Origin: Macrostomum lignano
Taxonomy: Eukaryota
Assembly: GCA_002269645.1 (NCBI GenBank)
Contig: NIVC01000169.1
Coordinates: 1 to 64,000, forward strand
DNA: 64,000 nt
Reading direction: 5' to 3'
The notes beneath the pieces were generated by a model that did not search any database, had not been told where the DNA came from, and saw nothing but the letters and a program-made list of their open reading frames with translations. Numbering within the stretch: the first letter of the stretch is position 1; each line of letters starts with the position of its first letter. Positions 1 to 64,000 of this stretch are shown here, in pieces. A program made the translations under genes and the position numbers.

Positions 1-1668
1 TTAACCTAAATATATTCAATTTTTTCAGTTATTAAATTATCTATGTCTTAAATTTATATGCAATACTTGCTTCAAAAAATAAGCTGTCACATCATGTTTT
101 AAAATTATATTAAAATGAAGCATGCCAAAAGAACTTTGCTAACTCCTTGCTATGCTGTGCAGCAGTACTTGTTGCATGCAAGAATTTTCTCTTAAAAACA
201 TCTTTAAGAGTATAGATCTATTAGTGTTACAACAATACATGGCCTTTTTATATTGCAACAATAAATAATGACCTTTTGGGTTGCATAAAAACCTTTTTAG
301 CTAATAATTTGATGGTGATTTTTTATTTGTTTGACTTTCTATATTGTTCTATTGTTATAAAATATATTGTTATATTACTTTATTCTTTATTTATATTGTA
401 TTATTACTTTTAATATGTTAATTTTTAAGAATTGTCAGCATTTCTTGTATATATATAATAGGCTAGCTGCTTTGCAAATAAACAAAGCATTATTGGCATG
501 CCAATGTGTAGATAATATTGTTGTTTTTGGCATAGTACTGTGGGAGAAGCATTGCCAATAAATAATTGATAATAACAGTTTGCTTTTTTACTTATAACTA
601 AATAAAAAAATTAGATAATATTTATTTAGCTAGCATTACTTAAATAAGGCTTATTTTTTAGCCAATTTCAGTCAAATATAAGTTCATAGCAATTAAAGGT
701 CAGATAGTTTCTTGATTTTGATCCCAAAGTCCTGGAATCTTGACTCTAAAATGAGAAATAAAGAATAGGTTTTGATGATTCAAAATTGATAGAATTAGTA
801 ATTATTTAAATTCATTTTATTTCAACTTTTAGTTGTTACTTTGTTTACTACTATTGTTTTTACTTTTTGATTTTAATCAACTATATGGACCTACAAACTG
901 TGGTACAAAAGACCTAATCTCAATTCCTTAATCCTAATCCCAAACTCAAGAAAAAAATTATTCTAATCTAATCTTGCCTGATGACTTAACTTAAATCCTA
1001 TCTGATCTCTATTAACAATGTCTGTTCAATCAAAGTTATTCAAAATTGATTGAACAATATAATTAAACAGGTTGAGATTTATGAAAAGCAATTGAGCCAT
1101 AAAGTCCATCATTTTGATATTTTTAAAGATTTATGATAAATAGATATAGGCAACTCGTCTTTAATTTACTATTTATAATTTTTGGCATATACTATTATTC
1201 AAGGTATGACATTTTACTATGCCATAAAGTTAAGCTAATGATGTAAAAAATAATTTAAAAACTTTTTTGGAAAGCAAATTTGGATTATATATATATAATA
1301 GGCAATAAGACTTTCTATTATTTTTATATTCCAATTCAAGCATTTCTAAGCACCTGCAAAAGTGGAATTTTTAATATGCACAATATGCTTTTTCAATGTT
1401 TTAATAGTGTTACAAAATTGATTGTAGATACAGTAATATACTTATAAAGAAAAGTGTTATATTAGCATTATATGTAAATAAAACTGTAGTGTCTTTAGAT
1501 ATTGCTTTTGATATTGCTTTTAAATGTAAACAAATTTAAATTTTTTACACTTATTTCAGCTGCAGTGTTATATTTAATAATAATTTTCTTTTTATAATAT
1601 TTTGTCACACATTGCAGTATTTCATAAAATAATTATCCACCTGTCCCACCACCGCTGCTTCTTCGCAG

Positions 1669-4600
1669 AAACATGGGCACCAGCGCGAGGATGTCAGTCC
1701 TAGTCGGCCGCAGCTTTCCTGTCCGTCTGTTTGTCCTCTGTGCGGCAGCGCAGTTCGCATAGCTCAGTGCGGCTGGATGCGAGCAATGCCAGTGTGCGAC
1801 AATGCCCAGTGTCTGTACCCTATGGTGTCCGAGCTGCCTGCCGCCAAACCTAGCCAGGCCCTACACAGACATGCCAGCTAGTCCGCCAGCTGCTAGTTCA
1901 TCTTCTCCGACAGCTAAATTGGATCATTCCGATGCTGACAGCCAGGCTGCATCTATTGAATCAGTTAGCCATCTGCCAGTGGAACCAGATGAAGTGTTTG
2001 TTCACACAATGACCGAGCCTGATCGGTCTGGTCCGTTTACTGCCGCCGCGCTAACTACTGTTCTCTGCGGTCCTGTCCAGCGGCGAGCCAGTGCGGCAGC
2101 TTCAACTTCATCCGGCACCCTGGCCGCGTGCAGCCGCGCCTACGCTAAAGCGCTGCGACTAACCAGAGCGTCGTTGCACCCGGCGCAGGTCTCCTCTGGA
2201 CGAGTTTCAACGAGGCGTCAGTTTCGCAATTTGGAACTTGTCGGCCTGGCCGATATTGAACGGTCGGTGCTGCGCGAGCTGGACTCGCTAGATAGATTAG
2301 TGGCTAAGCCACTCTCCCTAAGCGTCAGCGATGTTCGCGACGATTTTTATGAGACCGCGCATCGGCTATTGAAATCCGACAAGCGATTGGCTAAACAATT
2401 CCAGTCTGTTCACACCCTGCGCCAGGTCTGCACTGTGTGCTTTAAGCAGCACGTTAGCCGGTAAGATGAATAATAAATTGCCTCGGCGCTGGGTGTTCGT
2501 TTTCGTGTGAACAATTACAGCAATTGTGATATTGGTCCAGATCAAGGTTTTAGTCTAGTAAGATTCTTAGACAGTGCTTAACAATAACTTAATGGCCATT
2601 TTTGTGTTTCTGAGTACACGGCGTTATTAACGCTCGTATTGGGTTTGTTAAGCGTCAGAGTTGCAGTGCCATTTGGCATCCTGGGTCCAAGTTCAGATCT
2701 TTAAACAAGTTTCAGAATTCAAAATAAAAAAAATATCAACACCCCTCTACCTCTACCCTTTACACTGCTAAGTCTCTGACCGATAGAAGTTGCAGAAATC
2801 TGCAAACTCCATGTTTACAGATTACCCAACCATTTGACAATTGATAGAAGTCTTGAAAATCCTAAAAATCCATATAATTATAGAGTTATTAATGCCTAAA
2901 ACAGAGGTTAAAATACAAAAAATATATCATTTAAACCAAATGATATCCAGCTTAGAAAAAAACAGGGTGCCAATGTGTCACCCAGGGTTGAAATTTAGGA
3001 TAACGAAATTAATTTAACGCACGCTATGACAAAAAGCCAGTGTAAGACAGAGCAGTACTTCATTAATTTGTTACCGTTTCGTATTCCCAATAATAAACAA
3101 ATGCACAATTACTCTCATTTGTTAGGCAAAAAGCCACCGTACTACGATTGAGCGATCCGGCTACAGATTTCGATCTATTTGATCCCAACAAGCGAGTCTT
3201 CTTGCGGCCTTGCCAACACTGCAGGGCGCCGCAGCAGCGCGTTTTGTTGCGCTGGGAAAAGTACGCGTTGAACTTATGTTGAATAATAATTTAATGTATT
3301 TGTTTGAGACAATGGGATTTTAATTGTCAAGTCTTGTTATTTTTCTCCAGATCCTCAGACGGCCGCCAGCCAATCTCGGACGCAGTTTTCCTAGAGGCCC
3401 GCGACGGCTTGCCCGGCCCAATCCAGCTGAATAAGAGCCTGCGCACGCACGATGGCCTGGCCCTGATACCTACGGCAGCTGTGCAACGATTGACTCGTAG
3501 CAGCCAATCTAACAATCAATTTTATTACTTTATTTGGCTATACAGTCGGGACAGTAAGTTTTGCTTTAATAACTAGCCGACTCTAGTGTGCTTGCGTGTG
3601 TGGTCTGACTGGACTCGCAGATACTATACTAGACCTGCCACTTGGCCAAATTGGCCATTTCAAAATTTGGAGAGGACGCAATCGTAAAAGTTGTTAGAGC
3701 AAGAACAAAACTAGTGGGTTAACTGGTTAAAAATAATAAAACGGGTCAAACTGTTTTCTAAGCTAAATACTTTCTACTGTAACTGTGTGTAGCACGTTCT
3801 AGAATCCATTATACTAAAAGTTGCATTTCTGTCTTTTATTAGGGTGTTTTTAAAATTTTATTTTAAACTTTTTCAGTGTCTAGTCTGTGTGAATGAATAT
3901 TATACTTGTGCCTGTTTTCTATCATAGTGTTTTAAGTACAAGTATTGACTATATAAATGCTATTGTATGTATATTTGTAGACATTCTTTGTGTCTTACCA
4001 CTTTAGGGCAAGCCCGCATCGGTGATCGAAGTGTTATTAATTCGATTCTTGTCGAAAATAGCACTTATTGTGCTGATGCGAGATTGCGATATACTTATAG
4101 TCAGGTGTGGACTTTGCAGAAAAGAAAACGAAATCTTTACGGCTTGCTAAAACAAAAAAAATTGTTTAATCTATTGAGAATTACATATAAACTATAAATC
4201 TGAATTGAAAATCAGTTATGCAAAAAGAACCGAAGTTCACAGCTAGAAACCGACTTTACGGCTTACCAGCATTACCTAGTCCTAAAAATCCAGTCAGAAA
4301 CCGACTTTGCGGCTTTCCAACATTACCTAAAAATCCAGTCAGAAACCGACTTTACGGCTTACCAGCATTACCTAGTCCTAAAAATCCAGTCAGAAACCGA
4401 CTTTGCGGCTTACCAGCATTACCTAGTCCTAAATATCCAGTCAGAAACCGACTTTACGGCTCACCAGCATTACCTAGTCCTAAATATCCAGTCAGAAACC
4501 GACTTTACGGCTTACCAGCATTACCTAGTCCTAAAAATCCAGTCAGAAACCGACTTTGAGGCTTTCCAACATTACCTAAAAATCCAGTCAGAAACCGACT

Positions 4601-7600
4601 TTACGGCTTACCAGCATTACCTAGTCCTAAAAATCCAGTCAGAAACCGACTTTGCGGCTTACCAGCATTACCTAGTCCTAAATATCCAGTCAGAAACCGA
4701 CTTTACGGCTCACCAGCATTACCTAGTCCTAAATATCCAGTCAGAAACCGACTTTACAGCTTACCAGCATTACCTAAAAATCCAGTCAGAAACCGACTTT
4801 ACGGCTTTCCAACATTACCTAAAAATCCAGTCAGAAACCGACTTTACGGCTTACCAGCATTACCTAGTCCTAAATATCCAGTCAGAAACTGACTTTACGG
4901 CTTACCAGCATTACCTAGTCCTAAATATCCAGTCAGAAATCGACTTTACGGCTTACCAGCATTACCTAGTCCTAAATATCCAGTCAGAAACCGACTTTAC
5001 GGCTTACCAACATTACCTAAAATCCAGTCAGAAACCGACTTTACAGCTTACCAACATTATCTAAATATCCAGTCAGAAACCGACTTTACGGCTTACCAAC
5101 ATTATCTAAATATCCAGTCAGCAACCGACTTTACGGCTTACCAACATTATCTAAATATCCAGTCAGAAACCGACTTTACGGCTTACCAACATTATCTAAA
5201 TATCCAGTCAGAAACCGACTTTACGGCTTACCAACATTATCTAAATATCCAGTCAGAAACCGACTTTACGGCTTACCAACATTATCTAAATATCCAGTCA
5301 GAAACCGACTTTACGGCTTACCAACATTATCTAAATATCCAGTCAGAAACCGACTTTACGGCTTACCTAGTCCTAAATATCCAGTCAGAAATCGACTTTA
5401 CGGCTTACCAGCATTACCTAGTCCTAAATATCCAGTCAGAAACCGACTTTACGGCTTACCAACATTACCTAAAAATCCAGTCAGAAACCGACTTTACGGC
5501 TTACCAACATTATCTAAATATCCAGTCAGAAACCGACTTTACGGCTTACCAACATTATCTAAAAATCCAGTCAGAAACCGACTTTACGGCTTACCAACAT
5601 TATCTAAATATCCAGTCAGAAACCGACTTTACGGCTTACCAACATTATCTAAATATCCAGTCAGCAACCGACTTTACGGCTTACCAACATTATCTAAATA
5701 TCCAGTCAGAAACCGACTTTACGGCTTACCAACATTATCTAAATATCCAGTCAGAAACCGACTTTACGGCTTACCAACATTACCTAAAATCCAGTCAGAA
5801 ACCGACTTTACGGCTTACCAACATTATCTAAATATCCAGTCAGAAACCGACTTTACGGCTTACCAACATTACCTAAAAATCCAGTCAGAAACCGACTTTA
5901 CGGCTTACCAACATTATCTAAATATCCAGTCAGAAACCGACTTTACGGCTTACCAACATTATCTAAAAATCCAGTCAGAAACCGACTTTACGGCTTACCA
6001 ACATTATCTAAAAATCCAGTCAGAAACCGACTTTACGGCTTACCAACATTATCTAAAAATCCAGTCAGAAACCGACTTTACGGCTTACCAACATTATCTA
6101 AAAATCCAGTCAGAAACCGACTTTACGGCTTACCAACATTTTCTAAATATCCAGTCAGAAACCGACTTTACGGCTTACCAACATTATCTAAATATCCAGT
6201 CAGAAACCGACTTTGCGGCTTACCAACATTATCTAAATATCCAGTTAGAAACCGACTTTATGGTTTGCTAATAATACCAAAAAATCCAGTCAGAAACCGA
6301 CTTTACGCCTTACCAGCATTTTTTGTAAGAGAACTTTACAGCCTACAGAAATAATTTTGGATTAGAAAATTTTATTGCCTTTAAAACTAAAAAAACGATT
6401 CTTGTATAAAGTATAAAAGATCTAATTAAAAACCACGCGGTGCCTAAAATCATTATAAATCAAGAGTCTTCCCAGTGAGAGACTGACTTTACGGCTATAT
6501 AGTTGCGAATGATAATTATTAAGCACAAAGGAAGGAGCCAGTGCGGCTTGGTGGCGGCTCGCGAATCAACTTCAAGAAGGTTCGACTAAGGTAAAATGCT
6601 CCTTCCTGATGAGTTGCTTACTTGCTCTACATATAGTTTGATTAAGTCAGGCTCCCACTGAACAAATGGTCTTGAAAAGTTAGCCATTAATCGCGTGCAA
6701 CAAAACTCATTGAAAAGTTGAAATTCAAGTAAGTTCCGACCCGACTTATCTGCAAGCATCCAGTTTCGTTAATAAACCGTAGATTATAAGTAATTTTTGC
6801 TCCCTTTGATGCCGTCTGGGTTTCCTTTACACTCACTCTAATAATCTCGTGACTAAAAAATGTGCCAAGCAATAAACAGTATATCAAGCGTCAATATAAA
6901 AATGCCAATCTAGAGGTGAAATTGATTGATAAGTCGGGTAAGTCTGGCTATCGACCATAGACAAAACGAATGACTTCTACACTGGCACCACAGGTTGGCA
7001 TTCTATGTTTACGCTCGATATTCTATGGTAATATCTGGTCTGACCTGTCAATAAAGTTAAGCATACGTAATTGGTACAGTCAACAATTAGCTCATATTAA
7101 AAACAGGTAACAGAATTTAGTCTCCTTTTTAGCCCAAGCTGCTTCTCTTAAACTGTGCCATTTTAACCCTACCAGACCGATATCTGTCACTATATATTAA
7201 TCTGTAGATGCCCGCTGGATGCGCCTGGGTCCAAATAGCGACTCTGCTCTGCCGGCCCTGGCCTGCCATGACATTGCCTCGGCGCCGAACTTTCAGTCTG
7301 GCGAATTAGTCGCCGCACTGTTTGAACGCGACTGTCCAGCTGGCGACGCTGGCGGCACAGAGCCGTCTAGTAGCTTTACTAAAACCTGCGACGGGTCTGG
7401 GCGGAGCTCGGCCGCTCTGCCTCCAGTTTATCGACAGCCACCCGCTGCTGCTGCTGTGACCGCTCCGCCAGTTGCTGCGACCGCCGATGCCAACAATGAC
7501 GAGTTGGACCTTCTAGACGAATTGTTCGGCACGCCTCCGCCGCAGTCCACAGTAAGCCCCAGCGCCAACCTTCAATCAAGACTTCGTTCCGTGATGGCAA

Positions 7601-7998
7601 AACGTCGCGCCGATTCGGCCGTTTCGTCAGCGTCGGCGTCTGTCGGTGCAGCCTCGGTTCGTTCGGATCCGACAGTTTGCGGCCAGCTGCCGCTGCCGGC
7701 CAGCTCCGGCCGCGGTTTTGTACTGTCGCGTTTCCTCAGCTCCGCCGCTAAGCCGGCCGACGATCGACGACTGCCGGCTTACAGCGAGGACCGACACCTG
7801 CTAGCGCCGGCTGACGAGCAGCCGCGCCGGCGACGGCGACCCGGCTCTGTCGGCGAGGAGGAACAGGAGCAGCAGGCGGCTGAAGCATCGGCAGCGCTAC
7901 GGGCCGAGCCGCAGTTGAAGCGGGTGCGCACAGCGGAACAGGGACTGCAGGTGGATGCGCAGCGGGCATCGCTACTAGAGTTGGCCAAGTTCAAATAA
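1669..7998 (+). CDS. USPL1: USPL1-like (SUMO isopeptidase family) protein, probably catalytically dead. Exons ~1669-2460 (frame break near 1855-1880), 3126-3260, 3351-3553, 7208-7998; first exon/ATG not identified
   Basis: Phase-consistent GT-AG junctions at 2460/3126, 3260/3351 and 3553/7208. The spliced protein contains CPLC...CDNAQCLYP (like the USPL1 N-terminal CPxC...CEDLQCIYP), VRDDF..LLKSDKRLAKQF..CTVC, RPCQHC..QQRVLLRWEK, VFLEARDGLP, NNQFYYFIW and GELVAALFER, in the same order as human USPL1 motifs recalled from memory. Confidence 0.75.
4240..6320 (+). repeat. 45/51-bp minisatellite in the USPL1-like intron
   Basis: Unit aaatatccagtcagaaaccgactttacggcttaccaacattatct, with a variant carrying an extra agtcct. 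Confidence 0.95.
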
Positions 7999-8764
7999 AT
8001 TATAAATATTAACCCTATAGTTTGGACACCCAAACAGTGCTCCTTTGCCGTAATGCGCCGTCTATTTGTATATAAGCTTGTTCTGTTCTCTTAATGTCAG
8101 TTATGCAGCCTGTGCGGTCTTTGTGTGTTTAACTATTTGCTTGCTATAAGCATTATCTGAATATAATAAAATATAATGCAAAAAAACATTTTGCTCTATT
8201 TTCTCTGTTCAGGAATGCTTAGTAATTAATGCTGTATTGTTCAAATCTATCGAACGGTAAAATTTGCTTTGTAATTATTTTATATATTAAAGTACAAGCA
8301 GAGATTAAAGTACATAATAACCGATAAGCCGCTGGTAAACGTGCAAAGTACATATACAATCGTACATATTGCTAATTTCAAATATCGGTGCACTAGTACT
8401 AGATTAACAGTCAGCCAGATTAGTTTATCTTAGTTTCTGATAAAACAACAAAAAATTAATTTGATTTTAGAGGGTAGAAAAAGCACGCAGAGAACTACTG
8501 TAGGTGTACATGTACATGGCGCACGGACAACTGCAGTAGCAGGGTGGTACACTTGATTTTCTTAGAAATGAGCTAGAGGCTGATTAGGAACGTTTAATCG
8601 GATTTTTCTCGACTGAATTTGTCTATGGCAAATTTGTTTTGTTTTGGCCATAGACATAAATAAACGGGAGACTATTTCCAATTGGCCGCGGTACTTTACT
8701 GAAATCGACTATCAATCAAATATACGATAGCTGATAATATCAATGAAGTTGTCAAAGCGTTATC

Positions 8765-11700
8765 TTAGCCTGGCTGGGACTGGACATCCCAGTAGGCCGG
8801 AGGCGGCGGCTGCTGCGACAGATTAATCGGGTATGGTGGCGGCTGTTGCTGCTCCTGTCCGTAGTAGTTTAACGGCTGCTCAGTCGGCTTGTTGATCAAG
8901 TCATTTGAAGCTGGAGCCAAGGTCGGCCGATTATCATGGCCACCCGCGGCTACAACAATCGGTTCTGCTACTTGAACGTTTGACATTTGTAGCGCCGGAT
9001 TGGTGTGCGCCACGGATACTGAGGCGCTTTGCGATTGGCTGAAATTTAGGTGTACATGGCATATTACATGTACACATGATTGAGTCTTGGGCGGATTTTG
9101 ACCTCCGTTGGTATTGTCAGATTCGATTATGACTACTGAGAAAAGTATACAAATAAAGATTTGAATCGTAGAATGTATCACATATCGCAAAGATGTCACG
9201 AAACGTCTGTGCACACAGAGTGGTGGGAAAGTACGATGTGTGATAATGGCCGACTGACAGAGGCAAACCAAGCCAGAAACCGGTCTCGGTATGCCTGCAT
9301 GAAGTTTGACCCATTTTTTAGTATCACAGGTAAATTGAGTGCGAATGATTCATCATGTCAGAATTTCTCTATTGATAAGTAGAAAGTATGGAGTGTAGCG
9401 CGAAAAATCTATGCAATGAACATACTAGACGTTGTTCAGCGCTAGCCTAGCTCACACATTGGATGGAGCCAGTTGAGGGCAATATCACACCCAGGTACAT
9501 GCCATGTACAGTTGTACACGACAGAACTGACGATTTTGGCCCAAGGACAGTTATTTTACAGGAAAACTATAGCTATTGAAGGTGATCTTCTAAACTATTA
9601 ACATTAACTTTAACGGTAAACTCTAACTTTAGCTGGTTCATTTTTGTCACTATAGTTTCCCAAAAGCTTGAAACATTAAGCATCTTCAACACGAGAAAAT
9701 GTTTTATGATATAATCTACCTTCACGAACTTTACGCACCTGTTCTTGTGCCTTTTGTAGCCCTTGTAGCATCGGTCAGCGATGTAGACGCAGACGCAGCA
9801 GCCCAGCACCACGCCAACGCAGAGTCCGATGACTCGGCCGCTGCTGCAATTGACGCATGCGAATTTGTACTTTTACTTTGACCTTCTCGTATCTTAATCT
9901 TACTTTAAGCTTACTCATGATTCATATGAGCTTGATCTCATGATTGTTATGAGCTTGATCTCGTGACTGTTATGAGCTTGATCTCATGATTCATATGAGC
10001 TTGATCTCATGATTGTTATGAGCTTGATCTCGTGACTGTTATGAGCTTGATCTCATGACTGTTATGAGCTTGATCTCATGATTGTTATGAGCTTGATCTC
10101 ATGATTGTTATGAGCTTGATCTCATGATTGTTATGAGCTTGATCTCGTGACTGTTATGAGCTTGATCTCATGACTGTTATGAGCTTGATCTCATGATTGT
10201 TATGAGCTTGATCTCGTGACTGTTATGAACTTGATCTCATGATTGCTATGAGCTTGATCTCGTGATTGTTATGAGCTTGATCTCGTGATTGCTATGAGCT
10301 TGATCTCATGATTGCTATGAGCTTGATCTCATGACTGTTATGAGCTTGATCTCGTGACTGTTATGAGCTTGATCTCATGATTGTTATGAGCTTGATCTCG
10401 TGACTGTTATGAACTTGATCTCATGATTGCTATGAGCTTGATCTCGTGATTGTTATGAGCTTGATCTCGTGATTGCTATGAGCTTGATCTCATGATTGCT
10501 ATGAGCTTGATCTCATGACTGTTATGAGCTTGATCTCATGATTGTTATGAGCTTGATCTCATGATTGTTATGAGCTTGATCTCGTGATTGTTATGAGCTT
10601 GATCTCATGATTGCTATGAGCTTGATCTCGTGATTGTTATGAGCTTGATCTCGTGATTGCTATGAGCTTGATCTCATGATTGCTATGAGCTTGATCTCAT
10701 GACTGTTATGAGCTTGATCTCATGATTGCTATGAGCTTGATCTCATGATTGTTATGAGCTTGATCTCATGATTGCTATGAGCTTGATCTCATGATTGCTA
10801 TGAGCTTGATCTCATGATTGTTATGAGCTTGATCTCATGATTGCTATGAGCTTGATCTCATGATTGCTATAAGCTTGATCTCATGATTGCTATGAGCTTG
10901 ATCTCATGATTGCTATGAGCTTGATCTCATGATTGCTATGAGCTTGATTTCACTCTTCACATGAGCTTGATCTCATAATTGCTATGAGCTTGATTTCACT
11001 CTTCTCATGAGCTTGATCTCATAATTGTTATGAGCTTGATTTCACTCTTCTCATGAGCTTGATCTCATGATTGTTATGAGCTTGATCTCATGATTGTTAT
11101 GAGCTTGATCTCATGATTGTTATGAGCTTGATCTCATGATTGTTATGAGCTTGATCTCATGACTGTTATGAGCTTGATCTCATAATACTTATGAGATTGA
11201 TCTCATGATTTTTATGAGCTTGATCTCATTATTCTTATGAGCTTGATCTCATGATTTTTATGAGCTTGATCTCATGATTCTTATGAGCTTGATCTCATGA
11301 TTTTTATGAGCTTGATCTCATGATTGTTATGAGCTTGATCTCGTGACTGTTATGAGCTTGATCTCATGACTGTTATGAGCTTGATCTCATGATTGTTATG
11401 AGCTTGATCTCATGATTGTTATGAGCTTGATCTCATGATTGTTATGAGCTTGATCTCATGATTCTTATGAGCTTGATCTCATGATTTTTATGAGCTTGAT
11501 CTCATGATTGTTATGAGCTTGATCTCATGATTGTTATGAGCTTGATCTCATGATTGTTATGAGCTTGATCTCATGATTGTTATGAGCTTGATCTCGTGAC
11601 TGTTATGAGCTTGATCTCATGACTGTTATGAGCTTGATCTCATGATTGTTATGAGCTTGATCTCGTGACTGTTATGAGCTTGATCTCATGACTGTTATGA

Positions 11701-14700
11701 GCTTGATCTCGTGACTGTTATGAGCTTGATCTCATGACTGTTATGAGCTTGATCTCATGATTGCTATGAGCTTGATCTCATGATTGTTATGAGCTTGATC
11801 TCATGATTGTTATGAGCTTGATCTCGTGACTGTTATGAGCTTGATCTCGTGACTGTTATGAACTTGATCTCATGATTGCTATGAGCTTGATCTCGTGATT
11901 GTTATGAGCTTGATCTCGTGATTGCTATGAGCTTGATCTCATGATTGCTATGAGCTTGATCTCATGACTGTTATGAGCTTGATCTCGTGACTGTTATGAG
12001 CTTGATCTCATGATTGCTATGAGCTTGATCTCGTGATTGTTATGAGCTTGATCTCATGATTGCTATGAGCTTGATCTCGTGACTGTTATGAGCTTGATCT
12101 CATGATTGTTATGAGCTTGATCTCATGATTGTTATGAGCTTGATCTCATGATTGTTATGAGCTTGATCTCGTGATTGTTATGAGCTTGATCTCATGATTG
12201 TTATGAGCTTGATCTCATGATTGTTATGAGCTTGATCTCATGATTGTTATGAGCTTGATCTCATGACTGTTATGAACTTGATCTCATGATTGTTATGAGC
12301 TTGATCTCGTGATTGTTATGAGCTTGATCTCGTGATTGCTATGAGCTTGATCTCATGATTGCTATGAGCTTGATCTCATGACTGTTATGAGCTTGATCTC
12401 ATGATTGTTATGAGCTTGATCTCATGATTGTTATGAGCTTGATCTCGTGATTGTTATGAGCTTGATCTCATGATTGCTATGAGCTTGATCTCATGATTGT
12501 TATGAGCTTGATCTCATGATTGTTATGAGCTTGATCTCATGATTGCTATGAGCTTGATTTCACTCTTCACATGAGCTTGATCTCATAATTGCTATGAGCT
12601 TGATTTCACTCTTCTCATGAGCTTGATCTCATAATTGTTATGAGCTTGATTTCACTCTTCTCATGAGCTTGATCTCATGATTGTTATGAGCTTGATCTCG
12701 TGACTGTTATGAGCTTGATCTCATGATTGTTATGAGCTTGATCTCGTGACTGTTATGAGCTTGATCTCATGATTCATATGAGCTTGATCTCATGATTGTT
12801 ATGAGCTTGATCTCGTGACTGTTATGAGCTTGATCTCATGATTGTTATGAGCTTGATCTCATGATTGTTATGAGCTTGATCTCGTGACTGTTATGAGCTT
12901 GATCTCATGATTGTTATGAGCTTGATCTCATGATTGTTATGAGCTTGATCTCGTGATTGTTATGAGCTTGATCTCGTGACTGTTATGAGCTTGATCTCAT
13001 GACTGTTATGAGCTTGATCTCATGATTGTTATGAGCTTGATCTCGTGACTGTTATGAACTTGATCTCATGATTGCTATGAGCTTGATCTCATGATTGCTA
13101 TGAGCTTGATCTCGTGATTGCTATGAGCTTGATCTCGTGATTGCTATGAGCTTGATCTCATGATTGTTATGAGCTTGATCTCATGATTGCTATGAGCTTG
13201 ATCTCATGATTGTTATGAGCTTGATCTCATGATTGCTATGAGCTTGATCTCATGATTGCTATAAGCTTGATCTCATGATTGCTATGAGCTTGATCTCATG
13301 ATTGCTATGAGCTTGATCTCATGATTGCTATGAGCTTGATTTCACTCTTCACATGAGCTTGATCTCATAATTGCTATGAGCTTGATTTCACTCTTCTCAT
13401 GAGCTTGATCTCATAATTGTTATGAGCTTGATTTCACTCTTCTCATGAGCTTGATCTCATGATTGTTATGAGCTTGATCTCATGATTGTTATGAGCTTGA
13501 TCTCATGATTGTTATGAGCTTGATCTCATGATTGTTATGAGCTTGATCTCATGACTGTTATGAGTTTGATCTCATGATTCCTATGAGCTTGATCTCATGA
13601 TTTTTATGAGCTTGATCACATTATTCTTATGAGCTTGATCTCATGATTGTTATGAGCTTGATCTCATGATTTTTTGAGCTTGATCTCATGATTCTTATGA
13701 GCTTGATCTCATGACTTTTATGAGCTTGATCTCATGATTTTTATGAGCTTGATCTCATGATTCTTATGAGCTTGATCTCATGACTTTTATGAGCTTGATC
13801 TCATGATTTGCCAGCAACTCACTCCTCCAGAAGCTGCAGCACCTCTGTCCATCCTCCTCCCCGCAGCAGTACACCTGGTCCTCCCGGCCCGGCTCGATCG
13901 GGCACACGAACAGGCCATAGACAGTTCGGTTCCGGTAGAGCCACGGCTCCACCACAGAGCTGTTGTGCTCAGCCGGCAGGTCGTCAATCACGTTGAAGCA
14001 GAGGGTGGCGCTGTCGGAGTAGTCAGAGTGGCGTCTCCGCCAGTGCCAGGAGGAGAAGAAGATGCCGCTGGTGTAGGCGCGCCTGTTCACGCGGTAGCTG
14101 ACATAGTTGGGGGAGGGGGTGTACAGGGGGTAGTCACGACTATATTTAGCTTTCAAAGATAACCTAATTTAGGACGGGAAACTTCGTTTCTTAGAAAGTC
14201 ATGAATGTTGGTTCTAAGCGTCCTTTCCGTGACTGGCCATTTTTATTGTTTCATTAAAGTGAAATTCAAATACTTTTCAAGAAACTATAATTGTCACGTC
14301 CTTTGCTTTTACGAGTACACAGGCCATCCTGCGTTACAGGTGTTTAAGATTCGAACTCACGAGAATCGTTTGCTGACCAGTAGAGACATAGTGCTGTAGC
14401 CACTGCCTCTAGAAGAGCCATAGCGACCGCTGCTCCTACTGCCGCTGTACCTACTGCTGTACCTGCCGCCGCTGAACCTGCCACCGCCTCTGGCACCTGA
14501 GCTGCTACCGGCTGCGTGTGATCGAGGAGAGGCGATTTTAATCATGACAATCTACCTGACTCACTGCATGACAATCTACCTGACTGACTGCATGACAATC
14601 TACCTGACTCACTGCATGACAATCTACCTGACTCACTGCATGACAATCTACCTGACTCACTGCATGACAATCTACCTGACTCACTGCATGACAATCTACC

Positions 14701-15637
14701 TGACTCACTGCATGACAATCTACCTGACTCACTGCATGACAATCTACCTGACTCACTGCATGACAATCTACCTGACTCACTGCATGACAATCTACCTGAC
14801 TCACTGCATGACAATCTACCTGACTCACTGCATGACAATCTACCTGACTCACTGCATGACAATCTACCTGACTCACTGCATGACAATCTACCTGACTCAC
14901 TGCATGACAATCTACCTGACTCACTGCATGACAATCTACCTGACTCACTGCATGACAATCTACCTGACTCACTGCATGACAATCTACCTGACTCACTGCA
15001 TGACAATCTACCTGACTCACTGCATGACAATCTACCTGACTCACTGCATGACAATCTACCTGACTCACTGCATGACAATCTACCTGACTCACTGCATGAC
15101 AATCTACCTGACTCACTGCATGACAATCTACCTGACTCACTGCATGACAATCTACCTGACTCACTGCATGACAATCTACCTGACTCACTGCATGACAATC
15201 TACCTGACTCACTGCATGACAATCTACCTGACTCACTGCATGACAATCTACCTGACTCACTGCATGACAATCTACCTGACTCACTGCATGACAATCTACC
15301 TGACTCACTGCATGACAATCTACCTGACTCACTGCATGACAATCTACCTGACTCACTGCATGACAATCCACCTGACTCACTGCATGACAATCTACCTGAC
15401 CCACTGCATGACAATCTACCTGACACACTGCATGACAATCTACCTGACTCACTGCATGACAATCTATACCTGACCCACTGCATGACAATCTACCTGAAAC
15501 TGCATATCTATCTACCTGATACTGTACTACAATTCTGTGCACATTAAAGAACCTGGAACAACAGCAGCAACTGGAATCTTACCGATAGCCAGCAGAAGAA
15601 TGAGGACAATAAGACAGTTGATAAGCTCCAGTTTCAT
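8765..15637 (-). CDS. Shisa-like single-pass membrane protein, copy A. Exons 15637-15583, 14511-14361, 14097-13823, 9843-9739, 9038-8765
   Basis: Signal peptide MKLELINCLIVLILLLAIA; Gly/Ser/Arg-rich exon; C*C*CC*CC domain (TLCF...VCP...YCCG...RCCSFW); TM segment VIGLCVGVVLGCCVCVYIA; tail with PPPY and PPAYW. As assembled, exon 3 is 1 nt short of keeping phase. Confidence 0.75.
9915..13805 (+). repeat. 23-bp minisatellite, ~3.9 kb, Shisa-like A intron 3
   Basis: Unit ttatgagcttgatctcatgattg. Confidence 0.97.
14543..15500 (+). repeat. 24-bp highly homogeneous minisatellite, Shisa-like A intron 1
   Basis: Unit catgacaatctacctgactcactg, about 39 copies. Confidence 0.97.
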
Positions 15638-16329
15638 GTTTTACGATCAGCAAACAATCTTTGCCACACTGCAATCTTCAGCTTTGCTGAACTCTAAAAA
15701 GGAACAAAAATGTTCTTCGCTCAACTACTTGTATGGGACACCTCCCTGCCCTCTCCAGCACTTCTATAGCGGAGAAGGGGCAGAATCGATAATGGCTGCT
15801 CTGTCCCCGGGGGTGAGAGTTATAGAGGTGTTGCCATGACAACGGAGTCGCCCTCCCCTCTCACTGCACTCTCGTCCTCCCGGTTTCTCTCCCACGTCTC
15901 ACTCGCTGTCCTTCCCTGTTCCCCAAAATAAAATGGGAGTACAAAAACGCGAAATAATACATTTACAAAAGACTTAACGCTTTAACGAACATTATATTTT
16001 TATTTCGTTGGATTTAATCTACCTTACTAAAAGATATGGTTTCTTTTCACAGAGACAGCGCTATGCAAATGCTGTTAAGCCAAAGGGAGAAGAAAATTTG
16101 TTTTTTGATTTGAGCGATAAGACACGGCTGGAAAGGGAAGGAGTTTTAAAATAAAGCACAAAAATTAGCGTACGACTGAATATTTGTAAAATACAAAAGC
16201 GATACACGAGGCTAAATTATATATTCGAGCCTGATGCTGCTGCAACTTGACTCTCAAACTATAGTTCAGATCACCGAGGATCGTTGGGGACCTCTGAGGA
16301 TTATTAGGGATCTCTATGAAATTACTTTG

Positions 16330-19260
16330 AGAATCTCTGAAGATCTTTGAGAATCTCTGAAGATCTCTGAGGATCTCTGAAGATCTCTGAGGATCTCTGA
16401 AGATCTCTGAGGATCTCTGAAGATCTCTGAGGATCTCTGAAGATCTATGGGAATCTTTGAGGATCTCTGAGGATCTCATATATTTCTAGAGATATCTCTA
16501 AGGATCCCTATGGATCTATGGCGATCTCATATATTTCTAGAGATATCTAAGGATCGCTAGAGATCTCTGACGATCTCAAACATTTCTAGAGATATCTAAG
16601 GATCGCTAGAGATCTCTGGGGATTTTTGGTGGGTCTCTAGGTATCCCTGGGGATCTCAAATATTTCTAGAGATATCTAAGGACCGCTAGGGATCTCTGGC
16701 GTTCTCAAATATTTCTAGAGATATCTAAGGATCGCTAGAGATCTCTGGGGATTTTTGGTGGGTCTCTAGGTATCCCTGGGGATCTCAAATATTTCTAGAG
16801 ATAACTAAGGATCGCTAGGGATGTCTGGCGATCTCGAATATTTCTGGGGATATCTAAGGATCGCTAGAGATCTCTGGGGATTTTTTGGGGGTCTCTAGGT
16901 ATCTCTGGGGATCTCAAATATTTCTAGCGATATCTAAGGATCGCTAGGGATGTCTGGCGATCTCGAATATTTCTGGGGATATCTAAGGATCGCTAGAGAT
17001 CTCTGGGGATTTTTTGGGGGTCTCTAGGTATCTCTGGGGATCTCAAATATTTCTAGCGATATCTAAGGATCGCTAGGGATGTCTGGCGATCTCGAATATT
17101 TCTGGGGATATCTAAGGATCGCTAGAGATCTCTGGGGATTTTTTGGGGGTCTCTAGGTATCTCTGGGGATCTCAAATATTTCTAGCGATATCTAAGGATC
17201 GCTAGGGATGTCTGGCGATCTCGAATATTTCTGGGGATATCTAAGGATCGCTAGAGATCTCTGGGGATTTTTTGGGGGTCTCTAGGTATCTCTGGGGATC
17301 TCAAATATTTCTAGCGATATCTAAGGATCGCTAGGGATGTCTGGCGATCTCGAATATTTCTGGGGATATCTAAGGATCGCTAGAGATCTCTGGGGATTTT
17401 TTGGGGGTCTCTAGGTATCTCTGGGGATCTCAAATATTTCTAGCGATATCTAAGAATCGCTAGGGATGTCTGGCGATCTCAAATATTTCTGGGGATATCT
17501 AAGGATCACTAGAGATCTCTGGCGATCTCAAACATTTCTAGAGATATCTAAGGATCGCTAGAGATCTCTGGGGATTTTTGGTGGGTCTCTAGGTATCCCT
17601 GGGGATCTCAAATATTTCTAGCGATATCTAAGGATCGCTAGGGATGTCTGGCGATCTCGAATATTTCTGGGGATATCTAAGGATCGCTAGAGATCTCTGG
17701 GGATTTTTTGGGGGTCTCTAGGTATCTCTGGGGATCTCAAATATTTCTAGCGATATCTAAGGATCGCTAGGGATGTCTGGCGATCTCGAATATTTCTGGG
17801 GATATCTAAGGATCGCTAGAGATCTCTGGGGATTTTTTGGGGGTCTCTAGGTATCTCTGGGGATCTCAAATATTTCTAGCGATATCTAAGGATCGCTAGG
17901 GATGTCTGGCGATCTCGAATATTTCTGGGGATATCTAAGGATCGCTAGAGATCTCTGGGGATTTTTTGGGGGTCTCTAGGTATCTCTGGGGATCTCAAAT
18001 ATTTCTAGCGATATCTAAGGATCGCTAGGGATGTCTGGCGATCTCGAATATTTCTGGGGATATCTAAGGATCGCTAGAGATCTCTGGGGATTTTTTGGGG
18101 GTCTCTAGGTATCTCTGGGGATCTCAAATATTTCTAGCGATATCTAAGGATCGCTAGGGATGTCTGGCGATCTCGAATATTTCTGGGGATATCTAAGGAT
18201 CGCTAGAGATCTCTGGGGATTTTTTGGGGGTCTCTAGGTATCTCTGGGGATCTCAAATATTTCTAGCGATATCTAAGGATCGCTAGGGATGTCTGGCGAT
18301 CTCGAATATTTCTGGGGATATCTAAGGATCGCTAGAGATCTCTGGGGATTTTTTGGGGGTCTCTAGGTATCTCTGGGGATCTCAAATATTTCTAGCGATA
18401 TCTAAGGATCGCTAGGGATGTCTGGCGATCTCGAATATTTCTGGGGATATCTAAGGATCGCTAGAGATCTCTGGGGATTTTTTGGGGGTCTCTAGGTATC
18501 TCTGGGGATCTCAAATATTTCTAGCGATATCTAAGAATCGCTAGGGATGTCTGGCGATCTCAAATATTTCTGGGGATATCTAAGGATCACTAGAGATCTC
18601 TGGCGATCTCAAATATTTCTAGAGACATCTAAGGATTGCTAGGGATGTTTGGCGATCTCAAATATTTCTGGGGATATCTAAGGATCGCTAGAGATCTCTG
18701 GCGATCTCATGTATTTCTAGGGATATCTAAGCATCGGTAGGGATCTCTGGGGATTTTTTGGGGGTCTCTAGGTATCTCTGGGGATCTCAAATATTTCTAG
18801 AGATATCTAAGGATCGCTAGGGATCTCTGGCGATCTCATATTTTTAGAGATAACTAAGGATCGCTAGGGATGTCTGGCGATCTCAAATATTTCTGGGGAT
18901 ATCTAAGGATCGCTAGAGATCTCTGGCGATCTCAAACATTTCTAGAGATATCTAAGGATCGCTAGAGATCTCTGGCGATCTCATATATTTCTAGGGATAT
19001 CTAAGTATCGCTAGGGATCTCTGGGGATTTTTTGGGGGTCTCTAAGTATCTCTGGGGATCTCAAATATTTCTAGAGATATCTAAGGATCGCTAGGGATCT
19101 CTGGCGATCTCATATTTCTAGAGATAACTAAGGATCGCTAAGGTCTCTGGCGATCTCATATATTTCTAGGGATATCTAAGCATCGGTAGGGATCTCTGGG
19201 GATTTTTTGGGGGTCTCTAGGGATCTCTGGGGATCTCAAATATTTCTAGGGATATCTAAA
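16330..19260 (+). repeat. Intergenic satellite: 10-bp gatctctga-type repeats grading into a 129-bp higher-order repeat
   Basis: tcgctagagatctctgggg recurs at 16861 and 16990. The unit is an 80-bp plus a 49-bp related subunit. Confidence 0.92.
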
Positions 19261-19444
19261 GATCTCGAGAATATTTGGGTAACTCTGAGAATCTCTGAGA
19301 GGATCTCTGAGAATATTTTAGCAAAATGACATAAGGATTTCTGCTGACTAGAGTGTTCCAGAGAAATCAAATCCTTGAGAATCCAAAAACCCTGCCCGAG
19401 TCCCTGAAGATCCTGTCAAGTCGCTCAGCTCATTGCTGAGCGCC

Positions 19445-22253
19445 TTATCTCCGACTAACCGCCCAGTACGGAGGCGGCGGCGTGTCGGGTTGTTGCGGAT
19501 AATCGACATCCATCTGCTGGCGCCGCTGCCTCTCGTCCCACATCTCCTCTAGCACTGTGTCGTATCTTGGCGGAGATTCTGGTTTGTCATCTTGAGCTGC
19601 TTCTGGTGCTGCTGCTGTAGACGATGATGATGAGGCTGCTGCTGCTGCACCAGCTTCAGCTGCAGCCGCTGGTTGCTCCGCTGTGGCACCTGGATTGCCT
19701 CCAGCATCTGCCGAATGCTCTTCGACTTGGTTTCTGCGCGAAGAAGATGATTATTTATGACACATGCATGAGGTACGAGTAGTATGGATCATTCCTGTCT
19801 CTAAATTCTGTCACAAAGTTAAATCTAAAAAATATTTCCCTGAAAATGATGCTTTTAGAAGCTCTTAACTTCAAACTTCTTGTACATGTACTAACCAACT
19901 TCCAAAAGCTTAAAAGATGCCTAACTTCATATTCCTCCAAGTTTAACATTCTCCAAGTTAAACATTCTCCAAGGTAAACATTCTTCAGGCTAAACATTCT
20001 CCAAGGTAAACATTCCCCAAGCTAAACATTCCCCAAGTTAAACATTCCCCTAGCTATAAACATTTCCCAACTTCATACTTCACTATCAAGTTTTAAAATA
20101 TCCCAAAAATTTGGTCAGTTTACAACCAAGGACCACTAGGAACTCTTCGATGTAGTCTAGTCTGTCTAGTCTAGTAGTCCTTGGTTGGAAATTTTACGAA
20201 CCTTCTGACGCCGCGGGACCTGACGCAGGCCTGCCAAAGGCGGATCGAAGCCACGAAACCGGAGGCCAGACAGCACACCAAGCCGAAGGTTGCAGAAGCG
20301 ACCCGGGACGCGCTGGGTGGTTGGGTGGAGTCAAGTGTGAGTCAAGTGTGAGTCAAATGTGAGTCAACTATGAGTCAAATGTGAGGAAACTGTGAGTCAA
20401 CTATGAATCTGGTGTGAGTCAAATGTCAGTCAACTATGAATCAAGTGTGAGTCAACTATGAGTTAAGTGTGAGTCAATGTGAGTCAAGTGTAAGTCAAGT
20501 GTGAGTCAACTATGAATCAAGTGTGAGTCAAGTGTGAATCAAATGTGGGTCAACTGTGAGTCAACTATGAGTCAACTATGATTCAGATATGAGTTTAGTC
20601 TAGTGTAAGATAGCTCTGAACTCACTCCTCCCAGAAGCTGCAGCACCTCTGTCCATCCTCCTCCCCGCAGCAGTACACCCGGTCCTCCCGGCCCGGCTCG
20701 ATCGGGCAGACGAACAGGCCATAGACAGTACGGGGGTTCGATTCCGTGCGCAACCACAAACAGTTGGCCAGGCGGTTGTAATGCAATTCGCAACCATGAG
20801 GGCCAGCCCCCAAGGCACAGAGAGTGTACATGCCTGACGATTAGAAAGTCAGGGCTGCTGTAAACCCTGTGTGAGCGTGTGTATGAGTGCTGTGCCTGCG
20901 TACAGCATTGGCGCGCTTGTATGCTCAGGAGTCAGCGGAATGGCGGTATGAGTGCTTGTCTTCTAGCTGGCCCCAGTCCCCACTAATCCAAGGTCATCAA
21001 GCACCCAATGAAGTTCACTCACGGAAATTTGCTACTAACAAACACAGACACACTTCCGGAGCTACGGAAACTGGAGCGGCTGCTCCGACTGCCGGTTGAG
21101 CTCTTGCCAATCGCGGGGCAAAGCATCAGCTCTGCGTGAGTTGCGTGGATGCTTGGGCTGAGTTTTTCTGAGTCCATGATAGATGGAATTTCGGGTTAAG
21201 GAAAAAGGAGAGAATAAGGAGAGTGAGAGAGATGAGAGATAGAGAGAGGAGAGAAGGAGAGAAGGAGACAGGGAGAGAGGAAGAGAGAGGAGGGAGGGAG
21301 AGAGGATAGATAGAGGAGAGTTAGAGGAGAGAGTAGAGAGGGAGAGAGAGGAGAGAGAGAAGAGATAGAGAGGAGAGAGAGGAGGGAGGAGATAGGGAGA
21401 AAGGGAGAGAGAGGAGAGAGAAGAGAGAGGATAGAAGAGAGAGGGAGAGAGAGAGGAGAGAGAAGAGAGAGGATAGAAGAGAGAGGGAGAGAGAGAGGAG
21501 AGAGAAGAGAGAGGATAGAAGAGAGAGGGAGAGAGAGGAGAGAGAAGAGAGAGGGAGAGAGAAGAGAGAGAAGAGAGAGGGAGAGAGAGGAGAGAGAAGA
21601 GAGAGGATAGAAGAGAGAGGACAGAAGAGAGAGGGAGAAAGAGGAGAGAGAAGAGAGAGGACAGAAGAGAGAGGATAGAAGAGAGAGAAGAGAGAGGATA
21701 GAAGAGAGAGAAGAGAGGATAGAAGAGAGAGGATAGAAGAGAGAGAAGAGAGAGGATAGAAGAGAGAGAAGAGAGAGGACAGAAGAGAGAGGATAGAAGA
21801 GAGAGAAGAGAGAGGATAGAAGAGAGAGAAGAGATATGATAGAAGAGAGAGGGAGAGAGAGAAGAGAGAAGAGAGAGGACAGAAGAGAGAGGATAGAAGA
21901 GAGAGAAGAGAGAGGATAGAAGAGAGAGAAGAGAGAGGATAGAAGAGAGAGAAGAGAGAGGATAGAAGAGAGAGAAGAGAGAGGATAGAAGAGAGAGAAG
22001 AGAGAGGATAGAAGAGAGAGAAGAGAGAGGATAGAAGAGAGAGAAGAGAGAGGATAGAAGAGAGAGGATAGAAGAGAGAGGATAGAAGAGAGAGGATAGA
22101 AGAGAGAGAAGAGAGAGGATAGAAGAGAGAGGACAGAAGAGAGAGGGAGATGCAGATACACGGTAGAAGGCAAATATATCAAGCGATCTTACCAGCAGTG
22201 ATAGCGATGCAGAGTGCCCAACTCACAGCAGAGATATTTCTGTTGCAAAGCAT
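19445..22253 (-). CDS. Shisa-like single-pass membrane protein, copy B, possibly a pseudogene. Exons 22253-22193, 21131-21023, ~20895-20626, 20312-20202, 19733-19445
   Basis: Same exon phases as copies A and C. Signal peptide MLCNRNISAVSWALCIAITA; Ser/Arg-rich exon ending VSSKFP; VCPIEPGREDRVYCCGEEDGQRCCSFWE; TM VASATFGLVCCLASGFVASI; tail with PPRY and PPPYW. Exon 3 cannot be read through without one lesion. Confidence 0.65.
20335..20585 (+). repeat. ~10-bp degenerate repeat (tgtgagtcaa), Shisa-like B intron
   Basis: Direct reading of the sequence. Confidence 0.85.
21200..22150 (+). repeat. Polypurine (GA-rich) repeat tract, Shisa-like B intron 1
   Basis: gagagaagagagaggatagaa-type units; almost purely A/G. 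Confidence 0.92.
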
Positions 22254-22599
22254 TGCAACTCCTTAGAAGAGAACCAAGGTATTCCCAGCCACAGGAGAGA
22301 GGGTGCGTGTTGATTACTAGAAGCATGCTTTAATCCACTGAAAGGTGGGGGTCAAATGCTTCTCTCTCTTGTCGTCATGGTAGCCGTTTTTTCACTTGGT
22401 TCAGAGCACAATCCAGGAGAGAATGGGAGGCCTGTACATTCTTAGTGAATGCCCTGTGCGTACAGCAGTGTACATTCTCGTAAGTGCGTAAAAGCAGCTT
22501 TTGAAAAGTGAATTGAGACGGGAAGGGGCTGGGATAGAGGGGTGAGATTGAGGGAGACAGTAGGGAGAAGCTGATTAGTAGTAGATAAGGCGAGGTGAG

Positions 22600-23030
22600 T
22601 TCAGATGAGACAATATGAGAGAGTAGATGAGAAAAGGTGAGAGAGTAGATGAGAAAAGGTGGGAGAGTAGATGAGACAGGGTGATGTCAGATGAGACGGG
22701 GGTGTGAGAGAGCAGATGAGATAGGATGAGAGAATGTAGAAAACGGGGTGAAAGATTAGCTGAGACAAAGTGAGAGAATAGACGAGACTGAGTGAGATCA
22801 GATAAGATAAAGGGAGATCAAATGAGATAAGGTGGGATCAGAATAGACAAAGTGAGATCAGATGAGATAGGGTGAGATCAGATGAGATCAGGTGGGATCA
22901 GATGAGATAAGGTGGGATCAGATGAGATAGGGTGAGATCAGATGAGATAGGGTGAGATCAGATGAGATAGGGTGAGATCAGATGAGATAGGGTGAGATCA
23001 GATGAGATAGGGTGAGATCAGATGAGACAG
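22600..23030 (+). repeat. 20-bp repeat gatgagatagggtgagatca
   Basis: Direct reading of the sequence. Confidence 0.85.
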
Positions 23031-23299
23031 GAGTGTGTGAGAATGATATTAAGCAAGTTAAGTAGGTCTCGTGGCAAGCTAAGAGTAGGTCAGACTTTTA
23101 TCAGAATTTTTTTATTTTAAACGCGATTTTGCGATCAAAATGGTCTATGCGATCAAAACAAACAAAGAATGTTATTGATACGGAAAAGGTCACTTGCAGC
23201 TTTCATGTAGGTCCGTAGAAATTTAATTTATTTGATAAATAAACAAGCAAAAAATAACATGGGTTCAAATGATCAGCTTTAACCTTATTAGTTTTTCCC

Positions 23300-23720
23300 A
23301 ATCCTCAGGTGCGTCATCTTCTCAATCCTCAGGTGGGTCATCTTCTCAATCCTCAGGTGGGTCATCTTCTCAATCCTCAGGTGGGTCATCTTCTCAATCC
23401 TCAGATGGGTAATCTTCTCAATCCTCAGGTGGGTCATCTTCTCAATCCTTCGGTGGGTCATCTTCTCAATCCTCAGGTGGGTCATCTTCTCAATCCTCAG
23501 GTGGGTCATCTCCCAATCCTCAGATGGGTCATCTCCCAATCCTCAGGTGGGTCATCTTCTCAATCCTCAGGTGGGTCATCTCTCATCCTCAGGTGGGTCA
23601 TCTTCTCAATCCTTCGGTGGGTCATCTTCTCAATCCTCAGATGGGTCATCTTCTCAATCCTCAGGTGGGTCATCTTCTCAATCCTCAGGTGGGTCATCTT
23701 CTCAATCCTTCGGTGGGTCA
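23300..23720 (+). repeat. 24-bp minisatellite tcttctcaatcctcaggtgggtca, just downstream of Shisa-like C
   Basis: Direct reading of the sequence. Confidence 0.9.
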
Positions 23721-23808
23721 TCTCCCTCTCCAATACTCAGGTAGGTCACTTCAAACTCTTCAGATCGGTCATCTTCCCAATCCTCAAATGCGATCAATTC
23801 GGCCGTTG

Positions 23809-26800
23809 CTAGGCCGTCGTCGGCGGACCCTTCCGTCGCACTCCGACCTTCCGCGGCGCCGGTGCCCCCGACGACGAATACGAGCACTCCTCAGGACCAG
23901 TTGGCAGAGAAGCCGCTTCGTCCATTGCTTGGTTGCGAGCGCTGAATAAGCTGGCCCGGCTGCCCGCTCCGCTGATTGGGACGGGCAAAATTATGGTTTA
24001 ATATGCTGATAGGTTTTCAGCTGCCTATGGTGAATGAGACAGGGAGAGAGTAGATGAGACAGGTAGAAGAGTAGATGAGACAGGGAGAGAGTGGATGAGA
24101 CAGGGAGAGAGTAGATGAGACAGGTAGAAGAGTAGATGAGACAGGGAGAGAGAGTATGAGACCGTGAGAGAGAGTAGATGAGGCAGGGTGACAGAGCAGA
24201 TGAGACAGGGAGAGAGAGTAGATGAGGCAGGGTGACAGAGCAGATGAGACAGGGAGAGAGAGTAGATGAGGCAGGGTGACAGAGCAGATGAGACAGGGAG
24301 AGAGAGAGTATATGAGGCAGGGTGACAGAGCAGATGAGACAGGGAGGGAGAGAGAGAGTATATGAGGCAGGGTGGCAGAGCAGATGAGACAGGGAGAGAG
24401 AGAGTATATGAGGCAGGGTGACAGAGTATGAGACAGGGAGAGAGAGAGTATATGAGGCAGGGTGACAGAGTATGAGACAGGGAGAGAGAGTAGATGAGGC
24501 AGGGAGAGAGAGTAGATGAGGCAGGGTGACAGAGCAGATGAGACAGGGAGAGAGAGTAGATGAGGCAGGGTGACAGAGCAGATGAGACAGGGAGAGAGAG
24601 AGTATATGAGGCAGGGTGACAGAGCAGATGAGACAGGGAGAGAGAGAGTATATGAGGCAGGGTGACAGAGTATGAGACAGGGAGAGAGAGTAGATGAGGC
24701 AGGGTGGCAGAGCAGATGAGACAGGGAGAGAGAGAGTATATGAGGCAGGGTGACAGAGTATGAGACAGGGAGAGAGAGTAGATGAGGCAGGGAGAGAGAG
24801 TAGATGAGGCAGGGTGACAGAGCAGATGAGACAGGGAGAGAGAGTAGATGAGGCAGGGTGACAGAGCAGATGAGGCAGGGAGAGAGAGTAGATAAGGTAG
24901 GGCGAGAGAGTAGACTAGACAGGGAGAGAGTAGGTTAGACAGGGAGATCCAATCATTGCACTCGCTCACCTTCTCCAGCTCAGCTGTCTCCTGGACCACC
25001 TAAACAGCCATGCGGCGAACACTGAGCAGCTGATGCCAGCCAGGGCAACTCCGACAACAACTGAAGACAGCCGACTGAAGCTGCGGGTTTTCCATACAGG
25101 ATTCTTCATCAAATTGGGGGAAATTATTAGTTAGAAAACAAAGAAAATGATGCATGTATGACTTACTCATCCCAGAAGGTGCAGCACTCCTGACCGTCCT
25201 TGAAGCCGCAACAGTACACCTTGTCCAGTTGGTTATCCAACGGGCAGACGTGTAGGCCGAGTACCGTACGGTTCTGGTAGAGCCAGGGCTGCATTACTGA
25301 GTCATTTAGCCAGCTGGGCAGGTCGTGTCGCACGCTGAAGCACAGGGTCATGCTGTCGCTGTACTCTGGATGGGCTGCTCGCCAGTCCTTTGAGGCCAGA
25401 ATGATGCCGAGGCGGTAGGCTGTGTACTTGGCTAGGAAGCTGGGTATGGGATTGGGTGGGTCTGTTTTGAAGCTTCCTGATTGGCTGTGGAGTTGAACTA
25501 GCCTACGCCTAGAGTAGCGAGGTGGGTCTCTTTCCAATGGAGCTCTCTGATTGGCTGTGGAGTTGAACTAGCCTACGCCTAGAGTAGTGACATGGGTCTC
25601 TTTGCAATGGAGCTCTCTGATTGGCTGTGGAGTTGACTAGCCTACGCCTAGAGTAGTGAGGTGGGTCTCTTTTTAATGGAGCTCTCTGATTGGCTGTGGA
25701 GTTGAACTAGCCTACGCCTAGAGTAGCGAGGTGGGTCTCTTTCCAATGGAGCTCTCTGATTGGCTGTGGAGTTGAACTAGCCTACGCCTAGAGTAGTGAC
25801 ATGGGTCTCTTTGCAATGGAGCTCTCTGATTGGCTGTGGAGTTGACTAGCCTACGCCTAGAGTAGTGAGGTGGGTCTCTTTTTAATGGAGCTCTCTGATT
25901 TGTTGTGGAGTTGAACTTGGTCCAGGGGTATGTAGAGATGCGAATGATATTATATTTTAGGCTAAATCAGGTGGGTGTTAAAATGATTAATATGAGTACT
26001 GCTCACGAGAACCGACTGCGGATGAGCATTGGCAGCGAGGAGAAGCCGCCGCTTCCGGACGAGCCGTAGCGGCTGTTTTTCCGAGTGCTGCCGCCGGCTC
26101 GGCTGCCTGCGCCCTTCGTACGGGGAACTCCTTTGCTGTACAAGGGGCTCGCGGCTGAAGAGCGAGTGAGATTTGTTTCAATCTGGGGGCTTCGAAAGTG
26201 TTCTTGGCACAAGCTTTCCTCTTTTGCCAGCCTTCTCCTCTCTCCCTCTCGACCCTACTCTCTCCCTCTCAATTCTCCTCTCTCCCTCTTAACCCTCCTC
26301 TCTCTCCTTCTCAACCATCTCTCTCTCTCTCTCTCTCTCAAACCTCCTCTCTCACTCTCAACCCTCCTTTCTCTCTCTCAACCCTCCTCGCTCTCAACCC
26401 TCCTCTCTCTCCTTCTCAACCCTCCTCTCTTGCTCTCAACCCTCCTCTCTCGCTCTCAACCCTCCTCTCTTGCTCTCAACCCTCCTTTCTCTCTGTCAAC
26501 CCTCTCTCTCGTTCTCAACCCTCCTCTCTCTCCTTCTCAACCCTCCTCTCTCGCTCTCAACCCTCCTCTCTCTCAACCCTCCTCTCTATCCTTCTCAATC
26601 ATCCTCAGTCTCCTTCTCAACCCTCCTCTCTCGCTCTCAACCCTCCTCTCTTGCTCTCAACCCTCCTTTCTCTCTGTCAACCCTCCTCTCTCCTTCTCAA
26701 CCCTCCTCTCTCGCTCTCAACCCTCCTCTCTATCCTTCTCAATCATCCTCAGTCTCCTTCTCAACCCTCCTCTCTCGCTCTCAATACTCCTCTCTCGCTC

Positions 26801-27083
26801 TCCTTCTCCCTCTTAACCCTCCTCTCTCTCCTTCTCAACCATCTCTCTCTCTCAAACCTCCTCTCTCACTTTCAACCCTCCTCTCTCGCTCTCAACCCTC
26901 CTCTCTCCCTCTCAACCCTCCTCTCTCTCCTTCTCAACCCTCCTCTCTCGCCCTCAATCCTCCTCTCTCGCCTCCTCTCTCCCTCTCATGCATGAATCCT
27001 TCCCCGCTAAGCCAGGCTTGCAAAAATTCCTTACCAACTGAAAGCAGCAACAAAATCTGCAGAATTCTTCGAGTTCCAAGCAT
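23809..27083 (-). CDS. Shisa-like single-pass membrane protein, copy C, intact. Exons 27083-27035, 26154-26007, 25439-25167, 25074-24970, 23941-23809
   Basis: All four junctions are GT-AG and in phase. Signal MLGTRRILQILLLLSVA; G/S/R-rich exon ending LIRSRFS; TLCF...VCP...YCCG...ECCTFW; TM LSSVVVGVALAGISCSVFAAWLF. The TM exon is 105 nt, the same length as in copy A. Confidence 0.78.
24030..24935 (+). repeat. Purine-rich composite repeat, Shisa-like C intron 4
   Basis: gatgagacagggagagaga and gatgaggcagggtgacaga units. Confidence 0.88.
25472..25915 (+). repeat. 70-bp tandem repeat (~6 copies, arranged as 2 x ~209 bp), Shisa-like C intron 2
   Basis: Unit gctctctgattggctgtggagttgaactagcctacgcctagagtagcgaggtgggtctctttccaatgga. 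Variants recur every third copy. Confidence 0.9.
26220..26985 (+). repeat. CT-rich repeat (ctctcaaccctcctctct), Shisa-like C intron 1
   Basis: Direct reading of the sequence. Confidence 0.88.
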
Positions 27084-28146
27084 CGCCGATTTTTTTCACC
27101 TGTAGTTCTATTACTCGTAATTTAATGCATTGTGTATTTGTACTAAACGGTCTGCGTCTTGTGCGGCCGGTCAATTCTCGCCTAGAGAAATGGGCTCAAG
27201 TTTACAGTATGTTACTAAAGTTTAAATGTTTGTCGTTGCTAGGATCCACGTCTCTCATTCTATCCTATTCTCTATCCTTTCCTTTGTTATCACTCGTACG
27301 TGTTTTCTTGTTCCTGTACAGTATACATGTACTCACTAGTCTGCAGATCCCCACCGCCGCGGGCTTAGATGAGGCTGACAGTTTCCAAATTCAAGAGAGA
27401 CTGGAATAAGCTAAAGACAATTGCAAGTACTGCACAGTGTACGTGTGCTGTGCAGAATCCAGTATGTAGCATAAGGTTGGGGTGGAAAGGGAGGCGATGC
27501 TTTGGAGGGACGCGAAGATTGAATGGGGGAGAGGAAGGGGAGAGGTAGAGAGAGGAGGGTTGAGAGGAAGCTGAGAGGGAGGGAGAGAGGAGAATGAGAG
27601 GGAGAGGAGGAAGCTTAGAGGGAGAGGAGGAGGTTGAGAGGGAGAGTAAGGGTGAGAAGTACAGAAAGATGATATGGAGAGTGGAATCAATTCCTATTCA
27701 TATATGAGAATGTTTTTGCCATAAAATCAGAGTTTGAAGCTCATTTGAAGAAGTCCAATTGTCAGGACTGCATATCGAGTATGGAGAGGCGCCTTGCTCA
27801 GCCGCAAGAGAATGAAAGCATTATGAAACCAATCAACCAAAAGTTAAAATCGTGAATACAAAAAAGGCTAAACTAAAAACCAAGAATTGCAGCCTTCGAG
27901 TGGATATGCAAGCGTTTATTTTTTTTAGTTTTCGTAAAACCTTTCGCTAAGTCGAATCGAATGTAAGAATTTTGAGACACAGAATCTTACAGTACATGAC
28001 TACTGAGTACGGTTTATTACAAACGATATATAATTTTCAGTAGTGCTGGACTAATAATAATGATAATTTAATTTGCTAATTCGCCTACTACAAGTAGCCG
28101 GATGAGGGAAAACGAAACAGTCTAAATAATGATAGTAATTGCATCG

Positions 28147-31100
28147 TCAGCGACTGGCGGACGAGTCGGACAGGCCGGCCAGAGTCTCCTGGTCGAACTT
28201 GCCGCGCTGCGGATTCGCCGAGGTGACCAGGGCGTCGCCCAGTTCGGCCAGCAGGCGCTCGCCGATGTCCTCGGCGATCTGGTCGTGCTGCCTGAACGCG
28301 GCCAGCTCGTGCTGATCCAGGTGCTCCAGGCACTGGCGGCGGCCCTTCACCCGGACCTGATGGATTCGCTCCATGTGCCGCTCCCGGTTGGACTTGGTCG
28401 AGAAGGCGTGCTCACAGCGGGTGCACGCGTACGGCTTGTGGCTGGTGTGCGTGATGATGTGCCGCTTCAGCGATGACATCCAGGGGAAGGCCTGCCGGCA
28501 GGACTCGAACGGGCAGTAGATGAGGTTCGGCGCCTCTTTGTAGGAGTTTTTGCGAGACTTTCTCTGCTCGGCCGATTGCGAATGCCGACGCCCGTCCTGG
28601 TCGATCATGTCGACGTCCACGTCGACGTCGATGTCAACAGCATCGTCGGCTGCGTCGCTAAGGTCTCCAAGGGTGCAGTCGTTGCTGCTGCGGCTCTGGT
28701 GCTCGTCGGTGTCGTCGGCGCTGACGCAGCCGGGAGTCGGCGTCGAGGTTGCCGCTTTGCCATCTGGCTGCGCCAGCGGCGGAAATGTCGGCAGCATCGG
28801 CTGCGGGGCCTGAGGCTGCTGACTGAGAGCGGACAGCCACAGGTGCTGCTGGTGCTGGCTGCTACCGGCCAGGGCAGCCAGGTGGTGCAGGCTCCACGGC
28901 CAGGGAAGGCAAGCGGCCGCGGCGGCTGCGGCGGCTGCTGCGGCAGCGGCTGGCCAAGGCTGAGCAGCAGGCGTCGCGAGAGTCTGGCGAGGCGGCGCCA
29001 ACGCGGCGGATGAGCTGGGAGCAGCGGGGATCGTTGCTGCCGACTTCTGCACTGTCAGGTCCAGCGGCTGGTCGGTGGCGGCCGACTGAGCAGACGGAGC
29101 CACCCGGTCGGAGCTGGACCGCTTCAGCGCGCCTTTCAGCCAGACTGGCGGAGCCTCCTCCAGCTGCGCCTCCTCGCCGCTGTCGTCATCAAACGCAGCT
29201 ACGGCGTCAGCGGCCGCTGGCGCTTCCTCTGTCGCTGTCGTTGAAGAATCGCCGACACCGCCGCCGCCGCCCGGACGACGTCCGCGACGCCCGCGACCTT
29301 CGCCGCTGAGATGGCGGTCGACCTGGTCGGCCAGGCCGGGATCATTCCGGTGGGTCTGCAGGTGCCGTCGCATGTTGCCGTTGGTGGTGAAGGCGGTCGG
29401 GCAAAGCGGACAGGCGAACGGCCGCTCGTCTGTTGGGATTTGGGAGATTTTTCTTAGATATTTTGAAAGATGAAGGATGTGGGAGCAGATGAGACTGGGA
29501 CTGCTGTGCGAATTGGGAAGCGAAATTGGAAACCGGGAGAGAGGAGAGTGGAGAGGGGAAGCGGGAGAGGGGGGAGCGGGAGAGGGGGGAGCGGAAGAGG
29601 GGGAAGGAGAGGGGAAGGAGAGGGGGAAGCGGGAGAGGGGAAGCGGGAGAGGGGAAGCGGGAGAGGGGAAGCGGGAGAGGGGAAGCGGGAGAGGGGAAGC
29701 GGGAGAGGGGAAGCGGGAGAGGGGAAGCGGGAGAGGGGAAGCGGGAGAGGGCAAGCGGGAGAGGGGAAGCGGGAGAGGGGAAAGCGGGAGAGGGGAAGCG
29801 GGAGAGGGGAAGCGGGAGAGGGGAAGCGGGAGAGGGGAAGCGGGAGAGGGGAAGCGGGAGAGGGGAAGCGGGAGAGGGGAAGCGGGAGAGGGGAAGCGGG
29901 AGAGGGGAAGCGGGAGAGGGGAAAGCGGGAGAGGGAGGAAGAGAAAAATCAGAGTCAGAGGATGGTTGACAGAAAATTTCTACCTCAACGTACTACTCAT
30001 GCGAGTAGAAATAATAGTAAATGCAAAATATTTATTTAAAACACTCACCCGAATGCGTGAGCATGTGCCTATCTAGCGAGGACTGCGAGCTGAGCTCCTT
30101 GCTGCAGATGGCGCACCTGTGCTGCCCAACTGAATCGCAATCCCGATTGTGCGTCCTCAGGTGGGCGGTCAGCTCGATTTTGCTTCTGGCCAGCACCTGC
30201 CTGCCGTTCTGGTCGCAGAGCGGGCAAACGAACACCTCCTGACCATTGAGCAGCTGTTTCGGCAGGACCTGTCAATTCCAGCGGGAATTTCGGTTGAATT
30301 TTTTTTTCGATACGGCGGCGGAGATAAGAGATAAGGATAAATAGGTTTACATTTTATACAAAATTTTCCCAAGTGTGTTTTATGACTGGCAAGCATACCA
30401 CCTGCACCATAGGAAGAACTCGCCGCCCTAGCAACTGTCCAGTATCTCTGCCAAGCTTCATCTTCATTTATATGCGCAACCAACGAATGAAAAAAACTTT
30501 GTGATACCAAAGAAGTGCCTCCGCTTTGAGTGCCCGCCTCCTAACACCCGAAATCCCAGATGGGGGAGGGGATGGGAGTCTGCACGGTCAAGGATCGACG
30601 CCGAGAATAAAAGTCTGGTAGGGGGGGGGGGTGTCATCCAGGGGTCAGCCATGATTGTGAGGCAATCATATCATTGACTGACTTGTCTGCAGTTCTATGG
30701 GACTTGACCGCAGTCTCCTTGGATCCTCTTCTTTATCTATAATAACTTTATTGCTCGTTTCCCGTTCCCACCAAAAATAAAAAGTTAGATTTCGAGTCGA
30801 ATATAGACTGCGAGTTGTGTCCCGCATGCAGATGCAGATGAGGCTGAGGCTGGCTAGACAGGCGCCGGCAGCGGTTATATAAAAATAGGAAAAGAAACAA
30901 AGACTCCAAAGCTAGAGTCTGTGTAGTCTGTGTTACCCTTTACTTCCTCTTATACTAGTTTGTTTACATCTATTTTTTCAGAGACCCATGAATGTGAGAA
31001 GGCAAACCAATCCAATCAACAAAGGTGATTGACACTGGATCGGGTAGTTCAGAACTCAAATTGCACTAAAAATCCTAAAGATAAATAAAGACCTTGAGTT

Positions 31101-31644
31101 CGGTATAGCTTTGAACTCCTGTCACTCTTTGTCCCCACTCTTTTGCTTCCAGGAAATTTGCTTCCACAAATCAACAATAGGGGACTCAGGTGTTTTGCGT
31201 TTGCACCTTATGCACACTTAATTTCAGTTTGATAACGACCAAATGCGAGCGTATAGCCATAAACCAGCCGGTTGGTAAACAAAAATAAAATAATTAATTA
31301 ATATCGCACCTTAGTAGCAGAGCTCCTCCGTCCACTTCCGCCGGGCAGAGTCTGCAACTTCTTCTGTTGCTTCTGCTTTTGCTGCTCTGGCTGATCAGGC
31401 CGCAGCAGGTGCAGCTGATTTGACGCGAAATTCGATGCCGACCAAGTCAGCCCCATGAAGCTCTGGCGCTGATGAGAGGCTGCAGTGCGATGCAAAGTTA
31501 ACAGTTAAACGTTCTCAGTTGAATGTTATTGCAATTTCTAGAAAAACAATTATGAATTATTAAATTACCAAACGATGCAGGCCGCAGCAGAGCATCAGCG
31601 CTGCCAAATTCGTCCTTAAACTGCTGATGTTGCAGTAGAGTCAT
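28147..31644 (-). CDS. RREB1: RREB1/hindsight(pebbled)-like C2H2 zinc-finger transcription factor. Exons 31644-31569, 31479-31310, 30268-30049, 29429-28147
   Basis: [45 protein letters not shown] and [39 protein letters not shown] match the diagnostic finger pairs of RREB1/hindsight. A PLDLT CtBP-type motif is present. Junctions are in phase, and the ATG has an upstream in-frame stop. Confidence 0.85.
29540..29935 (+). repeat. 14-bp G-rich repeat gggagaggggaagc, RREB1-like last intron
   Basis: Direct reading of the sequence. Confidence 0.92.
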
Positions 31645-33004
31645 GGTTCGAGTTTAATCTCGAAGCTCTGCAGACTATAGACTTTGGAGTTTGGTAAGCT
31701 AGGATGTGGGAACTAAGATGATGATATTGTGCGAGTCGATTCCCACTGTTTAAATAGCGATGGTGGAGCAGTCAGGCAGGAGGCGGAGGCCGGAGGGGGA
31801 GGGGGAGGGACATCCTCTTTGGACCGGAGCCAATTCCTCCCTGAGAGAGTGGCTATTGGGGGATTGAGCAAGCTCACCCGAGCTCCTGCTCTCATTGGCC
31901 CGGGGGGCGGCGGCGGCGGCGGCTGCGGCCCACGCTGATTACGATAAGCCGAGGAAGGGTTGAGCAGGAGCAGGGGGGGTTGGGTGAGGGAAGGCAGGAC
32001 CACCCCTGCCTGTGTTGGTTGCTATGCTCAGCTCTGCCCCATTCATTTCGTTTTATATCCCATACCCTCACTCGGACTCGGAATTCCTGTTGTTTAGTCT
32101 TTGTTGCCAGCGGCCCCTTCGCGGTGCCCGACACACTTTGGCGTCGAGCCAAAAGCACCGCTTTATCTCTGCTCACCAACCCCAATCTCATAGCTCAGGC
32201 TCCTCCTCAACTCGGTCCAGCATGCTCAGAAATTCACGTCACATCATCAAACATCCCACACAATAAGCTTTCCCACGGACAGCCCGCGGTCTTTTTGGCT
32301 GGCTTCCAGTTTAGTATCAGAGACAGACAGTTAGTGCAGTAAGTGATACTGCAATATGGCCCGCACTCCCCTTCCCGATATCAACACATCCCTCCCTCAC
32401 CCACTGAACTCCTTCAAGCTTTTTCCCACGTTCTTTTCTTGGCAAGCCGACTGACTGACTGCATGGTATCTTTGTGTTGTTTACTGCCGACAGGCGGCGG
32501 TAGCAATACAAATATATCAGTGTATGAATGCAGGCATTATCTCTGTATAAGTATCAGATAAAGCTTGCCCGGCCTGGCCTTAAAAATCTTTTTAAAAAGC
32601 CACTATATTTCTGTGCTGTTGCTTTCACAAGAGCACGCGTGCCGCAACCGCCATCCCCTCACCGCGTCAAGAGGGGCTGAGACTCGAACTTGCCAAAAAG
32701 TTCCCATCACAGTGCGGTGTGGGATTGTTTTTCTAGGAAATAGATAAAAATAATATTATTCCCATGCTTAGTATTATGGGGTTGGGGGTCCCGAGATTTC
32801 TAAACCAAGGATGCTTTATCAAATTTGCGCTGCCGAGCTGAGAAATTGACCTTAGATATCATTTTAATAACAGATGTGACCAAACAGCATTAAAATAATG
32901 CATTTATTGTTTTTTTACAGCATTAAAATTCATCATTTACATTCAGCATTAAAATAATTAATGTAATGAACGAAACTGCTTATGACTGAACATGAGTCTG
33001 CTAT

Positions 33005-34480
33005 CTCTCTGATCTCTATTAGATCTCACTCTGAACTCTATTAGATCTCACTCTGAACTCTATTAGATCTCACTCTGAACTCTATTAGATCTCACTCTGA
33101 ACTCTATTAGATCTCACTCTGAACTCTATTAGATCTCACTCTGAACTCTATTAGATCTCACTCTGAACTCTATTAGATCTCACTATGAACTCTATTAGAT
33201 CTCACTCTGAACTCTATTAGATCTCACTATGAAGTCTATTAGATCTCACTCTGAACTCTATTAGATCTCACTCTGAACTCTATTAGATCTCACTCTGAAC
33301 TCTATTAGATCTCACTCTGAAGTCTATTAGATCTCACTCTGAACTCTATTAGATCTCACTCTGAAGTCTATTAGATCTCACTCTGAACTCTATTAGATCT
33401 CACTCTGAACTCTATTAGATCTCACTCTGAACTCTATTAGATCTCACTCTGAAGTCTATTAGATCTCACTCTGAACTCTATAAGATCTCACTCTGAACTC
33501 TATTAGATCTCACTCTGAACTCTATTAGATCTCACTCTGAAGTCTATTAGATCTCACTCTGAACTCTATTAGATCTCACTCTGAACTCTATTAGATCTCA
33601 CTCTGAACTCTATTAGATCTCACTCTGAAGTCTATTAGATCTCACTCTGAACTCTATAAGATCTCACTCTGAACTCTATAAGATCTCACTCTGAACTCTA
33701 TTAGATCTCACTCTGAACTCTATTAGATCTCACTCTGAACTCTATTAGATCTCACTCTGAAGTCTATTAGATCTCACTCTGAACTCTATTAGATCTCACT
33801 ATGAACTCTATTAGACCTCAATGATCTCTATTAGATATCACTCGGAATTCTATTAGATCTCACTCTGAACTCTATTAGACCTCAATGATCTCTATTAGAT
33901 ATCACTCGGAATTCTATTAGATCTCACTCTGAACTCTATTAGATCTCACTCTGAACTCTATTAGATCTCACTATGAACTCTATTAGACCTCAATGATCTC
34001 TATTAGATATCACTCGGAATTCTATTAGATCTCACTCTGAACTCTATTAGATCTCACTCTGAACTCTATTAGATCTCACTATGAACTCTATTAGACCTCA
34101 ATGATCTCTATTAGATATCACTCGGAATTCTATTAGATCTCACTCTGAACTCTATTAGATCTCACTCTGAACTCCGTTAGACCTCAATGATCTCTATTAG
34201 ATATCACTCGGAATTCTATTAGACCTCACTCTGAACTCTATTAGATCTCACTCTGAACTCTATTAGACCTCAATGATCTCTATTAGATATCACTCGGGAT
34301 TCTATTAGATCTCACTCTGAACTCTATTAGATCTCACTCTGAACTCCGTTAGACCTCAATGATCTCTATTAGATATCACTCGGAATTCTATTAGACCTCA
34401 CTGATCTCTTTAGATCTCTCTGATCTCTATTAGATCTCTATGATCTCTATTAGATCTCACTTTGAATTCTATTAGATCTC
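33005..34480 (+). repeat. 22-bp minisatellite tctattagatctcactctgaac
   Basis: Direct reading; composite variant blocks appear after 33800. Confidence 0.95.
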
Positions 34481-35094
34481 ACTGCCCACTGATCACTATT
34501 AGCTCTCTCTCTGCTCGCAATTAGATCTCACTGATCTCTTTAAGTTTCTCTCCGCTATCTTCATCTCTCCTCTACTTGCCTTCTCAGTGTTTTAATTTCT
34601 TATTATTTCCCAGAATTTTTCTCTACTTTCTGTGTTTCGAATCAACCCAGTCTCCTCTATTATCTTTCCTGGAAATTTTGCTCCTTTTGCGTGATGTGCT
34701 CGCAAATATGGTTATAGAAGCGATTATAGGAATGACCTTTTCTATTCCGAGCTTCATTCTTGACTCAAACAAAGAATTAGACAGGTTCGCACGTTTTCCG
34801 AATACTTTAATCGTCAAGGGGGATCTGAGCTTGGTCTGGGATAAATCAAAGTCTAAGAATAGAATCTTATTAACAGGACGTGATTGACCGGTCGTTTTCA
34901 CGGATCAAACGATAGAAAGAGGATGAAAGCAGCATACTGAGGACTTGAGGGTTGAGCAAGAGCTCAATCAGATGGCTGCATCCTGTGTGTCACACTGCAA
35001 ATTGCGACACCATGGTGAAAATCAGAAAAAAATTTATAGAATATTTCTAGATCGAACGAAAAAAAGCTGAGAAGATAAATACATTTTTGCAAAG

Positions 35095-35370
35095 TGTCCA
35101 GTTTGTGAATTGTCCAGTTTGTGAAGAGTCCAATCTGTGAAGTGTCCAGTTTGTGAAGTGTCCAGTTTGTGAAGATTCCAGTTTGTGAAGAGTCCAGTTT
35201 GTGAAGTGTCCAGTTTGTGAAGAGTCCAGTTTGTGAGGTGTCCAGTTTGTGAAGAGTCCAGTTTGTGAAGAGTCCAGTTTGTGAAGAGTCCAGTTTGTGA
35301 AGTGTCCAGTTTGTGAAGTGTCCAGTTTGTGAAGTGTCCAGTTTGTGAAGTGTCCAGTTTGTGAAATGTC
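35095..35370 (+). repeat. 16-bp repeat tgtccagtttgtgaag
   Basis: Direct reading of the sequence. Confidence 0.9.
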
Positions 35371-35929
35371 TGTTTTGTGAAGCGACTCCCCCGAGGAAAA
35401 GTGGTGTGAGTTAATGAGGATGTAGAAGAAAGAAAAGCCTCAAAACAATAAAGCCCCTAGAAAGATCCCACAGCTTCAACTAAAGCAAAAAGAGCAGCTG
35501 AAATAAAAACTGAAAAAACGAACGCACTTTGAATTTTCCCACAGTCCGTCTGCGGGAGGGGAATTTACTTGTGCTTGCAGTAAATTGCACACAGGCCTGA
35601 CAGTTTGTGATTCTCTTTATTGTGGAGTTTGCAGATGGAAGTTGCGAGGTCGTGAGAAAGGGGTACAAATAGCAGATGCTGCATTTGATCGCGCCATCAT
35701 GCTTAAAAGTCCCGAACTCAGTTGTAAAACTCGAGTTCGAGCTTTGAAGATCTGTTTTTGAATAACAGAGGTAATGACCGCTGGCTCATATACAACATCG
35801 GGCGCATAGGAGGTAGGAGCTTAAATAATATAAAGTTACTATATATACATAGTATAATACTGTAGTATATTACTATCGTACATAAAGTTAATAAACTCAA
35901 AGAGGGGGCGGTGTGTTAAATTTGATGGG

Positions 35930-37020
35930 GTTGCTAGTAGAGGGTCATAGCGGCTGGTAGTAGAGGGTCATAGCGGCTGGTAGTAGAGGGTCATAGCGGC
36001 TGGTAGTAGAGGGTCATAGCGGCTGGTAGTAGAGAGTCATAGAGGCTGGTAGTAGAGGGTCATAGCGGCTGGTAGTAGAGGGTCATAGCGGCTGGTAGTA
36101 GAGGGTCATAGCGGCTGGTAGTAGAGGGTCATAGCGGCTGGTAGTAGAGGGTCATAGCGGCTGGTAGTAGAGGGTCATAGCGGCTGGTAGTAGAGGGTCA
36201 TAGCGGCTGGTAGTAGAGGGTCATAGCGGCTGGTAGTAGAGGGTCATAGCGGCTGGTAGTAGAGGGTCATAGCGGGTGCCGGGTGGTAGTAGAGAGTCAT
36301 AGCGGCTGGTAGTAGAGGGTCATAGCGGGTGCCGGGTGGTAGTAGAGAGTCATAGCGGTTGGTAGTAGAGAGTTATAGTGGGTGGTAGTAGAGAGTCATA
36401 GCGGTTGGTAGTAGAGAGTTATAGCGGTTGGTAGTAGAGAGTTATAGTGGGTGGTAGTAGAGAGTCATAGCGGGTGGTAGTAGAGGGTCATAGCGAGTGC
36501 TAGTAGAGGGTCATAGCGAGTGCTAGTAGAGTGCCATAGCGAGTGCTAGTAGAGGGTCATAGCGAGTGCTAGTAGAGGGTCATAGCGAGTGCTAGTAGAG
36601 GATCATAGCGGGGCTAGTAGAGGGTCATAGCGAGTGCTAGTAGAGTGCCATAGCGAGTGCTAGTAGAGGGTCATAGCGAGTGCTAGTAGAGGGTCATAGC
36701 GAGTGCTAGTAGAGTGCCATAGCGAGTGCTAGTAGAGGGTCATAGCGAGTGCTAGTAGAGGGTCATAGCGAGTGCTAGTAGAGGATCATAGCGGGGGCTA
36801 GTAGAGGGTCATAGCGAGTGCTAGTAGAGTGCCATAGCGAGTGCTAGTAGAGGGTCATAGCGAGTGCTAGTAGAGGGTCATAGCGAGTGCTAGTAGAGGG
36901 TCATAGCGAGTGCTAGTAGAGGGTCATAGCGAGTGCTAATAGAGGGTCATAGCGAGTGCTAGTAGAGGGTCATAGCGGGGGCTAGTAGAAGGTCATTGCG
37001 GGAGCTAGTAGAGGGGCCAT
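35930..37020 (+). repeat. 23-bp minisatellite tagtagagggtcatagcggctgg, shifting to the variant ...gcgagtgc
   Basis: Direct reading of the sequence. Confidence 0.93.
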
Positions 37021-38224
37021 AAACACAACATCCGCAATACAAAAGATATCCCAATTCCCAACTCTAAAGTCCCAATCAACCTGAGCATTAGCCAAGACCT
37101 CTGCTCCTCCCCAAAAGCCTCGCAGTTTCAAATCAGACCCCTCTAAGGCAGGTGTTTTTCAACCGGTACCCAGGGCCCCCATACCGAACCGATCCCTAAG
37201 CATGCATTCATTGCCATTTCGACTCCTCAAATTTAGCAAGCAAATCTGGATCAATTCTGGGCCAGTTCGTGTCCTGGCGCTGGTTGAAACAGCTTGCAAA
37301 ATTTTAGGATTTGGGATAATATATTTTTTAAACGTAAATCCTCATTCTCAAGCCCACATTTTAAAGCCCCCCAATCATTGTTGCTTCATTGTTGATCGGG
37401 TAGATGAGCCTACAGTCTAACACCAGGCAATCAATCTCCCCCTACGCCTCTTTCCCGCAATAGCAGTTGCAGCTGTCCCAGCTGCAAATCCGCCTGCTAA
37501 ACTGCTGTAGATAAGTTTTGGGAGTAGAGAATGGAGTTTAGAAAAAATCCCCGTTTCAAATGAGGGTCCAAGACTGGACGCGGGGGGAGGGAAGAGAGTG
37601 AGAGTCAGGTAGTGTGCGGGCTGCAGAAGAGAATTAATCAGAATGACGGTGAATGGCGGCAGCTGCACCGAGGTGGGCCGCGGCTGCAGATGTTTCCTGC
37701 AGCTGACGACAGCAAAGTAGAACGGAGGAGAGCTGGGCACGAGCTGCTGCCGCTGCCCAGATCCCCCCGATCGAGCACGGACCCCCATAGTCCGCCCGCA
37801 GCCTTGTTGGTCTCCCTCGCCTGTTGCAGCTGCTGCCGCCGCGGCAGGAGGGGAGAGGAGGCTGCTCAATGACTTCCACAGCTGCGGATGAGCTAACCGA
37901 AGCCTCTTATAAACCCTCCACCCCACCTCCCCGCCTTGTCTGTCTGTCTGAATATGTCTTCCACTTATTCTCCGGTTTTGTGTACACAGTTGCGATCGGG
38001 GGCGGCAGTGCTCGCGTTCACACGGGGCTGAGTCAAGGACTCCTAAAAACCAAACTTCTGGGAGTGATTTTTCTCATGAAACTTTTGTAGAAATCTGAAT
38101 AAATTCTCCCAATAGTTTGGTTAAAAATATCATAGCTTAACAAGGTTTTTTTTTAAATTGCGTCAATTTTTTATTCTAGATGCCAAGTAGGATACAAAGA
38201 AGTCGTTTCGTTTTGAGATTTTAG

Positions 38225-39410
38225 CTTGCGCCACTTTAGCGCGCCGCAGTTGAGATTTTAGCGCCATTCTAGCGCCGCAGTTGAGATTTTAGCGCCATTC
38301 TAGCGCCGCAGTTGAGATTTTAGCGCCACTCTAGCGCCGCAGTTGAGATTTTAGCGTCACTCTAGAGCCGCAGTTGGGATTTTAGCGCCACTCTAGCGCT
38401 AGATTTTAGCGCCACTCTAGCGCCGCAGTTGAGATTTTAGCGCCACTCTAGCGCCGCAGTTGAGATTTTAGCGCCGTAGTTGATATTTTAGCGCCACTCT
38501 AGCGCCGCAGTTGAGATTTTAGCGCCGTAGTTGATATTTTAGCGCCACTCTAGAGCCGTAGTTGAGATTTTAGCGCCACTCTAGAGCCGCAGTTGAGATT
38601 TTAGCGCCACTCTAGTGCCGCAGTTGAGATTTTAGCGCCACTCTAGCGCCGCAGTTGAGATTTTAGCGCCACTCTAGCGCCGCAGTTGAGATTTTAGCGC
38701 CACTCTAGCGCCGCAGTTGAGATTTTAGTGCCACTCTAGTGCCGCAGTTGAGATTTTAGCACCACTCTAGAGCCGCAGTTGAGATTTTAGCGCCACTCTA
38801 GAGCCGCAGTTGAGATTTTAGCGCCACTCTAGAGCCGCAGTTGAGATTTTAGCGCCACTCTAGTGCCGCAGTTGAGATTTTAGCGCCACTCTAGTGCCGC
38901 AGTTGAGATTTTAGCGCCACTCTAGAGCCGCAGTTGAGATTTTAGCGCCACTCTAGAGCCGCAGTTGAGATTTTAGCGCCACTCTAGAGCCGCAGTTGAG
39001 ATTTTAGCGCCACTCTAGCGCCGCAGTTGAGATTTTAGCGCCACTCTAGAGCCGCAGTTGAGATTTTAGCGCCACTCTAGTGCCGCAGTTGAGATTTTAG
39101 CGCCACTCTAGTGCCGCAGTTGAGATTTTAGCGCCACTCTAGAGCCGCAGTTGAGATTTTAGCGCCACTCTAGTGCCGCAGTTGAGATTTTAGCGCCACT
39201 CTAGTGCCGCAGTTGAGATTTTAGCGCCACTCTAGAGCCGCAGTTGAGATTTTAGCGCCACTCTAGTGCCGCAGTTGAGATTTTAGCGCCACTCTAGTGC
39301 CGCAGTTGAGATTTTAGCGCCACTCTAGTGCCGCAGTTGAGATTTTAGCGCCACTCTAGAGCCGTAGTTGATATTTTAGCGCCACTCTAGTGCCGCAGTT
39401 GAGAATTTAG
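38225..39410 (+). repeat. 31-bp minisatellite gttgagattttagcgccactctagagccgca
   Basis: Direct reading of the sequence. Confidence 0.95.
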
Positions 39411-40609
39411 CGCTACAGTTGCTGCGCTATTTCGGATTTTCAGGAAGAGTTGGCAATCCAGATTCTCCCTCTAAGATCGCTTTGACTCGGGTGGGTTAGG
39501 GATGAAGTTATTATCCCCTCCCCCCTAGGAGGGGAGAGGAATCCCCGGAGCCGCCCCTATTTTTCATTGTGCCCCGAGCTCCCTGGGAAACAGCTGCAGT
39601 TGTTAAACACAATCGGCCTTTAGTTGGTAAGGACTGGGGCGGGCGGGCCTTCGTCTCCACTTAATTACCCAGCAGAAGAGCGGATGGCCCACTCCTGCTC
39701 AAGTGACCCCCGGGTAGAAGGGAAGCTTACTCAACAGCTATCACGCCTTCAGCAGACTGGCGGGCCATCTCCCAACCCCAGTTCAATAAGAAATTTTCAC
39801 CTGTTTGCCCAGGCTGCAAACCTTTACAGCAAAGCATTATTGAGCCCCATATTGGTATCCTGTTACTTCCGACTTCCTTATGTGCTCAAGCGAGCCACTC
39901 CACTGCCTGCTTCAGGCCGCGGTGTCTCTCTCTCTAGTTTTGAAAGTTAGGAGCGCGCCACGCTTCGCTGTCAAGCTGATTCGATCCGATTCCGTGTGTG
40001 ATCAGCGGGCCAAAATATTCCCAGGGCATCCGTTTGCGCCCGAGCTGCAAGAGGCTTTGATCTATTTTTAGCATCGCTTCAATTCGTGTCAATAATTGCC
40101 TTCATTGAATCATCGTAGGAATGACTAGGGGGGGGGGGGTTCAGGGGGTGGAGGCGGCAGCAGACAACAGTAAACTTACTGCATATTCGACTGAAGTTCC
40201 CATATGAATGTAGATAATGTGTCGCTTTCATACCTTTGGAATAATTTTTTTATTGATAATCGATATTGTTTTTTTAATTTGATCTTTTCGGGGAAAGCAA
40301 AATGGTGCAGATAGCCGCGGATAGGGGGCGGATAGGAGGCGGATAGGGGGCGGGGGGTAGGGGCGGATAGAGAAGCGGAAGGCGGATAGACGCCGGTTTG
40401 GTGCGGATAGATTTTTAGTTTAATAGCGGAGCGGATATAGGGGGCAGACAGAGGAGCGGATGCGCTCTCGATAGTCGGGATAAATATTTGCCGTATAGTC
40501 AACACAGAAAGCGTATGTAGATTATAAGTTATAAGTAAATTGGAATTCAAAATTCAAATATTGAACTACCTTTTAGCTGGTTTCCTGAAGGCGTTTTAAA
40601 AGCTCGAAA

Positions 40610-40830
40610 CTTCTCAAGCTCAAAACTTCACAATCTTGAAGCTTCACAAGTTCGAAACTTCACAATCTTAAAACTTCGCAAGTTCGAAACTTCACAATCT
40701 TGAAGCTTCACAAGTTCGAAAGTTCACAATCTTGAAGCTTCACAAGTTTGAAAGTTCACAATCTTGAAGCTTCACAAGTTTGAAAGTTCACAATCTTGAA
40801 GCTTCACAAGTTCGAAAGTTCACAATCTCG
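40610..40830 (+). repeat. 32-bp repeat ttcacaatcttgaagcttcacaagttcgaaag
   Basis: Direct reading of the sequence. Confidence 0.85.
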
Positions 40831-41268
40831 AAACTAGGCATCGGTCTACTAAGATCTTGCTAGTAGCCACTTCTGCTAGCTCAAAATTTAAAAGAATTTA
40901 ACGAAGGGAAATCTCAAGGTTTTAAGAAGAACCCAGTAGCAGGGTTAAATGATTAAGTCATCAAGTTGTTTCACTTCAATTTTACAGCTTCCGCAATTTT
41001 TCAAACTTGCGTATTAGGCTTGTTGTTAAATTACAACAATCAAGTGAAACAGTTTTTTTTTGCTTGCGCTTTTGCATTCTAATGACAGACTACTGATAGT
41101 AGCTATAAAAGCAATTATAATAATTTGCTTACTAACAGTAGCAGAAAACAATATCGTAAAAATTATATACAAGTCCCAGTGACCGCCCCCATTCTCACAA
41201 GGGACAGCCTCTTTAGATATACTACTTATTAATGAGTATAGTTAGTTTAACAACAAAAGGAGCGCCCG

Positions 41269-41928
41269 TCACTTGACACCGAAGCCCTTGAAGCCGAACA
41301 GTTTCTCGATATCCGCCTGGCCATCCGCGTCGCCGTCGTCGTCACCGTCGACGTCGCCGCCGCCACCACCGGCAGCGCCGGACGACGAAGCGGCGGCTTT
41401 CTCCTCTTTGCGCCGGCGTTTCCGCTCTTTCCTAGCCCGCTTGGCCCGCTCCTCGGCGGCCTCGGCCTCTTTCACGCGATCCTCAAAGCTGTAGGCCTTC
41501 TCCTCGGCCTCTTGGCGCCGCTTCAAGCTGCTGAACTTCGATTTCACATCGTCCAGGGTGGCGCGCTTTACTCGCATCGACATGCCGAGATTGCGCTGAT
41601 GCTTCTTGCCGTTGATGTGGTCGAGGAAATTAATTGAGTCTTTCACTACACAGTCGCACACGTTGCAATAATAGCCAGCGTCAGCTGACGGCTTGTTGCT
41701 GGTCTTATTGATCACCACCGACCTGTTCAGGTTGGCCTCGAGGTTCGGCGTCTCCAGTCTGGGCCGCAGCTCTTCGCGTTTCACGGCGGCGCCGCTACCG
41801 CCGGCCCGGGACTTGGCGCCGCCGCCGGAGGAGCGCGAATCGCGAAGTTCATCAAGTTCGCGCGACACCCGCTCCTGGGCGAGCCGCTCGAACTCGTCCC
41901 GGTCCCACTTGCGCCTGTGATCGGACAT
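41269..41928 (-). CDS. ZMAT2: Zinc finger matrin-type protein 2 (Snu23 homolog, spliceosome), single coding exon
   Basis: HRRKWDRDEFERLA and GYYCNVCDCVVKDSINFLDHINGKKHQRNLGMSMRV, ending in LFGFKGFG; continuous 219-aa ORF. Confidence 0.93.
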   Translation of the reverse strand: MSDHRRKWDRDEFERLAQERVSRELDELRDSRSSGGGAKSRAGGSGAAVKREELRPRLETPNLEANLNRSVVINKTSNKPSADAGYYCNVCDCVVKDSINFLDHINGKKHQRNLGMSMRVKRATLDDVKSKFSSLKRRQEAEEKAYSFEDRVKEAEAAEERAKRARKERKRRRKEEKAAASSSGAAGGGGGDVDGDDDGDADGQADIEKLFGFKGFGVK

Positions 41929-41949
41929 GAATGGCGGAGTTGAGCGATA

Positions 41950-42420
41950 GTCAGAGGGGGTAGCCGATCAATAATTAGAGGGGGTAGCCGATCAATAATT
42001 AGAGGGGGTAGCCGATCGATAAGAGTCAGAGGGGGTAGCCGATCGATAAGAGTCAGAGGGGGTAGCCGATCGATAAGAGTCAGAGGGGGTAGCCGATCGA
42101 TAAGAGTCAGAGGGGGTAGCCGATCGATAAGAGTCAGAGGGGGTAGCCGATCGATAAGAGTCAGAGGGGTAGCCGATCGATAAGAGTCAGAGGGGGTAGC
42201 CGATCGATAAGAGTCAGAGGGGGTAGCCGATCGATAAGAGTCAGAGGGGGTAGCCGATCGATAAGAGTCAGAGGGGGTAGCCGATCGATAAGAGTCAGAG
42301 GGGGTAGCCGATCGATAGTCAGAGGGGGTAGCCGATCAATAATTAGAGGGGGTAACCGATCGATAAGAGTCAAAGGGTGGCCGATAAGAGTCGGGGAGGG
42401 GGTAGCCGATCGATAAGAGT
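41950..42420 (+). repeat. 27-bp minisatellite immediately upstream of the ZMAT2 ATG
   Basis: Unit gagtcagagggggtagccgatcgataa. Confidence 0.92.
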
Positions 42421-43429
42421 CATGGAGGGGGTAGTTGATTGATAAAAAGAGTAGGGGAGGGGTAGCCGATCGATAAAATAGTCAAGGAGTGGTGGCCGAA
42501 ACTAATTCGAATTAATAATAAATATAAACACGTGTTTGGCAGACAGAATCTGAGAATAGGAGCGTATACTTGAAATAAATAAATTTTGAATACAAGCTTT
42601 TCTGCACTCAGACTCCAAGAGAATCGTTCTCCTAATTTTCGATTGCCAACACAATAAAGCAATTTGCACATATAAATATTAACTATTAACAGCGAACCGC
42701 CATTCAGAGTTTTACGCAAAAGAAGAAAATAATGTCCCAGTTACTAGACTGTCTCAGAAGCCAGACCGGAAATAAAATAGAAAAGCAGAAGAAACCCAAA
42801 GGCTGACACGAAGTGAACAAATCAAAATAAAGAATTAATAAAAACAAAATAAAATAAAACCGACACAAATCATTGCGACATACATTAGGAATCCTTTAAT
42901 AATAAACAAAATAAAGCATAAACTTGCACAGCTGCGTTACTATGAGTAGCAGTAATTGCAAATAAAATTCAGAAATTAAGAATCACAATTAGTCACTCTT
43001 GCAATATTATATCTGTTAAGTCAGGGAATGTCACTGAGATTTTCCATTGAGATAAAATGATTAGTTAACTAACTAATATTACAATACTAGATTAGTAAGC
43101 TTCAATTAAAGTGATTAAAGTCAAGGTGTCAGACATTGATTGCATAATTTACAAAGAAATGCGCAGCGAAAGTAGTTTTTTTCTAAGAATTTATAATAAA
43201 CTATCAATAACTACTCACCAAACTTTAATGGGAATACAGATCTGAAAGGCTCTACTAAGCTGATTTTTAGTAAAAATATTCAAGCATTCAAACATACAAA
43301 CCTTTGAGATTTAGTATATTTAGATTGAACAAGTATTAAATGGATATTTTTATAAAAGTTATTTCGACTTTCCCAGTTAATTTAATTACAATTCTTTTTC
43401 TAAGAGGCTTAACAGGCAAGTTGCCCGGG

Positions 43430-43690
43430 TTTTAAAGGCGACTCTGATAAAAGTACAAGGGGCGATTTCGGTTGTGTCAATGGCGATTCTGATAAAAGTA
43501 CAAGGGGCGATTTCGGTTGTGTCAATGGCGATTTTGATAAAAGTGCAAGGGGTGATTTCGGTTGTCAATGGCGACTTTGATAAAAGTGCAAGGAGCGATT
43601 TCGGTTGTGTTAATGGCGATTCTGATTAACATGTACAAGGGGCGATTTCCCTGGGTTTTAATGGCGACTCTGATAAAAGTGCGAGGGGCA
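43430..43690 (+). repeat. ~45-bp degenerate tandem repeat
   Basis: ggcgattctgataaaagtacaaggggcgatttcggttgtgtcaat units. Confidence 0.8.
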
Positions 43691-43789
43691 ATGAATGCTT
43701 GCAGTGTCCCACAGCAGACACAAACGCAACAGGGTCACTAATACGGAATAGCACCTAGTGAAGAAGCATCTCTATACAGGTGTCGCTCC

Positions 43790-46700
43790 TCAGTCTTCAG
43801 CATTCGCCGACGATTGGCAGGCGGCAATCCGACGCAACGACTCAATTTCAGCCTGCAGACTGGCGACCCGGTCTTCTAGTTCGGCGAAGCGGCGGGAGTC
43901 GGAGCCGCACAGCTGGCAGACGGTGCTGACGGTGCCACCTCCGCCGCCACTGCTGGCGCCTCCGCAGCAGCCGGTAGGCGTGACGACAGCCGAAGTTCGA
44001 CCATCGTCAAGCAGCTGCCTGCGCAAGCGGAGTAGCAGAGTCTTCACCCCGGTGACATCGTGAGCCAGGTGCCGAAGGTCCGAGCCGGGTAGAAGGAGCA
44101 GGTCACCCTGAGGAGACGACACTGATCGCGGACGGAAGCGCATGGAGCTGGCGGCCAGAGACAGAGACAGCGGCGGCTGCTGCTGGCGGCGAAGATGCCT
44201 GGTGAGGCTGTCGGGAGGCAGGCTGGCGGTCATCAGGCTGCCGACAATGTCAGCACAGGCTGCGACACCCGCTTGGTTGTCGTCCGCGTCTTCCTGGTTC
44301 ACTTCGTATTCCTGGGCGAGGAGAATGGAGAATGGAGAAAGTGATTAACTATCCTTTTCATATAGCATTGACACCTGCCTGTCACTGTCCTATAGCATTC
44401 ATACTCAATTATGTCACTCCCGAGACAGCGGAAGACAACACGAATCTGTCACTCCGCAGACAGCGGAAGACAACACGAATCCGTCACTCCCCAGACAGCG
44501 GAAAACAACACGAATCTGTCACTCCTCAGACAGTGGAAGACAACACGAATCTTTCACTCCTCAGACAGTGGAAGACAACACGAATCTGTCACTCCCTAGA
44601 CAGTGGAAGACAACACGAATCTGTCACTCCCTAGACAGTGGAAGACAACACGAATCTTTCACTCCTCAGACAGTGGAAGACAACACGAACCTGTCACTCC
44701 CTAGACAGTGGAAGACAACACGAATCTGTCACTCCCCAGACAGTGGAAGACAACACGAATCTGTCACTCCCCAGACATCAGAAGATCACACGAATCCGTC
44801 AGTCCCCAGACAGTGGAAGATCACACGAATCTGTCACTCCCCAGACAGCGGAAAACAACGAATCCGGCACTCCCCAGACAGTGGAAGACAACACGAATCT
44901 GTCACTCCCCAGACAGTGGAAGACAACACGAATCTGTCACTCCCCAGACAGTGGAAGACAACACGAATCCGTCACTCCCCACACAGCGGAAGACAACACG
45001 ACTCAGTCACTCCCCAGACAGCGGAAGACAACACGAATCCGTCACTTCCCAGCGGAAGATTCCACGAATCTGTCACTCCCCAGACAGTGGAAGACAACAC
45101 GAATCTGTCACTCCCCAGACAGCGGAAAACAACACGAATCCGGCACTCTCCAGACAGTGGAAGACATCACAAACCTCCTCCTCCCTGATCAAGCAGTCGG
45201 CGAGGTCTGTCCCAGCCCGTGAAGTGGTCAGACTGGCTCCGCCGCATGTGTCATCGTCTCCTCCAACTCCGCCGCCGCCTCCAGTGTCGTGTTCGCAGTC
45301 GGTGTCGCAGTCCGTGCCCAGCATGAGGTCGTCAGAGTCCAGGCTAGACGCACCGGAGGCCAGACGGGAACGGCGATAGACAGAGGTGGCGGCTGCAACT
45401 GGGGCAGCTACAGATGGCTGAGACGGAGATCGGCTGCGGGAGTTGCAATTATGCGATCTGTAAGAGATCCTGACATCCAACAAAGATCTTAACAAAAAAC
45501 ACTGGATGAGTTGTGTTTGAATTGAGTTCAAATGATGATTATGATTTTGTTGAATTAAGCAAGGACGACTTAAGTGGAAGGACTGGAAACCTCGTTTCTT
45601 AGAAAACACTACTGAGATAGGAAGTTTTCATTTTTTCAGCACAAAAATTGTTATTGTTTTTGATAGGAGGCAGACCCAGTGTTCATCTTTTGATATGTTG
45701 TGCCTTTCTTATAGCTCTATCGATATTCATAAAGCTTTTCATTCAATAAAATGAGGATTCTATGCTAATTTCTTATTCTACGTACAATTGAATATGTCCA
45801 GTGCCTAAAAACTATTAAAATAGCACGGCTCAGCTCTTTAGTTTTATGAACCTATTTAATCATTCTTAGCTGACTGTGTACCAATATTTGTAACTGAGAT
45901 GATAAAATAGATTCATAAAACCAAAGATTGGAGCTGTGTCATGCATTTTTATGATTGTTAGGTACAGGAAATGTACGTAGAATAAACAATTAACACAGAA
46001 TCCTAATTATTTGAATGAAAAGATTTATGAATATCGATAGAGGCAATAAGAAAGGCACAACATACCAAAAGATGAACACTGGATCTGCCTCCTATCGATA
46101 GTCGCATTTGAGGCGAGCTACAATGACTCACTCAACAGGCAGACCGCTAGCCTGACTATCGTTGTCAGTTGACGGGCAGACTTCGCTATAGGTAGTGACA
46201 GTGTCAGGCCTGTCCTCGCCCGACCGCACTGCGGGCAGCTGGGCATTGGCTGATGCGGAATGCGGAGGCAGCTGCGGGGCCTCCGTCATGGGTGCCGATA
46301 ATTTGTCCGGCAAACGGTTGCGCAACGATGGACGCAGCAGAGCGGCTGCCGAAGTTGCCGACGGCTCCGGTTGGAGACTTGGGGAACTGAAAAATTTGCG
46401 CGATCAAATTGTAAATGCAGTGCGGACTGCTTTTGTGGTAATGAGCGCTTGGAGCAACCAGGAAAATGACAGGCAGATTCAATGAGCATCAAGGCAGATT
46501 CAATGAGCACAGGCAGATTCAATGAGCACAGAGACAGATTCAATGAGCATAGATGCAGATTCAATGAGCATAGAGGCAGATTCAATGAGCATAAAGGCAG
46601 ATTCAATGAGCAGAGGCAGATTCAATGAGCATAGAGGCAGATTCAATGAGCATAGAGGCAGATTCAATGAGCATAGAGAGGCAGATTCAATGAGCATAGA

Positions 46701-48821
46701 GGCAGATTCAATGAGCACAGAGGCAGATTCAATGAGCACAGAGACAGATTCAATGAGCATAGAGGCAGATTCAATGAGCACAGAGACAGATTCAATGAGC
46801 ATAGATGCAGATTCAATGAGCATAGAGGCAGATTCAATGAGCACAGAGGCAGATTCAATGAGCATAGAGAGGCAGATTCAATGAGCATAGAGGCAGATTC
46901 AATGAGCATAGAGGCAGATTCAATGAGCACAGAGGCAGATTCAATGAGCACAGAGGCAGATTCAATGAGCACAGAGACAGATTCAATGAGCATAGAGGCA
47001 GATTCAATGAGCACAGAGACAGATTCAATGAGCATAGATGCAGATTCAATGAGCATAGAGGCAGATTCAATGAGCACAGAGGCAGATTCAATGAGCATAG
47101 AGACAGATTCAATGAGCAGAGGCAGATTCAATGAGCATAGAGGCAGATTCAATGAGCATAGAGGCAGATTCAATGAGCAGAGGCAGATTCAATGAGCATA
47201 GAGGCAGATTCAATGAGCACAGAGGCAGATTCAATGAGCATAGAGGCAGATTCAATGAGCACAGAGGCAGATTCAATGAGCACAGATGCAGATTCAATGA
47301 GCATAGAGGCAGATTCAATAAGCATAGAGGCAGATTCAATGAGCATAGAGAGGCAGATTCAATGAGCATAAAGGCAGATTCAATGAGCAGAGGCAGATTC
47401 AATGAGCATAGAGGCAGATTCAATGAGCATCAAGGCAGATTCAATGAGCATAGAGAGACAGATTCAATGAGCACAGAGGCAGATTCAATGAGCACAGAGA
47501 CAGATTCAATGAGCATAGAGGCAGATTCAATGAGCATAGAGAGGCAGATTCAATGAGCATAGAGGCAGATTCAATGAGCACAGAGGCAGATTCAATGAGC
47601 ACAGAGACAGATTCAATGAGCATAGAGGCAGATTCAATGAGCACAGAGACAGATTCAATGAGCATAGATGCAGATTCAATGAGCATAGAGGCAGATTCAA
47701 TGAGCACAGAGGCAGATTCAATGAGCATAGAGAGGCAGATTCAATGAGCATAGAGGCAGATTCAATGAGCACAGAGGCAGATTCAATGAGCACAGAGGCA
47801 GATTCAATGAGCACAGAGACAGATTCAATGAGCATAGAGGCAGATTCAATGAGCACAGAGACAGATTCAATGAGCATAGATGCAGATTCAATGAGCATAG
47901 AGGCAGATTCAATGAGCACAGAGGCAGATTCAATGAGCATAGAGAGGCAGATTCAATGAGCATAGAGGCAGATTCAATGAGCATAGAGGCAGATTCAATA
48001 AGCATAGAGGCAGATTCAATGAGCATAGAGAGGCAGATTCAATAAGCAAAGAGGCAGATTCAATGAGCATAGAGAGGCAGATTCAATGAGCATAAAGGCA
48101 GATTCAATGAGCAGAGGCAGATTCAATGAGCATAGAGGCAGATTCAATGAGCATAGAGAGGCAGATTCAATGAGCATAGAGAGACAGATTCAATGAGCAC
48201 AGAGGCAGATTCAATGAGCATAGAGAGACAGATTCAATGAGCATAGAGGCAGATTCAATGAGCACAGAGACAGATTCAATGAGCACAGAGGCAGATTCAA
48301 TGAGCACAGAGGCAGATTCAATGAGCATAGAGGCAGATTCAATGAGCATAGAGAGGCAGATTCAATGAGCACAGAGGCAGATTCAATGAGCAGAGGCAGA
48401 TTCAAATCCCGTTACTCAAGAAACCACCGACTCACTCGTCAGACTTGGCAGCCAGATTGAAGTTATCAATGGTGACAGACCGCACAGGCAGCAGATCCTC
48501 GCTAGCCCGCGAACCGGATGGCGATCGGTCATCAAGCAGAACTGGCCGACGATCTGGCAGGGGCGGAGCGGACTTGCAGGCAGCCGGCGTGGAAGCGTAG
48601 GACGCGGCCAGGCTGTCAGCGTCGCCAGAGAGCGGCCGACGGCCCCGATCTGACCGGTGCTGCTGCCGACGCCAGGGCGATTTGAATGCGGCAAAGCCGA
48701 AGCTGTGCGCCCGTTTTGGCGATTTGGCGGCGTGCTTCTGCTCTGGCTGGCGCTGCTGCTGCTGCGACAGTTCGTCTTCTGGCAGCTGGCGCGACACGCA
48801 GGCGCCCATTAGGCGATGCAT
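43790..48821 (-). CDS. Serine-rich coiled-coil protein, possibly CCSER/FAM190-like. Exons 48821(or 48809)-48436, 46386-46132, 45457-45175, 44311-43790
   Basis: Three in-phase GT-AG junctions. SSLDSDDLMLG and DLRHLAHDVTGVKTLLLRLRRQL, followed by a C-terminal coiled coil, resemble CCSER-family motifs from memory. The gene model is solid; the family call is tentative. Confidence 0.55.
44405..45160 (+). repeat. 35-bp minisatellite, CCSER-like intron 3
   Basis: Unit cagacagtggaagacaacacgaatctgtcactccc. Confidence 0.92.
45666..46092. mobile_element. MITE-like foldback element flanked by TA (intron 2 of the CCSER-like gene)
   Basis: The first ~75 nt (ggaggcagacccagtgttcatcttttg...) are a near-perfect reverse complement of the last ~75 nt, and imperfect symmetry continues to the centre. 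TA at 45664-45665 and 46093-46094. Confidence 0.7.
46475..48405 (+). repeat. 21-bp minisatellite, CCSER-like intron 1
   Basis: Unit aggcagattcaatgagcatag with 19- and 23-bp variants. Confidence 0.96.
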
Positions 48822-51479
48822 GGCTGCAACTATTGGCACCGCTGGGATGTGGCGGAATTAACATCATTCACTGGGCTGTATCCGCTATAGATAAGATGTA
48901 TAAAGTCAGGGACTACTAAAACACGGGACAGGAAACTGGCCAGATCATGCAGAAAAAAGTTGGAGGCAGCTATTTCTAAGGCTCTGTAAAGTTTATTATT
49001 GAACGTAGAAAGCTGGTTTCTTTACCATCCTGTACAGAATTTATCCCTCTACAAGATGCACAACTCTACATCAGCATGCTCGGTATCAGAGAAATCGCTG
49101 AGTAAATTTCAGAGTAATAACAAGGAAATTTGTATGTATCCCTCACTTGCCCTGGGCGAACGTCTATGGTCTCAGTGTAAATTCCATTTATTTGCATTGG
49201 TGCAAATAAACGGTTTATTTCATTTGCCCAAAGACAATATTAAAACGCCGTTTCTAACTGCTCACTTGGCTACATAGAGAGAATTGACTGAATTGTATAG
49301 AAATTCTGCTATAGACCATAGACATTGAATCATTTAAAAAAATTATCTTTAACGTTCTTAAGGCTTCGCATCGGTCAATAAACTGGTCACTCAAGCATTT
49401 ATTGCCCTAGCACGGGTATAAATGGGGAATATTAAAGATTAAAGAGCTATCAAAGACTAATTTCGTAATTTTCAGACAACACAGCAGAAGCAGCAGCTAC
49501 AAGCTTAACTGAATAGCGATGATGCTTGAGCAGAAACCCTCAGGCATTTCTTTAACCTTTTCGCGCCGGAGCTAGAAGTACAAGTTCTTTCCGTTTCTTC
49601 CCTTCTTTGGCCCGAATTATTCGGCTGAGAGCTCGTATCTTGGCCGAGGCGCAGCCGAGGCCTAGAAGCGAGCTCGTAGCCGTGGACTTTGGGCCATAGA
49701 CAGAAAGAAACGGAAAGAATCTATTTCTTCCAAACTTGGACCGGGCCAAAGAAATGATAGGCCTGGCCAAAGAAATGAAAAAAAAGCATTGAACCATAGA
49801 CAGACACGGCTCAGCTAAGTGGGAAAGAAATACAAAAGCTCCGTTCCTGCTGACATGGTCAGCTGGGCTGGCCATAGACTATAGCTGGAATCGTAACGCG
49901 CCCTGTGCAAAGCCTTTATAGCCAAGAAGGGAGCATTTTATACTTGGCTTGGACAAATCTAGGGTCGAAAAAAAGCTGTTTCAAAGTGCATTTTAACTTA
50001 ATGCTCTCTATATAGATTATGCAGTGTGTACACTACTCGATATCTAGCAATAGACACTACAGTTCACTTTAAAATCTGCAAACAGGCATTTTTGAAAGAG
50101 AAAGCACTGCACCTCCTTAATAAGAGTAGTGCATCATTTTATTGAAAAGTAAATCAGCTACAACCATGGAAATTTTGCATGGAAATTCTGAGATTGATGA
50201 TGTCATCACAAAAATGCTGAATTCCATTCAGATAAGTAGGATTTTTTCACCCATTTTTTGTATGATCAGCACTGCTGACCATGCTTGGCTGGAACAGCTA
50301 CTATGTAACACATAACTTTTCTTTTACCATAGACTCCAAAAAATATCAGCAGTAAAGGTTGTTTGTCCATGGTTAGCTCTGCTGACCATCCGGCAGCTTA
50401 AAAATCTAAATTCAATAAAAAAATCTAAGGAGCACTAGAAATACCAGCCTCTAACTATTTTCTACATCATCTGGGTAGTTTCCCAACATATTTTGGTGGC
50501 CATGCACAGCACTAGTGGCCAGGGGCAATCTAGCCAATGTATAATAATCAGTCAAATTACTTCAAAGTGTCCTCAAAGCTTATAGGCTTTGATTTGACAA
50601 TCAAATTCTAAATTTGATTTTGGGATTTCAGAGACAAAAACCTTGAAACTCTTTCTAATCTAACCTATCAAGCAGATGCAGAGCTTAATAATTGGTGCAA
50701 AGACTAGATATAAGTAGTATACGGTAAATAGACAAACTAACTTATTAAAGTAGCCTTTTAAATTTATACTGAAGAACCAAGTGCAAAAAAGCCATAGTTG
50801 AGGTAAAAAGTTTATGCTTTTTCATTTGTTTTTATTTTATTCCATTTTTAGTAATTTCTATAATATAGAAATAGAGTTACATTAAATATTAGATATTCTT
50901 TAATTATACAAGGTACAATGAGATTTCAAGTTTGTTTAATAATTTTATGATTTCTTATGATTTTTTATGATAAATCTTATTTGCCCAAATAAAAAAACAT
51001 TCTAGTTTTAAAAATTGGTCAAATAAATTATTAAAAAATTACAAAAATGTTTTATAAAATTTTTTTAATATTTTTATAATGCTTTTTGCCAGTTAAGTAC
51101 TATGGCATGATCATTTTTTCCTAAATACAAACTTGATTTTTACTAATTATTTTTAACTTGAAATTTTTAGATATAACAAGCTGTTGAAACCTGCAGGTTT
51201 TGAACCTAGGGAATTCCAATGCCCATAACTATTTTTGCATGTATTCTAAAATCTGAGGCCATCCTAAAACAAAAACTTGTTAATAGTTAGTAGGATAGAA
51301 GTAAACATAAAGTAGAGTACATTTGTGTAAAATTAGGGTTTGAGGCAAACATTTGATATTGTTGGCTAGGGTGCTACACAAAATGTCAGACAATGTCAGT
51401 CTGACTCTAAAATATGTATGGCAAACTGTGGCCTCTGCCTCTGACTCCCCCTGTCTCTTGGATCTTTTAAAACTTCTAT

Positions 51480-51880
51480 CTTCTCTTCTATTTCCTTTCT
51501 TTTCTCTTATCCCCTGTCTCTCTTCTCTTCTCTTTTTCCTCTTATCTTTTCTCTTTTTTCCTTTCTCTTCTCTCCTTTCTTTTCTCATATATTTTCTCAT
51601 AGTTCTCTTCTCTTTCATCTCTCTTATCTCATCTTTTCTCTCTCCTCTCCACTCTTCTCTCTCTCCTCTCCACTCTCCTCTCTCTTCTCTCCCCTCTTCT
51701 CTCATCTCTTCCTTCTCCTCTCTATTCTTTTCTCTCTTCTTTTTCTCTCTCATTCTCATTCTTTTTCTCATTCCTCACTCTCCTCTCTCTCAACACTTCC
51801 TTCTTCTCTCTTCTCTCAACTCTCTCTTCTACTCACTCTCTTTTTTTCTTATCCCCTCTCTCGCCTCTCCTCTTTTTTAA
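51480..51880 (+). repeat. CT-rich low-complexity tract
   Basis: Direct reading of the sequence. Confidence 0.8.
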
Positions 51881-53131
51881 ATTGTTTATTCATTCTTCTT
51901 TCTACTCTCATCTGTCTCTCAGCCATGAACTAGATTATTTATCTAGCCTTGGAGATAAAAGTCTGTCTATCCTTGCTTGGAAAGCCAGTTTGTGGAACGT
52001 AGTACTCTCATGGTTTTTTCATGCTTTGAGCATATCATCTTTCTTCCCAATTTGTAGCTCCAAAAGGAATTTGTATATCTTTAGCTCCATTACAATCTGC
52101 ATCAGTCTAACAACCAAGGAAATATGCATTTCTTAGGAGGCCATTTAAATTTTTAAGTACCTTTAAGAAAAAATTGAAACTTCTATGGTATGACTAATTT
52201 AGTAGGGTTGCATTGCATCGTATTTGCATTAGAGGAATTAGGGTTGCATCATATCACATTTGCATTGCATCAAAAATGCATTGCATTGCATTTTCAGAAA
52301 TCTTTTACTTTTACAAACCATGCTAGGGTTGCCTTGATTTGCCAATTGCCATCCACTATAAAACTGCTATAGAGTTTCTTATACAGAGGGCAATGGTTAG
52401 AATTACTTATTAAACTGTTATAGCTAAACATGGCCTCACCATGGGGGTGCAAAGAAGGCTATAAATAAAGCTATTCCAAAACAATGTACATTGCTATTAT
52501 ATTCAGCCTTATCACCTAACCCTTATTCTGGCTTTGGGTAAAGGATTAAGTAAATGGCACATTTAATAGAAAAATCAGACAACTTTGCATGCTTATAGTT
52601 TTTGTCTTGATTGAGTTATAGACAGAGTTGAATCTTTACATTTGGACAAAAAATGAATCAATGAAGAATTTTCAAGTTTGAAGTCAATTGCTTTATGTGG
52701 AACAAGCTTATGGCAGCCAAAACTTAGTCAATTTTATAACCCTTTTTACATATCTAAGACCAGATTAAAAGAGTCAGGCAAAGGTTAGGATAGCTGCCTT
52801 ACTAACAAAAAAATCTAAATTTAAAAGTGCATAGCACCATTTAGGATTGACTTTGAGACTCATGATTTTTTTGAAATGTCAAAGTGTCGAAATAGATGAA
52901 GATTATTATGTGTCAAATTTGAAGACAATTGATAAAATTGGAGCAATGCTATGGAAGGTATAGTGAAAAATTGCACATTTTGAGCAGTTTTGTTTTGCAC
53001 TTTTAGGTAAGAAGACTTAGACTTATATTTTTTCTATCAAATGATAAAATTAATTTAATGCTAATTAGAATTTGCTATTTTTTAGCCTTTTTAATTTTAT
53101 CTTTTATCTAATAATAATATTGATAAACATA

Positions 53132-53343
53132 CTTGTATAACTTTTGCCAACACATTTTCAGAGATCTTCCAACACTTTTTACAACACTTTTTGCGACATT
53201 TTAAGTGTCATAAAGTGTCAAAAGATCTGTCTGAAAATGTGTCGGTGAAAGTTAACTGTTACGACACTTTTTGCAACATTTTAAGTGTCATAAAAAAGTG
53301 TCAGAAGATCTGTCTGAAAATGTGTTGGCAAAAGTTATACAGG
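53132..53343. mobile_element. Small MITE with ~37-bp terminal inverted repeats, TA-flanked
   Basis: cttgtataacttttgccaacacattttcaga pairs with tctgaaaatgtgttggcaaaagttatacagg. TA at 53130-53131 and 53344-53345. An internal direct duplication is also present. Confidence 0.7.
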
Positions 53344-54276
53344 TAAAGACTTCATTAGTAGATAGCCTGCAGAAGACTGCCGGACTCATAGCCATTAGAA
53401 AACAGGTTCCAGTGCCGGAACTCTAGCCATTAGGCCTAGGCCTACTGCAAACTTGCAAAGTTATTCATGTGCCAAAATCCTCATTTTTATTCAAATTTGG
53501 CTTCTGCATGCATATTGGCAAGTCTGCAAGTCATGGGATGATGGAACCCTCGGCCTGACTGCTCTGAAGTCCCTAGTTTACCTACAGTAGCCTAGCCTTT
53601 GCCCCTTGGTAGGCCTACTACTACTAGCTAACTAAGCTAGGCCCTACAATACAAAGTAGACAAGACAATGACAATGACATCATCACATCATCTACTTTAC
53701 CTTTAGGTTTAGTTCACTTAATAATAAAGGCGTAAAAGTTCAATAGAATACGTTTCGTTAATTTAAAACGTACTTATTTCATTAGCTTAGCAAAAACCAC
53801 TGCGTGCAAATATGATCAATGCATAGGCCAATAGAGGACTGGGCAAGTGAAGTTGAGCACTAAGACTGGGACATTTATGAAGAAAACCCGGCAATAAAAG
53901 ATGTGTTCAAATATTTTTTCTATCTTTAAAAAAAATAATCATGATGTATTTTATTCATTTTTTCTAATTAAAACGATTATTTTTTGCTTAAATTAAGGTA
54001 CTTTTTGTTAAAAAGAAATATATGTTTAAAAAAAATTTAAGATCGCATTAAGTTGTGAATTGTCAAGTAAGTTTATAAAAAAGTGAAAACAGTAATTGAT
54101 TTCTACGATACAGCATAAATACTTTATTCGAAGAAAAAATACATACTTGACAAGTTAGTTAAATAGTCCTTTTGTTACAATCACATTAACAGTGAAACAG
54201 AACATACATAAAGCATTATTATCGTATATTATTTGTTTTATAATTATCTGTGAGTACTTTTCACTTAAAATTTGCC

Positions 54277-57200
54277 ATGGCTGCCTCTGAATCCAGCCTA
54301 GAAAAGCTATATGATGTAATGAAGAACATTGAGATGAACAAAAAAACTGGAAAAAACATGGAGGTATGCTATATCAATTTTTGCTTTTTTTGCTACTGCC
54401 TACTTGCTAGTTGCTAGCCTACTACAAACAATACAATTGTCTGGAATCTAAGTAATCATTGTTGTAACTTATATAAAAATTTTTGTAGTTGATGTTCATT
54501 TTGTCTGCTGCCAGTTTGTCCACAACTCTTATCTGCAAAAATAAGATGTCATTTTGTCTACCTCTACTACAAAATATTAAATATGATATAAAAATTATAA
54601 GTGACAATTGTTATAATATAATGAGATAGTGATAGATAAAATACTCATTTTAATACGACCTAGTGATAATGGACAACTGTATTATTAGAAGTATAAACAT
54701 TCTAAAAAATAATAGTTAGACATAGGCGAGTGGCCATGTGGTAGGCCCCCCCTAACTAGTCATTTCACCTATATATAAACTGTTTTGGCCATGGCCATTT
54801 TGCCCTTATACCATTTCGCCCACAGACCATTTCACCCATAGACTGTTTCATCCATAGACCATTTTGGCCATGGACCATTTCTAAACTTTACAGTTTTAAA
54901 CTCTATGTTTTGATTTTCAATTTTGGTGAAAAAATCTTAAATTCTTTTAGTATTTCAAGCTTTATCTTGCTTTTATCTTGCTATAACCAAAAACCCTTTC
55001 TCATCCTCAGCTGTTCAAATTGGCTTTAATTGTCATACTTTCAAAAGGAATGACTTTTAAAAAACTCGTTATAATTCATAATCATAATAAACAAAATTGC
55101 AATAATGCAATTGTTGTAGCAACAATTCAGATCATAGTTTTTTACATATTAAAACTAAAAATTAGCATTGAAAAAAAGAAAATGAAGATACATGTATAGT
55201 TGTATCTCTAGTAAATACATAATACATAAATACCTATGTCTAAATTGGAGGCAAATAGTCTATGGCCAAACTGGTTTATAGGCAAAATGGTCTAAAGGTG
55301 AAATATCCATGGCTCAATTGGTTTGGGGACAAAATAACTGGAATTTGGCTGTCTATCTTCTATAATGCAAAAATTTATAACTTTTAATCTAAATAGTTTA
55401 AAAATAGTTTTTTTTAGTGAAAATATTTAATGTTTATATTTTTTGCCTTTTAAGTTTAATAAAATAGCTCTTTGAGGATTTTGGATAAATAATTTTTTGT
55501 TAGGATGCTACAATTTTAGCATAAAAAGATTAAAATTAGAATCCCAATTATCATTCATTATAATATATGGGTATTATATATTGTTAAAAAAATTTATAAT
55601 TAAAAGTTTTTTAGACTGTCTAATCTATAATACAAAAATATTAAAGAGACCCTTAAGAAAGCTAGTTGCTTCTACAACTCCCTACATGTTTAGTTTGCAA
55701 TCTCTATTGTAGCCAAGGTTTGAACTGTGCTTGACACCTTTTCCTACACTAGACACTACCAGTTTACCAGACTGTCTATACTACTTGGGGCTAATCTGTG
55801 CTGTCTATAATAATGTGCAATTGGCTAAAATAAGGCTTGCAGTTATTTATATTCTATATATCTATGTCTATAAAGGCCCATCCTAAATATATATTAAAAT
55901 ATTTGCACATTTTAGTTATTCCAACACATTTGATAATAAGTAGATTATCTTATTAGAGATAAAAGGCTTTGTTTGTCTTGGTAAACTTTAAGCAAAATTG
56001 TCATAAAATTAGTCAGAGGCATTATTGTCTATTTTACTTATTATCCTAAGCTGGCATGCATATATATAGGAATATACAGTATCCCTAACAACTTTTTTTA
56101 TTATTAGGCATGTACACTTCATTGTGCCTTGGGAATTGGCCTTCAATGGCATTAGCAGACCAAACTGCATAAGCAGACCAAAGCTAAGATTCCAATTTAG
56201 CCCCAAATTAATTGGACTGCACTTAGAATTGAGCCTGGGCTGCTGACACATGAAAACACCACAACTAAACCACAGGGCTAACAATTCTGAGGTTATCAAT
56301 ACTTTCAATACTATCATCAATACAGCTTTAATATTGCTCATTTGATAAGTAATTAAATATGAATGTGTAAATTGTACTTTGTAGAATGCTGCCCTGTTCA
56401 AAGTTATTCTGCAAGCAGCCAAAGGCGACTCAACTTCCAAGCGTTTGGCCTCTCAGTTTATTGCCCGGCTATTTAAAGATTTCCCAGACGAGCAGAAGAC
56501 GGCTTACAATGCGCTGATCGATCTAGTTGAAGACGAGGACACACTGGTCAGGCGGCAGGTTATTAGCGACCTGCCAAAGCTGTGCAAAGATGTGCCAATC
56601 TTTGCCCCGAAGGTGGCAGACGTTCTTGTCCAAGTGCTGCAGGCGGACGACAGTCAGGTGAGAGGGAAAGAAGGCGCGATTTCGTTTTTTTCCCAAGCCT
56701 TTTGTTACATTCCATGTTTTAGATAGAATTGGATCAAAAAACTGGTTTTTTAATATGCGGTTTGGTTTTTTTGTAGCAGATGTGGCCAAAACCCCTGAGG
56801 TTTCGGGGCCTCGGGTAAGGCGGCTAAATACAGTAGCGAATGCTGGAGTGACACATCTAGGTTAATATAGAATCTGTGCTTCAAAGTACCAGTCTGGTTA
56901 TGTAAGACTCCAAGTCTAAACTAGTTTGATTTCGGGCATGTATTAAAAATGTATAGGCAAAAATATAACTACTTTTTGGCCACCTACCCTACAATATGTC
57001 AATTCTACCCTAAAATAACTTGATTATATTAACTCCACAGGAACTGGCTCTGGCCAACCAGTCCCTTCTGCACGTGATTGGCGCTCATCCGGCCGAGGCG
57101 TTGACCGGCATCCTTGATCAGCTGACTCAGCCTGAGACGCCTGACCTTTGCCGGGAGCGAGCACTCCGTCTTCTAGCCGGCCGTGTGCAACAGGTGCCGC

Positions 57201-59873
57201 TGTCCGCCAAACTTGAAGAGCTGCTTGTTGAACGGCTTCAACCGTTGATTGATTCAGCTAGCGATGCTGAATTTATTAGCCTAGTTCAACTGCTGGCCTC
57301 GCTGAGCTGCATGCAGACCCTCACTGGCCGACAGCGACTGCTGGACATTGTTGGCAAGAAGGCCGCACTAGCTGGACCATTTCAGCCTGCCGATGCCGCC
57401 TTGCTAGCCAGGCTGAGGGAGTGCATTAAACAGGCTCTGCCTCTGCTGTCCGTGAGTGCCCGCCTGTTTTCCGCTTCTGTTTGGCTAGCTAAGATATTAG
57501 ATTTCTAGATCACCGGTTTCCAAAGAGCTTATTATATCCCCAGAAGCTTTCCCAGATCCTCAGCAGCTTCTCTAGATTCTCAGAAGCTTCCCTAGATCCT
57601 CAGCAGCTTCCCTAGATCCTCAGCAGCTTCCCTAGATCCTCAGCAGCTTCCCTAGATTCTCAGATGCTTCGCTAAATCCTCAGCAGCTTCTCTAGATTCT
57701 CAGCAGCTTCCCCAGATTCTCAGAAACTTCTCTAGATTCTCATCAGCTTCCCTAGATTCTCAGATGCTATGCTAAATCCTCAGCAGCTTCTCTAGATTCT
57801 CAGCAGCTTCCCCAGATCCTCAGAAACTTCTCTAGATTCTCATCAGCTTCTCTAGATTCTCATCAGCTTCTCTAGATTCTCATCAGCTTCTCTAGATTCT
57901 CAGCAGCATCTCTAGATCCTCAGCAGCTTTCCCAGATCCTCAAAAGCTTCTCTAGATTCTCAGCAGCTTCTCTAGATCCTCAGCAGCTTCCCCAAATCCT
58001 CAGCAGCTTCCCTAGATCCTCAGCAGCTTCCCTAGATCCTCAGCAGCTTCCCAAATCCTCAGCAGCTTCCCTAGATTCTCAGAAGCTTCCCTAAATTCTC
58101 AGCAGATTCTCTACATCCTCATCAGCTTCCCTACATCCTCATCAACTTCCCTACATCTTCAGCAGCTTCCCTACATCCATTAAGACTCGCTAAAATCCTC
58201 AGCAACTAGCTTTCCATTTACTAAACCCTTAAAACCCTTGCAGAAGAACATTAACGCCAAGCCATTCGTGATTTACTTTCTCGACAAAGTGTTGCCAGTC
58301 ATAGACAAGGTGCCCGCTGAGCTGGCTGGAGAGACTCCTCGGCTGGACCTGCTTAAATCGTTTGCCGAGCTGAGCAGCCACTCTGGTGAGTTTGTAGGAT
58401 AATGATATTTTGATTGCCCCTAATCAGCCCAACGTCTGTGCGGTCTAAATTTCCCGCATGTCTGTTTATATTCTGTTCTAATTCGCTCTGATAATCTAAA
58501 TAATCCGATCTAAATTACCCCGATAACCCGCTTTAAATCGCCCCGATAATCCGCTCTATATCGCCCCGATAATCCGCTCTAAATCGCCCCTATTATCTAT
58601 TCTAAATCGCCCCGATAAAACGATAATCCGCTCTAAATCACCCTGATAATCTGATCAAAATCGCCCTGATAATCCGCTCTAAATCGCCCCAATAATCCGC
58701 TTTAAATCGCCCCAATAATCCGCTCTAAATCGCCCCAATAATTCGCTCTAAATCGCAACGATAATCCGATTTAAATCGCTTCACCAAGGCGGCAACTTCG
58801 CCGCCACCGACGCCCAACTGACCGGCCTGCTGCGCCGTCTGACTGAGCGCCTAGCGTTGCCTAGCGACGCCGACGTTGACACGGACGCAGACACACCGGC
58901 CGCTGCCGTTGCCGCTGCCGCCGCCGACGCCGCCAGCCTGACTCACTCGGAGTGTCTTCTGTACGCGCTGCATCAGACCGCCCGTACTCGGCCAGACTTT
59001 CTGGCTGACCGCGCCGAACTGTTGGCCGATTTGCGCAAACGGCTGCAGCTGCTGCATCTGTGAGTACTGGGGTTTTTTGTAGATTTAGATCGTCATGTCC
59101 CTATTTGTTACTGTCAGTAGTTTTACAAGCTGGAAAATATAGGAAATAATATTGTTCTGTCTTTCTGCTTCCTCTCTGCTTTTTGTAGTAATTTAAGCTG
59201 TCAAGTCGGTCGGCAGCCTGTCAAACCAGTCCCAAATCCCAATGTCAGCAGCCTGTCAAACCAGTCCCAAACCCCAATGTCAGCAGCCTGTCAAACCAAT
59301 CCCAAATCCCAATGTCAGCAGCCTGTCAAACCAGTCCCAAATCCCAATGTCAGCAGCCTGTCAAACCAGTCCCAAACCCCAATGTCAGCAGCCTGTCAAA
59401 CCCCAATGTCAGAAGCCTGTCAAACCCCAATGTCAGCAGCCTGTCAAACCCCAATGTCAGCAGCCTGTCAAACGCTACTCCGCACTCCCAGGGCCGCCCA
59501 GTCCTACCAGCGCTCGCACAAGCCGGCTGCCGGCGAAGCAAAATGCCGATTGGCTGACAACATCGGCGCCCTGATGAAGGATTTATTTAGAAATCCGCCA
59601 ACCTACAAGGCCGAACTGACCCTATCTTGGAAGCCGCTGCCTCCGCCGCCGCCGTCTCCGCAGCCAATAGCGGCTCCAGCTGTGAAGTCGCCGACTGCTG
59701 CGCCGGATCAGCAGCGGAAGCGGCCGGCCAGCCAGCAGGACTGGGGCCGCGGCGGTGGCGGCGGCCAATTCGGCTACGGCAAAAGGGGCTTCGGTGGCGG
59801 CGGCGGCGCCGGACGAGGAAGCGGCGGCCGAGGCGGCGGTCGCGGCCGAGGCGGTGGCTACCGGCGCTGGTGA
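54277..59873 (+). CDS. API5: Apoptosis inhibitor 5. Exons 54277-54363, 56385-56657, 57041-57451, 58244-58385, 58789-59059, 59492-59873
   Basis: KRLASQFIARLFKDFP, LIDLVEDEDTLVRRQVISDLP, KVADVLVQVLQADDS, MKDLFRNPPTYKAELTLSWKP and an RG-rich C-terminus. All junctions are in phase. Confidence 0.92.
54780..55345. mobile_element. Possible non-autonomous element with inverted subterminal repeat clusters (API5 intron 1)
   Basis: ~17-bp units (accatttcgcccataga-like) at 54790-54885 face complementary units (tctatgg..aaaatggt) at 55255-55340. Ends and target-site duplication not resolved. Confidence 0.4.
57535..58190 (+). repeat. 20-bp minisatellite cctagatcctcagcagcttc, API5 intron 3
   Basis: Direct reading of the sequence. 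Confidence 0.92.
58485..58775 (+). repeat. 23-bp repeat atcgccccgataatccgctctaa, API5 intron 4
   Basis: Direct reading of the sequence. Confidence 0.85.
59205..59470 (+). repeat. 35/24-bp repeat cccaatgtcagcagcctgtcaaa, API5 intron 5
   Basis: Direct reading of the sequence. Confidence 0.88.
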
Positions 59874-60489
59874 GACCATCAGTAGTGCAGAAGCATCGAG
59901 TCGGAATGCAATGAAGTCTGGGTAATAAAACTATTTCTAATGTTGCTTTTGTCTAATGGCAGCCTGTTTATTGCCGCTATTAACAGTAATACTAAATGCT
60001 ATGCCTTAATAGTACATAATGTACGCTCGTCCTTATAACTTGGAACTTTAGTGTGTACAAGTATCAGAATTTTCATACTGTCTCATACTATTATATAAGC
60101 TAGTTTGTTGTCTCATAATTTCACATCTTCAAGTTCTAGTTCTTATCTTGTAGCCTTTTTAATAAAACAGCTTCTGCTCACAATTATAAGGCAACACAAA
60201 ACTGCGTGTCCCGTAGCCATTGTGGACCCGTTTGTAAGGGGGAAGTGCATTTTTTAACAATACCCCATCATTAATAAGCAGTGTTACAATAAATACCTAC
60301 TTGTGCGAGACTGCGCATCCAAATAAGCTGATTGCTTTGTTTGAAATGCTAATTTTGTACCCAGAGTCAGCTGACTTTGTCAATTTTATATACAAGTAGT
60401 TATTGGCACTATTGTGCAAAGCTCTGAGGTGACACTCTCATTCTCCTCCTTATGAGCCGTTTATTCCCTGTCAACTTCTTAACTGATCC

Positions 60490-61140
60490 TCGTGTTGATC
60501 CCTCCCAGATCCTTATAATCCTCATGTTGATACCCTCCAAAATCCTCAGCAATCCTCAGGTGTTGATCCCCTCCTGACTCCTCATCGATCCTCAGGTGTT
60601 GATCCACTCCCAAATCCTCATCGATCCTCAGGTGTTGATCCCCTCCCAAATCCTCATCGATCCTTAGGTGTTGATCCCCTCCCAAATCCTCATCAATCCT
60701 CATGTTGATCCCCTCCCAAATCCTCATCAATCCTTAAGTGTTGATCCCCTCCCAAATCCTCATCAATCCTCATGTTGATCCCCTCCCAAATCCTCATCAA
60801 TCCTTAAGTGTTGATCCCCTCCCAAATCCTCATCAATCCTCATGTTGATCCCCTCCTAAATCCTCATCAATCCTCATGTTGATCCTCTCCCAAATCCTCA
60901 TCGATCCTCATGTTGATCCCCTCCCAAATCCCCATCAATCCGCAGGTGTTGATCCCCTCCTAAATCCTCATCAATCCTCATGTTGATCCCCTCCCAAATC
61001 CTCATCGATCCTCATGTTGATCCCCTCCCAAATCCCCATCAATCCGCAGGTGTTGATCCCCTTCCCAAATCCTCATCGATCTTCAGGTGTTGATCCCCTC
61101 TTAAATCCACATCAATTCTCATGTTGATCCCCTCCCAATG
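60490..61140 (+). repeat. 34/36-bp minisatellite between API5 and the alpha2delta 3' end
   Basis: Unit gttgatcccctcccaaatcctcatcaatcctcat. Confidence 0.9.
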
Positions 61141-61579
61141 GATCCCATAAATCTCAAATGTATTTTTGTACCTGCTTTTGAATGAAAAAGCAAAATAATT
61201 AAAACCAGATGGTGTTTTTAAGTGATCTGAAAATGGCAAAGGTCTGTTTATTGTGTAATTTTATACAACATATCAGGTTTTCCTGTACTTAATAAGGTAA
61301 GAGCTTTTACAATAAAATTCAGTATTTAAAACACACGGAAGCACACACTGTGCATAGAAAACAAGTTTAAATGTACCTATAACGTGTTGCTTGAACTGCA
61401 ATCGAATACTGCCTTGTGGTTTAAAGTAAAAAATTGACTACAGTATATAGTCGCAGCATTTCAGTATGTTATGGGGAGAATTGTTTCGGGTATAAGTGCA
61501 CAGTAATAAGGGGAATTAAAAGGAAGTACATGTACTAAGACGTTGACTATATCCTCTTGCCACGATAGTCACTTAGCTT

Positions 61580-63241
61580 TCACGCGAACCTGTCGATAAG
61601 CTGATGAAGCACCGCAACAGCCGTTAGAACCGAGACGGCCGTCAGAGCGACATTGGCCGAGATGACTGACGCCGGACTGCACTCTCTGTCCTCCTGCGAG
61701 AGAATATGAGCGTAATTTGCAGATGAGATAATGCGATATATAATGTCTCTGAGTTTCTATACAAGCTGACCCATTAAATTAGCATCTTCATCTTGTTTGA
61801 AGCTATGCCCAAATCCAGGTTGCGTGTTGCACAGCGAGCAAGAGAAATGGAGGTGGGTGCCCTACTAGCCTCCAGCCAGGCCGATAAACAACAGTTTGGG
61901 CTTTCTTCTTGTCCGCTTGTGTCTGATTTCGACCTCTCTCCTTTCTGCTCTCTCATTGGCTGAGCTAGATTTGGGCCTGCCCCCCCTAGGCTGAGTTTCG
62001 TCCGTCTGACTTTGACCTCTCCTTATTGCTCTCTCATTGGCTAAGCTGGGCCTGCCCCCCACCCCTAGGCCTAGTTTCGTCCGTCTGACCCTGACCTCTC
62101 CAGCTCCTTGCTGCTCTCTCATTGGCTGAGCTTGATTTGGCCTTCCCCCAGTTTTCGTTTATCCTGCTCACTTGTATACATCGAGTTCAATGCTTGCTGT
62201 TCATTTTTCGTTCCTGAGGCCACAAACTCCCGAGGAAGGAAAGGAAATTTCAAGCTGCTACATTAAATTTAAATGACACTACGCAGACAAACTACTGAGA
62301 GCTTATATAACTTTTGACAACTTTAATTGCATAATTGCATAACATATCAGGTTTTTTTATCTATTAGCTGTGGCATCAAAATGCAGATTCACTTTTTCAA
62401 GCAATTACTCGAATTTGGTTTCTAAGAATCTCAGGTAATTTAGCCCAAATCTTCATCTCAAATAAGTCCGCTCAATTGCAGAATATTTCGGTGCCAACCT
62501 CTCTCCACTCCCTTACCTTGGGATGCGACCTGTAACACGTGGCCGGCCGCTCCCTGTAGCGGTAGTCCTGGCTGCACACATCCGGTCCGTGATGACGCGT
62601 CGGATCCCGCAGCAGCTTGTCGTAGTCGTCAAAGCCCGTGCTGTGCCGCCTACCCAGATCCGGGTGCCGCAGACCACCCGGGAGCTTCTGCACGGCCACC
62701 AGCAGCAGGTTGGTGCCAGGCAAACCGGCCAGCCGGATACTCCGGCCGAGTTCATCCGTCGAACTGTCCGGGGGAACCACGCTGAAATCCCTGAAATTTG
62801 ATTTTGGGCCGTGAAAAAAATTCAACTTCTTTAATGTGCTCAGAATGTTAGGCTTACCGTTCAAAAAGTCGCTAATTTCAACAAAAAATTTGGCATTGTC
62901 AAAATTTAAATTTTAAACGATCGAAAGCACCTGTAGTCGCTCACCTGTAATATCTGTAGCCTTTTTTGATGCAGTCGAAGGTTGGCCCTTTAGGCAGGAC
63001 ATTCCCCTCGGTCAGCGACGGCAGAGTCAGCGTCGCCATCGCCGTCATTAGTAACGGTTGCCTTGGCAACAACTGAAACTCTGGCTGCTGCTGGCCAGTT
63101 CGCAACGCCAGTAACGAGGCGGCGGCGGCGACCGCCAGTGCCAGGCGATTCGGCCCGGGACCGGCTGGCGCCGCCTTGCTGAAGTGCGGGTCAGCCGGCA
63201 GGTCGTTCCGGCAGATGCCCTGGAAGTCGTACTCTTGGACA
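61580..63241 (-). CDS. CACNA2D: Voltage-gated calcium channel alpha2delta subunit, last three coding exons (63241-62945, 62790-62517, 61693-61580); gene continues beyond the window
   Basis: EYDFQGIC, DCIKKGYRYY, GTNLLLVAV and YRYRERPATCYRSHPKEDRECS, followed by a hydrophobic GPI-signal-like end. Junctions are in phase. Confidence 0.85.
61925..62135 (+). repeat. Three degenerate ~75-85-bp direct repeats, alpha2delta last intron
   Basis: Recurring ctctctcattggctgagct...gtttcgtccgtctgac. Confidence 0.7.
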
Positions 63242-63259
63242 CTGCGGGTGCGGGTTTCA

Positions 63260-64000
63260 CCTTCCTGTCTGCTTGCCTTCACTTTTCTATCCGTCTCTTT
63301 TACTCTTCCTGTCTGCCCGCCTCACTTTTCTATCCGTCTCTTTTACCCTTCCTGTCTGCCCGCCTCACTTTTCTATCCGTCTCTTTTACCCTTCCTGTCT
63401 GCCCGCCTCACTTTTCTATCCGTCTCTTTTTAGCTTCCTGTCTGCCTGCCTCACTTTTCTATCCGTCTCTTTTTAGCTTCCTGTCTGCCCGCCTCACTTT
63501 TCTATCCGTCTCTTTTACTCTTCCTGTCTGCCCGCCTCACTTTTCTATCCGTCTCTTTTACCCTTCCTGTCTGCCCGCCTCACTTTTCTATCCGTCTCTT
63601 TTTTGCTTCCTGTCTGCCTGCCTCACTTTTCTATCCGTCTCTTTTTAGCTTCCTGTCTGCCTGCCTCACTTTTCTATCCGTCTCTTTTACCCTTCCTGTC
63701 TGCCTGCCTCACTTTTCTATCCGTCTCTTTTTAGCTTCCTGTCTGCCCGCCTCACTTTTCTATCCGTCTCTTTTACCCTTCCTGTCTGCCCGCCTCACTT
63801 TTCTATCCGTCTCTTTTACCCTTCCTGTCTGCCTGCCTCACTTTTCTATCCGTCTCTTTTTAGCTTCCTGTCTGCCCGCCTCACTTTTCTATCCGTCTCT
63901 TTTACCCTTCCTGTCTGTCTGCCTCACTTTTCTATCCGTCTCTTTTTAGCTTCCTGTCTGCCTGCCTCACTTTTCTATCCGTCTCTTTTTAGCTTCCTGT
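63260..64000 (+). repeat. 43-bp CT-rich minisatellite, alpha2delta intron, running off the window
   Basis: Unit cttcctgtctgcccgcctcacttttctatccgtctcttttacc. Confidence 0.95.

Follow-up and report, generated by a model that had tools for sequence, protein, structure and literature searches.

The gene described here lies near the start of the window, by which we mean the whole 64,000-nucleotide stretch of Macrostomum lignano DNA that was analyzed (the first 64 kb of contig NIVC01000169.1), and its full product of ~638 aa contains a zinc ribbon, a USP-type thumb-fingers-palm domain, and a long low-complexity tail. With moderate confidence, we interpret this product as a divergent protein of the USPL1 lineage that is catalytically disabled, under purifying selection, and kept as a non-catalytic scaffold. 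A non-enzymatic scaffold is the most likely function because the catalytic His and Asp, and probably the Cys, have been lost and yet purifying selection persists. A retained scaffold role had been put forward in the original prediction; the selection data and the loss of the catalytic His and Asp favored that role, but loss of the entire triad, on which the prediction relied, was not established.

Gene structure

The gene consisted of four exons on the plus strand (Table 1), separated by three GT..AG introns with the phase kept across each junction. From ATG1802, the start in the public annotation, the spliced frame comprised 1788 nt, corresponding to 595 codons and a stop, in agreement with the open, in-phase exon chain of the original prediction, and all of the strings quoted in that prediction (PDRSGPFTAAALTTVL, CTVC, CQHC, NNQFYYFIW, and ARWMRLGP) were present in the spliced product. 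The span first assigned to the gene, 1990 to 7340, lay inside it but was incomplete, with the true start at ~1668/1673 and the end at 7998. The initiator was placed at ATG1673 instead of ATG1802. The acceptor preceding exon 1 was a spliced-leader trans-splice site (context ..cttcgcag, followed by AAACATGGGC), and the 5' end of the cDNA of an orthologue from another Macrostomum species (L001) consisted of ATTGCATG, the 3' end of the spliced leader, joined to AGCCATGGGC. The M. lignano spliced leader is 35 nt long (PMC8629364). The N terminus of protein P0001 read NMGTSAEDV.

Table 1. Positions of gene features in the window
Feature	Position	Strand	Details
Exon 1	1668..2460	+	Acceptor between 1667 and 1668; initiator ATG 1673; donor CG/GTAAGA between 2460 and 2461
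Two frame-breaking 1-bp differences	1686..1841	+	C absent at 1686/1687; extra C at 1841
USPL1-type zinc ribbon, CPLC..(17)..CDNAQCLYP	1732..1821	+	Frame-1 translation; vertebrate alignment
Cys-box candidate PDRSGPFTAAALTTVLCG	2018..2071	+	Residues 73-90 from ATG1802; PDRSGPFTAAALTTVL at 2018-2065
CTVC (Cys210, Cys213), first pair of zinc ligands in the fingers	2429..2440	+	Pairs with vertebrate CSQC/CSNC in all alignments
Exon 2	3126..3260	+	Second zinc-ligand pair CQHC (Cys249, Cys252) at 3211-3222
Exon 3	3351..3553	+	His box NNQFYYFIW at 3511-3537; Gln321 = CAA, 3517-3519
Intron 3	3554..7207	+	GTAAGT..TAG; paralogue B with intron at identical position
Exon 4	7208..7998	+	Open for 263 codons; stop TAA 7996-7998
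Strand ARWMRLGP	7210-7233	+	Exon 4; Gly340 at 7228-7230
CHD motif	7264-7272	+	Exon 4; holds His353/Asp354
ELVAALFER	7303-7329	+	Exon 4; Val367 in place of His493

Exons 3 and 4 were joined in UniRef A0A1I8HDA4, and the junction between them was seen only in the predicted UniRef model P0051 and in a second M. lignano paralogue, paralogue B (P0004). On the overlapping contig, exon 4 was annotated as a separate ORF encoding the 259-aa protein P0049. Annotated or assembled transcripts of two species (P0050, P0001, and P0002) continued into intron 3; the orthologue contig L001 was trans-spliced to the leader and had introns 1 and 2 removed, yet it also read into intron 3. Two motifs in the low-complexity tail encoded by exon 4, LQSRLRSVMAKRR and FVLSRFL, were common to paralogue B. 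A 45-bp minisatellite of 44.6 copies (4245-6320) lay within intron 3. In the sister copy L002, intron 3 was ~850 nt shorter than in the window copy.

Sequence integrity, copies, and selection

In the window copy, a stop lay between the two exon-1 frameshifts, and the zinc ribbon was encoded in a frame that differed both from that of ATG1673 and from that of the gene body. The frame was intact at both sites in the sister copy L002, in the overlapping contig L004, and in the cDNA L001. The window matched NIVC01000169.1:1-13576 of M. lignano assembly GCA_002269645.1 with 100% identity. Between the window and L004 there were 12 substitutions and 62 gap positions, and the gaps were concentrated toward both contig ends, at window positions 1-3125 and 12.5-13.4 kb. 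Because the differences were dominated by indels at contig ends and the frame was intact in three other sequences, the exon-1 frameshifts of the window copy are most likely consensus or assembly errors and not biology.

At least three near-identical copies of the gene (type A) were found in M. lignano. Compared with L002, the window copy had two synonymous and two nonsynonymous differences in exon 1 and three synonymous and no nonsynonymous differences in exon 4, which was of equal length in the two copies; comparison by eye added three synonymous differences in exon 2 and one nonsynonymous difference in exon 3. Paralogue B was 32-35% identical to type A, was full length with intact ORFs in at least three copies, and shared two spliced intron positions with type A. 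It also lacked the triad: Cys occupied the His456 column (human USPL1 numbering), and the Asp472 column held Ser or Glu. The original prediction did not mention the exon-1 frameshifts, the near-identical sister copies, or the orthologue, which carries a His at the His456 column.

Against the orthologue, omega was ~0.13 over 309 codons (pN 0.19, pS 0.67), an approximate value because dS was saturated at ~1.7; the zinc ribbon was the most constrained part, with an omega of 0.05. As judged from these substitution patterns, the gene is therefore kept by purifying selection and is not decaying, and the earlier argument against random decay held in this dN/dS comparison with one orthologue. It is very improbable that the window copy is instead a pseudogene that is decaying within a polyploid genome, with the frameshifts, the transcript ends in intron 3, and the triad loss all being products of decay. 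Such decay would fit the two frameshifts and their intervening stop, the termination of the annotated product P0050 in intron 3, and the description of M. lignano as a hidden polyploid that carries redundant copies (PMC10468722), but it is at odds with the omega value, with the assembly-error pattern of the indels, and with the in-frame sequences of L004, L002, and the orthologue cDNA. Furthermore, exon 4 has stayed open throughout with only synonymous differences from L002, and the triad loss also occurs in paralogue B, of which at least three copies are intact.

Relationship to USPL1

The product is most likely a very divergent relative of USPL1 (Peptidase C98) with a USP fold. When the flatworm alignment was compared with a vertebrate USPL1 alignment by hhalign, a probability of 96.1% and an E value of 3.3e-9 were obtained over 343 columns, from the ribbon to the ..ERK end, and a second run gave a probability of 93.6%, an E value of 2.1e-7, and a score of 63.6. 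Among the controls, a score of 15.3 was obtained for the reversed alignment and 23.2 for the highest-scoring of 20 column-shuffled alignments, with probabilities of ≤0.8% and, for the shuffled alignments, E values of 0.07 or worse. The homology thus greatly exceeded chance. Against Pfam PF15499 (curated cut-off, 27 bits), the window product (20.2 bits), P0001 (21.1 bits), and paralogue B (17.7 bits) all fell below the cut-off, and the 71%-identical orthologue P0002 exceeded it (29.4 bits); the matches covered only profile positions ~69-202 of 272. Peptidase_C98 was the only Pfam family with a match, albeit a weak one, on the USP-like region, and the generic UCH family had no match on the product even at E values up to 1. 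Canonical USPL1 was not reached by HMMER with the flatworm profile among 1.84 billion representatives, and USPL1 was not found in the PDB sequence searches. The four best Foldseek matches were human USPL1 structures (7p99, two chains of 7zju, and 7zjv; E values of 6e-9 to 4e-8), followed by other USPs, a result that is partly circular because the AF2 input alignment included vertebrate USPL1 sequences. The AF2 model was of moderate quality (mean pLDDT, 60; TM, 0.32-0.45), and its order of five helices followed by a sheet was that of the USPL1 thumb and palm.

Two zinc-binding regions were recognizable. Cys210/Cys213 and Cys249/Cys252 matched the four vertebrate zinc ligands, with AF2 pLDDT values of 86-95 around the site, so the retention of four Zn ligands that had been claimed for CTVC and CQHC was confirmed. 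The ribbon, which had been missed in the original description, matched the vertebrate CPACxxKG..LCEDLQCIYPLG pattern, and the same CPxC...C..C-YP arrangement was found in P0001, P0002, and P0004. The human motifs given in that description agreed with actual vertebrate USPL1 sequences (..NALCWLDCILSALVH.. and ..NHFITWILDADGSWLECDD..).

The residues of human USPL1 that contact SUMO2 are Arg324, Met330, Ser332, Phe335, Asn398, His421, Tyr451, Phe457, and His493 (PMC8983731). Human residues 324-335 fell in a gap or in a non-conserved stretch. At the other positions, Asn398 was replaced by Gln250, His421 by Glu280, Tyr451 by Arg311, and His493 by Val367, and only Phe457 had a plausible counterpart, Phe322 (or Tyr324). 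Because only one of the five confidently aligned contact residues was kept, the "SUMO-binding" label originally attached to the protein is unsupported.

That the product is instead another divergent USP-fold protein, not derived from USPL1 and resembling it only superficially, was also considered and is judged highly unlikely. Identity to vertebrate USPL1 was only 17-20%, the window protein scored under the Pfam cut-off, the SUMO contacts were not kept, the UniProt name is merely "USP domain-containing protein," and Pfam detected no C-terminal DUF4650 (PF15509) at E values up to 1, whether in the full-length protein or in the product of exon 4, all of which are compatible with such an origin. 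They are countered by Peptidase_C98 being the sole USP-type Pfam match, by the presence of a USPL1-type ribbon that raised the profile-profile score (E value of 3e-9 with the ribbon versus 1e-5 without it), and by the ranking of human USPL1 structures above all other USPs in Foldseek. The Pfam, profile-profile, and Foldseek results also bear out the family membership stated in the original prediction.

Catalytic residues, proposed role, and known systems

The catalytic triad of human USPL1 is C236/H456/D472 (PMC8983731). In every alignment, the His456 column was occupied by Gln321 (NNHF to NNQF), and every type-A copy of M. lignano carried Gln here; in the orthologue, the corresponding codon was CAC (His). 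The Asp472 column was occupied by Gly340 when the strand RWMRLG was anchored on SWLECD and by His353 in hhalign's own alignment, which paired CHD with CDD; neither pairing yielded Asp or Asn. For the Cys box, there were three competing alignments, none confident, in a region where the AF2 pLDDT was <50: the Cys236 column was occupied by Phe79/Thr80 or by Ser101 in two of them, with no nucleophile remaining, and by Cys89 (codon 2066-2068) in the third, which is the least likely. Helix 125-146 of the P0001 model, equivalent to residues 81-102 here, placed the start of alpha1 after GPF (GPF/T), also with a pLDDT of <50. The G, AA, and C of the Cys-box region were invariant in both paralogue groups, and this C, Cys89, lay within ~10 residues of the expected place of the nucleophile. 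On the basis of these alignments, the catalytic His and Asp are lost, and the catalytic Cys is probably lost too. The claim that the entire triad had been replaced therefore stands for His (Gln321) and Asp (Gly340/His353) but is not established for Cys, whose box could not be aligned and near which Cys89 lies. Since P0002 keeps the His, activity in the type-A lineage may have been lost only recently.

The invariance of Cys89 raises the question of a still-active isopeptidase with an unconventional site, for example, one with Cys89 as the nucleophile aided by His353/Asp354 of CHD. Linear extrapolation of the Pfam coordinates would place the catalytic Cys at about residue 131 of P0002, adjoining Cys130; in addition, CHD falls on the CDD Asp box in the hhalign alignment, the orthologue keeps its His, and USP53/USP54, long called pseudoenzymes, are described in PMC12037411 as having proved active. 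However, the His column holds Gln in type A of M. lignano and Cys in paralogue B, the oxyanion position lacks Asn, Cys89 falls within a helix or at its end and not at its start in the AF2 secondary structure, and the segment after Cys89 is Ala/Ser-rich, poorly conserved, deleted in paralogue B, and not an amphipathic alpha1. An active enzyme of this kind thus has little likelihood.

For the preferred reading, a disabled scaffold, we suggest the following course. A protein descended from the USPL1/Peptidase C98 lineage would have come to lack a Cys at the start of alpha1, which would make papain-type cleavage of SUMO or ubiquitin conjugates impossible, and would have been retained as a non-catalytic scaffold. 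By analogy, its likeliest setting would be the nuclear snRNA-transcription, little-elongation-complex, and Cajal-body pathway, reached via the zinc ribbon. The proposal draws on two earlier cases. Vertebrate USPL1 has an essential role that does not require catalysis, and a catalytically dead form of it rescues the knock-down phenotype (PMC10919355); Drosophila CG8229, according to PMC3937775 (citing Smith et al. 2011), keeps only the USPL1 N terminus and binds Ice1/Ice2 of the little elongation complex.

With vertebrate USPL1 (human structure, PDB 7P99), the flatworm protein shares an N-terminal CPxC...C.xxC-YP ribbon, a USP right-hand domain whose fingers hold a four-Cys zinc site, a Phe directly after the His position, and the motif order LLK..F..C..C .. 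TN/SDP .. PC..C..Q .. EGLP/DGLP .. NN(H)F..W .. W(L/M) .. (W/F)ER; the independence of the vertebrate protein's essential functions from catalysis offers a further parallel. Unlike vertebrate USPL1, it has Gln for His456, Gly or His for Asp472, and an unrecognizable Cys box; Asn398, His421, Tyr451, and His493 are replaced; the Arg324/Met330/Phe335 segment is deleted or non-conserved; and it measures ~640 aa, against ~1090 aa, with no DUF4650 detected. The USP53/USP54 case (PMC12037411) is comparable in that a divergent USP domain was judged inactive from sequence alone, but by that account these proteins turned out to be active deubiquitinases, and they serve as a caution and not as a model; in our judgement, the missing His of the flatworm protein is a severer defect than those of USP53/USP54. 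Like CG8229, the flatworm protein would be an invertebrate USPL1 relative that has given up isopeptidase function and kept the N-terminal similarity, although CG8229, by its published description, has no catalytic domain; the USP domain of the flatworm protein, though disabled, is complete and retains its zinc site. Pseudo-DUBs are put at about 13% of DUBs (PMC10919355). As in USP-fold pseudo-DUBs such as PAN2/USP52, which are retained for binding or scaffolding, the fold and structural metal site of the flatworm protein are kept, catalytic residues are lost, and purifying selection continues to act; PAN2/USP52-type proteins are of the ubiquitin type and have known partners, whereas the flatworm protein belongs to the SUMO-specific USPL1 lineage.

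Structure of the gene and of its surroundings

Exons were set by three-frame translation and splice-site context, which gave four plus-strand exons (see table) joined by introns that are all GT..AG and in phase, for 595 codons counted from ATG1802. All the strings quoted in the original prediction (PDRSGPFTAAALTTVL, CTVC, CQHC, NNQFYYFIW, and ARWMRLGP) were found in the product, and the open, in-phase exon chain that it described stood, but its limits of 1990-7340 were too short, the gene running from about 1668 to 7998. Intron 3 spans 3.65 kb and contains 44.6 copies of a 45-bp minisatellite. Three findings support the exon 3-exon 4 junction across it: an intron interrupts paralogue B (P0004) at the identical codon, the flanks match (WLFNSD/SERWMAM in P0004 versus WLYSRD/NARWMRL in the window, the slash marking the junction), and the UniRef model A0A1I8HDA4 (P0051) reads ..LYSRDNARWMRLGP... 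The public annotation places one gene at the locus, BOX15_Mlig020691g1 (PAA88925.1, 1802-3576), and fragments it, since PAA88925.1 stops within intron 3, and an overlapping contig has exon 4 as a gene call of its own (259 aa, P0049). The annotated window protein, P0001 (product of a near-identical sister copy), and P0002 (the orthologue from another Macrostomum species) all pass the exon 3 GTAAGT donor and stop within intron 3, in which an AATAAA lies near 3735. This read-through could be intron retention, intronic polyadenylation, or a transcript assembly that the 2-kb minisatellite interrupted; because transcripts or annotations of two species show it, the gene may yield a shortened isoform or often retain the intron.

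Features of the USPL1-like locus, of related copies, and of the rest of the window (a slash marks the splice junction)
Feature	Coordinates	Strand	Details
Exon 1	ends 2460	+	donor CG/GTAAGA
Exon 2	3126-3260	+	
Exon 3	3351-3553	+	donor A/GTAAGT
Exon 4	7208-7998	+	stop TAA
Intron 3 read-through segments	window 3554-3576; L001 1124-1223; L002 11926-11948		
Paralogue B gene (P0004)	L003 6001-9966		L003 is NIVC01000303.1:337588-353553, reversed; 602 aa; at least 3 genomic copies
Example minisatellite arrays	9914-13808; 14543-15519; 16362-19266; 33007-34483; 46471-48405		
Neighbouring gene	8768-20950	-	exons near 8768-9050, 9740-9860, and 20620-20950
C2H2 zinc-finger ORF	28147-29754	-	535 codons; 64% G+C stretch; Pfam zf-C2H2, E 3.7e-11

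A zinc ribbon, CPLCGSAVRIAQCGWMRAMPVCDNAQCLYP, had been overlooked; it lies at 1732-1821, upstream of 1990 and in another frame. In both P0001 and P0002, an initiator (MGTSAED..) and the ribbon share one frame. The 35-nt M. lignano spliced leader has the 3' end ATTGCATG (PMC8629364), and the orthologue cDNA contig L001 starts with this same ATTGCATG, which places the trans-splice acceptor at window 1667/1668 and the start codon at 1673. The ATG1673 frame of the window meets a stop between two indels, a C absent at 1686/1687 and an additional C at 1841 relative to the sister copy L002, the overlapping contig L004, and L001. Pseudogenisation through these frameshifts was considered and dropped in view of L004, the end of contig NIVC01003003.1, which overlaps window 1-13457 at 99.45% identity; the 12 substitutions and 62 gap positions between the two are clustered at 1-3125 and 12.5-13.4 kb, that is, at the two contig ends, and a 1.1-kb stretch farther inside the contig has zero indels against L002. 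Long-read consensus errors characteristically leave this pattern where coverage is low, at the ends of contigs. Because the indel-dominated differences cluster there, the exon 1 frameshifts are most likely assembly artefacts, and the true product would have about 638 residues.

The 13.4-kb overlap between the window start and L004 (NIVC01003003.1:1-16225, reversed) has the look of two contigs left unmerged after a break within a minisatellite, with indel errors in the consensus. L004 lacks a base at window 3125, in the exon 2 acceptor, and this is the probable cause of the shortened, 271-aa gene call on that contig. With the spliced leader joined at 1668, the ATG inside the leader matches the window's zinc-ribbon frame and would open an ORF of 70 codons at window 1668-1881 (MKHGHQREDVSPS..CPLC..CLYP.., then a stop); since it exists only given the C missing at 1686/1687, the ORF itself probably reflects the likely assembly error.

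Window 4245-63999 is dense with minisatellites, in about 20 separate arrays whose units measure 14-387 bp and number up to 169 copies. Several are intronic, and copy number varies between sister copies, the arrays at 9.9-20.6 kb amounting to about 10.7 kb in the window versus about 3.9 kb in L002. The neighbouring minus-strand gene, which has a large 23-bp array in an intron, is syntenic with L002 16288-21946, whose 286-aa product had no match in Pfam. The zinc-finger ORF is probably a transcription-factor gene with no relation to the USPL1-like gene.

Descent from the USPL1 lineage

Peptidase_C98 (USPL1) was the sole Pfam family to match the USP-like region, and it did so weakly, with 20.2 bits for the window product (below the cut-off of 27) and 29.4 bits (above it) for P0002, both matches being restricted to the middle of the profile. 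PDB sequence searches, whether started from one protein or from profiles of 2 or 4 sequences, returned no USPL1; RNase H matches in these searches were rejected as chance hits on the low-complexity tail. A HMMER search of 1.84 billion representatives with a profile of P0001 and P0002 recovered Macrostomum proteins only, with no canonical or invertebrate USPL1. A reconstruction of the human catalytic domain, based on the supplement and primers of PMC8983731 and serving solely as a search query, retrieved 44 USPL1 proteins, from vertebrates only. Profile-profile comparison of 4 flatworm sequences with 9 vertebrate USPL1 sequences gave a probability of 96.1% and an E of 3.3e-9 in an alignment of 343 columns that stretched from the zinc ribbon through the domain end ..(W/F)ER(K/D); a second run gave 93.6%, an E of 2.1e-7, and a score of 63.6, against 15.3 for the reversed alignment and at most 23.2 for 20 column-shuffled alignments. 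Removal of the zinc ribbon weakened the E to 1.2e-5, so the ribbon contributes real signal.

An AlphaFold2 model of P0001, made from a 27-sequence alignment, had a mean pLDDT of 60, with 86-95 in the fingers and zinc ribbon and <50 in the Cys-box region; a model of paralogue B from a 5-sequence alignment (pLDDT 34) was discarded. Foldseek searches with the P0001 model ranked four human USPL1 chains on top (7p99_A at E 6e-9, then 7zju and 7zjv), followed by USP12, USP2, USP1, and USP21, a result that is partly circular, in that vertebrate USPL1 was in the model's alignment, and that carries low TM-scores (0.32-0.45). By sequence comparison, the window product is a remote USPL1 relative. Pfam, the controlled profile-profile comparison, and Foldseek all point to the family originally proposed and together give good support to a USPL1 ancestry.

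Catalytic triad and SUMO-contact residues

The triad of human USPL1 is Cys236-His456-Asp472 (PMC8983731), and these residues, calibrated on marmot USPL1, correspond to Pfam profile positions 11, 230, and 246. All three had been predicted to be replaced in the window product. The His456 column held Gln321 (codon CAA, 3517-3519) in all alignments, His (CAC, a single transversion from the window codon) in P0002, and Cys (DCFDY) in paralogue B. For Asp472, an alignment anchored on the strand with the conserved Trp (RWMRLG versus SWLECD) required one indel and gave Gly340 in the window and Ser in paralogue B; hhalign, with two indels, paired CHD(352-354) with CDD, placing His353 at 472 and Asp354 at 473. 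No alignment tried gave Asp or Asn at position 472.

Three alignments of the Cys box compete. The one used in the original prediction puts Phe79/Thr80, at the start of the predicted helix FTAAALTTVL, at Cys236, and fits the five-helix order of the AlphaFold2 model. MAFFT and hhalign instead equate Cys89 with the non-catalytic Cys of LCVQW, with helix alpha1 deleted and Ser101 at 236. The remaining alignment, suggested by linear extrapolation of the Pfam coordinates, makes the invariant Cys89 the nucleophile and is the only one of the three to retain one; the Ala/Ser-rich stretch behind Cys89 is poorly conserved and is missing from paralogue B. This is the least likely of the three alignments, and Cys89 is unlikely to be a nucleophile. 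A segment of about 20 residues that would connect the invariant Cys to the following helix has been lost from paralogue B. The predicted loss of the whole triad is therefore firm for His and holds for Asp, and replacement of the catalytic Cys is probable.

The residues of USPL1 that contact SUMO2 have been listed by Li et al. (PMC8983731). In the confidently aligned part, Asn398, His421, Tyr451, and His493 correspond to Gln250, Glu280, Arg311, and Val367, respectively, and Phe457 is the sole contact with a counterpart (Phe322); the stretch holding Arg324, Met330, Ser332, and Phe335 is in a gap or unconserved. Because most of the aligned contacts are replaced, the SUMO binding once proposed for this protein finds no support in its sequence, although flatworm SUMO may have co-evolved with the altered contact surface.

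Selection, gene copies, and a putative non-catalytic role

Over 309 aligned codons, the window gene and the orthologue cDNA gave a pN of 0.19, a pS of 0.67, and an omega of about 0.13, which is approximate because dS is saturated; the zinc-ribbon piece in the conserved frame gave an omega of about 0.05. Against L002, all 3 differences in exon 4 were synonymous, and exon 1 had 2 synonymous and 2 non-synonymous differences. The approximate omega and the purely synonymous exon 4 differences bear out the earlier reading of retention rather than random decay. The studied type A gene is present in at least three genomic copies (window/L004, L002, and the source of P0051), as is type B, numbers consistent with the hidden polyploidy described for M. 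lignano (PMC10468722). Type B is 32-35% identical to type A, full length, and likewise without the triad; UniProt labels a shorter isoform of it "USP domain-containing protein." These comparisons indicate that type B has long kept the fold without a canonical active site and that type A lost the His solely in the M. lignano lineage.

The window protein combines a USPL1-derived domain whose structural zinc site is intact with a strongly constrained N-terminal ribbon; it has no general base and is under purifying selection, and it is likely a USPL1-type pseudo-isopeptidase, kept as a non-catalytic scaffold. As a tentative proposal, which we hold to be somewhat less probable than its alternatives taken together, two old Macrostomum paralogue lineages may retain such a protein with the zinc ribbon and finger zinc site, and not the active site or SUMO surface, under constraint, and with the triad in stepwise decay among close relatives (one species still with His, type A of M. 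lignano with Gln, type B with Cys). A lineage under selection while losing its active site and most SUMO contacts would be independent evolutionary evidence for a structural job of USPL1, one for which the finger zinc site and the ribbon at the N-terminus would be what counts; should the protein act with the little elongation complex at snRNA genes, it would show by natural example that USPL1 was ancestrally essential in a role that needs no catalysis. RNAi and transgenesis are workable in M. lignano, so the scaffold idea is testable. For practical use, the gene is split by the public annotation, and its N-terminus is broken by two likely consensus errors.

Catalytically dead human USPL1 rescues knock-down phenotypes, USPL1 is essential in vertebrates, and the in vivo role of its SUMO isopeptidase activity is still unsettled (PMC10919355). 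USP53 and USP54 are described as cases in which a sequence-based "pseudoenzyme" label can prove wrong (PMC12037411). Human USPL1 binds ELL and ICE1, and Drosophila CG8229, described in the same report as resembling the USPL1 N-terminus only, without the catalytic domain, binds Ice1/Ice2 (PMC3937775). Because of the rescue by dead USPL1, the binding of ELL and ICE1, and the CG8229 precedent, our most specific guess for the setting would be the snRNA-transcription, little-elongation-complex, and Cajal-body pathway. The flatworm protein, in which the ribbon is kept and the protease domain is present but disabled, would then be intermediate between vertebrate USPL1 and Drosophila CG8229.
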